Source: an uncultured Spirochaetota bacterium
GTDB lineage: Bacteria; Spirochaetota; Spirochaetia; SZUA-6; Fen-1364
Assembly (NCBI GenBank): GCA_963781885.1
Contig: CAWAHW010000007.1
Coordinates: 448,001-512,000, forward strand
Direction: 5' to 3'
Length of the DNA: 64,000 bases
The notes under the pieces are model-generated. The model worked only from the letters and a program-made list of their open reading frames with translations, made no database searches and was not told the DNA's origin. Shown here in pieces: positions 1-64,000 of this stretch; positions within the stretch are counted from its first letter, which is position 1; each line of letters opens with the position of its first letter. The translations under genes were made by a program, and so were the position numbers.

Positions 1-986
1 GACCCGATGGCGGCGCAGCTCTCCGCGTAGGCGGTGCGATTGGGAAGCTCGAAGGCTTCCCCGAAAGCCTCCCCGGTGTGACGGGCGCCGATGCCGCCCG
101 TGAGGTAGATCTTGGCGCTCACCATGTCGTTCCAGATCGCCTTGATGGCCGCGGCGTAGGCTTCATCCGGCCACAGGGCGGCGATGTCCGCCATGCCGCA
201 GTACATGTAGACGGCGCGCACGGCGTGGCCGACCGCCTCCCGCTGTTCGAGCACCGGCAGGTGATCCTGGGCATAGGCCGCGTTGCCGTCCCAGGCGTAG
301 AGGGTCCGGCCCTCGTGCCGTCCCCGCTGTTCGAGGAAGAAGCGCGCCTGCTGGAGGAAGCCGCGGTCCCGCGTGATCCTGTACAGCCGCGCAAGCCCCA
401 TCTCCACGATCTGGTGTCCGCACATGTCATGACGGCCCTCGGGGCCGAAGACCGAGCGGATGAGGGCAGCGCTCTTCAGCGCGATGTCGAGCAGGCTCTT
501 CTTCCCGGTGGCCGTGGCGTGGGCGCAGGCGGCCTCGTAGAGGTGCCCGCAGTTGTACAGCTCGTGGCTCATGAGGAGATTCGACCAGCGCGCGCTGCCG
601 GCAAAAGAAAGCACATGGGCGGGATCGATCGTTCGATTCGTGTAGAGGTACCCGTCCGGCTCCTGCGCCCGCGCGATCAGGGAGATCAGCCCGTCGAGAT
701 AGCTCTCCATCGCCGGGTCCGGGTGCTGCGCGAGCGAATAGGAGGCGCCCTCGATGCCCTTGTACACGTCGGTATCCTCGAAGGGCATCTTCCCCACGTA
801 TGGCCCGTCCAGCAGACCGGCGGCGCGGCGGAAGTTGTCGATCCTGCCGAACTGCTCGCACTTGCGGAAGACCGACGGGATGGTGACCGCGCGATTGGTT
901 TCAAGGCGCGGTTTCCAAAAGGCGTCCTCCAGGCTCACGGCGCGGAAGTCCACCGGGGCGATCGGGTAGTCGATCATTTGCTCCAT
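1..986 (-). CDS. Glycoside hydrolase family 127 (beta-L-arabinofuranosidase-like), 3' end outside window
   Basis: Not in the ORF track; hand translation from ATG 986 gives MEQMIDYPIAPVDF...PFEDTDVYKGIEGASY...HELYNCGHLYEAA...AVGHAVRAVYMYCGMAD...YLTGGIGARHTGEAF...YAESCAAIG, which are GH127 motifs. Confidence 0.9.
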   Translation of the reverse strand, partial: MEQMIDYPIAPVDFRAVSLEDAFWKPRLETNRAVTIPSVFRKCEQFGRIDNFRRAAGLLDGPYVGKMPFEDTDVYKGIEGASYSLAQHPDPAMESYLDGLISLIARAQEPDGYLYTNRTIDPAHVLSFAGSARWSNLLMSHELYNCGHLYEAACAHATATGKKSLLDIALKSAALIRSVFGPEGRHDMCGHQIVEMGLARLYRITRDRGFLQQARFFLEQRGRHEGRTLYAWDGNAAYAQDHLPVLEQREAVGHAVRAVYMYCGMADIAALWPDEAYAAAIKAIWNDMVSAKIYLTGGIGARHTGEAFGEAFELPNRTAYAESCAAIG

Positions 987-987
987 G

Positions 988-1830
988 CTATGCCTTCAGC
1001 CCCGAGAGCACGATGCCCTCGATGAAGTATCTCTGTCCGACGAAATAGAGGGCGACCGCTGGTGCGATCGACATTGTGCAGGCGGCCATGATGGCCCGGT
1101 AGTCCGTGCCGAAGCCCGCCCGGAAGTTCGCCAGGCCCTGGGAGATCGTATTCTGCTGGTTGCGCGAGATGTAGATGAGCGGCCCCAGCAGGTCGTTCCA
1201 GTAGAGGATGAACGTGAAGAGGAAGATCGAGATGAGGACCGGCTTGACGAGGGGCAGGAGGATCTGGAAAAGGGTCCGCAGGTGCCCTGCCCCGTCGATG
1301 TACGCCGCCTCGTCGAGGTCGCGGGGGATGGTCATGAGGAACTGCCGTCCGAGGAAGATGTTGAACCCGCCGCCGCCGAGGAAGGCCGGCACGATCAGGG
1401 GTATGTACCCGTTGGAGAGCCCGAGTGCGGTCCAGCCGAGGAAAATCGGGATGATCGTCACGGAGCCCGGCATGAGCATGGAGGCGATCACCATCGTGAA
1501 CCAGAACTTCTTGCCGCTGAATTCGAGGCGGGCGAAGGCATAGGCGGCGAGCGTGGACGTGAGGAGCACGCCGAAGAGGGACGGCACGGTGATGGTGAGC
1601 GTGTTGAGGAGGTACCTCCCGAACGGGAATGTCCGCAGCGTCTGGGGGTAGTTTTCCCAATGCCAGACGCTGGGCAGGAGCTCGGGCGGGTAGCGGTTGA
1701 TCGCGATATTCGACATGAAGGACGAGCGCACCATCCAGAAGAACGGGAAGATGCACGCGATGGCGAGCAGGGAGATGATGAGCGTGACGGGGATATTCGG
1801 CCTCTTGTGCGTCCGCATGGGATTCCTCAC
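988..1830 (-). CDS. Carbohydrate ABC transporter permease (MalG-like)
   Basis: Several hydrophobic segments; EAA motif IPRDLDEAAYIDGAG; start may instead be ATG 1818. Confidence 0.92.
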   Translation of the reverse strand: MRNPMRTHKRPNIPVTLIISLLAIACIFPFFWMVRSSFMSNIAINRYPPELLPSVWHWENYPQTLRTFPFGRYLLNTLTITVPSLFGVLLTSTLAAYAFARLEFSGKKFWFTMVIASMLMPGSVTIIPIFLGWTALGLSNGYIPLIVPAFLGGGGFNIFLGRQFLMTIPRDLDEAAYIDGAGHLRTLFQILLPLVKPVLISIFLFTFILYWNDLLGPLIYISRNQQNTISQGLANFRAGFGTDYRAIMAACTMSIAPAVALYFVGQRYFIEGIVLSGLKA

Positions 1831-2714
1831 TTGCCCTCGAAGAACATCCAGCGCCGCGAGGTGGCGAAGATCAGCCCCGTGAGCGCGCCGATGAAAAGGA
1901 AGAAGATGAGGGACACGGCGGCGGCGTGGCCGAAATTGTTCCGTTCGAATCCCTCCCGGAAGATGAGGAGCACCATGTAGAGCGTCGAATTGTTCGGCCC
2001 CCCGCGCGTGAGCGCCCGGGCGGGAACGAAGATCTGCAGATTCGTCACCATGCTCATGAGCACATTGAAAAGGATGATGGGCGACATCAGGGGGAGGGTG
2101 ATGTGGCGGAAGCGATGCCAGGCTTTGCCGCCGTCGATTTCCACCGCCTCCAGGTAGGACCGCGGGATGCCCTGCAGACCCGCCAGGAAGATGACGATGA
2201 AATTGCCCAGCCCCCAGACCGTCAGAACAATGATCGACGGGGTGGCGGTGAGGTTATTGCCCAGCCACTGCACCTTGTCGATGCCCAGGAGACTCAGGGC
2301 GTAGTTGAACACGCCGAAATTCGCCTCGTACATCCAGCCCCAGACGACGCTCGCCCCGATGATGGGAACGACGTAGGGAAGGAAGAAGACGGAGCGGAAG
2401 AAGCCCCGCGCGGGGATCCTCTGGTTGAGAATCATCGCGATGACGAACGCATAGAGCGTTCCCGTGATCACCGCGCCGACGGCGAAGTACAGCGTCGCCA
2501 CGACGGACGGCAGGAAGAACGGGTCGACGGTGAAGATCTCGCGGAAATTGCCCAGTCCCACGAAGGTCGGCGCCACGAGCCCCGTCCAATGCGTGAGGCT
2601 GATGCCCACGACGCCAAGGATCGGGAGGGTGGTCATGAAGACCAGGCCCAGGATCGCGGGCGTGAGGAACACGTAGGCCACCAGGTTCGCCCTGGACCGC
2701 CGTTTGCCTGCCAT
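1827..2714 (-). CDS. Carbohydrate ABC transporter permease (MalF-like)
   Basis: LAGLQGIPRSYLEAVEIDGG EAA loop; FRHITLPLMSP. Confidence 0.92.
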   Translation of the reverse strand: MAGKRRSRANLVAYVFLTPAILGLVFMTTLPILGVVGISLTHWTGLVAPTFVGLGNFREIFTVDPFFLPSVVATLYFAVGAVITGTLYAFVIAMILNQRIPARGFFRSVFFLPYVVPIIGASVVWGWMYEANFGVFNYALSLLGIDKVQWLGNNLTATPSIIVLTVWGLGNFIVIFLAGLQGIPRSYLEAVEIDGGKAWHRFRHITLPLMSPIILFNVLMSMVTNLQIFVPARALTRGGPNNSTLYMVLLIFREGFERNNFGHAAAVSLIFFLFIGALTGLIFATSRRWMFFEGK

Positions 2715-2758
2715 TTCGAAGCCTCCTCGTGCGTCAAGTCCCGTGCCGTGGAGGGCGA

Positions 2759-2790
2759 CCCCCGTGCGCGCCTCTCGCGCGCCGGGGGGC
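2759..2790 (-). other. GC-rich stem-loop between the solute-binding gene and permease (possible mRNA stability element)
   Basis: CCCC-GTGCGCG-cctct-CGCGCGC-CGGGGG inverted repeat without a U tract. Confidence 0.4.
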
Positions 2791-2810
2791 CCTTGCAGGG
2801 ATGGTGAGCC

Positions 2811-4169
2811 TTATTTCGCCTTGTGATCGTCGAAGAATTGCTGCAGCTGGGGCATGATCTTCGTGATGTAGTCCTTTGCCGTCTGGTTGCCGTTCCACAC
2901 GTTGTCGATGCCGCTTTCCAGGATGTCGTTGAGGCCGGTGTAGCCGTTGAAGTAGTACCAGGGAACCTGCACCGCGTTGTGCATCGCGTAGTCGATGACC
3001 GCGGTCTTGTACATGGCGAAGGGCGGCCGGGCGGTCTTCGTGATCGCGGGGTCGGCCCACTGCCGCATGTTCGCTTCGCTGGAATACCACTTTGCCATGA
3101 CGGGCATGAGGGTGCCGTTCAGGATCACCGGCCACTGGTTCTGCTCGTCGGCCCACCAGCGGATGAATGTCATCGCGGCGGCGAGATTCTTCGTGCTGCT
3201 GAAGATGCCGTACGGAGCCCCGGTATTGTAGGTGACCGCCTTCTTGAACTTCGGCAGGACGCCCACGCCGTAATCCAGGCCGTCCTTCACGGAGTTCACC
3301 AGGGTGATGCCGATGTTCCACTGCCCGCCGGTGGCCATGGCGACCTTCCCCGTGAGCAGGTTGACGTCGAGCGTCGACATCGCCGCAAGATCCGAGCGCG
3401 AGGGGGCGACGTGATCTTTCGCATACAGGTCGGCGACGGCCTGCATGGCGTCAATGGACTCTTGCTTTCCGATGAGGAGCTGCTGGCCGTCGGGGCTCAT
3501 GAGCCCGCCGCCATTGGAGACCGCGGCGATGGGCCACATCCACCACGTCCGGTCGAAATCGGTCCCGTACTGGACGATGTTCTTCGGATCGAAGCCCGCC
3601 TGGTCGGCGGTCTTTCCGTTCTTGTCTTTCGTGAGCTTCTTCGCGACGTCCACGTACTGCTGCCAGGTCCACGCCTTGTCCGCGCTCGCGGGCGGGTAGG
3701 GGAGCTTTGCCGCGTCGAAGAGCTTTTTGTTGTAGTACATCAGGAGCACTTCGTTGCCCGAGCTGTAGCCGACCGGCTTGCCCTTGTACGTGAATGCAAG
3801 CGATTTCAGGGGCGCGTTGTCCGCCGGATACATGCTGCTCACGTCCGCCAGGAGCCCGGCGGAGGCGAACTCGAGCGCCATCGCCTCGGAGAGCTCGGTG
3901 CAGTCAGGGAGCTGCTTTCCCGCCGCCATGGTGTTGACCTTCGTCTCGTAGCCGTCGCGCGGGATGATGATGAGTGTCGCGTGCACCTTGTCCTGCGACG
4001 CGTTGAAGCGGTCCATGGTCGCCTGGACCTGGTCGGCCTCCGACTGCGTCGTGTTGTACCAGGCCATGTAGGTGATCTCGACCTTGTCTGCCGCCGCGAC
4101 CTGGCCGGCCGCGAAGACCGCGAAGGTCGCGACGAGCGCGATGGCGAGCATCTTTCTGGAAAGTGTCAT
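2811..4169 (-). CDS. Sugar ABC transporter substrate-binding protein
   Basis: Signal peptide MTLSRKMLAIALVATFAVFAAGQVAA; motifs LLMYYNKKLFDAAKLPYP, WTWQQY, TGKVAM; AGGAG SD before ATG 4169. Confidence 0.9.
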   Translation of the reverse strand: MTLSRKMLAIALVATFAVFAAGQVAAADKVEITYMAWYNTTQSEADQVQATMDRFNASQDKVHATLIIIPRDGYETKVNTMAAGKQLPDCTELSEAMALEFASAGLLADVSSMYPADNAPLKSLAFTYKGKPVGYSSGNEVLLMYYNKKLFDAAKLPYPPASADKAWTWQQYVDVAKKLTKDKNGKTADQAGFDPKNIVQYGTDFDRTWWMWPIAAVSNGGGLMSPDGQQLLIGKQESIDAMQAVADLYAKDHVAPSRSDLAAMSTLDVNLLTGKVAMATGGQWNIGITLVNSVKDGLDYGVGVLPKFKKAVTYNTGAPYGIFSSTKNLAAAMTFIRWWADEQNQWPVILNGTLMPVMAKWYSSEANMRQWADPAITKTARPPFAMYKTAVIDYAMHNAVQVPWYYFNGYTGLNDILESGIDNVWNGNQTAKDYITKIMPQLQQFFDDHKAK

Positions 4170-4331
4170 TCGTATTCTCCTTCTGCCCGGCATTCCGTGC
4201 CCGTGCCGGCCGCTCTGACCCTGTACGCTCGCTCACCGAATGGTTATGATCGGGCGTACCCAACGGCTTGCGGCGTCGGGTGTGTGCTCTTGCAGGCTCG
4301 CCCCGGCGCCGCGGCTGTTCTCTCACTTGCC

Positions 4332-5477
4332 TCAATCGCCTCCCTTCTTCACCTCCTGACAGGATCTTCTGATCACCAGATCGATCGGAAACTCCATTCT
4401 CACCGGCGGAAGGCCGGCATTTTCCACCCGTTCGAGCAGCCTCCGTGCCGCGGACCGCGCCATGTCTCGCGAATGGATCTTCATCGTCGTGAGGGGGGGC
4501 GAGGAATGCCGCGCAAGCTCGGTGTCGTCGAAACCGATGACACTCACGTCCTCGGGCACGCGCCTGCCGTTTTCCGAGAGTGAAGAAAGCGCACCGATGG
4601 CGAGCAGGTCGTTGGCGCAGAACACCGCCGTGAGGTCCGTGTTCCGCTTCAGGAGCCGGCTCATTGCCGCGTAGCCCGCCTCAGCCGACCATCCTTCATC
4701 CCCGTCGCTGAAACGCTCTTCCACGGCAGCGCCCGTCTCGGCCATGGTCTCTTTCCACGCAAGGAATCTGATGCGCGCGGAGTCAAGGGCCAGCGGGCCG
4801 TTGACAATGGCGATGCGCTCGTGCCCCAGCCCCTGCAGGTAGCGGACCGCGGCGCGCGCGCCCGCCGCGAGGTCCATCGTGACCAGGTCGATGCCGTCGG
4901 CGGTCGCCGTGGGCGCCAGGAGCACCGCCGGGATGCCTGCCGTCTTCATCTGGGCAAGCAGCGCCGGATTGCGCGCTTCCTCGACGATCACGCCGTCGAC
5001 CTTTTCGAGAAAGCTGCGGAATCCGTCGATCTCCTGCGGATCGTAGTCGTCGAGATAGGTGAAAAGCGTGTGGCGGCCCGAGCGGGCCGTTTCCTCCTCG
5101 ATACCGAGGAAGATGTCGAAATAGAAGGCCTCCGAGGCGATCGGCCTGCGGGCGGACTTTTCCTTGCAGACGACGTACCCGAGTGTCCCCGTCGTGACGC
5201 GCGGCTCCGCTTTTGGCCCGGGTCTGCGGCGCACGAACGTCCCTTGCCCCACCGACCGTTCGAAGAGCCCCCGGGAGGTGAGGGAGAGCACGGCGTTGCG
5301 TACCGTTGTGCGGCTCACCTTGAGCTCTTCCGCCAGATCGCGTTCCGACGGGATCTTGGACCCGACGGCCCAGGCTGAGGATTCTATCTGCGCCGTGAGG
5401 AACGATTCGACCTGCGCCTGGAAGGAATCGTGCGTGTTTCTGTGTATTTGGATATTGGCATTTTGCGCTCTTGTCAT
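4332..5477 (-). CDS. GntR-HTH plus LacI-type sugar-binding regulator (AraR-like)
   Basis: N-terminal KIPSERDLAEELKVSRTTVRNA...GQGTFV; C-terminal AVFCANDLLAIGA, VPEDVSVIGFDD, PPLTT. Confidence 0.9.
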   Translation of the reverse strand: MTRAQNANIQIHRNTHDSFQAQVESFLTAQIESSAWAVGSKIPSERDLAEELKVSRTTVRNAVLSLTSRGLFERSVGQGTFVRRRPGPKAEPRVTTGTLGYVVCKEKSARRPIASEAFYFDIFLGIEEETARSGRHTLFTYLDDYDPQEIDGFRSFLEKVDGVIVEEARNPALLAQMKTAGIPAVLLAPTATADGIDLVTMDLAAGARAAVRYLQGLGHERIAIVNGPLALDSARIRFLAWKETMAETGAAVEERFSDGDEGWSAEAGYAAMSRLLKRNTDLTAVFCANDLLAIGALSSLSENGRRVPEDVSVIGFDDTELARHSSPPLTTMKIHSRDMARSAARRLLERVENAGLPPVRMEFPIDLVIRRSCQEVKKGGD

Positions 5478-5479
5478 AA

Positions 5480-5528
5480 TGGTTATAACCAATTGCAACC
5501 ATTATCATCCGCGACGGAAAAGTGTCAA
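5480..5528 (-). promoter_or_regulatory. Sigma70-like promoter and palindromic operator of the sugar operon
   Basis: TTGACA (5528-5523), 16 bp, GATAAT (5506-5501); perfect palindrome TGGTTATAACCA at 5480-5491. Confidence 0.65.
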
Positions 5529-5629
5529 GTATTATTTTTGGCGATTTTTCCGCCATTGAAGGGGTCCGCCGACGCGGCTTTTGCCGCCGGATAGGCGCCG
5601 GGAGGACGCACCGCTATACTCTTACAGTC

Positions 5630-7285
5630 ATGCGAAGATCGCGATTCCGCCGGGTGATGCGCTTTTTTACCGGCGTCATGCTGCAGGAGCTGTTCTGGGA
5701 CCTGCTGCTCCCGAAGATCGGCCTGGGGGGCATCTCGCGGCGCACGCGATCGCGGCGTTTCATGAAGACCGCGACGCGCTTCCGCGCCTTGGCCGTCCGC
5801 TTGGGCGGGGTCCTCATCAAGGTCGGGCAGTTCCTTTCCTCGCGGCTGGACGTGCTGCCGCGCGAGATCACCTCCGAGCTTTCGGGTCTCCAGGACGAGG
5901 TGGGAGCGGAGAGCTTCGCGGCGATCCGTGCCGTCATCGAAGCCGAGTTCGGCATTCCGCTCGCGAGGAAGTTCCTCGACTTCGACCCCGTGCCGCTCGC
6001 TTCTGCCTCCATTGGCCAGGTCCATCGGGCGCGCCTGTGCGATGCCGACGACGGCGGCGCGCCCTGCCCGCCGGTTGTCGTGAAGGTGCAGCGCCCCCGG
6101 ATCCAGGAAATCGTGGAAGCGGACCTTGCGGCGATCCGGGTCGCCGGCGGGTGGCTCCAGCGGATTGCCTCCGTGCGGCGCCATGTGAATGTGCCGGCTC
6201 TGATCGAGGAGTTCAGCCGCACCCTCTACGAGGAGATCGATTACATCCACGAGGGAAAGAACGCGGAGCGTTTTGCGCACAACTTCGCCGGGCGCGCGGA
6301 GGTGGTCGTGCCGAGCGTGATCTGGAGCCACACGACCCGGCGCGTCCTCACGCTCCAGGACGTCGGGGCAGTGAAGATCACCGACTATGCCGCCATCGAG
6401 GCCGCGGGGGTCTCCCGCGCGGAAGTGGCGGACAAGCTGCTCGACGTTTATCTCAAGCAGGTCTTCGAGGACGGTTTCTTCCATGCCGATCCGCACCCCG
6501 GTAATCTCTTCATCCTGCCCACGCCGACCCGGACGAAGCCCGGGGCATGGAAGCTCGTCTTCGTGGACTTCGGCATGGCAGGGCTCCTCGAGCCGGGCTC
6601 ATTTTCCGGACTGCGCGAGACCCTCCTTGCCATCGGCACGCGCGATGCGCCTCGTCTCGTGCATGCGTTCGAGACCCTCCACGTGCTGCTGCCGGGGGCC
6701 GACCGCGATCTGATCGAGCGCGCCTGCCGCAGGATATTCGACACGGTATGGGGAAAATCGACGCGTGAGATGATGCGGATGACCAACGCCGAGGCGGGCG
6801 CTTTTGCCGCCGAGTTCGGCGATCTCCTCTATGAGATGCCCTTCCAGGTGCCCGAGAACCTGATCCTCCTCGGCAGGTGCGTGAGCATCCTCTCCGGCAT
6901 CGCCACGGGTCTAAATCCCGAGTTCGCCGTATGGAACGGTCTTGCCCCGTACGTGCAGAAGCTCATCGAGCGGGAGGGGGGAAGCGGCGTCCGCGCGGTG
7001 CTGAAGGAGATCGGCAACCTGGCGCGGACCCTCTTTGCCCTGCCGAAGCGCGCCGACGAGCTTGCCACCCGCATGGAGCAGGGCCGGATGGAAGTCCGCA
7101 TGCCGGACATGAAACAATATGTCACGCGCCTGGAGCACAGCGCGCGCAAGCTCGGCGGCTCTATCGTCTTTGCAGCGGGGCTTGTCGCGGGAACGGATCT
7201 CTACCTGGGCGGGCACCTGGAGCTGGCACTCGGCGTCGGGGCGGCGGAGCTGATCCTCCTGGTCTGGATCCTTTTCAGTCGCTAG
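5630..7285 (+). CDS. ABC1/UbiB (AarF) family atypical kinase
   Basis: LGGVLIKVGQFLSSRLD, ASASIGQVH, VVVKVQRP, FFHADPHPGN, DFGM; C-terminal TM helices. Confidence 0.92.
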   Translation: MRRSRFRRVMRFFTGVMLQELFWDLLLPKIGLGGISRRTRSRRFMKTATRFRALAVRLGGVLIKVGQFLSSRLDVLPREITSELSGLQDEVGAESFAAIRAVIEAEFGIPLARKFLDFDPVPLASASIGQVHRARLCDADDGGAPCPPVVVKVQRPRIQEIVEADLAAIRVAGGWLQRIASVRRHVNVPALIEEFSRTLYEEIDYIHEGKNAERFAHNFAGRAEVVVPSVIWSHTTRRVLTLQDVGAVKITDYAAIEAAGVSRAEVADKLLDVYLKQVFEDGFFHADPHPGNLFILPTPTRTKPGAWKLVFVDFGMAGLLEPGSFSGLRETLLAIGTRDAPRLVHAFETLHVLLPGADRDLIERACRRIFDTVWGKSTREMMRMTNAEAGAFAAEFGDLLYEMPFQVPENLILLGRCVSILSGIATGLNPEFAVWNGLAPYVQKLIEREGGSGVRAVLKEIGNLARTLFALPKRADELATRMEQGRMEVRMPDMKQYVTRLEHSARKLGGSIVFAAGLVAGTDLYLGGHLELALGVGAAELILLVWILFSR

Positions 7286-7293
7286 GGGCGGGG

Positions 7294-7515
7294 CTATTCC
7301 GCCGGCTTCCTGTCGACGCGCTCGATGGCGGCGTCCAGGAGGCTGCGCATCGCCAGGAGCATCTCCTTGCGCGCGGACCGGCGGTGTTCCAGGAAGCCGT
7401 GCGGGATGAGCTCTTCGAAGCTTTGCAGCATCGAGGAGTGCGCGGCCTTTGCATGCGCGCGGGCTTCGCCGAGCTTCGAGGTGGATTCCTCAGCACTGTG
7501 GGTCTTTTCCGGCAT
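7294..7515 (-). CDS. Small helical hypothetical protein (73 aa)
   Basis: AGGAGG SD before ATG 7515; own promoter; amphipathic FLEHRRSARKEMLLAMRSLLDAAIER. Confidence 0.7.
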   Translation of the reverse strand: MPEKTHSAEESTSKLGEARAHAKAAHSSMLQSFEELIPHGFLEHRRSARKEMLLAMRSLLDAAIERVDRKPAE

Positions 7516-7533
7516 GGGGCTCCTCCTGCAATG

Positions 7534-7562
7534 AAAGTAGGACCAAACCCGGGGTGAGTCAA
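7534..7562 (-). promoter_or_regulatory. Sigma70-like promoter of the 73-aa gene
   Basis: TTGACT-17bp-TACTTT. Confidence 0.55.
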
Positions 7563-7679
7563 GGCGTATGATGTTCGAATGGGCGTCGGGGGCGACAGAC
7601 ACGCCCCTAACAAAGTATTATATAACATTAACAACTTCTCTATTCTGACTCAGGCGATCGGACGGGTACTATTGTGTCA

Positions 7680-9075
7680 ATGAAAAGGCTATTGATATTG
7701 CTGCTTGCGGGTCTTCTCCCGCTGCTGCCGCTCGCGGCGCAGGGCGCGCCTCCTGTCATCACGCTCCAGCAGAGCATCGACGCGACCCTTGCCAACGGCG
7801 ATGACAACAAGGTGCTTCAAAGCAGCCTCGATGCAGCGCGGGCACAGCATGCTCTGAACGTGTCGAAAAACTCATTTGCCCTCAACGGATCCGCAGGATA
7901 CACGGTGACAGAGCCATATGGCACCTACAATTCGAGCCTGCCAATCGCATCCGCGGGAGGTGCGTCTCCACAGGGTGGCGTGGCAGGGGTCAGCCTTTCC
8001 GGCCCTCTCACGTCGGTGAGCCTGAGCGCCTATCCCTGGATCCCACCGGCGGGGACATTCACCGACAACACGAGCTCCCTGGGCGTGACGGTGAGCCAGA
8101 CCCTCTGGAACGGATACCCGGGCGGTCCGAGCCAGGCGACCGTGGACAAGAGCCTGCTGACTCTCAAGGGCAAGGAGCTTTCGACTGATTCCAGCCGACT
8201 GGGCATTATCTACAATGTGAAAGAGGCCTACTACACGATGCTTGCCGCCCAGACGAATCTGGCCACGAAATTGCAGATCCTCGACAAGCAGAACCAGCTC
8301 CTCAAGCAGATACAAGCCGTGTATGACCTGAAGCTCGCCGCGCTCGTCGATCTCAGGACCGCCCAGCTCAACGCGCGTAGCGCCCAGGTCGACGTGGACA
8401 GCGCGAACCACGACCTGAGATTTGCCCGCATCGGTCTTGCCACGTTCATGGGCATCCCGCCGGACTCCAATTTCACCGTGGCGGACTCCACGGACCCGGT
8501 CTTGCCGGCCGCCACCGTGGAGGATGCAGTCACGCAGGGCCTCGCGCGCCGGGTGGAGATCAAGCAGGTGGAGCTGTCGCTGCAGTCGTCGAACGTCGAC
8601 CTTGCCGTGGCGCGTGGACAAGGCACGCCGACCGTCAGCGTAAACGGCGGGGCCAACGTCCTGCTGGACTGGAACAATGCCGCCACCAACGGCGGCACGG
8701 TGAACGCCGGCGTGAAAGTGGCGCTTCCGATCCTGGACGCCGGGGGTGAAAAACCAGGTGGATTCGATCCTGCGGCAGAATGACGTCTACGTCCTGCAGG
8801 AGACGCAGCTTCGCAAGAGCATCACCACCGCGATACAGAACGCATGGGACAGCCTTGCGCTGGCACGCGAGAAGCTCGACCTCGCGAAGCTATCCGCGGA
8901 CACCTTTGACCTTCAATTTCAGATCACGAAAGCCGCGCACGACGCCGGTACGGCTTCCACCCAGGACCTCCTCACCGCATCGGTGAATGAAGCCACCGCC
9001 CAGACGGCCCTTTCCGTGGCCAAAAGCGCCGTCCAGCTCGCCGCTCTGACGCTCCTCAACGCAATGGGATATTAG
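7680..9075 (+). CDS. TolC-family outer membrane efflux protein, split by a 1-nt frameshift near 8742-8746
   Basis: Signal peptide; OEP repeats (NVKEAYYTML, ARRVEIKQ, GTASTQDLLTA); ORFs 7674-8783 and 8746-9075 join across a G5 run. Confidence 0.85.
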
Positions 9076-9079
9076 GAGA

Positions 9080-10501
9080 ATGGAAATGAAGTCGATCACA
9101 AAGGCATGCCTGTTCGTCGCCGCCGCGGCGCTTCTCATCCTTGCCGGCTGCAGCGGGTCTGGCGCGCCGTCGGGCGGAAGCCCCGGCGCGGTGTCAGGCG
9201 CCGGCGGGCAGTCGGCAGCAGCGACACGCCCAGCAGCGGGCGCTTTCGGCGGCGGCCAGAGCGGAGGCAGGCGCTTTGCGACGATACCCGTGCAGGCGGT
9301 TATCGTCCAGTCGGGGCCGCTCGTCACGGACAATGACACGGCCGGCGTCGTGACCGCCGTGACACAGAGCCAGGTCGCCGCACAGGTTGCAGGCGTTGTC
9401 GCGAAGGTGTTCCACAAGCAGGGTGATCGGGTCAACGCAGGCGAGCCCGTGGCGCAAATCGACGATTCCACCTTCAAGCTCTCGGTGCGCAATGCCCAGT
9501 CCGCGTTGGACAGCGCAAACATCAACCTGGCGATAGGAGAACAGACTGCCACGGGAAACGGTCCAAAGCTCCAATCCCAGCTGGAGTCGGCGAAAAATTC
9601 CCTCGATTCCGCGCAGAAGAACTACGATTCCCAGAAGGCGCAGTACGATCTGGGAGGTATTTCAGCCTCGGCTCTGGACAATGCCAAGAGCCAGCTCAGC
9701 CAGGCGCAGGCAAACGTGCAGGCGGCCCAGCTCGCCTTTGACCAGAACGATCAGGCGGCGACGGAGAGTGTCGCGCAGTTGAAGCTCGCCGTCGACCAGG
9801 CGACCAACGCCCTGGAAATGGCGAAACTCAATCTCCAGAACGTATCCATTCGCGCCCCCTTCGACGGACAGCTGGCGAACGTCAATGTGACTCCCGGATC
9901 CTATCTGAGCCTGAACTCGCCGGCGTTCCTCCTCGTGAGCACGAACAAGCAGATCGACTTCTCCGAGCCCCCCGCGGACGCCCCCGGCTTCAAGATAGGG
10001 GATTCCGTGACCTTCACATTCGCGGGGAAGAGCTACCCGGTTCGTATTACCCAGACCCCTGCCGCGCCGATCAACGGCGTCGTGCCGATGACGGCTTCCG
10101 TGCCCGCGGGGATCCCCGTTTCCTACGGCACCGTCGGTACGATCGTCTACAAGCTCACAATCGGGGACGGTCCCCAGATACCGCTGAGCGCCCTGCAGAG
10201 CCGGGCGGATATCAACTTCGTTTATACAATCCAGAACGGCAAGGCTGTCGAGGTTCCCGTGATCATCATCGCCGAGGCGGGCACCACGGCCGTGGTGCGG
10301 GGACTGAATGCGGGAGACCAGGTGGTCCTCAACCCGCCGCCGGGCCTGCTCAGTGGTTCCACCGTGCAGGTGGTGGCGGCGCCGCAGGCGGCGGCTCCCG
10401 CGGCCGTTCCGCAAGGTCAGAAGACCGGGCAAGCCGGCGGCACTGGCGGCGCGCGGCCTCCCGGCGCCACCGGGAAGTCCACAGGGGGAGGAACCCCATG
10501 A
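9080..10501 (+). CDS. RND efflux periplasmic adaptor (MFP) lipoprotein
   Basis: Lipobox LAGC; lipoyl half-motifs VAAQVAGVV..GDRVNAGE and IRAPFDGQL; long coiled coil; GLNAGDQVV. Confidence 0.9.
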   Translation: MEMKSITKACLFVAAAALLILAGCSGSGAPSGGSPGAVSGAGGQSAAATRPAAGAFGGGQSGGRRFATIPVQAVIVQSGPLVTDNDTAGVVTAVTQSQVAAQVAGVVAKVFHKQGDRVNAGEPVAQIDDSTFKLSVRNAQSALDSANINLAIGEQTATGNGPKLQSQLESAKNSLDSAQKNYDSQKAQYDLGGISASALDNAKSQLSQAQANVQAAQLAFDQNDQAATESVAQLKLAVDQATNALEMAKLNLQNVSIRAPFDGQLANVNVTPGSYLSLNSPAFLLVSTNKQIDFSEPPADAPGFKIGDSVTFTFAGKSYPVRITQTPAAPINGVVPMTASVPAGIPVSYGTVGTIVYKLTIGDGPQIPLSALQSRADINFVYTIQNGKAVEVPVIIIAEAGTTAVVRGLNAGDQVVLNPPPGLLSGSTVQVVAAPQAAAPAAVPQGQKTGQAGGTGGARPPGATGKSTGGGTP

Positions 10502-13500
10502 AAAGCCTTCGCGATATTGAGACGACCGTCTTTAACCGGATCAACCCGGCCGTCAGCTTTTCCGTCCGCAGATACGTCCTCGCCGTGGGGATATTCCTGG
10601 CGATCGTCGTCTTCGGCATCGTCTCGATGCTGGGTCTTGGCATCGACCTGCTTCCCGCGGTGAACATCCCCGTCGTCGTCGTGAGCACGGGCTTCCCCGG
10701 CGCGACCCCGACCGTCATGGACCAGCAGGTGACGCAGCCGATCGAAAACCTCCTTTCTTCCGTGAGCGGCATCACGGACATCAGCTCGACGAGCTCGATC
10801 GGCATCAGCAGGGTGATCGTCAGCTTCGATGTCAGTACGGACAAGAACGCGGTTGCAAACCAGGTGGCATCGCTCGTCGCGGGTGCCGTGCGGAAGCTTC
10901 CCGCGGGGATCAATGCACCGACGGTCGGGACGTTCGATCCCAATTCGCAGGCCATCATCCAATTCGGGGTCGCCGGCGGCGCCGCGAGCATCGGGGACGT
11001 GTCGCTGTACGTGACGAACACGCTGATCCCGTCCCTGGAGCTCGTGCCGGGCGTGGCGAACATCACCCTTGACGGCGCGCCGGCGCGCCAGTTCCAGGTG
11101 CTGCTCGATCCGAACAAGCTGAAGTATTTCAACATCGTGCCCAGCCAGGTCGTCGCCGCGATCACCAACCAGGCGATCAACACGCCCATCGGGACTATCG
11201 CCAGCAAGGACAGCACGCTCACCTTTTCCACGCAGAATACGCCGGCCGACATCACCGCGGTCGAGCACATTGCGGTCGACGCCACGCGCGGGATCCAGGT
11301 TGACGATATCGGCAGCGTGCGGGATGTTCCGACCCCGACGAACTACGCGCGCGTGAATGGAAAGCCGCTGGTGCTCGTTTCAATCCAGCGCACGACTGAT
11401 TCAAACTCCATCGCGGTGGTCGACGCGGTGCGTCGCACGCTCAAAAACACCGTCATGCCCTCCGGCTATTCCGTCACATTCAGCAACGACACCACGGGAC
11501 CCATTCGCGCGTCCGTCGCCTCCACATACCACGAGCTTTTCCTCACGGCGCTCGTGGTCGCCCTCATCGTGCTCCTGTTCCTCGGAAAACTGAACACAGC
11601 CCTGTCGGTCATCCTTGCGATACCCATCGCGCTTTCCGCCTCCCCCATCCTGTACAACCTGGCCGGCTTCTCCTTTAACCTCGTATCTCTCCTTGCCCTT
11701 ATCATCGCCATTGGCATCGTGGTGGACGACTCCATCGTGGTGTCGGAGAATGTGGAGCGGTATCGCGCAATGGGATTCAGCCTCAAGGAGTCCGTGCTCA
11801 AGGGGGCGAGCGAGGTCTTCAGCGCCGTCGTTGCCGCCTCGCTGTCCCTTCTCTCGGTCCTTCTTCCCGTGAGCTTCATCGGCGGTTTCATCGGCCGCTA
11901 TCTCCAGCAATTTTCCCTCGGCCTCGCCGCTGCGGTGGCCTTGTCGCTGCTGGAGGCCGTTCTTTTCCTCACCGTCCGGCTGGCCTACACGCCGGAAACC
12001 AAGACCCAGACCTGGGGTGACTTCTTCAAGAGCTGGATCGAGCTGCCCAAGGCCATTACGTGGGGATGGAAGGCGTGGCGGAAGCCGCTGGGCATCATTG
12101 TCGGTGTCGTGCTTGCTCTTGGATTGTGGATCTTCATGCACCATTGGTATTTTGTGGCGGCCGTTGTCGCGTATCCGCTCGTCCTGGGGATCGGCTACTA
12201 TGTCATTCGCATGGCGCTCTCCCTGCTCCAGGCGCTCACGTCCACGCTTCATGGATGGACGGAAACGGGCCTGGAATGGATTCGCGACGCATACACGCGC
12301 GGACTATCGGCGATCCTCCACCGCGGCGGCTGGATCCTCGCCGTGGCCCTTGTATTCCTGGTTGCTTCCGGCGTGATCATCCTTCCCCGTTTGCCGTTCA
12401 ATTTCGTGCCGACAACCGATTCGGGTTTCATGGGCGTGAGCATTCGTCTGCCCAACGGGACCCCGACGCTCGTCGCCAACCAGGATACGGCCCGGGTGGA
12501 AAACTATCTCATGCAGCGCCCGGAAGTCGTGACTGTCCAGACAACGGTGGGCAACTCCGGACAGATCACGATCCAGCTCGCGCCTGTCGGAAAGAGACCC
12601 GGCGTCCTTGCCCTTTCCGCGATCTACCGCCAGGACATCCTCGCGCTCTTCCGTGACCAGCCGTCCGTGCAGATCTCGATCAACGCCGCCAGCGGCGGTG
12701 GCGGATTCGGCGGCGGCGGATTCAACAGCACCTCGCTGCAGCTCAATCTTGTCGCGGCCGACTACAACGTTCTGCTGAGCCGCAACAACGCGGTCATTCA
12801 GCAGCTGCAGGCCAATCCGTACGTGTCGGACGTGAGCTCGAGTCTTTCGCAATTGAATATTGAGAACGATTTCATTCCCAACGCATCGAAAATGAGCGGC
12901 ACCGGCATTTCGGTCGACCAGGTGGCGGGCGCTCTCCAGACCTACACCACGGGGCTGCAGGCTTCCAATGTGATCACGGGAGGTCTCAGCTATCCCATCC
13001 AGGTGATGGCGGACCCGACCGCAATTTCCGGTGGCCAATCCCTGCTCACAATGCCGATCTATTCCCCGAGCACGGGCCAGGCGTTGCAGATCGGCCAGCT
13101 CGGGCAGTTCGTTCTGCAAGAGGCGCCCGTGAGCCTGAGCCGCGACAACCGCCAGTATACCGGCCAGCTCACCGTCAACCTCAAGCCCAACGCTCCGACA
13201 GCGCTCACGATGCAGAATCAGATCACGAACGATCTCACCAAGTCCGGGCTGGTGGGAGGAGACGTGTCCCTGACGGCCGGCGGCGGCAGATTCTCCCAGA
13301 CCAGCCTTGCCGCGTCGCTTGCAGGCACTGGCCTGATCACCTTCCTGCTTGCTTTGTTCCTCGCCTACCTGGTCATGGCGGCCCAGTTCAACTCGTGGCG
13401 CTATCCCATCTATTTGCTTCTCCCCGTTCCCCTCGCCCTGGTCGGCGCGCTCTGGCTCGTCTTCCTCCTCGGCGGCGGTCTGGATATCTTCGGCCTCATG

Positions 13501-13866
13501 GGCATGCTGATGCTCATCGGTCTCTCCGCGAAGAACGCCATCCTGTACCTCGATTTCGTCGTGGAGAGAATCGGCAAGATGCCCTTCAAGGACGCGCTGA
13601 TAGAAGCGGCCCAGCTCCGTTTCCGACCCATCGTCATGACAACGCTCACGGTTCTCGTCATCAGCTTCCCGCTGATCCTCAGCAAGGGCCAGGGTTCCGA
13701 GTTCGGACAGAAGATGGGCATCGTGATGCTGGGCGGGATCCTCTTCTCGGCGATTCTCACATTCTTCGTCGTGCCGGCCGCGTTCTACCTGTTCGAGCGG
13801 GCGCGCGTGGCCAAGGTGGAAGCAAAGGAGAGGGACCTCGTGGCGGAGGCCGCCGCGAGCAACTGA
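10498..13866 (+). CDS. AcrB/HAE1-family RND permease
   Basis: GIVVDDSIVVSEN, AKNAILYLDF, RFRPIVMTT proton-relay motifs. Confidence 0.93.
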   Translation: MKSLRDIETTVFNRINPAVSFSVRRYVLAVGIFLAIVVFGIVSMLGLGIDLLPAVNIPVVVVSTGFPGATPTVMDQQVTQPIENLLSSVSGITDISSTSSIGISRVIVSFDVSTDKNAVANQVASLVAGAVRKLPAGINAPTVGTFDPNSQAIIQFGVAGGAASIGDVSLYVTNTLIPSLELVPGVANITLDGAPARQFQVLLDPNKLKYFNIVPSQVVAAITNQAINTPIGTIASKDSTLTFSTQNTPADITAVEHIAVDATRGIQVDDIGSVRDVPTPTNYARVNGKPLVLVSIQRTTDSNSIAVVDAVRRTLKNTVMPSGYSVTFSNDTTGPIRASVASTYHELFLTALVVALIVLLFLGKLNTALSVILAIPIALSASPILYNLAGFSFNLVSLLALIIAIGIVVDDSIVVSENVERYRAMGFSLKESVLKGASEVFSAVVAASLSLLSVLLPVSFIGGFIGRYLQQFSLGLAAAVALSLLEAVLFLTVRLAYTPETKTQTWGDFFKSWIELPKAITWGWKAWRKPLGIIVGVVLALGLWIFMHHWYFVAAVVAYPLVLGIGYYVIRMALSLLQALTSTLHGWTETGLEWIRDAYTRGLSAILHRGGWILAVALVFLVASGVIILPRLPFNFVPTTDSGFMGVSIRLPNGTPTLVANQDTARVENYLMQRPEVVTVQTTVGNSGQITIQLAPVGKRPGVLALSAIYRQDILALFRDQPSVQISINAASGGGGFGGGGFNSTSLQLNLVAADYNVLLSRNNAVIQQLQANPYVSDVSSSLSQLNIENDFIPNASKMSGTGISVDQVAGALQTYTTGLQASNVITGGLSYPIQVMADPTAISGGQSLLTMPIYSPSTGQALQIGQLGQFVLQEAPVSLSRDNRQYTGQLTVNLKPNAPTALTMQNQITNDLTKSGLVGGDVSLTAGGGRFSQTSLAASLAGTGLITFLLALFLAYLVMAAQFNSWRYPIYLLLPVPLALVGALWLVFLLGGGLDIFGLMGMLMLIGLSAKNAILYLDFVVERIGKMPFKDALIEAAQLRFRPIVMTTLTVLVISFPLILSKGQGSEFGQKMGIVMLGGILFSAILTFFVVPAAFYLFERARVAKVEAKERDLVAEAAASN

Positions 13867-13981
13867 TCCGCCGACCGTGCACGGCCGGCGCGGAATTGTT
13901 TTGCCGGGGCACGGCCCCGATTCGTACCTTCAGGATACGCGCCCGGGCTCGGGACCGTGAACGGCGCGACGGAGGTTCGTC

Positions 13982-14182
13982 ATGAAATGGGTTCTGATCG
14001 TCCTGGGGATCCTTCTCTTCCTGTTGGGCGGCGTCTGGCTTCTCCAGGGTCTGAACGTTTTCACACAGGGAGCCATGGCCGGCAAGAGCCAGTGGACCCT
14101 GATCGGGTCGATCGTCGCAGCGGTCGGCATCATCGTCGAGGTAATCGGCGCGACGCGGAAGAGGAAGGTGAAGACCGCGTAG
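13982..14182 (+). CDS. Small two-TM membrane protein
   Basis: GGAGG SD; two hydrophobic helices and a basic tail. Confidence 0.75.
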   Translation: MKWVLIVLGILLFLLGGVWLLQGLNVFTQGAMAGKSQWTLIGSIVAAVGIIVEVIGATRKRKVKTA

Positions 14183-14268
14183 AGCCCCCCCGGGGCACGC
14201 GCCCTTGCACACCGCGTCCGTGTCATGCAAGCCTTGATCGTGACGCGGTGTCATATGGATTCCCGCTC

Positions 14269-16788
14269 ATGATCGATTTCTCCCTGACCGGTCTTCCCCT
14301 CGTTCCCTTTCTGCCGCGCATATCAGCCCTCCTGGAGGGGCACCGCGGCCTGGCGCTCACCGCGGAGCCGGGCGCGGGCAAATCGACGCTTGTCCCTCCC
14401 TTCCTGATGGACGAGCCGTGGCTGCAGGGTCGGACAGTCATCATGTTGGAGCCGCGGCGCCTCGCTGCCGTTGCCGTGGCAACGAGGATGGCGCAGCTCC
14501 TGGGTGAGCAGGTCGGCCAGAGGGCGGGTTACACGGTGCGCGCCGCGTCGCGCACGGGTCGGCAGACGCGCATCGAGGTGGTGACCGAGGCGCTCCTCAC
14601 CCGCAGGATCCAGCAGGACCCTCTTCTGCAAGGCGTGGGCGTTGTGATCCTCGACGAGTTTCACGAGAGGTCCATTCACGCCGATCTCGCACTTGCGCTG
14701 GCACTGGAGGTGCGCCGCGCGCGGCCCGACCTCGCCCTGCTTGCCATGTCGGCCTCACTCGAGACGGACGGCGTCGCGGCACTCCTGGGCACGGCAGTGC
14801 AGCCCGCCCCCGTCCTTCACTGCGCGGGAACGGTGCATCCGGTGCGCACCGAGTACCGTCCCCTGCCGCAGACCGGCCGCTGGGAGGAGGCATTCGCGGA
14901 CGGCCTGGCGGGCCTCTTCGAAGAGACCGACGGCGACATTCTTGCATTCCTTCCCGGCGCGGGTGAAATCCGACACACTGGTGCGCGTCTTTCCGGGGCG
15001 CTGGGCAACCGCGCGGAGATATTTCCCCTCCATGGAACGCTTCGCCTGGAGGAGCAGAGGCGCGTGATCGAGCCGCCGCGCGGCCCGCAGGCGGGAGAGC
15101 CGCGCCGACGCGTCATCCTTGCCACGTCGATCGCGGAAACAAGTCTCACCGTCCCCGGCATCACAACCGTGGCTGACGCCGGCTGGGCGCGGCTCTCGCG
15201 GCTCCACCCGCCGACCGGTCTCGATCGCCTGGTCACCGAGAGGGTGAGCGCCTCCTCCGCCGAGCAGCGTCGGGGAAGGGCAGGCCGCCTTGGTCCGGGG
15301 CTCTGCGTCCGATACTGGCCGGAATCGGAGCGGCTGTTGGAAAGGCCGGATCCTGAGATCCTGCGCACGGAGCTCTCCGGCCTCGTGCTCGAATGCGCGA
15401 TCTGGGGCGCCCGCGCCCCCGGGGATCTTTCCTGGATGGACAGCCCCGCTGTCCCGGTGTGGACCCAGGCGTGGGAGACACTCCGCATGCTCGGGCTCGT
15501 GGATGCCTCCGGACCCACCGACCTGGGCAGGGCCGTGGCCGCGCTGGGGCTCGCGCCGCGGCTGGGTGTTCTCGTGACCCAGGGCGCGGCGGCCGGGCAG
15601 CCCGTGCTTGCCGCAGCCTGCGCGGCGATCCTGCAGGAGCGGGACGCTTCCGGCGTCGCGCGTGACCCGGACTTCCGGCTGCGGCTGGAGCTGATCCGCA
15701 CCGGAGGGGGTGGCGGGGACTCCTGGCGCAGGTCGGTGGAAACCGAAATGGGAAGGATCCTGCGCCGGCATCGTCCCGCGGAAGGCGCCGTCTACGGGTG
15801 GAGCGAGGAGCAGGAGCACGCGGTCGGCGCGCTGCTGGCCGCCTCCTTCCCCGACCGGCTTGCGCGGCGCGATCCCGACGGGTCCTACCGGCTCGTCACG
15901 GGGCGGACGGCGCATTTCCCGTCCATCGGAAAGGTGACAGGCCCCCGTGTGGCCGCCGCAAGCCGGGCCGCCGGACCGTGGGTGGTGGTCTTGGACGCCG
16001 ACCCCGGGGAGTCGGCCGGTTTCATCCGGCTTGCGGCGCCCGTCCGTGCGGACATCGCGTCGGAGGTGCTCGCGCGCGCCACCGAGGAGAGCACCGAGAT
16101 CCGGTGGGAAGGCCTCGTGCCGCGCACCTTCGTCGTGCGCCGCGCAGGCCGGCTCGTGCTCGCGGAAAGGCCGGGCGCTGCCGCGCCGCCGCTCGTGGCG
16201 GAATCCTTTCTGGCGCTGGTGGAGAAAAAGGGGGCGGGAATCCTTCCCTGGAACACGCAGACCACGCGCCTGCTCGCCCGCATGCGCACGTTCGCGCGCG
16301 CCTTCCCCGACGCGGGTCTGCCCGGGCTGTCCGATGCCGAGCTTGCCGTCACGGCTGCCGCGTGGCTTGCCCCCTTCCTGAGGCTGTCCGGCGGACAGGT
16401 GCTCAACGCCGCCGGGCTGCTTTCCGCCCTGCAGGCGATGCTCGGCAGCCTGTCGGGCAGGCTCCAGAGGGAGGCGCCGGAGAGCATCACGCTCCCGACG
16501 GGGGGAAAGCGGGCGGTGGACTATGAAGGGACGGAGCCTGCGGTGGAAGCGCGCATCCAGGAGGTATTCGGCCTGGCGCAAAGCCCCCGCATCTGCGGGG
16601 CGCCGCTCACCTTCCGGCTGCTCTCCCCATCGCAGAGGCCGCTGCAGATCACGCGCGACCTTGCGAGCTTCTGGCAGACCGGCTACGCGGACGTGCGCAA
16701 GGAGATGCGGGGCCGGTACCCCCGGCACTACTGGCCGGAGAATCCCCTGGAGGCCGAGCCCACGAATCGCGTGAGGCCCCGGGGATGA
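14269..16788 (+). CDS. hrpB: ATP-dependent helicase HrpB
   Basis: AEPGAGKST, LEPRRLAA, DEFHERS, ATSIAETSLTVPG, QRRGRAGR; HrpB C-terminus QITRDLASFW..Y..VRKEMRGRYPRHYWP. Confidence 0.93.
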   Translation: MIDFSLTGLPLVPFLPRISALLEGHRGLALTAEPGAGKSTLVPPFLMDEPWLQGRTVIMLEPRRLAAVAVATRMAQLLGEQVGQRAGYTVRAASRTGRQTRIEVVTEALLTRRIQQDPLLQGVGVVILDEFHERSIHADLALALALEVRRARPDLALLAMSASLETDGVAALLGTAVQPAPVLHCAGTVHPVRTEYRPLPQTGRWEEAFADGLAGLFEETDGDILAFLPGAGEIRHTGARLSGALGNRAEIFPLHGTLRLEEQRRVIEPPRGPQAGEPRRRVILATSIAETSLTVPGITTVADAGWARLSRLHPPTGLDRLVTERVSASSAEQRRGRAGRLGPGLCVRYWPESERLLERPDPEILRTELSGLVLECAIWGARAPGDLSWMDSPAVPVWTQAWETLRMLGLVDASGPTDLGRAVAALGLAPRLGVLVTQGAAAGQPVLAAACAAILQERDASGVARDPDFRLRLELIRTGGGGGDSWRRSVETEMGRILRRHRPAEGAVYGWSEEQEHAVGALLAASFPDRLARRDPDGSYRLVTGRTAHFPSIGKVTGPRVAAASRAAGPWVVVLDADPGESAGFIRLAAPVRADIASEVLARATEESTEIRWEGLVPRTFVVRRAGRLVLAERPGAAAPPLVAESFLALVEKKGAGILPWNTQTTRLLARMRTFARAFPDAGLPGLSDAELAVTAAAWLAPFLRLSGGQVLNAAGLLSALQAMLGSLSGRLQREAPESITLPTGGKRAVDYEGTEPAVEARIQEVFGLAQSPRICGAPLTFRLLSPSQRPLQITRDLASFWQTGYADVRKEMRGRYPRHYWPENPLEAEPTNRVRPRG

Positions 16789-16812
16789 AGGATCGTTCCC
16801 CGGGGCGTTCAA

Positions 16813-17606
16813 TTACCTTTTCTTTGGCTTCTTGACCGCTGCTTTTTTCTTCGGGGTTGCCTTTTTTTTGGCCGCCGGCTTTTTCCCGGCCACCCGCTTC
16901 TTCGGCTTTGCTTTGGTCTTCGCCTTGGGCGCGGGCTTCGGCGTGCCGACCGGGCGGCGTGCCTCGAGCTTCTTCACCTGCTTCTCCAGCGTTTGCGCGT
17001 AGTCCTCGAGATGCTCGACGACGTGGAAGATGTCCTCCATGGCCTCGTCGTACAGCTCGCGTGCCTTTGCCGGATTCGTCCGGGTGAGATCGCGCAGGTT
17101 GTAGAAGGCGATGGTTGCCCCCTCGGGTCCGGCGACGATGTCGGCGAGCCGGTTCTTGTGACGGAATATCGCGGCGGCGCCGAAGGTGGTTCCGGCCTTG
17201 TACGCCATCTCGGGGATCTTCCATTGTGCGCCGCGCCGAGGACCACCTCGCAGACGGTCACCGCGCTTTCGCCCTTGCGGATGATGACCTCACCCGGCCG
17301 GTAGGTGCGCGTCGGCGCGGCAGGCGCGAGAGCCGGGGCGGCGACCGGCGCGGCAGTCCCGGTGCCGAGCTGAACGTAGGAGCCGGTCACCTTCGTCGCC
17401 TCGGGGTTCACCAGGGCGTGCGTCCGGCCGTAGAGCGCGTCGTGCTTGATGTATGCCATGTTGCGGGCGATCTTGACGGCCTCGGAATCGACGTCCGCCT
17501 CCGTGGCCCCCATGATGTTCTCCTTGACGACGATCTCAGGAAAGAACGGACAGCCGGGCTCCCTGCACCTGACTTTGAAAACCGCTTCCTTCAATCTGAA
17601 CGACAT
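16813..17606 (-). CDS. Hypothetical protein: Cys/His motif, cNMP-binding-like domain and Lys/Ala/Pro histone-like tail; 1-nt frameshift near 17221
   Basis: AGGAGG SD; YRPGEVIIRKGE... continues into YKAGTTFGAAAIF..NRLADIVA in the adjacent frame; tail KPAAKKKATPKKKAAVKKPKKR. Confidence 0.7.
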
Positions 17607-17839
17607 GACATTCCTCCTTGGCGATCACTATATTTCAATTATATGCGTCCCCCTCATCGATTGCACGTTGAAATCCTGGAAACGGCATCCCCCTCGGCCG
17701 CAGGGAAGAAGCTCTTGTCTTGGAATTTCGGCATATTCCACGGTTTTCCCGCGGTCGGCGGCCCTTCCAAACTCTGCATAAATATGCATGAGATGTATTG
17801 ACCATGCCTCGCGCGGCATGCGATAACTGCCCCACGACG

Positions 17840-20800
17840 ATGGACACCAGACGCTCCGAGAATTTGCCCGAATCCGACCCGCGCGCGCGCAGCCAGAGGG
17901 AAGGGCTGTACGATCCTTCCTTCGAGCACGCCAGCTGCGGGGTGGGTTTCGTCGTGAATGTCGACGGGAGGCGCACGCACCAGATCGTCGCCAATGGCAC
18001 CACGATATTGAAGAACCTCGCGCACCGCGGCGCCGTGGGGGGAGACTCCCGCACCGGCGACGGTGCGGGCATGCTCACGCAGGTCCCCCACCGCTTTTTC
18101 GCGCGCGAGGCCGGGCGCCGGGGCTTCGCGCTGCCGGCCGAGGGAAGCTACGGCGTGGCCATGCTTTTCCTTCCGCAAGACCCGGACAGGCGCGACAAGG
18201 CGCGCGCGCTCTTCGAGCGCGTCGTAACCGCGGAGGGCGGCACCGTCCTGGGGTGGCGGGAGGTCCCGGTGAATCCCGAGCTCCTGGGGGAGCTGGCCGT
18301 GCGCTCCATGCCCTCCATCCAGCAGGCCTTCACCTCGTGCGGCCAGATGTCCGGGGACGCCCTCGAGCGGCGGCTCTACATCATTCGCAAGGCGGTGGAA
18401 TCGGCGGCCCTCGCGGACGGATTCACGATGGAGGAGCTCTACGTCAACTCGTACTCCTCCCGCACCGTCGTGTACAAGGGCATGTTCGTCGCTCCCCAGT
18501 TCGAAAGCTTCTACCCCGACCTGCGGGACCCGGATTTTGAAAGCGCCCTCGCGGTGATCCACCAGCGCTACAGCACGAACACGTTCCCCTCCTGGCCGCT
18601 CGCGCAGCCCTTCCGCATCATCGCGCACAACGGGGAGATCAACACCCTGCGGGGCAACATCAACAAGATGAATGCCCGGGAGCAGACCATGTCCTCCCCG
18701 CTTTTCGGGGACGAGATCGAAAAGCTGCGGCCGGTGATCCAGCCCGGCCAGAGCGATTCGGGGATATTCGACAATGTCCTCGAGCTGCTCGTGGCGGGCG
18801 GCAGGTCGCTCGAGCATGCCCTCATGATGATGGTGCCGGAGGCGTTTGGCGCCCGCTATCACATGAGCGAGGACAAGCGCGCCTTCTACGAGTACCACGC
18901 GGCCATCATGGAGCCCTGGGACGGGCCCGCGGCCATCTCCTTCTCCGACGGCATCAAGGTGGGATCCATCCTGGACAGGAACGGCCTGCGGCCGGCGCGG
19001 TGGGTCGTCACGCGCAGCGGCCTCGTGGTCCTGGCCTCGGAGGTGGGGGTGCTTGACATCCCGCCGGAGGACGTCCTGCAGAAGGGGCGCCTGGCGCCCG
19101 GCAAGATGTTCCTTGTCGATACCGCGCAGAAGCGCATCGTCTACGACCACGAGGTGAAGGCCGCCGTGTCGCGCCGAAAGCCGTACCGGCGGTGGGTGGA
19201 ATCCAATCGCATCGAGCTGAAGGGCCTCTTCCAGGTCTCGGGCCCCGTGCGGACCGACCGGGAAAGCCTGCTCGCCCAGCAGTGGGTGTTCGGCTACACC
19301 ATGGAGGACATCGACATGATCATCATGCCGATGGTGGAGACCTCCCAGGAGCCCATCAGCTCGATGGGAAATGACCAGAGCCTCGCGGTCCTCTCCGAAA
19401 GGCCGCAGCTGCTCTATTCCTACTTCAAGCAGCTCTTCGCCCAGGTCACCAACCCGCCCATCGACCCTTACCGCGAAAACCTCGTGATGTCGCTCATGAG
19501 CTACGTCGGCCGGGAGCAGAACCTTCTCGACGAGACGCCCGAGCACGTGCGGCAGGTGAAACTCCCGCACCCCGTGCTCTCCAACGACGATGTGGCGAAG
19601 CTGCGCACGCTCGACGTGGGCGGCTACCGCTCCTGCGTCATCCCCATGACGTTCGCCGCCGCCGACGGCGTGGCGGGTCTCGCGAAGGCGGTCCAGCACC
19701 TCTGCGCCTCCGCGGAGGCGCGCGTCGACGCCGGGGACACCATGCTCATCCTCACCGACCGCGACGTCGGTGAGAAGCGCGCACCCATTCCCGCGTTGCT
19801 GGCCACCGCGGCCCTCCACCATCACCTCACCCGGGTGAAAAAGCGGCACCTCACGGCGCTCGTCATCGAGACGGCCGAGGCGCGCGAGGTGATGCACTTC
19901 GCCACGCTCATGGGCTTCGGCGCGAGCGCCATCAACCCCTACCTCGCCATCGAGACCATCGCCGACTTGAAGGCGCGGGGGCGCCTGCCCGGCTCCCTGA
20001 CGCAGGAGACGGCGATCGAGCATTACATCACGGCCGTGAAGAAGGGCCTCCTGAAGGTCATGTCCAAGATGGGCGTCTCCACCATCAGGAGCTACAAGAG
20101 CGCCCAGATCTTCGAAGCGGTGGGGCTTGCGGATGACTTCGTGAAGGATTATTTCCCCGGCACACCCTCGCGCATCGGCGGCATTAGCATCGAGGGGATC
20201 GCGCGCGAGGTCCTGGCGCGGCATGCCGCCGCGTACTGCCGCACGCCCGCGGAGCGCGAGCGGTTGGACTCCGGCGGCGCGCTGCACTACCGCAGCTTTT
20301 CGGAGCACCACCGTCTCACCCCGCAGGCCATCGCGCTCCTCCAGCGCGCCGTGCGGGAGAACGACTACGGCCTGTACAAGCAGTACGCGGCGGGGCTCAA
20401 CGACGAGGGCCGCGCGCTGTGCACGCTCCGCGGATTGTTTGCATTCGCCCCCCGGACGCCCGTTCCCCTGGACGAGGTGGAACCGGTGGAGACCATCGTG
20501 AAGCGCTTCGTCACCTCCGCCATGTCCTTTGGCTCGATCAGCAAAGAGGCGCACATGACCCTCGCCATCGCCATGAACAGGTTGGGCGCGGCGAGCAATT
20601 CCGGCGAAGGCGGGGAGGACGAGGCACGCTACGCGCCGCTTGCCAACGGCGACTCGGCGCGCAGCGCGATCAAGCAGGTGGCATCGGCCCGGTTCGGCGT
20701 CACCTCGAACTACCTGGTGAACTCACGCGAGCTGCAGATCAAGATGGCGCAGGGGGCGAAGCCCGGCGAAGGCGGGCAGCTTGCGGGTCTGAAGGTGGAC

Positions 20801-22423
20801 GGCGAAATCGCGAAGGTCCGGCATTCCACCCCGGGGGTCACCCTGATCTCCCCGCCGCCGCACCACGACATCTATTCCATCGAGGATCTCGCGCAGCTCA
20901 TCTTCGACCTGAAGAACGCCAACCCCGAGGCGCGCATCTCCGTGAAGCTCGTCGCCGAGGTCGGCGTGGGGACCATCGCCGCGGGTGTGGCCAAGGGCAA
21001 GGCGGACATGGTGCTGATCGCCGGCCACGACGGCGGCACCGGCAATTCGCCCATCTCCTCCATCAAGCACGCCGGCATCCCGTGGGAGATCGGGGTCGCC
21101 GACACGCAACAGACGCTCGTGTTGAACCGGTTGCGGGACAGGATCCGGGTGCAGGCCGACGGCCAGATGCGCACGGGACGCGACGTGGTGATCGCGGCGC
21201 TCCTGGGCGCGGAGGAGTACGGCTTCGGCACCGTGTCCCTGGTCACCATCGGCTGCATCATGATGCGCAAGTGTCACCTCAACACCTGCCCCGTGGGAGT
21301 GGCCACGCAGGACCCGCGCTTGCGCGCGCGCTTCACCGGCAAGCCCGAGCATGTCGTGAACTTCATGCGCTTCGTCGCGCAGGACGTGCGGGAGACGATG
21401 GCCGCGCTGGGCTTCAGGACCGTGGACGACATGATCGGCCACGTGGAGGTGCTGGAGACGCGCGCAGCCGTCGAGCATTGGAAGGCGCGCGGCCTGGACT
21501 TCTCCCGCATCTTCATGAAGCCCGAAGTCCCGGCGGGCACTTCCCTCCGCTGCACGACGAAGCCCGTGCATGATTTCTCCCTGTCGCTCGACAAGGACCT
21601 CATCCTGCGCTCCCGGCCCGCGCTGGAGCATGGTGAGAAGGTGCGACTGTATCTGGGCATCCGCAATTGCAACAGGACGGTCGGTGCGACCCTCTCGTCA
21701 GAGGTTTCCAAGCGCTACGGGGCAAAGGGGTTGCCCGACGACACGATCAATGTCTCATTCACCGGGTCCGCCGGCCAGAGCTTCGGCGCTTTTCTCGCCC
21801 CGGGCATCACCTTCGAGCTTGAAGGCGATGCGAACGACTATTTCGCCAAGGGTCTCTCCGGCGGGAAAATCGTCGTCTATCCGCCGCGCGCCGCGACATT
21901 CCGCGCCCGGGACAACATCATCACCGGCAATGTGAACCTCTTCGGCGCCACCGGCGGCGAGGTGTACATCAACGGTATGGCGGGCGAGCGCTTCGCCGTG
22001 CGCAACTCCGGCGCGACGGCGGTCGTGGAGGGGCTGGGCGATCACGGCTGCGAGTACATGACGGGCGGGCTCGTGGTCGTGCTGGGCCGCACGGGCGTGA
22101 ACTTCGCGGCCGGCATGAGCGGCGGCATCGCCTACGTGCTGGACGAGGACCAGCTCTTCGACAACAACTGCAACCTGGAGATGGTGGACATCGAGCCCAT
22201 CACCTCCCCGCGCGAGCGGGAGCGCCTGCGCGATCTCGTGGAGCGCCACGTCATGTACACGCGCTCCGAGCACGCCACCCGGATCCTGCGGGACTGGGAC
22301 GAGATGGCGCCGCGATTCGTGAAGGTCATGCCGATCGACTATCGCCGGGCCCTGGAAAGGATGGCGAAGGACCAGTCGCGGGAGACGGAGGTCGTGGGCC
22401 TCACGGAAGAGGTGTATCGCTGA
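17840..22423 (+). CDS. gltB: Glutamate synthase large subunit
   Basis: [68 protein letters not shown]-terminal domain. Confidence 0.97.
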
Positions 22424-23847
22424 TGGGCCATCCCTCGGGTTTCCTCGACCATCCCCGCGTCTCCTACAGCCTGCTTCCGGTGGACGAGCGCGTGAAGAGC
22501 TGGCGGGAGTTCACCGTGCCCGTGCCGGACGCAGAGCTTGCGCGCCAGGGATCCCGCTGCATGGACTGCGGCATTCCCTTCTGCCACTCCACCGGTTGTC
22601 CCGTCTACAACCTGATCCCCGAATGGAATGACCTCGTCTACAAGGACGACTGGAAAGAGGCGCTCGTGCGCCTGGAGATGACGAATAATCTCCCCGAGGT
22701 GACCGGCCGCATCTGCCCCGCCCCCTGCGAAGCATCGTGCACACTTTCGATCAACACGAGCCCCGTCACCATCAAGCAGATCGAGCTTGCCATCGTGGAG
22801 CGCGGTTGGAGCGAGGGATGGATCGAGCCTCGGCCGCCCGCGCATCTCAGCGGCAAGCGTGTCGCCGTGGTGGGAAGCGGCCCTGCCGGTCTTGCCGCCG
22901 CGCAGCAGCTTCGCCGCGCCGGCCACGACGTGACGCTTTTTGAGCGCTCGCTGAAGCTCGGCGGCCTCCTGCGCTACGGCATCCCCGACTTCAAGCTGGA
23001 GAAGAAGGTCCTCGATCGGCGCATCGCGCAGATGGAGGCGGAGGGCGTGCGTTTCGAGACGGGGGTCACCATCGGCGAAGACATCTCCGCGCGGTACCTG
23101 CGCGGCAGTTTCGACGTGATCCTCCTCACCATGGGCGCGGGCGAGCCCCGCGACCTGCCGGTGCCCGGGCGGGAGCTTTCCGGCGTGCATTTCGCCATGG
23201 ACTTCCTGGGACGGTCCAACCAGCTTCTGGCCGGCGAGATCAGGGAGTCGGAGCTCATCAGCGCGCGCGACAAGGTGGTCGTCGTGATCGGCGGCGGCGA
23301 CACCGGTTCAGACTGCGTCGGCACCGCCAACAGGATGGGCGCGCGCGAGGTGTACCAGTACGAGATCATGCCCAAACCGCCCCAGTGGAACGAGGCCTGG
23401 AACCCGAGCTGGCCCGCGTGGCCGAACATCCTGCGAACGTCCAGCTCCCACGAGGAAGGCTGCGGCCGGGACTGGTCCATCACGACCGAATGCTTCGAGG
23501 GCAAGGACGGGCGGGTGGTTGCGGGTCATTTCGCTCGCGTGGAATGGAAGAAGCAGCCCGGCGGGGCCATGAAGATGGAGACGGTCCCCGGCACCGCCTT
23601 CACGCGCAAGGCGGACCTCGTGCTCCTGGCAATGGGTTTCGTGCACGTGAAGCATGGCAAGATCATCGACGAGCTGGGCGTGGAATACGATCCCCGCGGC
23701 AACATCCGCTGCAACCCCGACTACTCGACGTCTGTCCCCGGGGTCTTTGCCGCCGGCGACGCAAACACGGGAGCATCCCTCGTGGTCCGCTCCATATTCC
23801 ACGGCCGCGAAGCCGCGGCTTCCATCGACAGGTATCTGAAGGCGTAG
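22423..23847 (+). CDS. gltD: Glutamate synthase small subunit
   Basis: RCMDCGIPFC, TGRICPAPCE, GSGPAGLAAA, IGGGDTGSDC; TGATG coupling with gltB. Confidence 0.97.
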   Translation: MGHPSGFLDHPRVSYSLLPVDERVKSWREFTVPVPDAELARQGSRCMDCGIPFCHSTGCPVYNLIPEWNDLVYKDDWKEALVRLEMTNNLPEVTGRICPAPCEASCTLSINTSPVTIKQIELAIVERGWSEGWIEPRPPAHLSGKRVAVVGSGPAGLAAAQQLRRAGHDVTLFERSLKLGGLLRYGIPDFKLEKKVLDRRIAQMEAEGVRFETGVTIGEDISARYLRGSFDVILLTMGAGEPRDLPVPGRELSGVHFAMDFLGRSNQLLAGEIRESELISARDKVVVVIGGGDTGSDCVGTANRMGAREVYQYEIMPKPPQWNEAWNPSWPAWPNILRTSSSHEEGCGRDWSITTECFEGKDGRVVAGHFARVEWKKQPGGAMKMETVPGTAFTRKADLVLLAMGFVHVKHGKIIDELGVEYDPRGNIRCNPDYSTSVPGVFAAGDANTGASLVVRSIFHGREAAASIDRYLKA

Positions 23848-23953
23848 GGCCGGCCGCCAGGGTCGCATCGGCTGGCGCGCGGCATGGGAAGCCGCGCCAC
23901 TGAAGGCGCACGCGCACCCCGGCGGGCCGCGCGGGAAGCGCGCCGCGTGCGGC

Positions 23954-25831
23954 TCAGTCCGCGGCCATCACCACCCGGAATCCCTGGTCTTCGTCTTCCG
24001 TGGTCACGGGCTTGAACTGCGAGTAGCCCGCCATGAAGAACTTCGGCTTGGACAGGCGCCAGGACCCGCCGGCAGAAGCGGCAAGGTCGGTCGTCCCGTC
24101 GGCCGCCTTCCTCTGGTCGGAACACCATTCGCTCACGTTGCCCGCCATATTCTTCACCCCGTCGAGGGTGATGTCATTGAAGAACGTGAGCTCCTGCACG
24201 GGGCCGTTCTGGCCCTCGATGGGAAGCATGTCGTCCGCGGTGGAATCGGCGCACTGGCAGTACGTCGAGTCCCAGTCATTGCCCCACGGATAGTCTGTCT
24301 GGTAGTGCGCGCCGGCTGCCCAGCGCCATTGTGCCAGGGTGGGGAGGGTGACATTCACCTTGAACTTCTTGGAGAACCATTCCGTGTACGCTACGCAGTC
24401 GTCCCAGGTGACGTGGATGACGGGGTAATAACCGTAGGCGGTCCTGTAATAGCGTTCCCAGCTCCCCTGGGATTTGTAGCCGGACTGCCTCACGAAGTTT
24501 GCGAACTGATCGAAGCGCACCTCCGTCATGCCCGCCCAGAAGCTCGGGGTCTGGCCGCTTCCCTTGACGAACACAAAAGGCACATCGCCGATCTGCTGGT
24601 TGTCCTGCTCGGGCCTGTTGATCACCATATTCGCCACGCGTGTGCGTGCGCCGTTCTGCACGGCGAACTCCTTTTCGAAGACCCCGTATTTATGGGTGAT
24701 CACGATGCGATGGGTCCCCGCCGGCAGGTCATTCAGCACGAGGGTCTGCCCCGTGGCGATGCTGCCGCTTGCAACGCCATCCAGCTCAACGGTTCCTTCC
24801 ACGTTGGAATAGACCTGCGCCGATCCGCTGCCGGGAGCGCTCGGCGTCCCCGCCGGGGGCGCCTCGATGCGCGTCGTGGTGTCGATGCTCGCGCTGTACG
24901 TGGAGAGGGCGAGGTCCCCGAATGCCTCCCCGTTGTAGCTCACCGAGGGCGACTGGTCGAGCTGCTGCTCATGCGCGTAGCTGGTGACCTGCTGCTCAAC
25001 GAAATCCGACAGCTCCTTGAACGTCACGATGCCGTCGCTGTTGCCCATCTGGTAGTCGGCCTTCCCCTTCATTCCTTCCAGGAGGAACTTCGTAAAGATG
25101 CCGTGGGTGGAGTTGGGATCGTCGAAGCTCGACCAACCCGTCTTGGTGGCATAGAAGACCGCCGACACGCTCGACTGCTCGAACTTCTGCGCCCGCAGGG
25201 CCGCGTCGTTGATGCCGCGGCTTGCGCCCCGGGGAAGCGATTCGCGGCATGCATCCAGGAGGAGGAGCGATTTGCGCACCTTCAGCTTCGTGATCCAGTC
25301 CAGCACCTCCTTGATCGGGAGGCTCGTGTTCCACTTGTCGTCCTTGAGCGTGTCGGCGACGATGAGGTAGCCGTCGCCCGTCTCCTCCGTCGCGATGCCG
25401 TGACCGGCGAAGGAGAATATCACGAGGTCATTGGGGCCTATCGTTTTCGCCATGGCGGCAAGCTTCGCGCGGATGTTCGCGAGGCTCGGGTAAGAGTGGC
25501 CCTTGTCGAAGGCGGGGTCCACGTCGTCCGTCATCTTTTCCACGACGTCGAACTGACCGTACTTCTTCAGCGTATCGGCAAGCTCCGTGGCATCGGCGCG
25601 CGCCCCCTTGAGGGCAGGGATCGTCGTGTCCTGGAAATTGTTGACGCCGATGCACAGGGCATAGCGCTTGCCGGCATTGCCCGGCGTGCCCTCGATGCTT
25701 CCGCCGGCCTTCACCAGCATCAGGCCCCTGCTGCCTGCCTGGGCGCCGAGAATGACGAGCACCGCGAGAGGAAGCAGGGCGATTGCGAGCCCCCGTCGTC
25801 TCCCTTTTTTCCGTTCACGCGGTGCATCCAT
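23954..25831 (-). CDS. Exported caspase-family (peptidase C14) protease with PEGA and FGE-sulfatase (CLec-fold) domains
   Basis: Signal or anchor LAIALLPLAVLVILGAQA; YALCIGVNNF, FSFAGHG (His), LLLLDACRE (Cys), HGIFTKFLLEGMKG; PEGA VYSNVEG.VELDG..LPAGTHRI; FGE PVIHVTWDDC, LPTLAQW, MAGNVSEW, GGSW, GFRVV. Confidence 0.88.
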   Translation of the reverse strand: MDAPRERKKGRRRGLAIALLPLAVLVILGAQAGSRGLMLVKAGGSIEGTPGNAGKRYALCIGVNNFQDTTIPALKGARADATELADTLKKYGQFDVVEKMTDDVDPAFDKGHSYPSLANIRAKLAAMAKTIGPNDLVIFSFAGHGIATEETGDGYLIVADTLKDDKWNTSLPIKEVLDWITKLKVRKSLLLLDACRESLPRGASRGINDAALRAQKFEQSSVSAVFYATKTGWSSFDDPNSTHGIFTKFLLEGMKGKADYQMGNSDGIVTFKELSDFVEQQVTSYAHEQQLDQSPSVSYNGEAFGDLALSTYSASIDTTTRIEAPPAGTPSAPGSGSAQVYSNVEGTVELDGVASGSIATGQTLVLNDLPAGTHRIVITHKYGVFEKEFAVQNGARTRVANMVINRPEQDNQQIGDVPFVFVKGSGQTPSFWAGMTEVRFDQFANFVRQSGYKSQGSWERYYRTAYGYYPVIHVTWDDCVAYTEWFSKKFKVNVTLPTLAQWRWAAGAHYQTDYPWGNDWDSTYCQCADSTADDMLPIEGQNGPVQELTFFNDITLDGVKNMAGNVSEWCSDQRKAADGTTDLAASAGGSWRLSKPKFFMAGYSQFKPVTTEDEDQGFRVVMAAD

Positions 25832-25832
25832 G

Positions 25833-28568
25833 TCAGAATCCGATCGCGTACCCGACGCTGACCGTCAGGCTCCAGCTCCCCATATAGGAGCTCTCGTTGA
25901 AGTAGTCCAGACCCAGCGACAACCCGTCTTTTTTCTTCGCGTTGAGGAAGACCATGCTCCCGCCCAATGTGACGCCGCTTCCGTATCCGACGTCGACGGT
26001 GTAGAGGAGGCTGCCGCGGGACGGGTTCCCGAACATCAGGTCGAGCGTCACGGCCCCGCCACCGGAGCTACTGGAGCTTCCGTCGAGGTAGTCAATAAAG
26101 GCGCCCGCCCCTACTCCGAACCCGGGAAGGAAATGCCAGTAAAGCTGCGCGGCGCCGGCGAGCGCAAAGACGGTGCTGCTGGAGTAGCTGTGGGAGGAGT
26201 AGCTGTACGTTTCCGTGCTGCCCGCGCCAAGGCCTGCCGCGAGATTCAGGAAGAACGCCGCGCCGCCCGTGGACGCCACTGCCGCAGTCTTGGGCCGTTG
26301 CCCGGAGGCTCCTTGGCCGGCAAGATTCGGGAAAGCCGCCTGGCCCGTCAGGTTCGTAAACGCCGCCAATTGGGCTGCGCGCGCCGCGTCCTGCCGCTGC
26401 TCGTATTCCTCCGCGCTCTGGTCTGCCAGGGCCCTGAGGTTTGCAAGGTCCACGAAGGCGATCACGTCTTTTTCCGGCACGATCTGGCTCTTGCTGAAAT
26501 CGTAGGTGAAGCCGTGCCAGGATGAATATCGATTGTCCTTGGAGTATCCCCGTGTCCAGACGGTGTAGGTGACCTGGGGATGCGCCTCCCAGTCATCCTG
26601 CGAGTATTCGCTCGCGATCGTGATCTTTTCCTTGTCGGCCCAGTGGAACTCATCCGTCGTGAGCGACCCGTCGTCGACGTCGATGTCCCCCGCGTATCCG
26701 AAGCCCGGCTTCAGGATGAGAGTCACCTTGGTCGTTTTCGGCGATAGGATCTGTTGTTTCTCCTGCAGCCCGAAGTCGGCGATCTGGATCTTCACATCCT
26801 TGGGATCGCGGACGACCACCGGCAGGGGCTTGCTTTTCACGGTGAGCTTCGTCGAGGTGTACCAGATGCCCGTGATTCCGCTCAAGCCTTCGGGAGGATT
26901 GCGCGTGGCGGTGATGTCGTAGGCGGAAAGGGGGACGCCGCTGATGAGAATGTCCTGCGTCTCGTAACGGTACTCCGCGTGCACCGATCCGGAGTTTTCC
27001 GTCCCGTTGTCTCCCGGTGTCTTTCCCATTTCCCAGGTCGCCGTGCCATTGTCGAACGTGACGGTAAAGGAAGGCTCGGGCATGGGAGGATCGAATATTT
27101 CCCACCAATACTGCTCATTCTGCTTTCTCGGTATCGCCGCGAAGGTGTACGAGGTCGTCGGACCGATGCCGCCGATGGTGATGCTTCCGTTGGGCGTTTC
27201 GATATGATCCCGCAGGACGACGATGTTCTTTACGTCGCCCGCATTGATGGTGAACGGAATCTCCTTGATCTGCTGCGTGCTCCTGTTGTAGACGGAGATG
27301 ACGTACTGGCCCGGGAGCGTCCAATAGAAGACGTCGGGATTCACCTTGCGCTTGTCGGAATTGTCCGAGTCCCCGACGGTGTTGTCGTCTTTTTCCACCT
27401 GGCGCGGCTGCCAGAAGAGGTAGTAGTGTCCGTTCGCATAGGACAGGTCTGGCTGCCCATTGCTGCCGGCATCGCCGGTTCCCGCGCCGCCCGCGCCCGC
27501 GACATCGGGGCTTTCAGTGATGGTCAGCTGCGCGCAGTGGGCGTTCAATATGTCGATCATGATGTGCTGGCATATCTGGGCACAGGCGACCGGAAGGTCG
27601 TGAAGGTCCTTGTCGACAATGGCCGAGTACGAGTAGACCTCTTCGGCCCGTTTCGTGTTGAGCACGCGCACGTTGAAGCCTATCGCGTCCCGGGGGCTGC
27701 CCGGACTTGCTTCCTTGTGCTGGAGCAAGCTGTCGGCAGGAGATGCGTTCTGCGGCGAGTCGGAGCCGGTTTCATAGACATTGCCCAGCACGAGAAAATC
27801 GAGGTCCGCGAAATTAAACGCCCCGACCGCTTTCGTATAGAGGTCCTTCACCGTGAATGTGCCGTTTTGCAGCGCATTTTCGACGTATTTCTTGTCAAAT
27901 ATCTTGAAGATGGACGGGAAATAGAGGCGCGCGATCTGCCCCCCCGCGATGCGCGCGAGCTCCTGAGCCCCCTGCAGGGTTACGGCCACCTCGTTCGCCG
28001 CTTTCACCGCATCCTGCATGGCCAGCTTCTGCTTTTCAAGCCATGACTGCTGGAGCGCCTGGGCTGACTGCTGGGCCGATTTCGCCTTCGCCTGCCGATC
28101 CCGCGCATCGTCCTTTGCACTGGACGTGGTGGCTTTTGCCAGGTCGTCCGATGCGGCCTTGAAGTCATCAGTCGCCTTTGCGTAGTCGTCCGACGCCTCG
28201 GCGTACCCGAGGCCGGCATTCTTGTAGTCCGCGGCTGCCTTTGTGTAATCCCCGGCGGCAACGGCTTTCGGGTCTTTCGGGAAGGTGAAGGTCATGCCGG
28301 GCTCGTACACCGGCGCTCCGGGGACGATGTGGCTGTCCTTCATCGTGTAGACTACGTTCGCGGCATTCTGCTGGACCAGCACCGACAGGAGGGCCTGGCT
28401 GATGAGCTGTCCATAGAACTGCTTGCTCGGCGCCCTGTCCGCTGCGCTCATGGAGACCTCGAAGTCCGCCACGGCGAGCGTCGGCGGATCCAGGTAGGTG
28501 TAGTCGCGGGCGAACGCCGCTCCCGTGAACAGGAAACACGCTGCGGCAATAAGAAGTGCACGCTTCAT
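25833..28568 (-). CDS. Large exported protein: CsgG/TolB-N-like domain with coiled-coil insert, beta-rich middle and probable C-terminal outer-membrane beta-barrel
   Basis: AGGAGG SD; signal peptide ending AFA; PTLAVADFE..ISQALLSVL..DLDFLVLGNV..FNVRVLNTKRAEEV; alternating strands ending SLTVSVGYAIGF. Confidence 0.65.
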   Translation of the reverse strand: MKRALLIAAACFLFTGAAFARDYTYLDPPTLAVADFEVSMSAADRAPSKQFYGQLISQALLSVLVQQNAANVVYTMKDSHIVPGAPVYEPGMTFTFPKDPKAVAAGDYTKAAADYKNAGLGYAEASDDYAKATDDFKAASDDLAKATTSSAKDDARDRQAKAKSAQQSAQALQQSWLEKQKLAMQDAVKAANEVAVTLQGAQELARIAGGQIARLYFPSIFKIFDKKYVENALQNGTFTVKDLYTKAVGAFNFADLDFLVLGNVYETGSDSPQNASPADSLLQHKEASPGSPRDAIGFNVRVLNTKRAEEVYSYSAIVDKDLHDLPVACAQICQHIMIDILNAHCAQLTITESPDVAGAGGAGTGDAGSNGQPDLSYANGHYYLFWQPRQVEKDDNTVGDSDNSDKRKVNPDVFYWTLPGQYVISVYNRSTQQIKEIPFTINAGDVKNIVVLRDHIETPNGSITIGGIGPTTSYTFAAIPRKQNEQYWWEIFDPPMPEPSFTVTFDNGTATWEMGKTPGDNGTENSGSVHAEYRYETQDILISGVPLSAYDITATRNPPEGLSGITGIWYTSTKLTVKSKPLPVVVRDPKDVKIQIADFGLQEKQQILSPKTTKVTLILKPGFGYAGDIDVDDGSLTTDEFHWADKEKITIASEYSQDDWEAHPQVTYTVWTRGYSKDNRYSSWHGFTYDFSKSQIVPEKDVIAFVDLANLRALADQSAEEYEQRQDAARAAQLAAFTNLTGQAAFPNLAGQGASGQRPKTAAVASTGGAAFFLNLAAGLGAGSTETYSYSSHSYSSSTVFALAGAAQLYWHFLPGFGVGAGAFIDYLDGSSSSSGGGAVTLDLMFGNPSRGSLLYTVDVGYGSGVTLGGSMVFLNAKKKDGLSLGLDYFNESSYMGSWSLTVSVGYAIGF

Positions 28569-28586
28569 GGCTGGTACCTCCTGCAC

Positions 28587-30977
28587 CTACTTGAGCGGGA
28601 AATCCTGCTTGAACTCATAATCCCCACTGTTGACGTTCACCACGGACACTTGGAGTGAATCCGGATCCGACGCCACCAGGGGGAAGTAACGCGCGATGGG
28701 AGACTTGGAGGGTGGCTGGATGTAGGCCGAAGATGGCACAGCCGTCTCCAGCAATGAGAAATAGATGATCTTGTCGACTCCATAGTACGACTTCAAGGTC
28801 GTGATTGTCGCGGCAGGCGCAACGGGCGCAGCAGGCGCTGCCGCCGCAGCCCCGGCCGTTGTCGCCGATCCCGCGGCGGGAGCCGCGGCAGGCGCAGCGG
28901 GCGTCACGGGTGGAGGGGCCATCGAAATCCACTTGGAGATCAGGAGAGGCGACAGATAGAGCATTTCCTCCGTGTCCGCGTCCGTATTCGCCGCCTTGGG
29001 GTTCGCCAGACGCACCGATTTCAGGATCAGGTAGCGCGAGTACAACGATTCCATCTTTTCATTCGGCGCCGCGTCACCCGCGACGAGCGCCGTGCACAGC
29101 CCGTCCTCGAACCACGTCTGCATCAGGTTGATCGCGACGGTCAGGTTGAGCTCCTGGGTCGGAGTCAAGGTGTCCTCCGCCTTTTTCTTGCCGCCGAATC
29201 CCATCTTCGACCAGAACGACGGGGGCACTTTGGGAATGGGCTCACCGAACGTGCGCAGGACCTCGTAGGCGTCGAAGTAGCTCATCATGAGCGCCTGCTG
29301 GTCGCTGCCCGGCGGGATCCTGTTGAGGATGAAGTCCTCTGCGGACGGCTTTTCATTCCCCGGTGTCTGACCTGCCGTGATGTCGCTGATGTAGTTGTTG
29401 GCGATCTCCATGCGGCGATTGATGAGGGCGGTATGGGTTGTGTCGGTGACGACGCCCGCGCTCCGCAACGCATCCGCGAGCCCCGTGAACGACCGTGTGC
29501 GCGCGAAGCAGCGATAGAGCACGCTCTGATCCAGCTCCGCATCCGTGCCGAGCGTGAGGAAATCGCTGAGCACGACACGGCCGTTGTCGGCCATGTCGAT
29601 GATCTTGATGTAGATACCCAGAATCTTGCCGCTCAGCTCCAGGTCCTTTTCCCCCTGGAGGAGCTGCACGCCCTGGATCTTCTTCCACAGCACCCGGTAG
29701 CCGATCATGTACTGCGCGCCGTAGTAGTTCTTGAACTGCGTATAGTCTCCGCCGAGGACGGGGTTGATGTAGTGCACGGCGTGTGCAAGCTGCCAGGGCT
29801 GCTTGTACTGCCGGGGGAAGAGCTTGTCGACGATTGTGACGGTCTGGGTGGAGGAAAGCTGGAATGACCCGAAGAAGCCTTCCAGCGCGTTCTCCACCGC
29901 GAAGTCCTCCCTCGTGATGGGATACGATCCAAAGATCGGGATGTCGTCGATTTTCATGAGCACGGCTGTCATCGAGCGCACACCCTGGTCCCGAAGGGAA
30001 CGGACGAAGGCGTCTTTCTGGGCGCTGACGGCCTGCGGCGGGATGGTGAGCCGAAGGGTGCCGAGGAAGGGAGTCTTTTCCTTCGGGAACTTGTCCGAGA
30101 GCAGGCTCTTTGTTCCGCTCCACAGGATCTTTCCGCCCCGCGCGATATCGATGAGACGGAAGCTCACCTGGATGCCGACGTAATCCATCATGCCCATGGC
30201 GACAACGTTGTTGATCGAATACATCAGAAGCTTCGAGATCTTGTTCGGATCGTAGGTCTTCTGGACGTTGCTCCACGTGCTGAAATTGATCATGTCGGTG
30301 CCGAAAACCAGTCTGCCCGCGAGCAGATCCTTCAAGCTCTTCTGCGATTCATCCGGAACGTCCTTCAGGTCCATGGCGGGGGTCACCAGGCGTTCGAAGC
30401 CCTTCCCCTGCTTCTTGAGCACGGCGCTGAGAAGGCCGCTTTCGAACGAGTCAATGAAATAGGGGTTGGCCTTGACAAATTCGTTCAGGGAAAAATTGCC
30501 GAGCCCTGAATACCCGGCGCCCGCGAGCGTGCGCCCCAGGAGGAGCTCGTCGTACTTGTCTCCGCTGGTCTTCAGCTTATAGACCTTCTTGCCGCTGTCC
30601 AGAGAGAACAGGTCGCTGAGTATCTTCACCTCGGGAATGGGGCCGTTGGGGCTCGTCTCCCGGGGCTTGAACAGCTTCTGGACGTTGGGCTGGATGATTC
30701 CTTCGAAGTCCTCCTGCTTCACCTCCAGCGGGGTCGGCACGAAACGCCACGCGTCGGCTCCGTAGAACGCGGGCATGTTGGCGAGCAGGATGCGGTCTCC
30801 CCGCTCCACGAATTGATCGACAATCGGCTGCAGCGCGTCCTGGGCCAGCTTGTAGACGTCGGAGTTGTTGATGGCTTCGAGCTTCGACGGCTCCGGGGGC
30901 GTCGACTTGCAGCCGACGAAGACTGCGAAGACGCAGAGCACGACGGCGGGAACGGCGACACGGCGGCCTGTTCGCAT
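28587..30977 (-). CDS. Lipoprotein with three tandem CsgG/LpoB-like domains
   Basis: AAGGAGG SD; lipobox FAVFVG-C; three units ending VSFRLIDIARGGKILWS, IYIKIIDMADNGRVVLS and VSVVNVNSGDYEF. Confidence 0.65.
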   Translation of the reverse strand: MRTGRRVAVPAVVLCVFAVFVGCKSTPPEPSKLEAINNSDVYKLAQDALQPIVDQFVERGDRILLANMPAFYGADAWRFVPTPLEVKQEDFEGIIQPNVQKLFKPRETSPNGPIPEVKILSDLFSLDSGKKVYKLKTSGDKYDELLLGRTLAGAGYSGLGNFSLNEFVKANPYFIDSFESGLLSAVLKKQGKGFERLVTPAMDLKDVPDESQKSLKDLLAGRLVFGTDMINFSTWSNVQKTYDPNKISKLLMYSINNVVAMGMMDYVGIQVSFRLIDIARGGKILWSGTKSLLSDKFPKEKTPFLGTLRLTIPPQAVSAQKDAFVRSLRDQGVRSMTAVLMKIDDIPIFGSYPITREDFAVENALEGFFGSFQLSSTQTVTIVDKLFPRQYKQPWQLAHAVHYINPVLGGDYTQFKNYYGAQYMIGYRVLWKKIQGVQLLQGEKDLELSGKILGIYIKIIDMADNGRVVLSDFLTLGTDAELDQSVLYRCFARTRSFTGLADALRSAGVVTDTTHTALINRRMEIANNYISDITAGQTPGNEKPSAEDFILNRIPPGSDQQALMMSYFDAYEVLRTFGEPIPKVPPSFWSKMGFGGKKKAEDTLTPTQELNLTVAINLMQTWFEDGLCTALVAGDAAPNEKMESLYSRYLILKSVRLANPKAANTDADTEEMLYLSPLLISKWISMAPPPVTPAAPAAAPAAGSATTAGAAAAAPAAPVAPAATITTLKSYYGVDKIIYFSLLETAVPSSAYIQPPSKSPIARYFPLVASDPDSLQVSVVNVNSGDYEFKQDFPLK

Positions 30978-31190
30978 GACACCCTCCTTGGCTCCCTCGA
31001 GATTCATTCCATGGACGAGGGGAAAGAGAACAATACTGTCAGGCGCCGATCCGGTGACGTGTCATTGTCTGAGTGAGGACGGAGCGGGACCCGATGGACC
31101 GCTCCCTGTGCATTCTCATTGACACTTCACCAATCGACTGCTGCTGAATAACCTGACCGTACCACCCCGTGACGGCCTCGTCAAGGCGTC

Positions 31191-33212
31191 TTAGGGGGGC
31201 ACGATCACTTCCCAGGTGTCGAAGTCTTCCGAGATGCCTTTTGCCGTGATGCGGCCCGCGAAACGGGTGCTCACCGCCTCTTTCACCGCGTCGTAGACCG
31301 GCGCGCTCACCAGGACGCCGTCCACGGGAGCCTTGCTTTCCAGCCGTGAGCCGAGGTTCACGTTCGCGCCGATGGCGGTATAGGCCATGATGCGGCGCGA
31401 GCCCATGTCCCCGACGACCGCCTCGCCCGTATTGATGCCAATGCGGATGTGGAGCTGCGCCCGCCCCTCCGCCTCCCAGCGCTCCCGCAGACCCCGCAGG
31501 GCTTGCTGCATCTCGATGCCGGTCCGCACGGCGCGCAGCGCGTGGTCGCTCTGGGGGAGCGGATCGCCGAAGAATGCCATGAGTCCGTCGCCGATGAACT
31601 TGTCCACCGTGCCTTCGTGGCGGAAAACGATCTCCGTCATCACCTCGAAATACTCGTTGAGCGTGCGGTGGATCGCATCCGGCGTCTGGGTGGTTGACCA
31701 GGAGGTGAAACCCGAGATGTCGCTGAACAGCACCGTGATCACCTTCTGGTCCGCCGTCATGAGCCTGTCCTGGCTGGCGAGGATCTTCGTCATGAGCTTG
31801 GGGGCGAAATAGCGCTCCATGCGCAGCCGGAAGGCGAGCTTCTCCCTCTCCGAGAGGAGGAACCGGTACGCGTTTACTGCGATCAGGAGCAGCACCACGC
31901 CGAGGGTGGGCGCCGCGAGCGTCGGCATGATGCCGCCCGCCGCGAAGAGCCAGAACTCCGCCGCGACGAGGGCCGCCCAGGCGAGCAGGCAGAGCAGCGA
32001 GCAGGCAAGCGGGCGCAGGCGCCACGCGAAAAACCAGACCAGCGCGGCAAACGCCGCGTTCAGGATGAGCACCATCCACCACGCGGGGGCGCGCAGGAAG
32101 CGATCCGAGAGAATGCTGTTGAGGACGTTCAGGTGGAGGCCCGCCTTCGGGTAGACCTGCTCGAATGGGGTCGGACCGTAGTCGGCGCCGCTCGTCGTGA
32201 TGTCGGCGACAAGGACATGCGCGCTGTCCATCACGGACGCCGCCTGGTCGGCCACGTCGGGGTCGTTCTCCGCCTGCAGGAGACCGGCGAACGAAGACCG
32301 CGCGAAACCTGCGCCCCAGGGTCCTGCAAAATCGACGATCATGCGGCCGTTGCGGTCTATGGGTATCGATACGTCCCGCGTGGTGCCGTCCGGCATCTTC
32401 GCCCCCGGCAGGCGGAGAGTGGCGCCGAAGGAGACCTCGATCGTCGACGGGTCCACCTGGAGGGCGTCCGTCGCCGCCGCCAGCGCGAGGCTCGGCATGT
32501 AGCCGTCCCCGTAGCGAATGAGAAGGGGCATGCGCCGGTAGACACCGTCGGGGTCGGGCTCGCTGTCGTAATGCGCGATGCCGCGCGCGGCGGCCGTCAG
32601 GGCGGCAAAGCTCACGGTCGACGAGCGCGCGGTGAGGGGACTGCCGGCGCGGAGGATTTTCGGGTGCCACAGCCACCGCGCCAGAGGATCGGGGCCCGTC
32701 GGCGCCGGTGCGGCGAGCTTGTCGTATGCAAGCGGCGGAAGGAGGGCCGGAAGGATCACGTTCCCCGCCCCGGCGACCGCCGCGACGAACGCCGCGTCCC
32801 CGTCCGGCAGTCCCTGCTCGGGGAAGTCGATGTCGAAGATGATCGAGGAGGCACCGGCGGTGGAGAGCACCCTCACGAGCTGGGCGAAGTCGCGGCGGTC
32901 GCCGGTTTTCATCCCGAGCGTGCGCAGCTCGGAATCGCTCAGGTCGACGTGGTTGATGGAGGGGGCGATCTTCTCCGTTCCCCGAAGACGGTAGCGGAGC
33001 TGGAAGAAAAGGTCGTTGAGACGGTTGTTCCAGTCGCCGCGAATGCCGGCCGCCGCAAGCGACAGCACCCAGGCGAGGCCGAGACAGAGCGCGACGATGA
33101 GGGCGAAGGTGAGCCCGGTCCGGCGATCAGTGCTCGAGCCGGAAGATCTTGCTGTAGTACCCCGCGGCGTCGATGCGGGTTGCGAGCTTTGCGATTGCGT
33201 CGTTGATGCCAC
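31191..33212 (-). CDS. CHASE2-domain class III adenylate cyclase
   Basis: CHASE2 motifs IIFDIDF, PDPDGVYRRMPL, PSLALAAA, IPIDRNGRMIVDF; three TM helices; VLFSDISGFT, DKFIGDGLMAFFG, RIGINTG, YTAIGANVNLGSRLE (Lys and Thr specificity residues point to ATP). Confidence 0.92.
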   Translation of the reverse strand: MASTTQSQSSQPASTPRGTTARSSGSSTDRRTGLTFALIVALCLGLAWVLSLAAAGIRGDWNNRLNDLFFQLRYRLRGTEKIAPSINHVDLSDSELRTLGMKTGDRRDFAQLVRVLSTAGASSIIFDIDFPEQGLPDGDAAFVAAVAGAGNVILPALLPPLAYDKLAAPAPTGPDPLARWLWHPKILRAGSPLTARSSTVSFAALTAAARGIAHYDSEPDPDGVYRRMPLLIRYGDGYMPSLALAAATDALQVDPSTIEVSFGATLRLPGAKMPDGTTRDVSIPIDRNGRMIVDFAGPWGAGFARSSFAGLLQAENDPDVADQAASVMDSAHVLVADITTSGADYGPTPFEQVYPKAGLHLNVLNSILSDRFLRAPAWWMVLILNAAFAALVWFFAWRLRPLACSLLCLLAWAALVAAEFWLFAAGGIMPTLAAPTLGVVLLLIAVNAYRFLLSEREKLAFRLRMERYFAPKLMTKILASQDRLMTADQKVITVLFSDISGFTSWSTTQTPDAIHRTLNEYFEVMTEIVFRHEGTVDKFIGDGLMAFFGDPLPQSDHALRAVRTGIEMQQALRGLRERWEAEGRAQLHIRIGINTGEAVVGDMGSRRIMAYTAIGANVNLGSRLESKAPVDGVLVSAPVYDAVKEAVSTRFAGRITAKGISEDFDTWEVIVPP

Positions 33213-33777
33213 GCGTTCCTCCCGCGATGGTCACCGGCTTTTCCGCCGCCGCGGCGAGCGCGCTGTGCTGCTGGTTGAGGCGCTTGATCTCGTCCAGCAC
33301 CGCCTGCCGGGCGGCGGCTTTCGCCGCGGCCGTCGATCCCTGATTCGAAGCGGTTTTCTGGAGCGTCGTGAGGAGCGACTCCAGCGTCCGCAGCCGCTCG
33401 GACGACGCCACCAGGTAGAAACGCTCGGTGCCTTTTGCGCTGTCGAGCGTGAACCAGTCATCCCCCTCGGGGATGAAATAGCGGCTCTGGGCGTAGGATG
33501 CCTTGCCGAACAGGTCGAAGGAGTCGGGGAAGAGAAGCTGCGTGTCGTCGCTCGCGTCTTGGAGAATGAGATAGACGAACGACGAGGCGGCCGGGGCGAT
33601 GTGGATCTTGAAAAGGTCTCCCGGCTTGATGTTGACCTTCTCCGAGAAGTTGATGGGGACCGCGGAGCCGTCCGCGGCGCGCTTGACGAATGCCCAGGTG
33701 AAGGAAAGCTTCGCTTCCTGTGCGGCAATCCCCGCCGCGACGAGAAGCAGGAGGAGGACGGCCGTCGTTCTTCTCAT
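33127..33777 (-). CDS. DUF4384-like exported protein
   Basis: Signal peptide; GDLFKIHI...FVYLILQD...LLFP...YFIP...FTLD..KGTERFYLVAS pattern. Confidence 0.78.
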   Translation of the reverse strand: MRRTTAVLLLLLVAAGIAAQEAKLSFTWAFVKRAADGSAVPINFSEKVNIKPGDLFKIHIAPAASSFVYLILQDASDDTQLLFPDSFDLFGKASYAQSRYFIPEGDDWFTLDSAKGTERFYLVASSERLRTLESLLTTLQKTASNQGSTAAAKAAARQAVLDEIKRLNQQHSALAAAAEKPVTIAGGTRGINDAIAKLATRIDAAGYYSKIFRLEH

Positions 33778-33786
33778 GGCGCCATC

Positions 33787-34377
33787 TTACTCCTCTCCCG
33801 GAGGGGACGCAAGCGGAGACGGGAAAAAGAACAGGAGCCCCAGATCAAATCCGAGGGTATAGTAGATCGTGTCGGACTGGAGAGAATAGTACAGGTTGAA
33901 GGTGGGTCCCACGCTGAAGGAAACGGAGGGGTTCAGCCTCAGCGCGAGCCCGGCATTGAGCTCGGTCCAGAAGCCGGGAACGGAAGAATCCGAGGTTGAC
34001 TGTCCCGACGACGACGATCCCTGGAAACTGAGCTCCACCGCCGTGGTGTCGCGGAGAAATGGCATGGCGTCCCCGAAGGAAAAATACATGCCTGCCTGGA
34101 AACCGGGAGAGACGTCGAGGTACCAGCTGCCGTTCTGCGTGGCGTTGTTTTGCGTGCTCGAGTAGGTGACCGAAATATACGGGCCTATTTCGAACAGGCG
34201 GCTCGTGAAGAATCCGCCCCAGCCGTACAGGCTGAAGCTGCTGGTCGGCGCGGCGCTGGAGAGGGGTATGCTTGCCCACCCGCCCGTGCCGCCCTGGATG
34301 ATTCCCCCGCCGCTTTCCTGCGCGCCGGCGAGCATCGGGATGGCGAAGATGATGACCGTAAGGGCGAAGCGCTTCAT
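33787..34377 (-). CDS. Small outer-membrane beta-barrel protein
   Basis: AAGGAG SD; signal peptide ending AGA; about eight amphipathic Gly/aromatic strands, last YTLGFDLGLLFFF. Confidence 0.65.
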   Translation of the reverse strand: MKRFALTVIIFAIPMLAGAQESGGGIIQGGTGGWASIPLSSAAPTSSFSLYGWGGFFTSRLFEIGPYISVTYSSTQNNATQNGSWYLDVSPGFQAGMYFSFGDAMPFLRDTTAVELSFQGSSSSGQSTSDSSVPGFWTELNAGLALRLNPSVSFSVGPTFNLYYSLQSDTIYYTLGFDLGLLFFFPSPLASPPGEE

Positions 34378-34522
34378 AGGCACTCCTTCTCGGACGCGGA
34401 TTCGTCTTTCACTCGTTCGACGGGACGGTGCATCCCGATCGTACATCAACCGCCCGGCTTTCCGCAACACGCGGGGGATGCAACGTGGACGAGACTGTCC
34501 CGGTCATATATGCTCCCCGCTG

Positions 34523-35539
34523 ATGAACGAGGTCCAGATCGTAAGGTTTGGCGGACCCCCGGTTCTGCGGCTCGTGGAACGGCCGTCACCGGCCCTGACG
34601 GCCGGACACGTACGGATCACGGTAAGCGCCGCCGGGGTGAATTTCGCCGACGTGCAGATGCGCATGGGTCTGTATCCCGAGGCTCCCCGTACCCCCTTTG
34701 TGCCCGGCTTCGAGGTTGCCGGCGTCATTTCCGAGGTGGGCCCGGAGGTGACCTCCTTCCGTCGCGGCCAGCGGGTGCTGTCCATGTGCCGCTTCGGCGG
34801 CTATGCCGATGAGATCGTCCTGCCGGCAGCGCACGTGCGGCCCACGCCGCGCAGGCTGTCCGACAAGGAGGCGGCGGCGATTCCCGTCGCATTCGCCTCC
34901 GCGTGGATCGCCCTGATGGACATGGCGCGGATCCGCGAAGGCGACCGCATCCTCATCCCCGGCGCCGCGGGCGGTCTTGGAACGGCCATGGTGCAGATCG
35001 CGGTCAAGGCAGGCGCGCAGGTGGTCGGTCTCGTCGGAAGCAGCGGGAAAAAAGAGCTCGTGCGGTCGCTGGGCGCCGCGGAAGTGCTGACGTATGACGA
35101 GCTTCAGGCGCGGGACGGCGGCTACGGCCGGGATTTTTCCGTCATCGCCGAACCGCGGGGGGCGCGGGCGCTGAAAGACTCCATGCGGCGATTGGCCCCG
35201 GGCGGCCGGGTGGTGAGCTACGGGGTTTCTTCCATAGTGACGGGTTTGCGTCGATCCATTCCGCGTACGCTCCTCTGGCTTCTCCGCACCCCGCTCTTCA
35301 CGAATATCGGCCTGCAAATGGCAAACACGGGGCTCATTGGCCTGAACATGCTGAAGCTTTTCGACACCGAGCTTGGGCAGGACATGCTCATGCGGGCCAT
35401 GGATACGGTGCTGGAAGGATTCGAGACAGGCGCGTATAAGGCAGTCGTCGCCAAGTCCTTTGCCCTTTCAGATGCAGGTGCCGCGCAGGAGTTTCTCCAG
35501 AGCGGAAAAAGCGTCGGCAAGATTGTCTTAGTCTGCTGA
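34523..35539 (+). CDS. MDR-family NADPH:quinone oxidoreductase (VAT-1-like)
   Basis: AAGVNFAD, PFVPGFEVAG, FGGYA, GAAGGLG, GKSVGKIVL. Confidence 0.88.
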   Translation: MNEVQIVRFGGPPVLRLVERPSPALTAGHVRITVSAAGVNFADVQMRMGLYPEAPRTPFVPGFEVAGVISEVGPEVTSFRRGQRVLSMCRFGGYADEIVLPAAHVRPTPRRLSDKEAAAIPVAFASAWIALMDMARIREGDRILIPGAAGGLGTAMVQIAVKAGAQVVGLVGSSGKKELVRSLGAAEVLTYDELQARDGGYGRDFSVIAEPRGARALKDSMRRLAPGGRVVSYGVSSIVTGLRRSIPRTLLWLLRTPLFTNIGLQMANTGLIGLNMLKLFDTELGQDMLMRAMDTVLEGFETGAYKAVVAKSFALSDAGAAQEFLQSGKSVGKIVLVC

Positions 35540-35558
35540 ATTATCTTAAAAATTTTAA

Positions 35559-35586
35559 TTGACAATTAATTTATTTAATATATATT
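35559..35586 (+). promoter_or_regulatory. AT-rich sigma70 promoter of the DUF2089 gene
   Basis: TTGACA-16bp-TATATT, 6 nt before the ATG. Confidence 0.65.
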
Positions 35587-35592
35587 AGAGGT

Positions 35593-36048
35593 ATGCCAAG
35601 AAACAGAATCGACGCAAACGTCCGCTGCCCATCATGTAACGGTCAACTATTTCCAAGGGTACTGGTCTGCGATTCGTGTGGGCTCAAGGTCGAAGGGGAG
35701 TTCATCATGAACGAGTTCGGGTCTCTCACTCCCGACGAGCTGCACTTCCTGCGCGTCTTCATCTACTGTGAGGGAAGGATCCGCGACATGGAGGCCGCGC
35801 TCGGCGTGAGCTACCCCACCGTGAAAGGACACTTGGCCACCATCAAGCAGAAGCTCAACCTTGCGCCGCATCCGGGTCGGCCCGCCGCACCTGCCGCAAG
35901 TGATGCCGCGCAGGGAGGCGGGGCAGAGATGAGCGACGAGCAGGTCCTCGACGGGCTGGAATCCGGGCAGGTCAGCTACAAGGATGCGCTCAGCCTTCTG
36001 CGGTCAAGGAAAAAAGGAGAAAAGGCCGATGAGCAGCAAGGCAGCTGA
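35593..36048 (+). CDS. DUF2089-family zinc-ribbon/HTH protein with SHOCT-like tail
   Basis: CPSC...CDSC..VEGEF; FLRVFIYCEGRIRDMEAALGVSYPTVK; VLDGLESGQVSYKDALSLL. Confidence 0.88.
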   Translation: MPRNRIDANVRCPSCNGQLFPRVLVCDSCGLKVEGEFIMNEFGSLTPDELHFLRVFIYCEGRIRDMEAALGVSYPTVKGHLATIKQKLNLAPHPGRPAAPAASDAAQGGGAEMSDEQVLDGLESGQVSYKDALSLLRSRKKGEKADEQQGS

Positions 36049-37318
36049 CAGGATTCGCGCGATGCAGGAGAAAGGCATCCTCACCCCGGCGCAGGCCGAA
36101 GAGCTCCTGAAGGCGCTGGAGGGAAGCGATGAGGAACCGGGTGCCCCCGCGTCATCGGAGCCGCTCGAGCCGCCACCAGGCGCTTCCGCGCACGCCGACG
36201 CGGAATCGGACAGCAAGTGGGACGACGACGAAGAAAGAGTGCGCGGGCGCGGCCGGCATCGTCGGCAGCGGCCTTTTCTCCCGGACGGCCTCCTGGAGAT
36301 GGACTGGGTGAATGACATGGTGGACGGCATCACCAGCGGGCTCGGCGTCCACGTCCAGGACAAGGTGCGGGGGGCGACAGGCGACGACTGGAGCGAAGGC
36401 TGGGGCGGGCACTGGACGGCGAACGGGCAGAACTCGTCGCGCATCGAGCAGCCCGAAGGGGAGCAGTACGAGTTTCGCGGCAACCGCGTGGTCTTCAGCA
36501 GGCTGACCGGCATGCACCTGGTGCGGTCCAAGGTCAAGGACAACTCGTTCTCCGCCTCCACGTTCAAGGACATCGAGCTCGTGGACAGCACGATGCAGGA
36601 CTGCGCGCTCGCCGGCGCCTCCCTGCACGAGCTGCGGATGGAGCATGCGGAGCTGAAGGACGTGTCCGTGTCGGGCTCAAAGACCAACCGGATCAGCCTT
36701 CAGGATTCCACCACGGTGAAGGGGCTGCGCATTTCAGGGTCCCGGGTCAACGGCATGACCCTGCAGGAAAACTGCAGCATCCACGATACCCGATTCTCCG
36801 GGGCCGTCATCACGGCGCTTACTCTCATCCGGTCGTCGAGGATGAAGGACGTGCGCCTCACCGGCGCGACGGTCAACAGGCTCTCGCTGGAAGGGGCGTC
36901 CATGGACAATGTTCGGGCGCAGGGATCGGTCCTGGAGAGCTCGCACATCACCGATTCCCAGCTTCAGGACACCGACCTTCGCGGCACCCGTTTCCGGGAC
37001 GCCGAGATCACCGCCTCCAAGATCAAGGACTGCCGCTTCGATGCGATCGCCTTTGACGGGCTGAAGATCGCGAGCAGCACGCTGCGCAAGGTGAGCTTTC
37101 GCGACGCCAACTACAAGATGTACAGCAATCTCCGCGCACAGGCGGAGAAGCTTTCGATCATCGACTGCGACCTGGACGAGATTGACTTTTCCGAATGCAC
37201 GATCCGCAACACGACGATCCAGGGCATCAAGGTGCACGGATTGCGGATTCGCGGGGCGGACCTGTCTGGAATGACGATTGCCCGTGTCGAGGACCTGGAG
37301 GCCCTTGGACGAAGATAG
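36029..37318 (+). CDS. SHOCT-like N-terminus plus pentapeptide-repeat beta-helix protein
   Basis: RIRAMQEKGILTPAQAEELLKAL; long run of 5-residue repeats (STFKD IELVD STMQD CALAG ASLHE ... ADLSG MTI). Confidence 0.8.
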   Translation: MSSKAADRIRAMQEKGILTPAQAEELLKALEGSDEEPGAPASSEPLEPPPGASAHADAESDSKWDDDEERVRGRGRHRRQRPFLPDGLLEMDWVNDMVDGITSGLGVHVQDKVRGATGDDWSEGWGGHWTANGQNSSRIEQPEGEQYEFRGNRVVFSRLTGMHLVRSKVKDNSFSASTFKDIELVDSTMQDCALAGASLHELRMEHAELKDVSVSGSKTNRISLQDSTTVKGLRISGSRVNGMTLQENCSIHDTRFSGAVITALTLIRSSRMKDVRLTGATVNRLSLEGASMDNVRAQGSVLESSHITDSQLQDTDLRGTRFRDAEITASKIKDCRFDAIAFDGLKIASSTLRKVSFRDANYKMYSNLRAQAEKLSIIDCDLDEIDFSECTIRNTTIQGIKVHGLRIRGADLSGMTIARVEDLEALGRR

Positions 37319-37337
37319 AAAATACAGACCCAGAAAG

Positions 37338-37369
37338 AAGCCGCGGTGAATGCTCGCCGCGGTTTTTTT
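37338..37369 (+). terminator. Rho-independent terminator
   Basis: GCCGCGGTGA-ATGC-TCGCCGCGGT stem followed by a T run. Confidence 0.8.
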
Positions 37370-37429
37370 ATTGCCATTTTTAGAGGAATCAATTTATTTA
37401 ATATTGTATTAAAAAATTTAAGATTTATA

Positions 37430-37458
37430 TTGACAATTATTAAATAACTTGCTATAGT
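37430..37458 (+). promoter_or_regulatory. Near-consensus extended -10 promoter of the ABC exporter
   Basis: TTGACA-17bp-TATAGT with TG at the extended position. Confidence 0.8.
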
Positions 37459-37501
37459 CAATTTATAATTTATGCCATGGAATGGCAAAGGAGACGATGC
37501 T

Positions 37502-38515
37502 ATGGAGATTATTTCCATTTCGGATCTTCGAAAAAGCTTCAAAGGCCGACGCGGAAAGGGACACCCGGTGCGCGTGGAAGCCGTGAAGGGTATCGATCTT
37601 TCGGTACGGGAAGGGGAGATATTCGGCTTCCTCGGGCCGAACGGCGCAGGGAAAAGCACGACCCTGCGCATCCTCTCCACGCTTCTGCCTGCGGACAGCG
37701 GGAAGGCGGAGATCGCCGGCTGCGATATACGCACGGAACCCCGGAAGGTGCGCCAGCTCATCGGCTACGTGAGCCAGTCAGGCGGCACGGACCCCGATAT
37801 GACGGGGAGGGAGAACATCCTCCTGCAGGCGGGGCTGTACGGGCTCAGCCCGGAAGCGGCGCGACGGCGCGTGGAAGAGCTCACGAAGGCGCTGGAGCTC
37901 GGTGAGTTCGTCGACAGGTTCGCCAAGACCTATTCGGGCGGCCAGAAGCGGAAGCTCGACATCGCGGTGGGCATGGTGCACAGCCCGAAGATCCTTTTCC
38001 TCGACGAGCCGACGACGGGACTGGACCCCCTCAGCAGGGCGCAGCTCTGGGGCCAGATCCGGCTGCTGCGGAGCCTGGGGACAACGGTGTTCCTCACCAC
38101 GCACTACATGGAGGAGGCCGACGCCCTCTGCGACCGGATCGCCATCATGGACCACGGCACGATCGTCGCCCGGGGCACCCCGAGCGAGCTCAAGGCCGGG
38201 GTTCACGGCGACGTCGTGTCGCTCTCCGTGAACCATGTCGAGAATGCGCCGGAGCTCGCCGTCGAGCTGCTGCGGGCGCAGGAGCTCGTGCGGGAGATTT
38301 CGAGCGAAGGGGCCCACCTGAAGCTGATCGTCGCGCATGGAGGCGAGGCACTGCCGGTCATCATGAGGCTCCTGGAGGGGCGGGGCATCGGGGTCGCGGA
38401 GATCGCCGTGGCGCGCCCGTCGCTGGATGATGTCTTTCTTCGCGCCACCGGCCATTCCCTGAAGGAAGAGACGCCGGTGCACGCCGCGGCACAGACCGCA
38501 TATCGCAAGGAGTAG
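37502..38515 (+). CDS. DrrA-like ABC-2 exporter ATP-binding protein
   Basis: GPNGAGKST, YSGGQKRKL, LFLDEPTTGLDP, TTHYMEEAD, PSLDDVFLRATG. Confidence 0.92.
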   Translation: MEIISISDLRKSFKGRRGKGHPVRVEAVKGIDLSVREGEIFGFLGPNGAGKSTTLRILSTLLPADSGKAEIAGCDIRTEPRKVRQLIGYVSQSGGTDPDMTGRENILLQAGLYGLSPEAARRRVEELTKALELGEFVDRFAKTYSGGQKRKLDIAVGMVHSPKILFLDEPTTGLDPLSRAQLWGQIRLLRSLGTTVFLTTHYMEEADALCDRIAIMDHGTIVARGTPSELKAGVHGDVVSLSVNHVENAPELAVELLRAQELVREISSEGAHLKLIVAHGGEALPVIMRLLEGRGIGVAEIAVARPSLDDVFLRATGHSLKEETPVHAAAQTAYRKE

Positions 38516-38518
38516 GAA

Positions 38519-39279
38519 ATGAGCTTTTTCAGGGATCTTCGGCTTCTGTTCGTTCGCTCGGTCAAAGGCAGCCTGCGCAATCCGGTGTGGCTCTTCATCG
38601 GCTTCTTCCAGCCCATCGTCTATCTCCTTCTCTTCGCGCCGCTGCTCACCAATCTCACCGGCATCCCGGGTTTCCCCCGCGGAGGGGCCTACACGGTCTT
38701 CACGCCGGGCCTGCTGGTGATGCTCGCCCTTTTCGGAACGGCATACGCGGGCTTCGGCCTGGTGGAGCATATCCGCGAGGGGTTCCTCGAACGGCTGCTG
38801 GTCACCCCGCGCGCCGGCTCTCCATCCTGCTCGCCTACGTGCTGCGCGACATCGTGGTGCTGCTCGTGCAGTCGGGCATCGTCGTTCTGCTGGCCCTGCC
38901 CCTGGGTCTCGTGGTGGACGGCCGCGGCCTTGTCCTGACATTCGCCATGATGGTGCTGACGGGCATGTTCACCGCCTCCTTCTCCTACGGCCTCGCCATG
39001 GTGCTGAAGCGCGAAGATGCAATGGCATCCGTGATCAACATCCTTGCGACTCCCCTCATGCTTCTGTCGGGCATCACGCTGCCGCTCACGCTCGCGCCGA
39101 AGATCATCCGCTCCATTGCGTCGGTCAATCCATTCGCCTACGAGGTCACGGCGGCGCGTTCCCTTTTCGTTGGGGACTTCGGCGACTCCGCGATCCTTGT
39201 CGGCTTCCTCCTTCTGGGAGTGCTGGCCGTCATTGCCTTCTGGTGGGCAATCCGTTCTTTCCGCAAAGCGGCGGCCTGA
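38519..39279 (+). CDS. DrrB-like ABC-2 permease, 1-nt frameshift near 38805
   Basis: LRNPVW..QPIVYLLLF..GFLERLLVTP continues in another frame as RLSILLAY..LLSGITLPL..NPFAY; adding one C to the CCCC run restores the frame. Confidence 0.85.
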
Positions 39280-39309
39280 CGGACGAAGCGACAAGACGGA
39301 ATGTTCGAC

Positions 39310-39340
39310 AAACGGGCCCGCACGCGGGCCCGTTTTTTTT
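39310..39340 (+). terminator. Rho-independent terminator
   Basis: AAACGGGCCCGC-AC-GCGGGCCCGTTT inverted repeat with a T8 tract. Confidence 0.85.
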
Positions 39341-39389
39341 CTCGCTGTTGCCGCGACGGGTGTCTCATGGTACCATCGGCACCACACAT

Positions 39390-40217
39390 ATGGGCCGGCG
39401 TGTGCTTCCCGTCCTTTCTGTCGCCCTCCTGGTGTTCTTCGTCTATGAGAGCGCCGTCCGCATCCTGCTCGCGCCATTTGTCGCGCTCCCTGACCTGACC
39501 GGGGGCATCGCGGGTCAGACGATCGTCCTCGTGCTCTTCAGCGTCCTTCATTCCATCCACGCCCTGGGCTTTCGGCGCACGCTTATCTTCTTTCTTGCCA
39601 CGGCGATCGTTTCCTGGACGTTCGAGCAGGTGGGCGTGTCGACGGGCATCGTCTATGGCGCCTATCACTATACCGGCGTGCTGGGCGTGAAGCTCGGGCA
39701 CGTCCCCGTCCTCATCCCGCTTGCCTGGTACATGATGATCTACCCCAGCTGGTGCCTTGCGCTCTGCATCGCCGCACGGGGTCCGGTGTCCGAGCCGGGC
39801 TCGCCGCGGGCGGAGAGGCAGGGGACGGGTTTCCTGGGGCCGGTCTTTCTCGCCGCAATGGTCATGACCGCGTGGGACCTCGTGGTGGATCCGCTTCTCT
39901 CAGGGCCCTCCGTCAGGGCATGGGTCTGGGAAAAGGGCGGCCCCTATTTCGGCATCCCGCTGCACAACTATGCCGGCTGGATGGTCACGACATTCGTGGT
40001 CTACTTCCTCTACCGCCTGTACGACCGCGGCACCCGGGGACGCACGGGCGGCCCGCAAAGCGGCTTCATGGCGGCGCTCCCCCTCGTGGCTTACGCCTCC
40101 GTCATGCTCTCCAACTCCATTGCCAATGACCGAAAGGAGATGGTCGTGATCGGTCTTTTCGCCATGGGATTGCCCCTGTGCGCGGCTCTCGTCGGATTCC
40201 GCCGCGCCCACGGTTGA
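39390..40217 (+). CDS. CruF/DUF422-like carotenoid biosynthesis membrane protein
   Basis: EQVGVSTGIVYGAYHY, GHVPVLIPLAW, TAWDLVVDP, WVW, YFGIPLHNYAGW. Confidence 0.82.
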   Translation: MGRRVLPVLSVALLVFFVYESAVRILLAPFVALPDLTGGIAGQTIVLVLFSVLHSIHALGFRRTLIFFLATAIVSWTFEQVGVSTGIVYGAYHYTGVLGVKLGHVPVLIPLAWYMMIYPSWCLALCIAARGPVSEPGSPRAERQGTGFLGPVFLAAMVMTAWDLVVDPLLSGPSVRAWVWEKGGPYFGIPLHNYAGWMVTTFVVYFLYRLYDRGTRGRTGGPQSGFMAALPLVAYASVMLSNSIANDRKEMVVIGLFAMGLPLCAALVGFRRAHG

Positions 40218-40252
40218 CAACGCGGCCGATCGCATCGACATTCTTTTCACGG

Positions 40253-43018
40253 ATGGAGAAGCTGCAGAAAAGAGAGAAGCTGGGCGCGGAGATACGGTTC
40301 CTGGGCCGGGTGCTCGGTGAGGTGATCCGCGACCAGGCGGGTCCCCGGCTGTACGACCTGGAGGAGGAGATACGGCTGGGCGCCCGCGCGCGGCGCGAGG
40401 GGGCCGCGGGGGCGGAAGAGACGCTGCGCGCGCGCATCCACGCAATGAGCGACGCCGAGGCGAGGACGGTCGTGCGCGCGTTCTCCGTCTTCTTCGACCT
40501 CGTGAATCTCGCGGAGGACCGGGAGCGCGTGCGTGTGCTGCGGGAAAGGGAGCGCGCGCGCTACCCCGAGCCGCGCTCGGAATCCATGGAGGAGGCGGTC
40601 CTCCTCATGCGGCGCGCGGGCCTGGACGCGGCAGGCTGCCAGGCGCTTCTTGACCTGCTCTCCATCGGCCTCGTCTTCACCGCGCACCCCACGGAGGCGA
40701 AGCGCCGTTCCGTGCGCACGAAGGTAAGGCTCCTGCGGGAATGCCTCGTGAAGCTCGACGACGCGGAGCTCCTGCCCCGGGAGCGCGACCAGGTCGTCAT
40801 GCAGATCAGGTCCGTGCTTACGGGGCTCTGGCAGACGGACCTCATCCGCCCCCGCAGGCCGAGCGTGCTGGAAGAGGTCGAGGTCGGGCTGTACTTTGCC
40901 GCCACGCTCTGGGAGGTGGCTCCCGCCATCTATGCCGAGCTCACCTGGGCGCTCCAGAGGGTGTATCCCGATGCAGCCTTTCGCATCCCGGCCTTTCTCG
41001 GCTTCGGCTCGTGGATCGGCGGGGACCGGGACGGAAACCCCAATGTGAGCGCCGCGGTGACGGAGCACACGCTGCTGCGGATGCGCACGGCGGCGGTTGC
41101 CGCGCACCTCGACCAGTGCCGCCTTCTGCAAGAGGAGCTCAGCTCTTCTGCCACCCAGGCTGCCGTGTCCGATTCGCTTCGCGCCGCCCTGGAAGCGAGG
41201 CTGCGCGATTTTCCCGCGCTCGCCGCGGTCGTGGAGCCCGTCTCGCCGCACGAGGTATACCGACGCTTCCTGAAGGTCGTGGAATGGCGCCTGGAGCACA
41301 CGGTGGAATCCCTCGACCGGCTCCCCGCCGGTGCGTACCGGTCGGGGACGGAGCTTGCGGCGGACCTTTCCCTGGTGGCGGAGAGCCTCCGCGCGAACAA
41401 TGGCGGCCATATCGTCGAAGGCGACCTGCAGAGCTGGCTCTGGCAGGCGCAGATATTCGGACTGCACAGCGCACGTCTGGACATACGCCAGGAATCGGGA
41501 CGCAACGCCCGCGTCGTGGCCGACATCGCGCGCGCGCTCGGCCTCGCGATGGACTACGCTTCCTTGCCCGAGCGGGAGAAAAGCGCGTTTCTCCGGTCGA
41601 CGCTCGGGACGGTGACGGTGGGAACGGAGGTCGCGCTGGACGAGGATGCGCGGGAGGCTCTTTCCACCTGCGCGGTCCTGGCCCGCGCCGCGTCCACCCT
41701 GGGGGAGGAGGCCCTGGGAGCCTACATCGTCAGCATGACCCACCGACTGAGCGACATCTTGAGCGCGCTCTGGCTCATGCATCTGAAGGCCCCCGGCGGG
41801 GACTTCCTCGGTCCCGCGATGGACATCGTGCCGCTTTTCGAAACGATCCGGGACCTCGACCATGCCGAGGGCATCGTGCGGGAGATGCTGGACGACCCCG
41901 CCTATCGCGGCCATTTGCGGCAGCGGAAGGACACGCAGATCGTCATGATCGGTTATTCGGACAGCACGAAGGACGGGGGCTATCTCGCCGCTTGCTGGGC
42001 CCTGTACACGACGCAGAGCGTCCTGTCGGCGCTGGCCCGCGAGCGCGGCGTGCGGCTCATCTTCTTCCACGGCCGCGGCGGCTCGCTGGGCAGGGGCGGG
42101 GGACCGGCGGCGCGCAGCATCCTCGCCCTGCCGCCCGAATCGCTGGGCGCCGGGCTTCGCATGACGGAGCAGGGCGAGGTCCTTGCCGACCGCTACGACG
42201 ACCCGCACATCGCCGGCCGGCACCTCGAGCAGGTCATCTGGGCCACCGTAGCTTCGTCCGTGCGGCCCCTCTCACCGCCCCGGCCTGCATGGACGGCGGC
42301 GATGGACGAGCTCGCCCGGGAAGCGCTTGCCCAGTATCGCGCGCTCATCGAGGAGCCATGCTTCGTCACCTGGTTCGAAGAGGCCACGCCGATCCGCGAG
42401 ATTGAGTCCATGCCCATCGCCTCCCGTCCCGCCCATCGCTACGAAAATGCCGCCGCGAGTGGCGGCGAAGCGCGCGGCCTCGCCGACCTTCGCGCCATTC
42501 CGTGGGTTTTCGCCTGGACGCAGAATCGCTGCATGATCCCTGCCTGGTATGGCCTGGGAAGCGCATTCCACGCGTTTGCGGCCTCCCGGCCCGACGGGTG
42601 GGAGACCCTGCATGCCATGTATGAAGGCTGGCCTTTCTTCCGTGCGACGCTGGACAATGCGGTGCTCGCGCTGGCCAAGTCCGATCTTCACATCGGCCGG
42701 ATGTACGCGGAGCTTGTGGCAGATGCCGACGCGCGCGAGCGCATCTGGGGCATGATCGCGGAGGAATACGCCCGCAGCCGGGAGGCGGTTCTGCGCACGA
42801 ACGGCCAGCCGGAGCTCCTGGAGGAGATACCCTGGCTCCAGCAGTCGATCCGGGTTCGCAATCCCAACACGGATCCCCTCAATCTCGTGCAGATCGAATG
42901 GCTGGAGCGCCTGCGGGATGCCCGCGCCGCCGGGGATGAGGCGCGGGAGGCTGAATGTCGGGAGCTCCTGCGCCTCTCCATAGAAGGCGTGGCGGCGGGA
43001 ATGCGCACCACCGGGTAG
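40253..43018 (+). CDS. ppc: Phosphoenolpyruvate carboxylase
   Basis: VFTAHPTE, SWIGGDRDGNP, VMIGYSDSTKDGG, FHGRGGSLGRGGGP, TEQGE, LRAIPWVFAWTQ. Confidence 0.96.
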   Translation: MEKLQKREKLGAEIRFLGRVLGEVIRDQAGPRLYDLEEEIRLGARARREGAAGAEETLRARIHAMSDAEARTVVRAFSVFFDLVNLAEDRERVRVLRERERARYPEPRSESMEEAVLLMRRAGLDAAGCQALLDLLSIGLVFTAHPTEAKRRSVRTKVRLLRECLVKLDDAELLPRERDQVVMQIRSVLTGLWQTDLIRPRRPSVLEEVEVGLYFAATLWEVAPAIYAELTWALQRVYPDAAFRIPAFLGFGSWIGGDRDGNPNVSAAVTEHTLLRMRTAAVAAHLDQCRLLQEELSSSATQAAVSDSLRAALEARLRDFPALAAVVEPVSPHEVYRRFLKVVEWRLEHTVESLDRLPAGAYRSGTELAADLSLVAESLRANNGGHIVEGDLQSWLWQAQIFGLHSARLDIRQESGRNARVVADIARALGLAMDYASLPEREKSAFLRSTLGTVTVGTEVALDEDAREALSTCAVLARAASTLGEEALGAYIVSMTHRLSDILSALWLMHLKAPGGDFLGPAMDIVPLFETIRDLDHAEGIVREMLDDPAYRGHLRQRKDTQIVMIGYSDSTKDGGYLAACWALYTTQSVLSALARERGVRLIFFHGRGGSLGRGGGPAARSILALPPESLGAGLRMTEQGEVLADRYDDPHIAGRHLEQVIWATVASSVRPLSPPRPAWTAAMDELAREALAQYRALIEEPCFVTWFEEATPIREIESMPIASRPAHRYENAAASGGEARGLADLRAIPWVFAWTQNRCMIPAWYGLGSAFHAFAASRPDGWETLHAMYEGWPFFRATLDNAVLALAKSDLHIGRMYAELVADADARERIWGMIAEEYARSREAVLRTNGQPELLEEIPWLQQSIRVRNPNTDPLNLVQIEWLERLRDARAAGDEAREAECRELLRLSIEGVAAGMRTTG

Positions 43019-43078
43019 CCCGGATCCGGACACGGGTTCGTGGTAGGCGGCAGGCTCCGCGCGTGGTACATTGGAGCC

Positions 43079-43511
43079 ATGGCAGTAGATTCCATCTCAT
43101 CGGCATCGCCCATCATGTCCGCGTCGATCATGCAGAACCTGAGCAGGCCGGCCGAGACGACCCCGGATGCGCGCGAATCCGCCGCGCAGGAGAACGACTC
43201 TCGTAGAACGGCGGAGGCGGTGAGCGGCGCGGCCCCTGCATCGATCAGCTCCGCGTCATCCCTGAGTGGTCCGCAGGATACCGGGCAGCGCCGGCTCCGT
43301 CGGCACGCGCCTGGAGGTCACCCCGACTCCGAACGACGCGCAGGCTTCCCTCCAGGCATCCGCATCCCAGATCGCGCGCCTGCAGACCTCACCCGAGCAG
43401 CAGAACCCGCAGGCAGTCTCCAACGCCTACCAGAGCCAGGCGGCCGCGCAGAGCCAGATCAGTCAGCAGCAGCAGGCCGAAGGCGCACAGAGCATCAACG
43501 TCATGGCATGA
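43079..43511 (+). CDS. Ser/Gln/Ala-rich hypothetical protein, 1-nt frameshift near 43283
   Basis: MAVDSISSASP... joins ORF 43266-43511 across a GGG run; extended -10 TGgTACATT upstream. Confidence 0.55.
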
Positions 43512-43678
43512 TCGCGGCCCGGGCGGGAAACGATCCTCGCCCGGCCGTAGACGCCTTTGTCGCACGCCTCCCGTCCGGCGCCAGACGGAGGAGCAGCGCA
43601 GGCACAAACAATTTTCCGTAACCCCTGAACCCGTCCATCACCGGGACGCCTGCACCGTAGACCGCAAAGACCGGCGGT

Positions 43679-43707
43679 TTGACAGTGACGCCGCGGAGCA
43701 ATAGCTT
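43679..43707 (+). promoter_or_regulatory. Sigma70-like promoter of lacD-dus
   Basis: TTGACA-17bp-TAGCTT, then GAGGAGG SD. Confidence 0.6.
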
Positions 43708-43737
43708 TGGGAGAGACTCTTCGAGGAGGCAAAATCA

Positions 43738-44760
43738 ATGGCAGTGGAGATACGCAAAGGCAAGGCCGCGGGCATCAATGCATGCGCGAATGACAAGGGC
43801 ATCATTGCCGCGGCGGCAATGGACCAGCGCGGGTCGCTCGAAAAAGCGATCGCCCAGGCCCGCGGGGCGCCTGCCACGCCGGATGACCTTGTGAAGTTCA
43901 AGACCGCGGTGGCGACGGTGCTCACGCGCCATGCCAGCGCCGTGCTCCTGGACCCCGAGTTCGGGCTGCCCGCGGCCAAGGCGCGCGCAAAAGGCACGGG
44001 TGTCCTGCTCGCCTATGAGAAGACCGGCTATGACACGAAGGACGACAGCAGGCTCCCCGACCTCCTTCCCGAATGGAGCGTTCGCAGGCTCGTGGAAGCC
44101 GGCGCCAGCGCCATCAAGATCCTCCTCTATTACAATCCCACGCACCCGGCCCGGGTCAACGATGCGAAGAAAGCCTTTGTCGAGCGCATCGGCGCTGAAT
44201 GCTCCGCCAGCGACGTGCCGTTCTTCCTGGAGACCATCTGCTACAACGACGCCGTTGGCGACGCAAAGAGCATCGAGTTCGCGCGCGCGAAACCGAAATA
44301 CGTGACCGCCTACATGCAGGAGTTCTCCCAGCCCCGCTACGGCGTGGACATCCTGAAGGTGGAGGTGCCGGTGAACATGCAGTTCGTGGAAGGCACCGCG
44401 ACCTTCAAGGGAAGCAAGGCCTACGACAAGAAGGAGGCCATGCGATTATTCCAGGAATCGGCTGCCGCGGCAAAGGTGCCCTTCATCTACCTGAGCGCCG
44501 GTGTGACCGACGAGGTCTTCCGGGAGACGCTCGAGCTTGCCGCCGAGGCGGGCACGCCCTTCTCCGGCGTTCTCTGCGGCCGCGCCACGTGGCAGGACGG
44601 GATCCCCGTGTTCGCCACCAAGGGCTACGACGCCCTTGTGGCCTGGCTCTCCGACCGGGGGGTGAAGAACATCACGGCCCTGAACCAGGTCCTCGCCAAA
44701 GGGGCGCGTGCGTGGTGGGATTTCTACGGCGGCAAGAAGAAAATCAAGCTCGTTGACTGA
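43738..44760 (+). CDS. lacD: Tagatose-1,6-bisphosphate aldolase (class I, LacD family)
   Basis: AAAMDQRGSL, SAVLLDPEFG, LLAYEKTGYD, GVDILKVEVPVN, PFIYLSAGV, GVLCGRATW. Confidence 0.9.
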   Translation: MAVEIRKGKAAGINACANDKGIIAAAAMDQRGSLEKAIAQARGAPATPDDLVKFKTAVATVLTRHASAVLLDPEFGLPAAKARAKGTGVLLAYEKTGYDTKDDSRLPDLLPEWSVRRLVEAGASAIKILLYYNPTHPARVNDAKKAFVERIGAECSASDVPFFLETICYNDAVGDAKSIEFARAKPKYVTAYMQEFSQPRYGVDILKVEVPVNMQFVEGTATFKGSKAYDKKEAMRLFQESAAAAKVPFIYLSAGVTDEVFRETLELAAEAGTPFSGVLCGRATWQDGIPVFATKGYDALVAWLSDRGVKNITALNQVLAKGARAWWDFYGGKKKIKLVD

Positions 44761-45772
44761 AAGTCCTGCCGTCGGCATTTGGGGGGCGCTCCCCCGGCCC
44801 TTCTCCGTTCTCGCGCCCATGGAAGACGTCACCGACACTGTGTTCCGCCGGGTCATACGCTCCGTCGGGGCGCCGGACCTTTTTTTCACCGAGTTCACCA
44901 GCACCGACGGCTTGTGCACGGCGGGCAGGCCGCGTGTCGTCGGCAGGCTGCGCTACACGGAGGAGGAGCGCCCCCTGATCGCGCAGCTGTGGGGCAACCA
45001 TCCCGAGCGCTACCTGCGGGTCGCCGCGGAGGTCCGGGCCATGGGCTTCGACGGCATCGACCTCAACATGGGCTGCCCCGTGCGCAAGGTCGTCAAGCGC
45101 GGCGAGTGCGGCGCGCTGATCGAGACGCCGGCACGTGCCGCGGAGCTCATCGCGGCGGCGCGTGAAGGGGCGGGCGGCCTGCCGGTGAGCGTGAAGACGC
45201 GCATCGGCGTGGCGCATTCCCGGGCGGAGGAATGGATCGGCTTTCTGCTTGCGCAGGGCCTGAGCGCGCTCACCGTGCACGGCCGGACGGTCGCGCAGCA
45301 GTCGGACGGCCACGCCGACTGGGGCGCGGTGGCTCTTGCCGTGCGGCTTCGAAACTCCCTGGGTGTGCCGACGCGCATCGTGGGCAATGGCGACGTGAAG
45401 TCAGCGGCGCAGTTCCGCGCGCGAGCGGAAGAAACGGGCGCCGACGGCATCATGATCGGCCGAGGGGTCTTCGAGAATATTTTCGTGTTCAGGATGATCC
45501 ACGAAATGCAGGCGAGCCAGGGGTCAGGGGCGGATTTCGCGCTCATCCCCCCCCGGGAAAAGATCGGCTATTTCAGGAGCCACATGATCATCCATCGCGA
45601 GACGTGGGGAGAGGGCAGGAGCTTCCACAGCCTGAAGAAGTTCGCAAAGACCTACCTACGTGCCTTCGAGGGTGCGGGAGCCCTCATGGACCAGGTGATG
45701 CATTGCAACAATCACGACTCCGCCCTCGCGGTGCTGGATGCCTGGACGCCCGCGCTTCCGGCCCGGGCGTGA
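44753..45772 (+). CDS. tRNA-dihydrouridine synthase (Dus family)
   Basis: LAPMEDVTD, GIDLNMGCP, PVSVKTRIG, LTVHGRT, GNGDV, GIMIGRG; start uncertain (TTG overlapping the lacD end). Confidence 0.9.
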   Translation: MTESPAVGIWGALPRPFSVLAPMEDVTDTVFRRVIRSVGAPDLFFTEFTSTDGLCTAGRPRVVGRLRYTEEERPLIAQLWGNHPERYLRVAAEVRAMGFDGIDLNMGCPVRKVVKRGECGALIETPARAAELIAAAREGAGGLPVSVKTRIGVAHSRAEEWIGFLLAQGLSALTVHGRTVAQQSDGHADWGAVALAVRLRNSLGVPTRIVGNGDVKSAAQFRARAEETGADGIMIGRGVFENIFVFRMIHEMQASQGSGADFALIPPREKIGYFRSHMIIHRETWGEGRSFHSLKKFAKTYLRAFEGAGALMDQVMHCNNHDSALAVLDAWTPALPARA

Positions 45773-45785
45773 GCTGGCCGGTCCC

Positions 45786-48635
45786 TCACGCCGGCAGGCG
45801 GCGGTTGAGGATCTCCCGGATCTTCGCAAGGAGCTCCTTGGTGTCGAATGGCTTCTGGACGAAATCGATGCCCGGTTCCAGCATTCCCTGCTGGAGGATG
45901 GCATTTCCCGTGTATCCCGAGATATAGAGCACCTTCACGCTCGGGCACTCCGCCAGGACGCGCTGGGCGAGCTGCTTTCCGCTCATCTGCGGCATGACGA
46001 CGTCCGTCACGAGCAGCGCGATGCCGCATTTCAGCGACTCCATCGCCGCCAGCGCCTCTTTGCCGCCCGCCGCCGCGATCACCGTGTAGCCGTTGTTCTC
46101 CAATACGCCCTGCGTGAAGCGCCGCACCATTTCCTCGTCCTCGACGAGGAGGATCGTCTCGTCGCCCTTCACGGGTGAGGCTTTCCCGACGGGCGCCGCC
46201 TTGCGGTCCACGGCCTCTTCCGTGCGCGGGAAGTAGATGGAGAAGGTGGTCCCTTCACCCAGCTCGCTGTAGCAGGTGATGTGGCCGTCGCTCTGCTTCA
46301 CGATGCCGTACACCGTCGAAAGCCCCAGGCCCGTCCCCTTTCCCTGCTCCTTGGTCGTGAAGAACGGCTCGAAGACGTGGGAGAGCACCTCATGGTCCAT
46401 GCCGTGGCCCGTGTCGCTCACCACCAGCCGCACGTACTCACCGGGCCGCACGCCGGGATGCTCCTGTGCATAGTCATCGTCGAAGACCCTGTTGGACGTC
46501 TCTATCGTGAGCTTGCCGCCCTCCGGCATCGCGTCCCGCGCATTGACGACGAGATTCATCAGGACCTGCTCGATCTGGCCCGGATCCGCCTTGATGTTGC
46601 CCGTGTCCGGCTGGAGGAATGTCCTCAGCTCGATGTCCTCCCCCACGAGCCGCGCGAGGATGTTCTCCAGCGCCCGCACGAGCCCGACCGGGTTGATGAC
46701 CCGGGGGATCAGGACCTGCTTCCTGCTGAAGGCAAGGAGCTGGCCGGTCAGGTTCGCGGCCTGCTTCGTGGCCCGGGATATCTCGTCCACCTGCGCCTTG
46801 ACCGGGCTATTGTCGGGCAAATCCTCCTGCACGAGGTCGCAGTAGCCGCCGATCACCGTCAGGAGGTTGTTGAAGTCGTGCGCAATGCCTCCGGCGAGCC
46901 TCCCGACGGCCTCCATCTTCTGGGCCTGGAGGAACTTTTCAGAGAGGGACCTCTCTTCCGTGACGTCCCTCCCGTAGAGGTTGACGTAGCCGCGGCTCGC
47001 CTGGGGGGCGATCGTGAGCATGAAGACGTTCTTGCCGTCACGCGCTTCGATGGCGCGTTTCGCACCCATTGTCCATGCCTGGCGGAGCTCTGCCATGTGG
47101 GCGGCGGGGATGCGCGGCGGCGTTCCAAGCCACGTTGCAAGAAGTGCCCGGCTGGAAGGGTTCTGATACAGGATCGCGCCGTCAAGGGAGACGCGGAAGA
47201 CGGGGTTCGGGTTTTCGTCGGGGAAACGGGCGAGGTCGTGGATGCGCTCTTCCGCGAGCTTGCGTTCGGTGATGTCGCGTCCCGTGCAGATGACGCCGAT
47301 GACCCTTCCCTGCGCATCGCGCAGAGGCGCCTTGATCGTCAGGGTCCAGCGCTTGCGCCCTTCCCGGTCGAAAGACTCCTCTTCCTGGTTGATCATGGCC
47401 GTCCCCGTCCGGATGATGGCCTGCTCGTCGGCGATATAGCGCGCGGCCTCCGCGGGGGGATAAAAATCGAGATCGGTCTTGCCGACGACGTCCTGCGCGC
47501 TCTGCAGGCCCATGACGCGCGCATTCGCCGTGTTCGTGATGAGGAAGCGGCTTTCCGTGTCCTTCACGGAGACGTAGTCGGGCAGGTTGTTGATGAGCGT
47601 GAGAAGGAGGTTTTTTTCCCGCTCCAGATTCTCTTCCAGCTGCTTGCGGCCCGTGATGTCCCGGATGGTGGAGAGGATTATGGACTCACCGGCCATCTCG
47701 AAGAGGTGATTGCTGATCTCCACGGGAATTCTGCGTCCGGTCTTGCTCACATGCACGCCTTCCCAGACGGCGTGCCTCTTCGCCTTGAGCGCGACCATCA
47801 TCGCCGGCGCGAGAGCCGCTCCCTCCGGGGAGTCGATGTCCAGGGGGGTCATCTGCAGGAGCTCGTCGCGCGTGTATCCCAGCCGTTCGCAGGCAATGTC
47901 GTTGACATCGGTGATCCGGCCGGGGAGCCCCTCCGGCGTGAGCCCGTGCACGAAAACCGCGTCGTTGATGCTGTTGAAGAGCAGACGGTAGCGCTCCTCG
48001 CTCTTGCGAAGGGCCTCTTCCGTGAGCTTACGATCCGTGATGTCGTGGGAGATGCCGAATGTCCCGACGATGGCGCCATTCTTGTCGCGCAGCGGCATCT
48101 TCGTCGTGAGGACCCAGGTGTCGGGACCGTTGGGCCAGGTCTCTTTTTCTTCCTTGTTGATGATGGGCTGGCCAGTGCGGATGATGCGCTGCTCGTCCTC
48201 GTAGGCGGCGCGCGCGTGCTCCTCCGTGAAGAGGTCGAAATCGGTCTTGCCTATCGAGTTCCCCAGGGATTTTTGACGCGTCCCCTTCAGGTGCCCTTTG
48301 CTGACATGGAGGAACCTACCCTGCAAATCCTTGAAATAGACCCTGTCGGGAATGTTCTCATCCAGGGCCTCCATCAGGAGCATGCGCGCGTGGTCGAGCT
48401 CCTCATCGGCTTTCTCATCGGGATTCTGGAGCTTCAGGAGCGCCTCGCGCGCCTTCTGGAAAGCCTCTACGCTTTCGCGCGACCGGCGCAGGAGACCGTC
48501 CACCGCATCCGCCAACCGGTCGAGCTCGTCCCCGTTTCCTGTCCGGGTTGCTCCGATCGAGGGGTCTCCGGGCGAGGCATTCTTGATTGATTCGATGAGC
48601 ATTGCGAGACGGTGCTCGAATGACCGTTCTTCCAT
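45786..48635 (-). CDS. Cytoplasmic multi-PAS hybrid histidine kinase with receiver domain
   Basis: PAS/PAC repeats ([16 protein letters not shown]); H-box [11 protein letters not shown]; NARDAM, DTGHGM, GTGLGL; receiver [12 protein letters not shown]. Confidence 0.93.
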
Positions 48636-48902
48636 CACCCCCCCTCGTTCGCCGGGGACGTTTTCGCGGTTTCGCCCCAGGGATCGAGTCCACACCCGCG
48701 TGCGTTGCCGATTGATGCAATTGTACCATGAATTGCGCATCTCGCAATGGCAAAAAAAGATGTTTGCGAAGGCTTTCACGCCCTTTTTCGATGGGGATGG
48801 ACTCCGTACGGAGCGGGATGGACGAAAGCTGCCTGCCAAGAGTACCTTTCTCCAAGCTGCGGGCGGCCTTTGGCTGCTTCAGCGGCAACCGTTCAGGAAG
48901 CC

Positions 48903-49679
48903 ATGACAGCGGAAGAATTGACGACCGCCTGCGGGCGAAAGGTCTTTTTTCTCTACCCTCACAGCGTGCTCAACGAGGAGCTGCTCATCGAGATCCTGTC
49001 TCATGAGTTCGAAATCTACAGCCTGCGCGATCACGACGCGGCGGTGAAGGTGGCGGCGGCCTGGCAGGGATCCATTTTCTTCCTGAACATCGACGAAGCC
49101 CTCAAGGAACACCAGTGGGAGGCGTGGGTACGTGGGGTGCTGCGCTCCCCCGGCACGGCCTCCACCCGTCTGGGCATCCTTACGTACAACCCGAGCCCCG
49201 CGCTTGCCCAGAAATACCTCATGGATCTCATGCTCCCCTGCGGGTTCATCCAGTTGAAGCTCGGCCTCGCGGAGGCGAAAGGCATCATCCTGAAGACGCT
49301 CGAGGCGAACGAGGCGCGGGGCAGGCGCCGTTTCGTCCGGGCGCAATGTACGGAGCGCTCGAAGGCAACTTTCAATGTCAGCACGGAGGAGGGCATGGTG
49401 ACGGGCAGCGTCCTGGACATCAGCGTCGCGGGCATGACATTCCGATTCGACTCCGCCTTCGAGCTGTCGCTCCAGACCCCGCTGCGCGACGTGCAGCTCA
49501 GGTTGAAAGGTTCCCTTTGCCGGCTATCCGGCACCTTCATGGGCTCCGTGCGCGGTCAGGCCGGCTGCAATCTCATGATGTTCCATGCCCTGAGCGACGA
49601 AAACGCCGCCAGGATCCATCGCTTCATCTTCCAGGCCCTGCAGGAGGAAATGGGCGAGTTCGTCCGCGGCCACGCGTAG
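48903..49679 (+). CDS. PilZ-domain protein
   Basis: RGRRRFVR (RxxxR) and DISVAG (DxSxxG) c-di-GMP motifs after an N-terminal alpha/beta domain. Confidence 0.8.
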   Translation: MTAEELTTACGRKVFFLYPHSVLNEELLIEILSHEFEIYSLRDHDAAVKVAAAWQGSIFFLNIDEALKEHQWEAWVRGVLRSPGTASTRLGILTYNPSPALAQKYLMDLMLPCGFIQLKLGLAEAKGIILKTLEANEARGRRRFVRAQCTERSKATFNVSTEEGMVTGSVLDISVAGMTFRFDSAFELSLQTPLRDVQLRLKGSLCRLSGTFMGSVRGQAGCNLMMFHALSDENAARIHRFIFQALQEEMGEFVRGHA

Positions 49680-49829
49680 CCAGGGACGGCGAGGGCCGAC
49701 GAGGCCAGGGATGGCCGGCAGGAGGCCCGTAGACACGGTACTCCGTGCGAAGGGCGGCAGCACGGCCGCTCCTGGCGGCATTTGGCGCCGCGCAGCGGAC
49801 GGCCAGGGCTCCGGGCGAAATCGTCTCTC

Positions 49830-50907
49830 CTACTCGCCTGCCTTGACCCGGGTCCAGACCTGGTCGTAGAGGGTCGTTGCGTCGCGCACGTCCTCCAGCA
49901 TCACCATCTTCGCCGTGTCTGCATCCGACGGATAGACGCGCGGATCGTCGCGCATCTCGGGCTTGATGAGGCTGAGGCTCGCCGCGTTCGGTGTCGCGTA
50001 TTCGAGGTAGTTGGAGAGCTGCGCCCCCACGTCGGGCTTGAGGATGTAATCGATGAACTGGTAGGCGCCGACGGGATTGGGCGCCTGCGCGGGGATGGTC
50101 ATTGCGTCCACCCAGATGATCGTGCCTTCCTTCGGCACGACGAAATCCGTGTTCGCGTCCAGCTTCGCCACCGCGTCCCCGTTGTAGGCGATGCCCAGCC
50201 ACGCGTCGCCGGCAAGGACCTTGGCGACGCTGTCGGGACTGCCGTAAAAGCCCACCATTTTTTTCGTCCGCGCGGTGCGCAGGAGATCGCCCGCTGCCTT
50301 CAGCTCGTCCGCGGAACGGGTGTTCGGGGAGTATCCCTTCGTGAAAAGGGCGGCTGCCATGAGGTCCCGCATCGAGTCGATGAGAACCACCGGCCCGGGC
50401 TGCGACGCCGGGATCCAGGAGCGCCTTCCAGGATGGGGAGAAGCCGGGGAGCTTGTCCTTGCGGTAGACGATGCCCATCGTGCCCCACTGGTACGGCAGG
50501 CTGTAGAGACCCTGGGGATCGTAGGCAGGCTTTGCGAACCGGGCGGCGACGTTTTTCGCGTTCGGGATGCGCGACAGGTCGAGCTTCCGGAAGGTGCCCT
50601 TTGCCGCCATCACGGGGATGGCGTGGTCGGAGACAACCACCACGTCGTACTGGTCGCCGGCGCTTGCAACCTTGCTCATCATCTCCTCGGTGCTTTCATA
50701 CGTGTCCAGCACGATCTTCATGCCCGTTTCCTTCTGGAACCGGTCCACGAGCGCCGGGTCGATGTATTCCGAGTACATGAAAACGGTGACGGTCTTGCCT
50801 GCCGGAGGCAGGGACGCGTTCGTGCCTCCGGCCGCGCCCGATTGGTTCCTGCTGCACGCGGAGAGAAGAACGCAGCACGCGGCAAAAATGGTCAGTGTCG
50901 TCCGCAT
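49830..50907 (-). CDS. potD: Spermidine/putrescine-binding lipoprotein, 1-nt frameshift near 50410
   Basis: Lipobox LSAC; YSEYIDP, YSLPYQWGTMGI, PKEGTIIWVDAM; removing one C in GATCCCGG restores LDPASQPGPVVLID. Confidence 0.85.
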
Positions 50908-50910
50908 CGA

Positions 50911-51738
50911 TTATTCCTCCTTGGGGCTTCGAGTGAAGAGCTGCAGACCCAGCACGAGCGTTACCGTCACCAGGAAAACAATGGTGGAAAGCGCGTGGAT
51001 GTCCGGCGAGACCCCCCGGCGCAGCGAACCGTAGATGTAGAGCGGAAGCGTCACCGAGGAGGGGCCGGAGGTGAAGAAGCTGATGACGAAGTCGTCCAGC
51101 GACAGCGTAAAGGCGAGCATGGCTCCCGCCACGATGCCGGGGGCTATCAAGGGAAGTGTGACCGTGCGCAGGGAGTGCCACGTGTCGGCGTACAGATCGC
51201 GCGCAGCCTCCTCCACCGACCTTCCCAGGGTGGCCAGCCGGCTTCCGACCACGAGCGCGACGAAGCTGATCTGGAACGTGACGTGCGCGACGATCATGGT
51301 GCCCAGGCCCAGCCGCAGCCCTCCCATCGCCTGCCGGACGGCCTCGAAGGCGAGCAGCATGCCGACGGCAAAGACGATGTCCGGAGTGACGACGGGGATG
51401 TAGACCACAGCGTCAACGATGCGCCGCATCCATCGGGGCCAGGGGAAGCGCTCCAGGCCGATCGCCAGGAGCGTGCCCAGCACCGTGGAGATCGCCGTGG
51501 AGACCGCCGCGAGGATGAGGGTGTTGAGAGCCGCCTGGAGGACAACCTGGTTGTGCAGGAGCTGGGCATACCAGCGGAGGCTGAAGCCCTTCCACGCCAC
51601 GCCGAAGCGCGCCGCGTTCACCGACATGGCCGCCACCGCGGCAAGCGGCAGGTAGAGGAACACCATGGTGGCCGCGGCGATCGCGGAGAGAAGCCAGTGG
51701 GAGCGGCGGACGCCCACGGCCGGTTCGGCGCGGCTCAC
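50911..51738 (-). CDS. potC: Spermidine/putrescine ABC permease
   Basis: FLYLPL, GFSLRWY, VEEAARDL, AFTLSLDDFVISFF; GTGA overlap with the potB stop. Confidence 0.88.
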   Translation of the reverse strand: MSRAEPAVGVRRSHWLLSAIAAATMVFLYLPLAAVAAMSVNAARFGVAWKGFSLRWYAQLLHNQVVLQAALNTLILAAVSTAISTVLGTLLAIGLERFPWPRWMRRIVDAVVYIPVVTPDIVFAVGMLLAFEAVRQAMGGLRLGLGTMIVAHVTFQISFVALVVGSRLATLGRSVEEAARDLYADTWHSLRTVTLPLIAPGIVAGAMLAFTLSLDDFVISFFTSGPSSVTLPLYIYGSLRRGVSPDIHALSTIVFLVTVTLVLGLQLFTRSPKEE

Positions 51739-52643
51739 AGGAAGCTCACCTCGTCGCCGGACCGGCGCAGGATGAGGAGGCCCACCATGGTGAGGAAGGT
51801 GAGCACGAGGCTCACCGCCGCGCCGAAGGGGAAGTCGCGGCTCACGCCGAACTGGTGCTGGATGAGATTGCCGAGCATCCACGACTTTCCGCCGCCCAGC
51901 AGGTCGGGGATGAGGAATGCCCCCATGGCCGGGATGAAGGTGAGCACGATCGCGGTCACCAGCCCGGGCAGCGTCTGCGGAAGGATGCCGTTGAAGAATG
52001 TCCGCACGGGCCGCGAATACAGGTCGCGGCTTGCCTCCACGATCGCCCAGTCCAGCTTTTCCACGTTCGTGTACAGCGGGAGCACGGCAAAGGGCAGCGA
52101 GTTGGAGACCATGCCGATGTAGACGGCGAGCGTGGAAGGATACAGGGCCTCGGACGGCCCGATGAGGTGCAGCGCCTGCGCCAGGAGCGCGGGCGGCATC
52201 TGGTTGCCCAAGAGCAGCATCCACGCGTAGGTCCGGATCACGAGATTCGTGCAGAAGGGGATGATGATGAGCGTGAGCCACAGGTAGCGCCGCGACGGTC
52301 GTCGCTGCGCGATGAAGAAGGAAAGCGGGTAGGCCAACGCGAGCGTGATGATGGTGGTGACGGTCGAAATGACGAGCGTGGTGCCGAGGATCACGAGGTA
52401 CGATTTTGTCCAGCCGAACGCGTCGTAGCCGGCCAGGCGCGCGAAGTTCTGCAGGGAGAACGTCCACTCGATGTCGCCCGCGGCCGCCCGCGACGCGACG
52501 GACCATGCGACCATCGCGCCCAGCGGGGCGACGAGCAGGACGACGATCCAGACCAGGGGGACGGCCAGCAGCGCAAGGCCGCGCGTCGTGAGCTTTCGTG
52601 TCGTGGCGAGCTCCCCGTACCAGACGAGGAGCCTATTCACCAA
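51735..52643 (-). CDS. potB: Spermidine/putrescine ABC permease
   Basis: TNLVIRTYAW, LPFAVLPLY, IVEASRDL, FIPAMGAFLIPDLLGG. Confidence 0.88.
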   Translation of the reverse strand: MVNRLLVWYGELATTRKLTTRGLALLAVPLVWIVVLLVAPLGAMVAWSVASRAAAGDIEWTFSLQNFARLAGYDAFGWTKSYLVILGTTLVISTVTTIITLALAYPLSFFIAQRRPSRRYLWLTLIIIPFCTNLVIRTYAWMLLLGNQMPPALLAQALHLIGPSEALYPSTLAVYIGMVSNSLPFAVLPLYTNVEKLDWAIVEASRDLYSRPVRTFFNGILPQTLPGLVTAIVLTFIPAMGAFLIPDLLGGGKSWMLGNLIQHQFGVSRDFPFGAAVSLVLTFLTMVGLLILRRSGDEVSFL

Positions 52644-53703
52644 GCGCCTCCAGCTGCCGGGCAGGGAGCTCGAGCCATATCTGCTCCCCGGGTTTCATCC
52701 CGGCGCGCGGCAGGCCGCGCACGTGGAGATTCCCCGGCTGCACGTAGACGTCGAGATGGTCGCCGCGGTAGATCACTTCGGAGATGATGGCGCGGATTCC
52801 ATTGGAGGACGGCTTGGCCGACCGCACGATGATCTGCTCGGGCCGGATGGAGAGGAATCCCTTTTCCCACTGCGGATGCGCGCGGGGCACGAGGTTTCCC
52901 AGCTCCGTGTGCACCGTGCCGTTCGTCCGCCACGCGATGATGAGATTCGTCGTGCCGAGGAACTCCGCGACGAAGCGGTTGGCAGGCCGGTCATAGACCT
53001 CCGCGGGAGGTCCGGACTGCACGATGCGCGCATCCCGCATCACGAAGATCCTGTCGCTCACCGTCATGGCCTCGTTCTGGTCGTGCGTCACGAGGATGAA
53101 GGTCTTTCCCAGATGACGCTGGAGCCGGCGCAGCTCGAGCTGCACCTCGGCGCGCAGCTTTGCGTCCAGCGCGGACATGGGCTCGTCCAGCAGGAGCACG
53201 TCGGGATGGTTCACCAGCGCGCGCGCAAGGGCCACCCGCTGCTTCTGTCCACCGGAGAGCTGCGTGATGCGCCGTTTCGGCATCTCCTCGAGGTGCAGCA
53301 TCTCCAGCACCTCGCGGACGCGACGGTCCACGTCGGGACCGCTGAACCTGCGGGCCCGCAGGCCGTAGGCGATGTTCTCAAAGACGTCGAGGTGGGGAAA
53401 AAGGGCATAGTTCTGGAAAACCGTGTTCACGGGGCGCTTGTTGGCGGGGATGCGCGTCACATCGGCGCCGCCCACGGCCACGCGTCCCCGATCGGCGAGC
53501 TCGAGGCCCGCCACGATCCTCAACAGTGTCGTCTTCCCGCAGCCCGATGGGCCCAGGAGCGTGACAAACTCTCCGCTTCTTACCTTCAGCGATACATCGT
53601 CGAGAGCCGTCACAGGACCGAAGTTTTTGCTCACCCCGGTGACGGCAAGGTCGCACCCGGCGGCATCGTCGTCGGAAAGCGTCCGCTCCCCGGCAACGAC
53701 CAC
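52633..53703 (-). CDS. potA: Spermidine/putrescine ABC ATPase (start uncertain)
   Basis: GPSGCGKTT, NTVFQNYALFPH, LSGGQKQRVALARA, LLLDEP, VTHDQNEA; TOBE-like C-terminus. Confidence 0.9.
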   Translation of the reverse strand: MVVAGERTLSDDDAAGCDLAVTGVSKNFGPVTALDDVSLKVRSGEFVTLLGPSGCGKTTLLRIVAGLELADRGRVAVGGADVTRIPANKRPVNTVFQNYALFPHLDVFENIAYGLRARRFSGPDVDRRVREVLEMLHLEEMPKRRITQLSGGQKQRVALARALVNHPDVLLLDEPMSALDAKLRAEVQLELRRLQRHLGKTFILVTHDQNEAMTVSDRIFVMRDARIVQSGPPAEVYDRPANRFVAEFLGTTNLIIAWRTNGTVHTELGNLVPRAHPQWEKGFLSIRPEQIIVRSAKPSSNGIRAIISEVIYRGDHLDVYVQPGNLHVRGLPRAGMKPGEQIWLELPARQLEALGE

Positions 53704-53896
53704 TCCTTTCGCGGCACCCCGCTCCAATTGGAGCGTCGCCGCGTCCCCGGCCGAAGCCAGGGCACCTAGCGCGGGGGCAACCACCCCCGACAGATCGTAC
53801 TGCCTTTCCAACTCAGACGGACCTCCTTGCTTCACATGAAGCTGGACAACGCACGAAGCCCCTCCGGTCGAACCGATTCCTGTTCCGTGCACGCGC

Positions 53897-53927
53897 AGTG
53901 TATGCGAACATTGAATATTTTTTCAAT
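53897..53927 (-). promoter_or_regulatory. pot operon promoter with overlapping inverted repeat
   Basis: TTGAAA-18bp-TACACT; ATTGAA-N6-TTCAAT at 53910-53927. Confidence 0.5.
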
Positions 53928-53955
53928 ACCTTTTCGGCAGAAATATCCTTCTTTG

Positions 53956-54393
53956 CTACGGATTTTCTTCGCGTCGGGAGACCTTTCCGACCCGGGTGGT
54001 GGCGACGAATCGTGCGCTCGCCTCCGCGACGATGCTTCCCTCCGCGTCGTAGAGCCAGCCCTGCGTGAGGAGGATGCGGCCGCGCGCCTCCTCCACCTTG
54101 CCCACGGCCCGCAGCGTGGCTCCGGTCTCCACGGCCTTCTGATAGCGGACGGTGATCTCCGCCGTGACGGCCTGCTGGGAGATGCCGACGCAGGCGTGGG
54201 CCATGATCTCGTCCAGCAGCGTCGCCAGAAGGCCGCCGTGGGTCATGCTCTTCCAGCCCGAGAACCACGTCGGGACGGAAAGGCTCGTCTCCGCGATCCC
54301 CTTCTCCGGATAGGCCACGACGATGTGGAGGCCGCGCTCGTTGTCGGCCCCGCAGCAGAAGCAGTGGGAATCGCGATCGATCGTCACGCTCAT
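53956..54393 (-). CDS. PaaI-family hotdog thioesterase
   Basis: CFCCGADNERGL, THGGLLATLLDE, VTAEITVRYQK. Confidence 0.88.
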   Translation of the reverse strand: MSVTIDRDSHCFCCGADNERGLHIVVAYPEKGIAETSLSVPTWFSGWKSMTHGGLLATLLDEIMAHACVGISQQAVTAEITVRYQKAVETGATLRAVGKVEEARGRILLTQGWLYDAEGSIVAEASARFVATTRVGKVSRREENP

Positions 54394-54568
54394 GGGCAGC
54401 GCTTCCCATTTTGCACCGCCTGGAGGCGAACGGTCGGAACAAACGGTGCCATGATGCCGCTTTTTTGATCGGGCAAAAGGGGAAGCGCTCTAACCGAATG
54501 GCAAGCCAGTTGCATGTTCATGGGGGCAAAGATACTGCAAAGGCGGCGCCTCACGCTATGATGCGGCC

Positions 54569-55045
54569 ATGAAGCCCGCAGCAAAAACGAATGCGCTCCG
54601 CATCGTCGAATCTCTCGGCATTGCCGTGGAGGTGGCCACACACGCCGTCGGTGAGGAGCACTTCGACGCCGTGACGGTCGCGGGCATGCTCGGCGTGAAC
54701 CCCGACATCCTGTTCAAGACGCTCGTCGCCCGCGACGAGCGCGGCGCCCCGCTGGTCTTCATCGTGCCCAGCAACGGGGAGCTCGACCTGAAAAAGGCGG
54801 CGCTCGCGGCGGGGGTGAAGAAGGTGGAGCTCATTGGCCTCAAGGAGCTCACGCCCCTCACCGGTTACGTGCGAGGCGGCTGCTCGCCGGTGGGCATGAA
54901 GAAGAAGCTCCCCACCTGGATCGACGAGATCGCGACCGGCTATGAGAAAATCTACGTGAACGCGGGGGCGCGCGGCATGCAGATGATCATCACCCCGGCG
55001 GATCTTCTGCGCGCCGCGGATGCCCGCACGGCGGATCTCGTATGA
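54569..55045 (+). CDS. ybaK: Cys-tRNA(Pro) deacylase
   Basis: KTNALR, FKTLV, LDLKK, TGYVRGGCSPVG, VNAGARG. Confidence 0.92.
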   Translation: MKPAAKTNALRIVESLGIAVEVATHAVGEEHFDAVTVAGMLGVNPDILFKTLVARDERGAPLVFIVPSNGELDLKKAALAAGVKKVELIGLKELTPLTGYVRGGCSPVGMKKKLPTWIDEIATGYEKIYVNAGARGMQMIITPADLLRAADARTADLV

Positions 55046-55929
55046 CGACCTCCGCACCATCGCGTTCGCTCTCCGTGGCATCGGCCGCCGTCATCACCAT
55101 CGTGTTCTGGGGATCGGCATTTGCCGGCATCCGCGCCGGGCTGCATTCCTATTCGCCGACGCATCTCGCCCTGCTCCGCTTCGTCTCCGCCTCCGCGGCC
55201 CTCGTGGTGGTCGCGCTCGCCACGCGAATGCGCCTCCCGCGTCTGCGCGACGTCCCCCTGGTATTCTTGCTCGGGTTTCTTGCATTCGCGTTCTATCCCG
55301 TCGCGCTCAATATCGGCGAGCAGATGATCCCCTCCGGGCCCGCCGCGGTCCTGATCCAGACCATTCCGATCTGGACGGCGCTCGCGGCCACCGTCTTTCT
55401 GGGGGAGAGGCTGCGCCCGTGGGGATGGGGGGGCATCGGCGTCAGCTTCGCGGGCGCGCTTGCCATCGGGCTCGGCAAGGGCTCCGGCGCGGGGCTGAGC
55501 TGGGGAGCGGCGCTGATCGTGGCGGCGGCGATTTCCGGCAGCGCCTACAACATCATCCAGAAGCGGATGCTCGACCGCTACCGGCCCGTGGAGATCACGA
55601 CGTGGGCGATATGGGCGGGAACGATCCTCCTGCTCCCGTTTACCGGTGGGCTTTTCAGAGAAATACGCGCCGCGCGGATCTGCGACACGCTCGCGGTCAT
55701 CTACCTGGGGGTGTGCCCCGCCGCGCTTGCCTACGTGACCTGGGCGGTCGTCCTTTCGCGTCTTCCCGCGTCGCGCGCGTCGAGCTTCCTCTTCGTCGTG
55801 CCGATCGTGGCCTTTCTCATCGGCTGGGCGTGGCTGGGGGAAGTCCCGGCCTGGAGCGATCTCGTCGGCGGCGCCCTCGCGATGGGCGGCGTCGCGCTTG
55901 TCCTCACGCTGGGCCGGCCCCGCGCATGA
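55042..55929 (+). CDS. EamA/DMT family transporter
   Basis: WGSAF, LALLRF, FLGERL, two EamA repeats. Confidence 0.9.
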   Translation: MTTSAPSRSLSVASAAVITIVFWGSAFAGIRAGLHSYSPTHLALLRFVSASAALVVVALATRMRLPRLRDVPLVFLLGFLAFAFYPVALNIGEQMIPSGPAAVLIQTIPIWTALAATVFLGERLRPWGWGGIGVSFAGALAIGLGKGSGAGLSWGAALIVAAAISGSAYNIIQKRMLDRYRPVEITTWAIWAGTILLLPFTGGLFREIRAARICDTLAVIYLGVCPAALAYVTWAVVLSRLPASRASSFLFVVPIVAFLIGWAWLGEVPAWSDLVGGALAMGGVALVLTLGRPRA

Positions 55930-55941
55930 CGGGCGGTGGCC

Positions 55942-56355
55942 CTACCGGCGGCGCCCGCTCTTCGGCGCGCTGAAGAGCAGGAGCTTGCGCGCGCCGAAGT
56001 TCCAGAAAAAGACCAGTGACGCCGCGATGATTTTCGAGATCAGGTAATGGATGCCCGCAAGGTCGGTCAACGCCCAGAGCAGGAGCTCGTTGAGACCGAG
56101 CCCGACCGCCCCCACGAGCACGAAAAGACCGTACTCCACCCGGACGGACGCGGACCTCATCTCGAATATGAAGCGGATGGAAAGGATGTAGCTCGCCGTC
56201 GTGCCCAGGATGAAGGAGAAGGCCGCGGAGAGCAGGTAGTGGAGTCGGGCCACTTCGGTGAGGAGGGCGAGCGCGCCGAAATCCAGGCCGAAGGCGAGAA
56301 GGCTCGCGGCCATGGACAGCAGGAGCTGGCCGCGCGTGGTCGTCGGTTTTCTCAT
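55942..56355 (-). CDS. GtrA-family membrane protein
   Basis: Four TM helices; LHYLLSAAFSF, YLISKIIAASLVFFWNFGARK. Confidence 0.85.
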   Translation of the reverse strand: MRKPTTTRGQLLLSMAASLLAFGLDFGALALLTEVARLHYLLSAAFSFILGTTASYILSIRFIFEMRSASVRVEYGLFVLVGAVGLGLNELLLWALTDLAGIHYLISKIIAASLVFFWNFGARKLLLFSAPKSGRRR

Positions 56356-56362
56356 GGCGTAT

Positions 56363-56391
56363 AAAAAAGCCCCTGGAGCTCACCAGGGGCT
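56363..56391 (-). terminator. Rho-independent terminator
   Basis: AGCCCCTGG-TGAGCT-CCAGGGGCT followed by a T run on the minus strand. Confidence 0.75.
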
Positions 56392-56411
56392 ATCGTATGC
56401 AGCGACGTCTC

Positions 56412-56690
56412 CTACCAGATCTTCAGCAGGGTTCCCGCGCGCGAGAGGTACCACACGAGGATGACGCCCGTGACCCCCGCCATGCCGAAGAACCAGAGGT
56501 TGAGCGAGCCACCCTCTTCCCGCGCCGCGAGGCCGATGACGATGGCGATGACGAGCGCCGCCACGAAACCGATGATCGCGAAGATGCCCGCGATGAGGAT
56601 CTCGCTGTAGATGGAGACATAGCAGAAGGCGAAGCTGAACACGAGGAGGAGGAAGAGACCGAAGATGAATACGAGGAAATTCCTTGTCAT
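56412..56690 (-). CDS. Small three-TM hypothetical membrane protein
   Basis: AAGGAG SD; strongly hydrophobic 92 aa; terminator downstream. Confidence 0.7.
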   Translation of the reverse strand: MTRNFLVFIFGLFLLLVFSFAFCYVSIYSEILIAGIFAIIGFVAALVIAIVIGLAAREEGGSLNLWFFGMAGVTGVILVWYLSRAGTLLKIW

Positions 56691-56798
56691 TTGCCGCTCC
56701 TTTATCGCTGGATCTCTCGAAAGAGGTTGCCGACCCTGAGGCCCTTATTCCATCCTACTTACTTTTCGGCTAATTTCAAGCAGTTCTGCACTGCCTCC

Positions 56799-58610
56799 TC
56801 AGCCGCCGCGCGCCACGGCGGTCCCCGCGAGCTTCTCCGCCTGGTCCACCATGCCTCCCAGGAGGTCCAGCCCCTGGGTCCAGAAGCCGGGGTCGGCAAG
56901 ATTGACGCCGAGCGGCTTCACGAGCTCCGTCGGCCAGTCCGACCCGCCGCGGCCGAGCATGTCGATGTAGCGCGCGGGGAAGTCTTTTCCCGCCGAGAGG
57001 TAACGCGCGTACAACGCGCGGACCAGGAGATCCCCGAAAGCATAGGCATAGACGTAACCGGGCACGTGGATGAAATGCGTGACATAGCTCCACCATATGC
57101 CGTAATCGTCGGTCAGCGTGACGCTGTCGCCGAACATCGCCCTCTGCGATTGCAGCCACAGCGCCGCCAGGTCTTCGGTCGTCTGCTCACCCCGCGTCCG
57201 CCTGGCCGTGTGGGCCGCGTGCTCGAACCTGTTCATGGCCACCTGCCGGAAGACGGTTGCAAATGAAGACTCGATCTCGCGGACCAGCATGGAGAGGACC
57301 ACCTTCGGGTCTTTCTCCCGCGCGATGAGGTGCTGGAAGACGACCGTCTCGCCGAATACCGACGCGGTCTCCGCCGTCGTGAGGGGCGTGTTCTGCCCCA
57401 GCACACCCCACTCCCGCGCGAGGTACTGGTGAACGCCGTGACCCAGCTCGTGGGCGAGCGTCATGACGTCCTCCGCGGTTCCCTGGAAGCTCATGAGGAT
57501 GTAGGGATGGACCGATGGGACGGTCGAGCTGCTGAAGGCGCCGCCGCGCTTGCCGGGGTGGACGGAGGCATCGATCCATCGCTTCTCGAAAAAAAGGGAA
57601 GCGATCTCCGCCATGCGCGGGTGGAACGAGCCATAGGCGGACAGCACGGTTTCCTTCGCCTCGTCCCAGGTGAAACGCCTTTCCGCGGCAGGCAGGGCCG
57701 CATAGCGGTCGTAGTCGTACAGGACGTCCAGGCCGAGCAGCTTCCTCTTCAGCCCGTAGTAGCGGGCGACGATTTCATAGCGGCCCGTCACCGCCGTGAC
57801 GAGCGCTTCCACCGTCTCGTCGTCCACCTGGTTGTCCATGTTGCGTGCGCTGATCCACGCCGGGAAGCGGCGGAGCGTGTCCTCGGAGGACTTTTCCGCG
57901 AGCAGCGTGTTCATGATGTACGTCGTTGTTCGCTGGATGGCGCGCAGTCCCTTCGTGAGCGATGCCGCAGCCGCCCGTCGGCGCTCGCGGTCCGGCTCGT
58001 AGAGCTGCCGCAGGATGACCTCCTGGCTGACCTGGCCGCCTTCCCACTCGTAGCGGTTGGAAGAGACCGTCTCGTCGAAATAGCGCACCCATGCCTGGCG
58101 CCCGGTCACCGCCTTCTCCGCGAGGATCTTCTCCTCGGGCTCGGAAAGAAGGTGCGGCTTGTAGCGCCGTGAAACGATGAGCCAATGGCGCCAGCGGGAA
58201 AGCAGCGGGTCGTCGATGAGGAGGGCCGCGGCGTCATCCGGTGCGTTTGCCCACTCCAGGTCGAGAAAGAGCGCCTGCTGGGAGAGCTGCGACTGCTTCT
58301 CCGCAACCTTCTGCAAGAGCGCGCCCCGGGCCGGGTCGTCGTTCTGCGTCGACCAGGAGAGCGACGCGTAGCTTTCCGCGCGGCCGACCATCTCGATGAG
58401 CTCTTCGTATTCGCCGAGAAGCACTTTCATCTCCGCCGCGGGGAGATCGGCGATCCTCCCCCGGTAGCGGTCCGCAAAGCGCGCGATCCGGCGCTCCGCC
58501 TCCGCGAGCAGTGTGTCGATGCCGCGCGCGGCGGGCGGTGTCACGAGATCGTCGAGATTCCAGAGGACATTTTCGGCGCCGGTGGGAAGGCGCGGCTCGT
58601 CGATTTTCAT
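56799..58610 (-). CDS. pepF: M3B oligoendopeptidase F
   Basis: WNLDDL, GKRGGAFS, HPYILM, TLAHELGHGVH, AETAS, YVYAYAFG. Confidence 0.9.
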   Translation of the reverse strand: MKIDEPRLPTGAENVLWNLDDLVTPPAARGIDTLLAEAERRIARFADRYRGRIADLPAAEMKVLLGEYEELIEMVGRAESYASLSWSTQNDDPARGALLQKVAEKQSQLSQQALFLDLEWANAPDDAAALLIDDPLLSRWRHWLIVSRRYKPHLLSEPEEKILAEKAVTGRQAWVRYFDETVSSNRYEWEGGQVSQEVILRQLYEPDRERRRAAAASLTKGLRAIQRTTTYIMNTLLAEKSSEDTLRRFPAWISARNMDNQVDDETVEALVTAVTGRYEIVARYYGLKRKLLGLDVLYDYDRYAALPAAERRFTWDEAKETVLSAYGSFHPRMAEIASLFFEKRWIDASVHPGKRGGAFSSSTVPSVHPYILMSFQGTAEDVMTLAHELGHGVHQYLAREWGVLGQNTPLTTAETASVFGETVVFQHLIAREKDPKVVLSMLVREIESSFATVFRQVAMNRFEHAAHTARRTRGEQTTEDLAALWLQSQRAMFGDSVTLTDDYGIWWSYVTHFIHVPGYVYAYAFGDLLVRALYARYLSAGKDFPARYIDMLGRGGSDWPTELVKPLGVNLADPGFWTQGLDLLGGMVDQAEKLAGTAVARGG

Positions 58611-58617
58611 GCCGCCA

Positions 58618-59928
58618 CTATAGGAAAAATCGCCCGGCCTGCACAGGGAGCGGCCCGCTCATGTCTGGGGGCAGAGCCCGTTCGAACCTCTCCAGCGCCG
58701 CGAGCCTCTCCCCGAGCGTCGGATGCGAGTAGTGGATGAAGCTGTAGAGCGGATGGGGCGAAAGATTGCTGAGATTGTCCTTGCCCAGGCGCAGGAGCGC
58801 CGTCCGCATGCCTGCCGCGGAGCCCACGCCCTCCACCGCGAAGCGGTCCGCCTCGTATTCCTGCCGGCGGGAGCGCAGGGAGACAAGGGGCTCGAGGAAG
58901 AACGTGAGGGGACCGGAGAAGAAGGCGAGAAGAACGAGTATCGAATGATAGCCGGGCTGCGTGATCCCGAATGCCTGGTAGAGCGGCGCCCATGGCAGCG
59001 CGAGACTCAGGATCCAGAATCCCACGGCCGAAGCGGCGATGGAGAACGCGAGGCCCTTCTTGATGTGGTTGCGCTTCTCATGCCCGATCTCGTGCGCGAG
59101 CACGGAGAGTATCTCCTCCATGCCGTGGGAGCTCACGAGCGTATCGTAGAGCACGATCCTCTTTGACCGGCCCAGGCCGGTGAAATAGGCGTTGGAGTGC
59201 CGCGAGCGTCGGCTGCCGTCCACCACGAATATGCCGCGCGTGCGGAAGGAAAGACGGGTTGCCAGCGCATCGATTGCCTGCCGCAGCTCTCCGTCGGGAA
59301 GCGGCGTGAACTTGTTGAAGAGAGGGGCGATGACCAGCGGCGCCAGGATGCTCATGACGAGCTCGAATGCCGTGAAGGCGCCGAATGCCCATATCCACCA
59401 GAAGGCCCCGGTGCGGTCCATGAACCAGAAAAGCGCGAGCAGCACCGGTATGCCGAGCACCGCCGAGATCCCGAGCCCCTTCGCCAGATCAGCAATCCAC
59501 GTCCGCGGAGTGGTCTTGTTGAAGCCGAAGCGCGCCTCGATGGAAAATGTCGCGTACAGGGAAAAAGGCAGACCGACGATCCAGAAAAGGAGCGCCACCG
59601 CGGCGATGAAGACCACGCCCTGGAGGTACGGGTGAAGGGGCAGGGTGCGGACGAGCGTGTCCAGCGTTCCGAGGAATCCCGTCAATACGACGAGGAGCCG
59701 TATGGCGGAGGAGACGAGACCCGCCAGCAGCCCGAATCTGCCATGCACGAGCGTGTAGGAGACGGAGCGCGCATAGGTCTCCTGGTCGATGCTTCCCGCG
59801 AATGCCGCCGGCACTGTCCCCGCGTTCTTCCTCACGTGACGCAGGTTGAGAAGGGTGAGTGTCGTCTCCCAGCCAAGGTCAACGAGGAAAAGGATGATGA
59901 AGAGGAGGAGTATCGTCTGCGCGCTCAT
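58618..59928 (-). CDS. M48 (Ste24-like) membrane zinc protease
   Basis: GFNKTT, PLFNKFTPL, DGSRRSRHSNAYFTG, LAHEIGH, EYEADRF, YSHPTL. Confidence 0.92.
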   Translation of the reverse strand: MSAQTILLLFIILFLVDLGWETTLTLLNLRHVRKNAGTVPAAFAGSIDQETYARSVSYTLVHGRFGLLAGLVSSAIRLLVVLTGFLGTLDTLVRTLPLHPYLQGVVFIAAVALLFWIVGLPFSLYATFSIEARFGFNKTTPRTWIADLAKGLGISAVLGIPVLLALFWFMDRTGAFWWIWAFGAFTAFELVMSILAPLVIAPLFNKFTPLPDGELRQAIDALATRLSFRTRGIFVVDGSRRSRHSNAYFTGLGRSKRIVLYDTLVSSHGMEEILSVLAHEIGHEKRNHIKKGLAFSIAASAVGFWILSLALPWAPLYQAFGITQPGYHSILVLLAFFSGPLTFFLEPLVSLRSRRQEYEADRFAVEGVGSAAGMRTALLRLGKDNLSNLSPHPLYSFIHYSHPTLGERLAALERFERALPPDMSGPLPVQAGRFFL

Positions 59929-59993
59929 GCTTGTCCTTCAGCATAAGCTAACCGCGCGCAGGCGGGAAGGCAAACGGAGAGGATTGCGCCCGC

Positions 59994-61016
59994 CTACCGG
60001 CCTGCCCTTTCGGCCGTCAGCCGCGTGAGGAAGGCCTGCACCGTGCGCAGGTGGACGGCGACCCGCGTGTCGAAATCGTCCCAGGATGGCGTTTCAACGG
60101 TGTAAGCATTCCGCACGCCGTGTATGCGCGCGTATTGGTCGAGTGCCATGCTGCGTCCCAACCCGATCCAGAAAAGCGCCGCCGCGGGCGTGCGGAGGAT
60201 GCCGTCGTGAACCGCGAAGATCCACTCACTGTAGTCATGGGCGGTCGGTCGGTGCATCGAGGCGACGACCTTCATATACTCGCTGCCCAGCCCCGCCGAG
60301 GGGGGCACGTATTGATAGATGAAATAGGCATTGCGCGCCGTCTCGTGGAGGTCCATCACCAGGTCGTAGGGACCGTCCTTCCGCATCAGGTCCTTGATGA
60401 AGCGCGCTTCCTGTGTCCGATGGGAAGAGAAATCCCTGTTCACGTCCTCTCCATCGCCGTCGTAGCGATAGCCGTAGACCCACCCCCACGGGTTGACGAC
60501 AGGTACGATGTCCATGCGCGCGTCCGCAAATCGCGACGGATCGCGCGCCATCCACGCGGCGAGCTCCAGGAGGGCCTGCGGACCGGCTGTCTCCGTTCCA
60601 TGCACGCCGCTCACCAGAAGGACGCGCAGGGGACGCGGCGCGCTGCGCGCCGGGGCAAAGCTCAGGAGGTGCACGGGGAGCGAGCCCTGGGCATAGCTCA
60701 CCATTCCTAGGATGGAGCGCGTCAGGCGCGGCGAGCCGACGGCCTGGATTTTGCGCTCGATGGTCTGCCAGTCCCGCGCGGGGGTAAACCGGAAACCCTC
60801 CGCGGGCCAATCCGACGCCTCGTGATGCGCAGCCGTGGAAACCGCGATGGCGATGCCGAGATTGCCCGCGATGAAGAGCGCAGCCGAAAAGACGACGGGC
60901 AGGAAAAAACGGCGCCGGGTGAGCCGCTCCAGGAGGCGGGCGCACGCTGCTGCCCCGGATTGCAGACACAGACGCCATCCCTCGGGGTGCGGTTGACGCG
61001 GACTCGGTGAGCTCAT
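59994..61016 (-). CDS. M14-family zinc carboxypeptidase/deacylase
   Basis: GVHGTE (HxxE), PVVNPWG, DVNRDF, DLHE, TVETP. Confidence 0.82.
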   Translation of the reverse strand: MSSPSPRQPHPEGWRLCLQSGAAACARLLERLTRRRFFLPVVFSAALFIAGNLGIAIAVSTAAHHEASDWPAEGFRFTPARDWQTIERKIQAVGSPRLTRSILGMVSYAQGSLPVHLLSFAPARSAPRPLRVLLVSGVHGTETAGPQALLELAAWMARDPSRFADARMDIVPVVNPWGWVYGYRYDGDGEDVNRDFSSHRTQEARFIKDLMRKDGPYDLVMDLHETARNAYFIYQYVPPSAGLGSEYMKVVASMHRPTAHDYSEWIFAVHDGILRTPAAALFWIGLGRSMALDQYARIHGVRNAYTVETPSWDDFDTRVAVHLRTVQAFLTRLTAERAGR

Positions 61017-61132
61017 GTGACATGCAGAGTATGCCCGGCGCGGCTGGCCTGATCAAGCGCGGCGGGTCGGCCTCGACGGTCGTTCTTGACACGGCGCCGG
61101 GTTCGTCACCACACTGCCCGGAGGTTTCCGGC

Positions 61133-64000
61133 ATGGAAGAAGCGGGATCAGACGTGCTTTCCCTTTTTCACCCGCTCATCCGCGCGTGGTTCCTCGACTC
61201 CGTTGGACAGCCGACCGAGGTGCAGGCGCAGGCATTGCCCGTCATTGCGCGCGGCTCCCACGTTCTTGTCTCCGCGCCCACGGGCACGGGAAAGACACTT
61301 GCCGCCTTCCTCTGGGGCATCAATCAGCTCGTGACGGGTGCCGTGCGCACCGGCAAGGTGCGCATCCTCTACATCTCCCCGCTCAAGGCGCTGAACAATG
61401 ACATCCAGCGCAACCTCCTGTCGCCCCTTGCCGCTCTTGGCGAAGTCTTCCGCGCCGCGGGACAGGAGTTTCCCGGCATCCGTGTCCTCACGCGCAGCGG
61501 CGACACGCCGGCGAACGAGCGCCGACGCATGCTCCAGCATCCCCCGGAGATCCTCATCACGACACCGGAGAGCCTCAATCTCATCCTTTCCTCGCCGGGC
61601 AGCAGGCTCATGCTCGACGGTGTCGCCACGGTCATCCTCGACGAGATACACGCCGTTGCCGGCACGAAGCGCGGCACGCACCTGCTAAGCGGCGTGGACA
61701 GGCTTGTCCGTCACTGCGGCGAGTTCCAGCGCATCGCGCTCTCGGCGACGGTGAAGCCGCTTGCGGTCGTGGCGGACCTCGTCGGGGGCTTCCGCATCGA
61801 GCGCGGCGGAGCCGAGCCCGTCTACCGCAAGCGCCCGGTGGCCATCGTGCAGTGCCCGATGGGAAAGACCTACGATCTGCGCATCGATTTTCCGGTGCCG
61901 GACAGGCCGTCCGCGGAGCCTGGTGACGAGCCGGTCTTCGACGCCCTTGCGCGCGCCTGCCGCCTCATCATCGCCGCCAACCGCACGACTCTCTTCTTCG
62001 TCAACTCGCGCCGTCACGCGGAGAAGCTCGCGCGCTTCATCAACGAGGGCGCGTCGGAGCCGCTCGTGTGGCCGCATCACGGCTCGCTTTCGCGCGAGCT
62101 GCGCCTGGTCGTGGAGCAGCGTCTGAAACGCGGCGAGCTCAAAGGCATCGTCGCGACGAGCTCCCTGGAGCTGGGCATCGACATCGGGAGCCTGGACCAG
62201 GTGATTCTCATCCAGACGCCGTTCACGGTGTCGTCCGCCGTGCAGCGCCTGGGGCGCGCCGGTCACCGCGTCGGCGAGCCCAGCCGCGGCGTGCTCTACC
62301 CCTTGCACGGCAAGGACATCGTGGATGCCGCGGTGACCGCGCGCTGCGTGCGCGAGCAGGACATCGAGGAGATCGCCCCGGTGCTCTGCCCGCTGGACGT
62401 GCTCGCCCAGGTCATCGTGTCCATGACATCGGTGGAGACGTGGAACACCGACGAGCTTTTCGATTTCATCCGTACGAGCTTCCCCTACAACGCGCTGCCG
62501 CGCCGTCATTTCGATCTTGTGCTCGGGATGCTCGCGGGCCGCTACGAGGAGACGCGCCTGCGCGACCTCTCCGCCATGATCTCCTGGGACCGGCTGGACT
62601 CCACCGTCCGCGCGAAAGAGGGCGCCCGCCTGCGCCTGGTGATGAGCGGCGGCACCATACCGGATCGCGGATACTTCAGCCTGCGCGCCGCCGACACGAA
62701 GGCGCTCATCGGCGAGCTGGACGAGGAGTTCGTCTGGGAGAGGTCACCCGGCGACACGTTTGTCTTTGGCGCCCAGGGCTGGCGCGTGCAGAAGATCGAT
62801 CACCAGAGCGTCGAGGTGGTGCCCGTCGAGCCGCGCATCGGCATGTCGCCATTCTGGAAGGCGGAGGAGCGCAACCGGACATTCCACGTCGCGCATCGCA
62901 TTGCCCGGGCGCTGGAGGAATGGAACGACCGCCTGGCAGATCCACGTTTTCCCGAGGAGCTTGCGCAGGGCTACGGCATGGAGCTGCCCGCGGCAGAGGG
63001 GGCAATTGCGTACCTGCGCGGCCAGCGCGACGCCACGGGAGGCGATCTTCCCCATCGACACCACCTGCTTGTTGAGCACACGCGGGATCCCGACGGCGGG
63101 GGAGAGGGCGCGAACATCTTCCTGCACACACTCTGGGGCGGGCGCGTGAATAGGCCCTTCAGCCTCGCCCTTTCGGCTGCCTGGGAGGAGAGGCACGGAT
63201 ACGCCCCCCAGATGTTCCAGACCGACGATTCGATCCTCCTTTTCCTGCCCGACGAGGCATCGGGACAGGAGATCCTCTCCCTCGTGAGCCCGGAAAACCT
63301 GGAGCGCCTGCTGCGGAAGAGCCTGGAAGGAAGCGGCTTTTTCGGCGCGCGATTCCGCGAGGCCGCCGGACGGGCCCTGCTGCTTCCCCGCGCGTCGGCG
63401 CGCCGGCGCACACCGCTGTGGCTCACGCGCCAGCGGGCGAAATCACTCTTTGCCGCCGTTGCCCCGTACGACGACTTCCCCCTTCTGCTGGAAGCGTGGC
63501 GCACGTGCCTCCGCGACGAGTTCGACCTTGAGAGTCTCCGCGCTCTGCTGGCGGAGCTTGGGTCGGGCGAGATCAGGATGACGGAGGTGAGCACCCCGGC
63601 GCCTTCCCCCTTCTGCGGCGAGCTTGTCTGGCGGCGGACGAACAGCCAGATGTATGAAGACGACACGCCGCCGGGCGCCGGCGGGACGGGGCTCCGCGCC
63701 GATCTCGTGCGGGAGCTTGCGCTGTCCGCCGACCTGCGGCCCCTCCTGCCGGCCGCGCTTGTCGCGGGGTTCCAGGCAAAGGCGCAGCGCACGGCGGAGG
63801 GCTATGCCCCGCGCGACGCGCGGGAGCTTCTGGACTGGGTGAAGGAAAGGCTGCTGGTGCCGGCGGCGGAGTGGGAGACGCTCCTGACCGCCTGCACGCG
63901 GGATTTCGGCTGCGCGCGCGGGGAGCTTCTCGCGGAGCTCGGGGAGAAGATCGTCGCGCGCGCGTTCGGTGACTCCGCCGGAACCTGTGTCGCGGCGGCG
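61133..64000 (+). CDS. lhr: Lhr-family DEAD/DEAH helicase, 3' end outside window
   Basis: Hand translation from ATG 61133 (GGAGG SD): FHPLIRAWF, APTGTGKT, YISPLKAL, RSGDT, ITTPESL, DEIH, HHGSLSRE, TSSLELGIDIG, QRLGRAGH, GGTIPDRG. Confidence 0.92.
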   Translation, partial: MEEAGSDVLSLFHPLIRAWFLDSVGQPTEVQAQALPVIARGSHVLVSAPTGTGKTLAAFLWGINQLVTGAVRTGKVRILYISPLKALNNDIQRNLLSPLAALGEVFRAAGQEFPGIRVLTRSGDTPANERRRMLQHPPEILITTPESLNLILSSPGSRLMLDGVATVILDEIHAVAGTKRGTHLLSGVDRLVRHCGEFQRIALSATVKPLAVVADLVGGFRIERGGAEPVYRKRPVAIVQCPMGKTYDLRIDFPVPDRPSAEPGDEPVFDALARACRLIIAANRTTLFFVNSRRHAEKLARFINEGASEPLVWPHHGSLSRELRLVVEQRLKRGELKGIVATSSLELGIDIGSLDQVILIQTPFTVSSAVQRLGRAGHRVGEPSRGVLYPLHGKDIVDAAVTARCVREQDIEEIAPVLCPLDVLAQVIVSMTSVETWNTDELFDFIRTSFPYNALPRRHFDLVLGMLAGRYEETRLRDLSAMISWDRLDSTVRAKEGARLRLVMSGGTIPDRGYFSLRAADTKALIGELDEEFVWERSPGDTFVFGAQGWRVQKIDHQSVEVVPVEPRIGMSPFWKAEERNRTFHVAHRIARALEEWNDRLADPRFPEELAQGYGMELPAAEGAIAYLRGQRDATGGDLPHRHHLLVEHTRDPDGGGEGANIFLHTLWGGRVNRPFSLALSAAWEERHGYAPQMFQTDDSILLFLPDEASGQEILSLVSPENLERLLRKSLEGSGFFGARFREAAGRALLLPRASARRRTPLWLTRQRAKSLFAAVAPYDDFPLLLEAWRTCLRDEFDLESLRALLAELGSGEIRMTEVSTPAPSPFCGELVWRRTNSQMYEDDTPPGAGGTGLRADLVRELALSADLRPLLPAALVAGFQAKAQRTAEGYAPRDARELLDWVKERLLVPAAEWETLLTACTRDFGCARGELLAELGEKIVARAFGDSAGTCVAAA

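Follow-up and report, generated by a model that had tools for sequence, protein, structure and literature searches.

Two secreted proteins encoded in one gene cluster of an uncultured Spirochaetota bacterium, a caspase-like protease and a small DUF4384 protein (Table 1), have, as judged from their sequences, a genuine short motif in common. The motif starts with a basic residue, followed by Gly (or Ser/Ala) and a hydrophobic residue, and it falls in a flexible loop in both families. Our main explanation, which we hold tentatively, is that the protease would cleave itself at this core and that cleavage of the DUF4384 protein at its own copy would alter the output of a CHASE2 cyclase. We infer every proteolytic step and the signaling effect from what we observed, namely the motifs, their conservation, their location in loops and the linkage of the genes. 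Throughout, the window is the whole stretch of DNA that we analyzed, 64,000 nucleotides long.

To our knowledge, almost nothing is known about the targets of bacterial caspase homologues. The ligand or signal sensed by CHASE2 domains is described as still unknown in passages of PMC5192318. In a bolder form of our explanation, which we think unlikely, the input of CHASE2 sensors, at least in Spirochaetia, would be a partner protein, and proteolysis would set the state of that partner.

Table 1. Genes and motifs of the cluster, with their positions in the window.
Feature	Position	Strand	Remarks
Secreted caspase-like protease, 625 aa	23954..25831	-	Pfam PF00656 + PF03781
Linker motif S204-R205-G206-I-N-D-A, candidate autoprocessing site R205/G206	25202..25222	-	10 residues past C195; R205 codon at 25217-25219
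Catalytic Cys195 codon, motif LLLDAC	25247..25249	-	Cys in 61/61 homologues
N-terminal motif G33-S-R35-G36-L37	25721..25735	-	directly past signal peptide; second conserved [RK]-G-[LIV] site
p917, secreted, 917 aa	25833..28586	-	no Pfam family; stop 1 nt from caspase start
p806, lipoprotein-like, 806 aa	28587..31007	-	no Pfam family; first gene of p806-p917-caspase block
CHASE2 adenylate/guanylate cyclase	31191..33212	-	start codon uncertain; listed ORF overlaps DUF4384 gene
Small secreted DUF4384 protein, 216 aa	33127..33777	-	Pfam PF14326
Motif T188-R189-G190-I-N-D-A, candidate cleavage/binding site	33196..33216	-	loop between strand 178-181 and helix 191-197; R189 codon at 33211-33213
Small outer-membrane-barrel-like protein, 227 aa ORF, internal signal peptide	33787..34470	-	upstream of DUF4384 gene

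The RGINDA peptide and the shorter motif

An earlier note on this DNA had read the peptide DACRESLPRGA-SRGINDA-ALR in the caspase and IAGG-TRGINDA-IAK in the DUF4384 protein, and we found both as described. A back-translated pattern for RGINDA matches the window at these two sites only, and a six-frame translation of the 4.64 Mb genome holds two occurrences in total. At the DNA level the two copies are identical at 16 of 17 nt. We considered gene conversion or a shared DNA segment as the origin and rejected it, since the likeness covers only 17 nt, the codons are those that the genome prefers (GGC 0.49, ATC 0.76, AAC 0.68 and GAC 0.64) and the flanks are unrelated.

Taken by itself, the raw six-residue identity is at chance level. 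Within the window, an exact hexapeptide that is not of low complexity is common to 15 of 861 gene pairs, a count based on a crude gene call that missed the DUF4384 gene, with the caspase-DUF4384 pair absent from the 15. Genome-wide, among 28,865 pairs of genes separated by under 10 kb, the count is 562. Such matches are frequent among gene pairs, and therefore anyone scanning a window will meet some. What goes beyond chance is that both RGINDA copies sit on positions that are conserved within their own families.

From the peptide the earlier note had predicted an extended cleavage code, R/GINDA, common to protease and substrate and yielding identical GINDA N-termini. The exact identity over six to seven residues, with no third copy in the six-frame translation of the genome, speaks for such a code, as does the nearest relative, in which the motifs are still alike (SRGINDS in the caspase and TRGINEA in the DUF4384 protein). 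Against it, only the window's own proteins carry the full motifs: a single one of 61 caspase homologues has SRGINDA, and a single one of 129 DUF4384 homologues has TRGINDA. In five genomes (G019, G001, G033, G049 and G032) the residues after R-G are unlike between the two proteins; across genomes where both proteins were found, the pairs read INDS/INEA, LDNT/INAT, LTDD/INAS and FAKN/SGTD. Some genomes even pair K-type caspases with R-type DUF4384 proteins.

There is no co-variation: the caspase linker drifts, and the DUF4384 motif remains TRGIN[EA][AST]. We ran the comparison of orthologues that the earlier note had proposed as a check, and beyond R-G-hydrophobic it came out negative: INDA is neither conserved nor co-varying, and identical GINDA N-termini would be peculiar to this single genome. 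We consider a co-evolving R/GINDA code very improbable, and the seven-residue identity, though striking, should not be read as a code. As part of our main explanation we tentatively take the [ST]RGINDA identity to be a lineage-specific coincidence on top of the genuine shorter motif.

Conserved Arg/Lys-Gly sites in the caspase-like protease

The protease is made up of an N-terminal signal/anchor helix, a Peptidase_C14 domain at residues 55-298 (79.9 bits, cut-off 21.4), a beta-rich middle and an FGE-sulfatase-like region at 428-621 that belongs by sequence to the FGE-sulfatase/SUMF1-like family (81.1 bits, cut-off 23.3). Its AF2 model has a pLDDT of 84.2. The only sequence relative of the caspase domain with a solved structure is TbMCA2, which weakly matches the first half of the domain, with an E of 0.0015.

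The catalytic His-Cys dyad is present as H144/C195, with the His found in 60 of 61 homologues, and H144, C195 and D193, the residue at Cys-2, are invariant across 54 sequences. An acidic Asp at Cys-2 is a feature of Arg/Lys-specific metacaspases, whereas caspases have Gln there. D193 supplies the acidic residue that marks metacaspases and orthocaspases, and together with the metacaspase-type dyad it bears out the identity given to this protease in the earlier note. Cleavage after Arg or Lys, and autoprocessing, would plausibly be expected of it. Passages of PMC5756287 state that orthocaspases cleave after basic residues and autoprocess, and that the activity of MaOC1 from Microcystis aeruginosa requires self-cleavage. 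Our protease is like MaOC1 and the metacaspases (MEROPS C14) in its dyad, its Asp at Cys-2 and its expected Arg/Lys cleavage. Unlike them, it is secreted, carries an FGE-sulfatase-like domain, has its candidate site only 10 residues past the Cys and shows a further conserved site where the mature protein begins.

At the linker site, P1 (Cys +10) is basic in 59 of the 61 homologues, 39 with R and 20 with K. P1' is small in 60 (G 38, A 13, S 9) and P2' is hydrophobic in 59. Residues 198-210 have a pLDDT below 50 and are the sole such internal stretch of the caspase domain. A basic residue held in the internal loop of lowest pLDDT fits what is expected of a linker processing site. Among spirochaetal C14 homologues more broadly, 31 of 37 have [RK][GSA]-hydrophobic within 21 aa past the Cys, against a background of 17%, and +10 is the most frequent place. 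The earlier note had named R/GINDA as the autoprocessing site: the conserved basic residue and the disordered loop make R205-G206 a plausible candidate, but the GINDA extension is not conserved.

In animal caspase zymogens, the intersubunit linker is cut about a dozen residues past the catalytic Cys (Cys163 and Asp175 in caspase-3). The loop that holds our linker site is likewise flexible and just past the catalytic-Cys strand, and it would correspond to that intersubunit linker. However, P1 is Arg/Lys rather than Asp, the protein is periplasmic, and neither dimerisation nor a cascade is indicated.

The earlier note had also pointed out a GSRGL after the signal peptide and called it weaker. 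The peptide is indeed there, but it is not weak. Of 58 aligned sequences, 35 have R and 20 have K at P1, which makes 55 basic there, and 54 have G at P1'. It sits at the junction of a disordered segment (28-34, pLDDT below 50) and the strand at 37-40. The choice of R or K switches jointly at the two sites, with (R,R) in 31 cases, (K,K) in 17 and a mixed pair in 5, although this switching follows clades and so reflects few independent events. A secreted C14 peptidase family with two conserved Arg/Lys-Gly sites, both candidate maturation sites, is a lead in itself, and the protease, as an Arg/Lys-specific enzyme, would most likely cut itself at both copies of the core as it matures.

The DUF4384 protein as probable partner of a CHASE2 cyclase

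The DUF4384 protein is made up of a signal peptide, an Ig-like beta-sandwich, a helical hairpin at 130-174 and a C-terminal strand-loop-helix-hairpin. Residues 51-127 match the Pfam family with 35.6 bits (cut-off 27), and all of its named homologues are called "DUF4384 domain-containing". For the family, a threshold of E<=1e-3 gives 4567 representatives, and E<=1e-30 gives 292. The AF2 model has a pLDDT of 88.9. Foldseek found no fold relatives in the PDB at E<=0.001. A wide comparison with VIA-align gave as its best match the Ig-like AGS-C domain of a Pycsar cyclase (Z 6.3, with 106 residues at rmsd 3.1). Matches to filamin, S-layer and macroglobulin-type domains had Z 5-6. All of these values are within the tool's stated noise range, so we regard the protein as a generic Ig-like sandwich and no more.

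In 26 of 31 loci, the gene that comes immediately after the DUF4384 gene encodes a CHASE2 protein. The 31 loci are the window, which has this order, 20 among relatives (15 of 20) and 10 from other families of the phylum (10 of 10). In the window's cyclase, membrane helices flank a periplasmic CHASE2 domain, and the cyclase domain is of class III; both domains score above the Pfam cut-offs (CHASE2 127.1 bits, Guanylate_cyc 86 bits). For the complex of the DUF4384 protein (21-216) with the periplasmic part of the cyclase (58-392), the prediction scored 0.40 against 0.15 for the best control, on a scale where 58 of 80 solved complexes reach the pass mark, as do 2 of 110 mismatched pairs, and where passes at 0.60 or below comprise only 7 of the 80 solved complexes and both mismatched pairs. 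At least 60% of contacts agree between runs, with a partner pLDDT of 70 or more.

Because the gene order is near-constant, and with the complex prediction weakly pointing the same way, the DUF4384 protein is most likely the periplasmic partner of the CHASE2 sensor. A small, near-obligate secreted partner for these cyclases would be a lead regardless of the protease. In the article texts that we searched, we found no description of a DUF4384-CHASE2 pairing, and searches joining CHASE2 with the CHAT domain found nothing. Passages of PMC5192318 describe Burkholderiales operons of a FecR/LysM protein and a CHASE2 histidine kinase, in which, as here, the gene of a small secreted protein is directly upstream of a CHASE2 sensor of unknown ligand. 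The likeness is one of gene arrangement only. Pfam found no FecR domain in our partner, giving only DUF4384 at E<=0.01, so it falls outside that type, and unlike those operons the output here is a class III cyclase and protease genes recur nearby.

R189 is invariant across 58 sequences. A wider set of 149 representatives (50% identity) has at position 189 Arg in 139, Lys in 8 and Val in 2, thus R/K in 147. At position 190, Gly is found in 110, Ser in 19 and Ala in 6, which makes G/S/A 135. Residue blocks 171-190 have mean pLDDT values of 70-76, the lowest of the mature protein, and in relatives insertions of variable length come after the R189-G190 motif. We regard R189-G190 as a plausible candidate cleavage site in a periplasmic module of protease, DUF4384 protein and CHASE2 cyclase. 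A periplasmic caspase-like protease would cut there, changing the hold of the DUF4384 protein on the CHASE2 domain and with it the cyclase output. The Ig-like sandwich includes the final two strands (200-215), and fold alignments extend to residue 216, so a cut at R189 alone would free no peptide.

It is also possible, if on the doubtful side, that no proteolytic link exists: R189-G190 would be structural or would bind CHASE2, the R-G sites of the caspase would serve the caspase alone, and the resemblance would be chance throughout. Around the motif, the strand-turn I-A-G-x-x-R-G is conserved (143 of 149 representatives have G186), and this setting would fit a purely structural or binding role as well. 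The [RK][GSA]-hydrophobic pattern is frequent in general (0.86% of positions), and the hexapeptide counts for window gene pairs given above point in the same direction. Against this reading, R189 is replaced only by Lys, aside from the two Val, and its loop is the one modeled with the least confidence in the mature protein.

The P2 residue differs between the two families. At the caspase linker site it is Ser in 40 of 61, whereas the wide DUF4384 family mostly has hydrophobic residues there (of 149, F 34, V 33, I 28 and L 15, with T 17), a mismatch that counts against the cleavage reading.

The earlier note had offered a decoy as well as a substrate. As a pseudo-substrate, decoy or inhibitor, the DUF4384 protein would fill the caspase active site with its R-G loop and so silence the protease; release would come from the CHASE2 partner or from a signal. 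A motif that is structurally held, with later strands in the fold, suits a stable loop like that of a canonical inhibitor, and the idea draws on the same motif and linkage evidence as our main explanation, evidence that does not separate a decoy from a true substrate. The unlike P2 residues count against it too, and we think it improbable.

Protease genes beside DUF4384-CHASE2 pairs

We fetched about 10 kb on either side of each DUF4384 gene. A C14-like ORF lies within that distance in 14 of the 31 loci (the window, 11 of the 20 among relatives and 2 of the 10 from other families), where about 3% would be expected by chance for a 20 kb stretch, from 7 C14 matches in 4.64 Mb; the genomes are related, and locus counts overstate independence. 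Pfam confirmed 7 of the 9 neighbour ORFs tested. They have at least four architectures: FGE-fused, barrel-fused and directly upstream, a type of 531-638 aa, and NNPF/WD40 types. Other protease classes adjoin the DUF4384 gene as well. A Peptidase_M48 gene adjoins it in locus L064, and in L063 a Peptidase_C1 is fused to DUF4384. Judged from its N-terminal sequence, the neighbour in L066 is homologous to the M48 of L064.

The excess over chance in several unrelated architectures, and the further protease classes, argue against the absence of a link. C14 genes of several architectures recur beside DUF4384-CHASE2 pairs, and therefore we see cleavage of the partner by a protease as the likeliest mechanism. 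The acting protease may be the FGE-fused one of the cluster or a paralogue. When the earlier note marked the DUF4384 protein as a substrate, the invariant R189 and these recurring neighbours are the part that holds up, and the extended GINDA code is the part that does not.

Several observations favor the view that there is no link. The fetched region has no C14 gene in 17 of the 31 loci, and the DUF4384 motif is kept in these too. The genome G092 (98% complete) keeps the DUF4384-CHASE2 pair and an R-G-M motif and has no match to PF00656 or PF12770, thus neither C14 nor CHAT. The pairing with CHASE2 (26 of 31) is far tighter than the association with caspases. Our main explanation is further limited by the fact that C14 genes are common, being present in 52 of 61 genomes, and co-presence in a genome says little for that reason. 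In addition, G001 has a cyclase-p806-p917-caspase block without the DUF4384 gene and G033 has the DUF4384 block and the caspase block on separate contigs; therefore the link between the FGE-caspase gene and the DUF4384 gene is seen within one genus only.

DUF4384 has been found attached to proteases and to a protease substrate, as far as passages of bioRxiv 10.1101/2022.08.17.504292 go, which also counts against the absence of a link. These passages describe Craspase, the type III-E CRISPR system in which the caspase-like Csx29 cleaves Csx30, and in some Csx30 proteins the C-terminal domain is DUF4384. Our cluster resembles it in linking a clan CD protease with a DUF4384-bearing protein, where cleavage in a linker would relay a signal. 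Unlike Craspase, our proteins are periplasmic rather than cytoplasmic and the output is a CHASE2 cyclase rather than a sigma factor. We do not class the cluster as a Craspase, Pfam having found no Cas7-11, CHAT/TPR, RpoE or Csx30 N-terminal domain in the six cluster proteins.

Caspase-CHASE2 and caspase-FGE-sulfatase fusions are reported in cyanobacteria and other bacteria, and the C14-FGE architecture is already catalogued, with 33 sequences in a survey (passages of PMC3501461 and PMC7475262). C14, CHASE2, FGE-sulfatase and DUF4384 are thus known to associate, but in our cluster C14, DUF4384 and CHASE2 are each on a protein of their own, secreted or in the membrane. In a Trichodesmium fusion the caspase domain is predicted to be cytoplasmic, according to the same passages. 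The bolder form of our main explanation is a relay from caspase to cAMP in the cell envelope, in which periplasmic caspases would cut the DUF4384 Arg-Gly loop and so switch second-messenger synthesis by CHASE2 cyclases. We think that this is unlikely. An invariant Arg-Gly loop in the partner and recurrent protease genes nearby make a link from protease to cyclase directly testable.

The order p806-p917-caspase is kept in G019, G001 and G033, and p917 is immediately upstream of the caspase orthologue in every case. The C-terminus of p917 is like an outer-membrane barrel and ends in GYAIGF. The 227-aa protein has only a sub-threshold match to Autotransporter (17.7 bits, cut-off 26); we considered whether it is the split-off barrel of caspase-barrel fusions and found no support (hhalign probability 2.8%). 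As for other substrates in the cluster, neither p917 nor the 227-aa protein has an [RK]G[ILVMF] site. Elsewhere, p806 has one such site and the cyclase has three; of the three in the cyclase, only AAARGIAHY (R210) is periplasmic.

The RGINDA match and the proposed cleavage code

The earlier note had claimed that a shared peptide, R/GINDA, is the autoprocessing site of the caspase (a secreted C14 and FGE-sulfatase-like protein) and marks the secreted DUF4384 protein as its substrate or decoy. The useful result is narrower than this claim and different from it. In a secreted, predicted Arg/Lys-type C14 family, Arg/Lys-Gly sites are conserved at two disordered places, and a secreted Ig-like DUF4384 protein with an invariant Arg-Gly loop is a near-constant upstream partner of CHASE2 cyclases. 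Protease genes, C14 and others, recur close by whatever their architecture.

RGINDA is indeed common to both proteins, in the caspase past its catalytic Cys (LLLDAC(195)RESLPRGAS-R(205)-GINDAALR) and in the DUF4384 protein (EKPVTIAGGT-R(189)-GINDAIAKL). These are its only two sites in the window and in a six-frame translation of the entire 4.64 Mb genome, a uniqueness biased by selection because RGINDA was chosen for matching. Source names of homologues put this genome within the Spirochaetia. A crude gene call yielded 861 gene pairs in the window, of which 15 shared an exact non-low-complexity hexapeptide, and all of these look random; the call overlooked the DUF4384 gene, and the caspase-DUF4384 pair comes on top of the 15. 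Genome-wide, such sharing was found in 562 of the 28,865 pairs of genes separated by less than 10 kb. The DNA of the two RGINDA copies is identical at 16 of 17 nt because preferred codons are used, and the flanks are unrelated. Since hexapeptide sharing is frequent and the DNA identity is explained in this way, the raw seven-residue identity is ordinary and at chance level.

We looked for co-variation of the two motifs in seven genomes and found nothing in common beyond R/K-G-hydrophobic; R-type DUF4384 proteins even occur with K-type caspases (G049, G032).

Caspase linker and DUF4384 motif in seven genomes
Genome	Caspase linker	DUF4384 motif
G000 (the window's own)	SRGINDA	TRGINDA
G005	SRGINDS	TRGINEA
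G019	SRGLDNT	TRGINAT
G001	SRGLTDD	TRGINAS or TRGMKTS
G033	SRGFAKN	TRGSGTD
G049	SKSLKSG or SKGLKAG	YRGDDTI or FRGMGDQ
G032	TKGVGNA	FRGLDKT or WRALLDE

SRGINDA is confined to the window's caspase among 61 homologues (the closest has SRGINDS), and TRGINDA to the window's DUF4384 protein among 129. The extended GINDA code is not supported, and we regard it as highly improbable.

Arg/Lys-Gly sites of the caspase family

Across the 61 caspase homologues the catalytic Cys is always present and the His is present in 60; D193 (Cys-2) is invariant in an alignment of 54 sequences. The R205 column holds R in 39 and K in 20. It is followed by G (38), A (13) or S (9), by a hydrophobic residue in 59 of 61, and by a third residue that is N in 20 and S in 15, beyond which there is no conservation. 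Other linkers read SRGLSDT, SRGLDNT, SRGLTDD and SRGFAKN, with [GN]K[GA][IVM]N in a distant clade. GSRGL (residues 33-37, after the N-terminal hydrophobic helix) does stand as an Arg-Gly site after the signal peptide, but it is not the weaker one it had been taken for, as it is conserved equally to the R205 site: of 58 aligned sequences, 35 have R and 20 have K in the R35 column, 54 have G next, and L, I or V follows. The R/K state is concordant at R205 and R35 ((R,R) 31, (K,K) 17, mixed 5), although this tracks clades and so represents few independent events.

In the AF2 model (pLDDT 84.2), R205 lies within residues 198-210, directly past the catalytic-Cys strand; no other internal part of the caspase domain falls below a pLDDT of 50. 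R35 ends a disordered stretch (28-34) ahead of the first strand. PMC5756287 describes orthocaspases as cleaving after basic residues and MaOC1 as requiring self-cutting for activity. Taking this together with the conserved sites, we lean towards reading the bond between R205 and G206 as the autoprocessing (maturation) site, with R35-G36 perhaps a further one. The post-Cys feature is not special to the FGE-caspase subfamily: 31 of 37 C14 homologues from these genomes show [RK][GSA]-hydrophobic in the 21 residues that follow the Cys, most commonly at +10, against a background of about 17% for such a stretch, and the remaining six have [RK]-G there.

The DUF4384 protein and CHASE2

We aligned 105 close homologues of the DUF4384 protein with 24 from related genomes (129 in all, consensus EKPVTIAGGTRGIN). 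R189 is kept in 127, the two exceptions being fragments, and G190 in 117. Position 191 is I, V, L or M in 109 and N192 is found in 76, followed by E (34), A (29), T (23) or D (17) at position 193 and A (49), S (30) or T (20) at 194. Searching 1.84 billion representatives with a profile brought up 4567 relatives at E<=1e-3, of which 292 reach E<=1e-30. Among 149 of the top-scoring ones, Arg occupies position 189 in 139 and Lys in 8, position 190 carries Gly in 110, Ser in 19 and Ala in 6, and G186 is kept in 143. Position 188 is mainly hydrophobic (F 34, V 33, I 28, L 15; T 17), and the R-G motif can be followed by an insertion, at most about ten residues long.

AF2 models the protein (pLDDT 88.9) as an Ig-like sandwich plus a helical hairpin. 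The R189 motif is in the loop from strand 178-181 to helix 191-197, where confidence is lowest for the mature protein (block means 70-76). Fold searches gave generic Ig-like matches only, and because their alignments reach residue 216, the last two strands are part of the sandwich. The last residue, His216, is invariant in a 58-sequence alignment, as is Y208; conservation of a His at the very end suggests that something recognises the C-terminus itself. Wider relatives often have one extra polar residue past His216.

Neighbourhoods of up to 10 kb on either side of the DUF4384 gene were collected for 20 loci from relatives and 10 from other families of the phylum. In 15 of the 20 and all of the 10 (26 of 31 with the window), the next gene downstream encodes a CHASE2 protein, and the two often overlap. 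Complex prediction for DUF4384 (21-216) with the periplasmic part of CHASE2 (58-392) scored 0.40 against 0.15 for the best control and was graded 'weak support', with at least 60% of contacts shared between runs and a partner pLDDT of at least 70. Of 80 solved complexes, 58 reach the pass mark, as do 2 of 110 mismatches, yet scores of 0.60 or less at the pass mark include just 7 of the 80 and both passing mismatches. We consider it likely that the DUF4384 protein physically associates with the CHASE2 domain. No description of this pairing was found in the literature searched, supplementary files being outside it; PMC3501461 and PMC7475262 already list the domain combinations C14-FGE, C14-CHASE2 and C14-DUF4384, and PMC5192318 describes secreted FecR-type partners of CHASE2 kinases.

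The DUF4384 and cyclase genes overlap or couple tightly in most loci. The cyclase start codon in the window is uncertain, and the first membrane helix has no ATG before it.

Proteases in the neighbourhood and the rest of the cluster

A C14-like ORF was found in 11 of the 20 and 2 of the 10 loci (14 of 31 with the window), with no C14 gene nearby in the other 17; the chance for a 20 kb stretch is about 3% (7 C14 matches in 4.64 Mb), and since the genomes are related the locus counts are not independent. Pfam confirmed C14 in 7 of 9 neighbours tested, and the other two are the same subfamily by sequence. The architectures are a fusion to a C-terminal barrel-like part, upstream of the DUF4384 gene either directly (L071, L072, L076, L079) or across a gap of 1.4-2 kb (L074, L075, L077), a 531-638-aa type (L069, L070), NNPF and WD40 types (L063, L101) and the FGE fusion (the window, L062). 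In all of them His, Cys and the Cys-2 Asp are retained, together with an R-G site past the signal peptide and, around Cys+10, an [ST]-R-[GS] site. Such varied architectures argue for a repeated association.

There are limits to this link. FGE-caspase adjacency to the DUF4384 gene is seen within one genus only, as G033 carries the two blocks on separate contigs. G001 has the cyclase-p806-p917-caspase block without the DUF4384 and 227-aa genes. G092 (98% complete) has a DUF4384-CHASE2 pair with AGVSRGM, yet no PF00656 or PF12770 match. C14 genes occur in 52 of 61 related genomes, in 23 of 23 with a DUF4384-small match and in 29 of 38 without one, so genome-level co-presence is weak evidence. That R189 is cut by a C14 peptidase is plausible, though we think it less likely than not.

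Features of the window and of compared loci
Feature	Location	Details
Glutamate synthase large and small subunits	window 17798-23847 (+)	ordinary
Caspase, 625 aa	window 23954-25831 (-)	Pfam Peptidase_C14 79.9 bits, residues 55-298; FGE-sulfatase-like 81.1 bits, 428-621
p917, 917 aa	window 25833-28586 (-)	no Pfam family
p806, 806 aa	window 28587-31007 (-)	no Pfam family
CHASE2 cyclase	window 31191-33212 (-)	Pfam CHASE2 127.1 bits; class III cyclase 86 bits
Cyclase ORF as listed, part inside DUF4384 gene	window 33127-33212 (-)	86 nt; GTG start
DUF4384 protein, 216 aa	window 33127-33777 (-)	Pfam DUF4384 35.6 bits (cut-off 27), residues 51-127
His216 codon	window 33130-33132	
Small barrel-like protein, 227 aa	window 33787-34470 (-)	sub-threshold Pfam match only
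CHASE2 cyclase directly after oxidoreductase gene (L103)	G001:C102, 12000-15028	compare window 33127-35539
Barrel-fused C14	L071:6485-7954	
Barrel-fused C14	L072:5641-7062	
Barrel-fused C14	L076:5797-7320	
Barrel-fused C14	L079:8281-9963	
Protein of ~370 aa	L064:3670-4797	Pfam Peptidase_M48
Protein of ~370 aa	L066:10567-11661	
Peptidase_C1-DUF4384 fusion	L063:5704-7113	Pfam

The barrel-fused C14 proteins of the table and others like them (about 470-560 aa) are encoded directly upstream of DUF4384-CHASE2 pairs, and their last 170 residues resemble a small outer-membrane beta-barrel ending ...EYAF or ...VYTF; the caspase domain would then sit at the outer membrane. Orphan DUF4384-small genes, which have no CHASE2 neighbour, are followed in L064 and L066 by the ~370-aa proteins, and the one in L066 looks homologous to that in L064, judged by N-terminal sequence only. 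In L063, a DUF4384-small gene is followed by the fusion and preceded by two C14 genes. G001 has two DUF4384-small paralogues elsewhere in the genome.

The gene order p806-p917-caspase is kept in G019, G001 and G033; in the window its intergenic gaps are 0-1 nt and the cyclase gene is 183 bp away. Both p806 and p917 are large secreted proteins. The former combines a lipoprotein-like signal (...VFVGC) with an Ala/Pro-rich linker, and the latter has an acidic, Ala-rich, coiled-coil-like N-terminal part and an outer-membrane-barrel-like C-terminus ending ...GYAIGF. Just downstream of the caspase gene, on the opposite strand, are the glutamate synthase genes.

Follow-up and report, generated by a model that had tools for sequence, protein, structure and literature searches.

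To our knowledge, almost no signals have been assigned to CHASE2, a widespread bacterial sensor domain, and we know of no substrates of exported bacterial caspases. Genes for both kinds of protein stand close together in the DNA of an uncultured Spirochaetota bacterium (contig CAWAHW010000007.1, GCA_963781885.1, positions 448,001-512,000), which raises the question of whether they serve one signalling system across the envelope. An earlier note on the window, the whole stretch of 64,000 nt analysed here, had proposed a single system of six co-oriented genes. All six ORFs do lie on the minus strand, and their junctions, in transcription order, are 9 nt, an overlap, 183-213 nt, 18 nt and 1 nt, much as the note had it. 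Each product is predicted to be exported or membrane-bound, again as claimed: signal peptides were recognized on the small outer-membrane protein, the DUF4384 protein, p917 and the caspase, a lipobox on p806, and transmembrane segments in the cyclase, all judged from hydropathy and N-termini rather than by a predictor. The domain calls were largely upheld, except for a third domain in p806 and a PEGA domain in the caspase, and no FecR match was found near the locus, in line with the reported absence of FecR proteins. The unity of the system, however, did not survive. Instead, we found two conserved modules, A (the DUF4384 protein and the CHASE2 cyclase) and B (p806, p917 and the caspase), and the small outer-membrane protein belongs to neither.

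The boundary between the modules is the gap between the cyclase and p806 genes (30978..31190, minus strand). It measures 213 nt to an ATG at 30977 that is preceded by a ribosome-binding site (AGGAGG, 6 nt upstream), or 183 nt when the earliest ATG in the ORF is taken instead; the database copy of p806, with 796 residues, has the length expected from the former. A simple scan of the gap revealed neither a consensus promoter nor a terminator. Base composition was also inspected, and no anomaly of the cluster was seen (GC 0.61-0.66 inside, 0.60-0.70 around).

The small exported protein at the head of the run (33787..34377, minus strand; 196 aa) has a signal-peptide-like N-terminus and a GC3 of 0.80. 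Its sole Pfam match, to the Autotransporter beta-domain, is below the cut-off (E 0.002-0.003), and the protein is probably a beta-barrel outer-membrane protein. Homologues were found in G005:C323 and G025:C112, where neither adjoins any cluster gene; none was detected in G019, G001, L024 or L025, and BLASTP gave no match to the OMP_b-brl_2 protein of G033. The export claimed for this protein stood and a barrel is probable, but the gene is not kept with the cluster across genomes.

A DUF4384 subfamily that partners CHASE2 receptors

The second gene (33127..33777, minus strand) encodes a 216-aa exported protein that matches Pfam DUF4384 (PF14326) at E 1e-8, its 35.6 bits exceeding the cut-off of 27; this profile match and the signal peptide bear out its description as a DUF4384-like exported protein. 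Its homologues fall into 105 clusters. The subfamily has a conserved C-terminal motif, EKPVTIAGGTRG ... FRLEH, and A185, G186, R189, Y208 and H216 are kept in at least 90% of the alignment rows.

The end of this ORF is overlapped by the ORF of the cyclase (31191..33212, minus strand), a 673-aa protein in which both CHASE2 (PF05226, E 1.2e-36, 127.1 bits) and Guanylate_cyc (PF00211, E 3.2e-24, 86 bits) score above the Pfam cut-offs. Hydropathy suggests transmembrane segments at residues 36-54, 377-395, 406-424 and 428-446, which would leave a periplasmic stretch (55-376) with CHASE2 outside the membrane between the segments and the cyclase domain inside. The protein keeps FSD(498), K538, GD(542)G, T612, N619 and R623, and K538, N619 and R623 are invariant in the cyclase alignment. 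We take D498 and D542 to be the metal pair, K538 and T612 to contact the substrate, and N619 and R623 to stabilize the transition state. Judging from these domains and motif residues, the protein appears to be a class III adenylate cyclase with its catalytic residues intact, as had been noted.

We counted full-length matches to the DUF4384 subfamily profile in 401 Spirochaetota genomes and found 13 distinct loci, with 15 genes, in 9 genomes from 7 families. A CHASE2 gene adjoined the DUF4384 gene at all 13 loci; in 12 the two were on the same strand, mostly overlapping. At one locus a histidine kinase output domain replaces the cyclase, which indicates that the DUF4384 partner goes with the sensor domain. 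This count replaced one from a Pfam DUF4384 search of the same genomes, discarded since proteins of other architectures also belong to that family. Going by the 13 loci, CHASE2 receptors have a dedicated partner in the DUF4384 subfamily. The parts of the literature available to us contained no account of the DUF4384-CHASE2 pair or of the whole cluster. A predicted complex of the CHASE2 periplasmic domain (residues 55-376) with the DUF4384 protein (residues 21-216) scored 0.07, against a mark of 0.32, which speaks neither for nor against binding.

The lipoprotein, the barrel protein and the caspase

Module B opens with p806 (28587..30977, minus strand, ORF to 31007), a lipoprotein of 796 aa from the ATG described above. 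Neither Pfam nor NCBIfam yielded a family for it at E up to 0.1, and its lipobox cysteine, Cys33, is kept in at least 90% of the alignment rows. In the AlphaFold2 model (pLDDT 72, pTM 0.75), residues 49-304 match the LpoB C-domain in the VIA wide search (Z 9.4, rmsd 3.4, 127 residues aligned) and residues 316-486 match LpoB again (Z 7.1); GNA1162 (7.4) and PelC (6.8) are weaker matches, and TolB-N and CsgG also rank lower. Foldseek gave weak matches to the same LpoB/PelC-like folds, none against PDB at E up to 0.001, so that the fold assignment comes from VIA. The model supports two LpoB/PelC/GNA1162-like alpha/beta domains in p806, not the three that the description as a triple CsgG/LpoB-like lipoprotein called for. 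The protein is further predicted to have a helical region, a linker rich in Ala and Pro and, at the C-terminus, a small beta domain. The family is small, with 26 representatives among 1.84 billion proteins and 25 clusters at 90% identity, and every stated source label is Spirochaetes or Spirochaetia. A match in G006 (1.7e-4, residues 664-734) was rejected; it lies in the low-complexity Ala/Pro-rich linker.

The next gene (25833..28568, minus strand, ORF to 28586) encodes the exported protein p917, for which Pfam and NCBIfam likewise gave nothing at E up to 0.1. In its AlphaFold2 model (pLDDT 74.6), VIA matched residues 30-350 to an LPHT-ring chain (Z 11.7), CT253 (11.0), TolB-N (10.8), PelC (10.4) and CsgG (10.2), with a helical hairpin inserted at residues 101-216. 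Ig-like beta-sandwiches and a long helix follow in the model, and then a C-terminal barrel: residues 774-917 match the 8-stranded barrel of NspA (Z 11.6) and those of OprF and OmpA (both Z 10.7), eight strands are modelled within residues 778-916, and the C-terminal residue is Phe. Foldseek returned pilin/Ig-like matches (1e-7) and OmpA (1.8e-5). The barrel is found in 23 of the 25 family rows and matched neither the small outer-membrane protein of the window nor that of G033. The model thus agrees with the earlier picture of a CsgG-like, coiled-coil and barrel protein.

Profile-profile comparison revealed no homology between p806 and p917, and neither matched the CsgG, LpoB and PelC sequence families (PF03783, PF13036, PF05643). 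Atlas look-alikes for the CsgG/LpoB/PelC/GNA1162-like group score below 0.9 and serve as leads only. What the models assign to p806 and p917 is the CsgG/LpoB/PelC alpha/beta fold alone, which does not imply membership in those families.

The last gene (23954..25831, minus strand) encodes an exported caspase (PF00656 Peptidase_C14, E 3e-22, 79.9 bits, cut-off 21.4) with an FGE-fold domain (PF03781, E 1.3e-22, residues 428-621). His144 (AGHG) and Cys195 (DACR), presumably the catalytic dyad positions of C14, do not vary in any of the 7 sequences aligned, so the dyad appears intact, as had been claimed; R35-G36 and S204-R205-G206 are likewise invariant. The model of EACC1-associated caspases (NF047832) gave 71.6 bits, under its cut-off of 140, which leaves the protein outside that family. 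In the FGE-fold domain, the match to solved FGEs spans only residues 468-577. True FGEs have a catalytic cysteine pair near the C-terminus; no cysteine follows the GGSW motif in 6 of 6 caspase-FGE orthologues. By its sequence, this domain is non-catalytic, without the cysteine pair of the enzyme. The caspase, the FGE fold and the signal peptide of the proposed caspase-PEGA-FGE architecture were confirmed, but PEGA remained below threshold (E 0.065, 13.6 bits against 20.8).

These folds could also belong to a machine for outer-membrane assembly or surface-protein processing, which the cyclase regulates or with which it is co-regulated. The fold matches to ring-forming lipoproteins (PelC, CsgG, TraT and the LPHT ring chain) point that way, as do weak matches of the FGE-fold domain to GldK/PorK (NCBIfam 5e-10, far below cut-off; PDB PorK 5.6e-4). 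In this scheme, CsgG/PelC-like rings would cooperate with a cysteine protease of clan CD and with a protein of FGE fold, in loose resemblance to PorU and PorK of type IX secretion, a likeness at the domain level only. However, the neighbourhood contains no cargo, polysaccharide or secretion gene, and the lack of any sequence match of p806 and p917 to the CsgG, LpoB or PelC families also makes this explanation improbable.

Still less credible is a conflict or cell-death system, Pycsar-like or based on caspase defence, in which the cyclase raises the alarm and the caspase kills. PADLOC matched the cyclase domain to PycC (4.3e-32) and the caspase to a caspase model (1.3e-12), and strong p806 matches are patchy within the genus (3 of 20 congeners). 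The PycC match, however, is confined to the cyclase fold that class III enzymes have in common (residues 474-649), and the cyclase is predicted to be a four-segment membrane receptor with an outward CHASE2 sensor. The caspase, being exported, cannot reach cytoplasmic targets. No cNMP-binding gene lies within the 64-kb window, and no cNMP-gated effector in the locus, which together with the CHASE2 receptor sets the locus apart from Pycsar, where a pyrimidine cyclase of the cytoplasm stands beside such an effector. Housekeeping genes flank the cluster, with no phage or mobile genes among them. We regard this explanation as very improbable.

Conservation and neighbourhood of the two modules

Across loci, p917 comes after p806 in 9 of 9 cases with the downstream side visible, and every module B locus that allowed the check, 8 in all, has the caspase-FGE gene. 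The three genes are a strict trio, which is rare and was seen only in Spirochaetia. The co-occurrence on which the six-gene proposal depended therefore holds within the pair (13 of 13) and within the trio (8 of 8 to 9 of 9), but not for the six-gene block.

Are the modules then functionally independent, merely adjacent in one lineage, with A a self-contained cAMP sensor and B an outer-membrane complex, proteolytic or structural, that has substrates of its own and does not feed the cyclase? A CHASE2 cyclase lies directly upstream of p806 at 7 of 10 distinct loci, and module A is absent beside module B at 3 of the 10. The 7 adjacent cases all come from related Spirochaetia and may thus go back to a single ancestral arrangement instead of to selection acting repeatedly. 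Independence is also favoured by the 183-213 nt gap and by the surroundings of module A: a caspase lies near the DUF4384-CHASE2 pair at only 3 of 13 loci, and at the other 10, of which 7 have at least 5 kb on both sides, the fetched flanks contain none. The receptor pair thus does not generally need a neighbouring caspase. In the assembled sequence of G441, which has module B, no short DUF4384-CHASE2 pair was found.

Other neighbourhoods argue against independence. Three unrelated caspase architectures adjoin the DUF4384-CHASE2 pair: that of the source locus, a 345-aa caspase without an FGE domain in G174:C83, and one in G117:C147 that is exported, beta-propeller-like and over 725 aa long, also without an FGE domain. 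DUF4384 is moreover fused to a caspase in L044 and adjacent to one in L048 and L058. In L024, a 26-residue relic of the cyclase C-terminus is retained at the position upstream of p806 (tblastn 1.7e-4). In G033, a cNMP-binding protein and a protein of Apyc1-like MBL phosphodiesterase fold are encoded upstream of module B; this genome has module A, but on another contig. MBL genes adjoin both the G033 and L025 loci, with no BLASTP match between the two, and none was obtained between the DUF4384 protein of the window and a 194-aa protein of G033. Taken together, we hold independence of the modules to be doubtful, yet the strongest of the rival explanations. At the source locus, the caspase lies three genes from the pair and always comes with two new outer-membrane-associated families.

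Possible routes from the outer membrane to cAMP

The explanation that we tentatively favour, at somewhat short of even confidence, is that the two modules, side by side, work together as an envelope-to-cAMP signalling unit with a proteolytic link. That module B is coupled to module A is plausible, though not proven, and a caspase cut in the DUF4384 protein is no more than a lead. In such a unit, the periplasmic DUF4384 protein would be a co-sensor of the CHASE2 cyclase, and p806, barrel-anchored p917 and the exported caspase would form an outer-membrane-associated complex, with the FGE-fold domain serving binding rather than catalysis. When a cue arises at the envelope or the surface, the caspase on its tether would act on the DUF4384-CHASE2 pair, most likely by cutting the DUF4384 protein at the conserved Arg189 motif or close to it; direct contact between the FGE-like domain and the receptor pair may play a part as well. 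The action of the caspase would change cAMP synthesis, in a direction that we can only infer, and the many cNMP-binding proteins of the cell would then read the cAMP (22 cNMP-binding matches across the source genome could do so).

The ordered relay of the earlier note had an outer-membrane scaffold activate the caspase, the caspase cleave the DUF4384 protein and CHASE2 read the product. The recurring link between exported caspases, DUF4384 and CHASE2 agrees with it, but the order of events has no direct support, and Arg189 is also kept at loci without a nearby caspase, so that its motif may be a CHASE2 contact and not a cut site. In its specific form, an outer-membrane-tethered caspase complex as proteolytic CHASE2 input, with a cue-triggered cut at the Arg189 motif switching cAMP, the proposal is rather unlikely to hold in every part.

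Coupling could also proceed without cleavage of a substrate, p806 and p917 holding or releasing the exported protein, its FGE domain switching the cyclase by attaching to the periplasmic domain of CHASE2 or to the DUF4384 protein, and the caspase processing only itself. The precedent is TagQ/TagR/PpkA, the sensor module that serves the H1 type VI secretion system of Pseudomonas aeruginosa, in which, according to the accessible part of the account (PMC13713981), TagQ and TagR come together upon membrane damage, and a model has them dock to the periplasmic domain of PpkA by way of the FGE domain. There, too, an outer-membrane lipoprotein and a periplasmic FGE-fold protein relay envelope damage to an inner-membrane transducer, and the FGE fold of TagR is used for protein binding, as proposed here. 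The output in Pseudomonas, however, is a Ser/Thr kinase, TagR has no caspase domain, and DUF4384 and CHASE2 do not figure in the module as described. Binding alone would fit an FGE-fold domain without the cysteines of the enzyme, and the invariant R35-G36 and S204-R205-G206 could be self-processing sites; the literature, as far as available, also describes one bacterial Ser/Thr kinase family that carries FGE-sulfatase or DUF4384 C-terminally. Yet the strictly kept His/Cys dyad suggests that the caspase has a real substrate, and FGE domains are missing from the other caspases that adjoin module A. We therefore consider binding without cleavage unlikely.

Parts of the unit with the proteolytic link, for which TagQ/TagR/PpkA is likewise a precedent, have counterparts elsewhere. 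The outer-membrane barrel NsrA feeds the CHASE2 cyclases CyaD1, CyaD2 and CyaK in response to an external, protein-type signal (PMC13001267, in the sections available). It resembles our locus in that an outer-membrane protein is needed for CHASE2 cyclases to raise cAMP along an envelope-spanning path, and differs from it in that, as described there, the system has no caspase, DUF4384 partner or LpoB/CsgG-like lipoproteins. A four-gene cluster of Campylobacterota, as outlined in the accessible text of PMC9239204, joins a CHASE2 cyclase to a cAMP phosphodiesterase, a FecR-domain protein of the outer membrane and a TPR protein. It likewise gives a CHASE2 cyclase dedicated exported accessories, and its phosphodiesterase recalls the MBL genes at the G033 and L025 loci; however, the accessory there is FecR rather than DUF4384, and no protease is described.

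Precedents for the caspase are more distant. The fusion of C14 to FGE-sulfatase is known from a 2012 survey, with 33 of 671 bacterial sequences, and an extracellular location was proposed there for many orthocaspases and metacaspases; in the parts of that survey available to us, no function or partner is assigned, and p806, p917 and a link to CHASE2 are not mentioned (PMC3501461). In the Craspase of type III-E CRISPR, caspase-like Csx29 cuts Csx30, which in some groups has a C-terminal DUF4384 (bioRxiv 10.1101/2022.08.17.504292, from the accessible portion). Here, too, a signalling relay joins a protease of clan CD to a protein that bears DUF4384, but Craspase is cytoplasmic and RNA-guided, its protease is of the CHAT family, and the cut site that was shown is not the DUF4384 part.

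If true, a caspase cut that switches the cyclase would give CHASE2 its first assigned signal mechanism, and the DUF4384 protein would be the first physiological substrate to be defined for an exported bacterial caspase. The points that can be tested are the DUF4384 subfamily as CHASE2 partner and the three exported caspase architectures that join this pair, the caspase being accompanied in one spirochaete lineage by two new protein families associated with the outer membrane. Should the modules prove to be coupled, periplasmic proteolysis would control a second messenger in these bacteria, and the locus would provide a handle on the way in which signals get across the envelope to CHASE2.

Gene layout and catalytic residues of the cluster

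Six open reading frames occupy the minus strand of the window from 23954 to 34470. They are flanked by gltB/gltD on one side and by a quinone-oxidoreductase-type gene on the other, both on the plus strand. Pfam searches confirmed the domains that an earlier, sequence-only note had assigned to three of the minus-strand products: Peptidase_C14 and FGE-sulfatase in the 625-aa protein (caspase-FGE, 23954–25831), CHASE2 and a class III cyclase domain in the 673-aa protein (31191–33212), and DUF4384 in the 216-aa protein (33127–33777). The 917-aa protein (p917, 25833–28586) and the 806-aa protein (p806, 28587–31007) matched no Pfam or NCBIfam family. In the gap between the cyclase and p806 genes, an AGGAGG sequence precedes the ATG at 30977 by 6 nt, and p806 is therefore read as a protein of 796 aa. 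The junction lengths reported earlier agree with the ORF coordinates. Inspection of hydropathy and N-termini likewise bore out the export signals and transmembrane (TM) segments, with signal peptides, one lipobox and four TM segments predicted; Cys33 of p806 is kept in at least 90% of its family rows.

The caspase dyad, which had been described as intact, is invariant, with His144 and Cys195 unchanged in 7 of 7 sequences. The claim of an intact cyclase also held, as the class III motif residues are present, and its Lys/Thr pair is typical of adenylate cyclases. The FGE-fold domain of the caspase aligns with solved FGEs over residues 468–577 only, and none of 6 orthologues has a cysteine downstream of the GGSW motif. 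Judged by the position of the catalytic cysteine pair in FGEs, the domain is predicted not to be an active FGE. It is like the binding-type FGE folds, such as those of TagR and PorK.

The small OMP at the upstream end (196 aa, 33787–34377) had been listed as a member of the cluster. Its gene is coding-like (GC3 of 0.80), and its single Pfam match, to the Autotransporter beta-domain, is below threshold. It was not found in two genomes (G019 and G001) or at two loci (L024 and L025) that carry p806, and its homologues in genomes G005 and G025 are located elsewhere in those genomes. Neither of the two modules described below includes it as a conserved part. Just outside the cluster, at 35593–37318, lie genes for a DUF2089 zinc-ribbon/HTH protein and a pentapeptide-repeat protein; in G019 (L017, 14342–15784), a pentapeptide protein with a DUF2089-type SHOCT-like domain adjoins the DUF4384 gene.

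The DUF4384-CHASE2 pair

The DUF4384 protein belongs to a family of 105 clusters, made up of short proteins that share a conserved C-terminal motif. We searched 401 Spirochaetota genomes with a profile of the subfamily paired with CHASE2 (E ≤ 1e-10), which listed 27 matches in 16 genomes. We kept 15 matches, which either span the full profile or share a locus with one that does; they make up 13 distinct loci, spread over 9 genomes and 7 families. The other 12, partial matches to the DUF4384 domain only, were left out of the count. At each of the 13 loci the DUF4384 gene has a CHASE2 gene next to it; the two share a strand in 12 cases and usually overlap. At G117:C252 (L028, 1349–4073), the protein beside a DUF4384 protein of this subfamily has CHASE2 with a histidine-kinase ATPase output domain in place of a cyclase. 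Since the pairing is kept there, the DUF4384 partner belongs to the sensor domain and not to the output. The best-supported conclusion is that DUF4384 proteins of this subfamily are dedicated partners of CHASE2. In the window's own genome, no DUF4384, C14 or FecR gene neighbours any of the three remaining CHASE2 loci.

Among the partial matches, L044 (G099:C102, 311–1834) has DUF4384 and a caspase joined in a single 508-aa frame; DUF4384 adjoins a caspase in two other Spirochaetota genomes (L048 and L058) and CHASE2 fragments at L056.

The p806-p917-caspase unit

The AlphaFold2 models of p806 and p917 used alignments with 24 and 25 family members, respectively. In the p806 model (pLDDT 72), the best match of residues 49–304 is the LpoB C-domain, with 127 residues aligned at an rmsd of 3.4 (Z 9.4), and residues 316–486 match LpoB a second time (Z 7.1), with GNA1162, PelC, CT253, TolB-N, CsgG, PqiC and TraT ranking lower. 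Thus, of the three LpoB-like domains proposed earlier, the model supports two and not the third. The p917 model (pLDDT 75) begins with an alpha/beta domain (residues 30–350) similar to an LPHT-ring chain, CT253, TolB-N, PelC and CsgG (Z 10.2–11.7), within which a helical hairpin (101–216) is inserted. Predicted Ig-like sandwiches follow, and the C-terminus (774–917) is modelled as an 8-stranded barrel similar to NspA (Z 11.6). On these fold matches, the structures described from the sequence were essentially right, save for the domain count in p806. No sequence relation was found between p806 and p917. The p917 homologue at L019 (G033:C132) is without the C-terminal barrel.

Both are rare proteins. 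Among 5.8 billion proteins, p806 and p917 form 25 and 23 clusters at 90% identity, respectively, and every source label given is Spirochaetes or Spirochaetia MAG. The p806 profile matched 26 representatives at E ≤ 0.001, 17 of them at ≤ 1e-30, among 1.84 billion proteins. Within 40 relatives, strong p806 matches were confined to 3 of 20 same-genus genomes and one genome from a different family. In the genomic and metagenomic loci compared, with L072 and L025 counted once as apparent copies of each other, p917 follows p806 in 9 of 9 loci whose downstream side is visible, and caspase-FGE is present at each of the 8 loci where its presence could be judged; at one of these, L073, it lies upstream of p806. 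That locus (1–3590) carries a divergent version in a different gene order, with p806 32% identical and the caspase directly 5' of it. The best-supported reading is that p806, p917 and caspase-FGE make up one unit, placed at the outer membrane.

Proposed coupling of the two modules

The earlier note had presented the six genes as one candidate system. Instead, the locus is a composite of two modules, each of which often stands alone. A CHASE2 cyclase gene lies directly upstream of p806 at 7 of the 10 distinct loci where that side is visible (the window, G019, G001, L025, L069, L070 and L071), and in 5 of the 6 p806 loci where this can be seen, the cyclase gene comes after a DUF4384 gene. At L024 (9823–9900), all that remains of the cyclase upstream of p806 is a relic of 26 C-terminal residues (58% identity, tblastn 1.7e-4), with an ADP-ribosylglycohydrolase gene on its other side, which suggests that the cyclase was lost there. 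In G033 (L019, G033:C132, 1932–4635), the genes 5' of the unit on the same strand encode a 175-aa cNMP-binding protein, an Apyc1-like MBL phosphodiesterase fold (127 bits), a 194-aa ORF without an assigned family and an OMP_b-brl_2 protein; this genome has its DUF4384-CHASE2 pair on a separate contig. At L073 the caspase occupies the upstream position.

Seen from the receptor pair, 3 of the 13 loci have a caspase in the sequence fetched on either side: caspase-FGE in the window, a 345-aa caspase at G174:C83 and an exported beta-propeller-like caspase at G117:C147. Two caspase queries (E ≤ 1e-4), which divergent caspases may escape, found none at 7 loci whose flanks extend 5 kb or further both ways, and three contigs are too short to judge. 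C14 genes occur somewhere in 5 of 5 genomes tested.

We consider it plausible on balance, taking proteolytic and binding versions together, that the p806-p917-caspase unit feeds the DUF4384-CHASE2 pair. Arguing for this are the adjacency of the modules, the cyclase relic at L024, the cNMP genes at the G033 locus, the occurrence of three caspase architectures next to the pair, and a wider association between DUF4384 and proteases. The case is weakened because each module is often found alone and the adjacent cases come from related genomes. Cleavage of the DUF4384 protein by the caspase would be a lead whose sole basis is the conserved Arg189 in its IAGGTRG motif, which resembles invariant SRG sites of the caspase; the Arg189 motif is also kept at loci without a nearby caspase. 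R35-G36 and S204-R205-G206 of the caspase are invariant and T188-R189-G190 of the DUF4384 protein is nearly so. These recurring [ST]-R-G motifs may mark self-processing and substrate sites, or could be chance.

The window's genome is rich in cAMP-, caspase-, FecR- and DUF4384-type signalling genes: Peptidase_C14 is matched 7 times (two of them adjacent at C6:5424–7447), cNMP-binding 22 times and FecR 6 times, and a 517-aa frame at C4:490010 gives a second match to DUF4384. A CHASE2 match at C6:232888–233917 is split over two overlapping frames (profile positions 3–157 and 149–254), which may be a frameshift or an assembly error. In the titles, abstracts and passages searched, we found no description of the DUF4384-CHASE2 pair or of this cluster. 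Fusions of caspase with FGE-sulfatase (PMC3501461) and of caspase with CHASE2 are on record, and relatives in logic are S. meliloti NsrA with CHASE2 cyclases (PMC13001267), a Campylobacterota cluster of a CHASE2 cyclase, a phosphodiesterase, a FecR protein and a TPR protein (PMC9239204), and P. aeruginosa TagQ/TagR/PpkA (PMC13713981). The mechanism is only proposed; the cluster itself is real, and represents CHASE2 signalling with accessory proteins and two new protein families.
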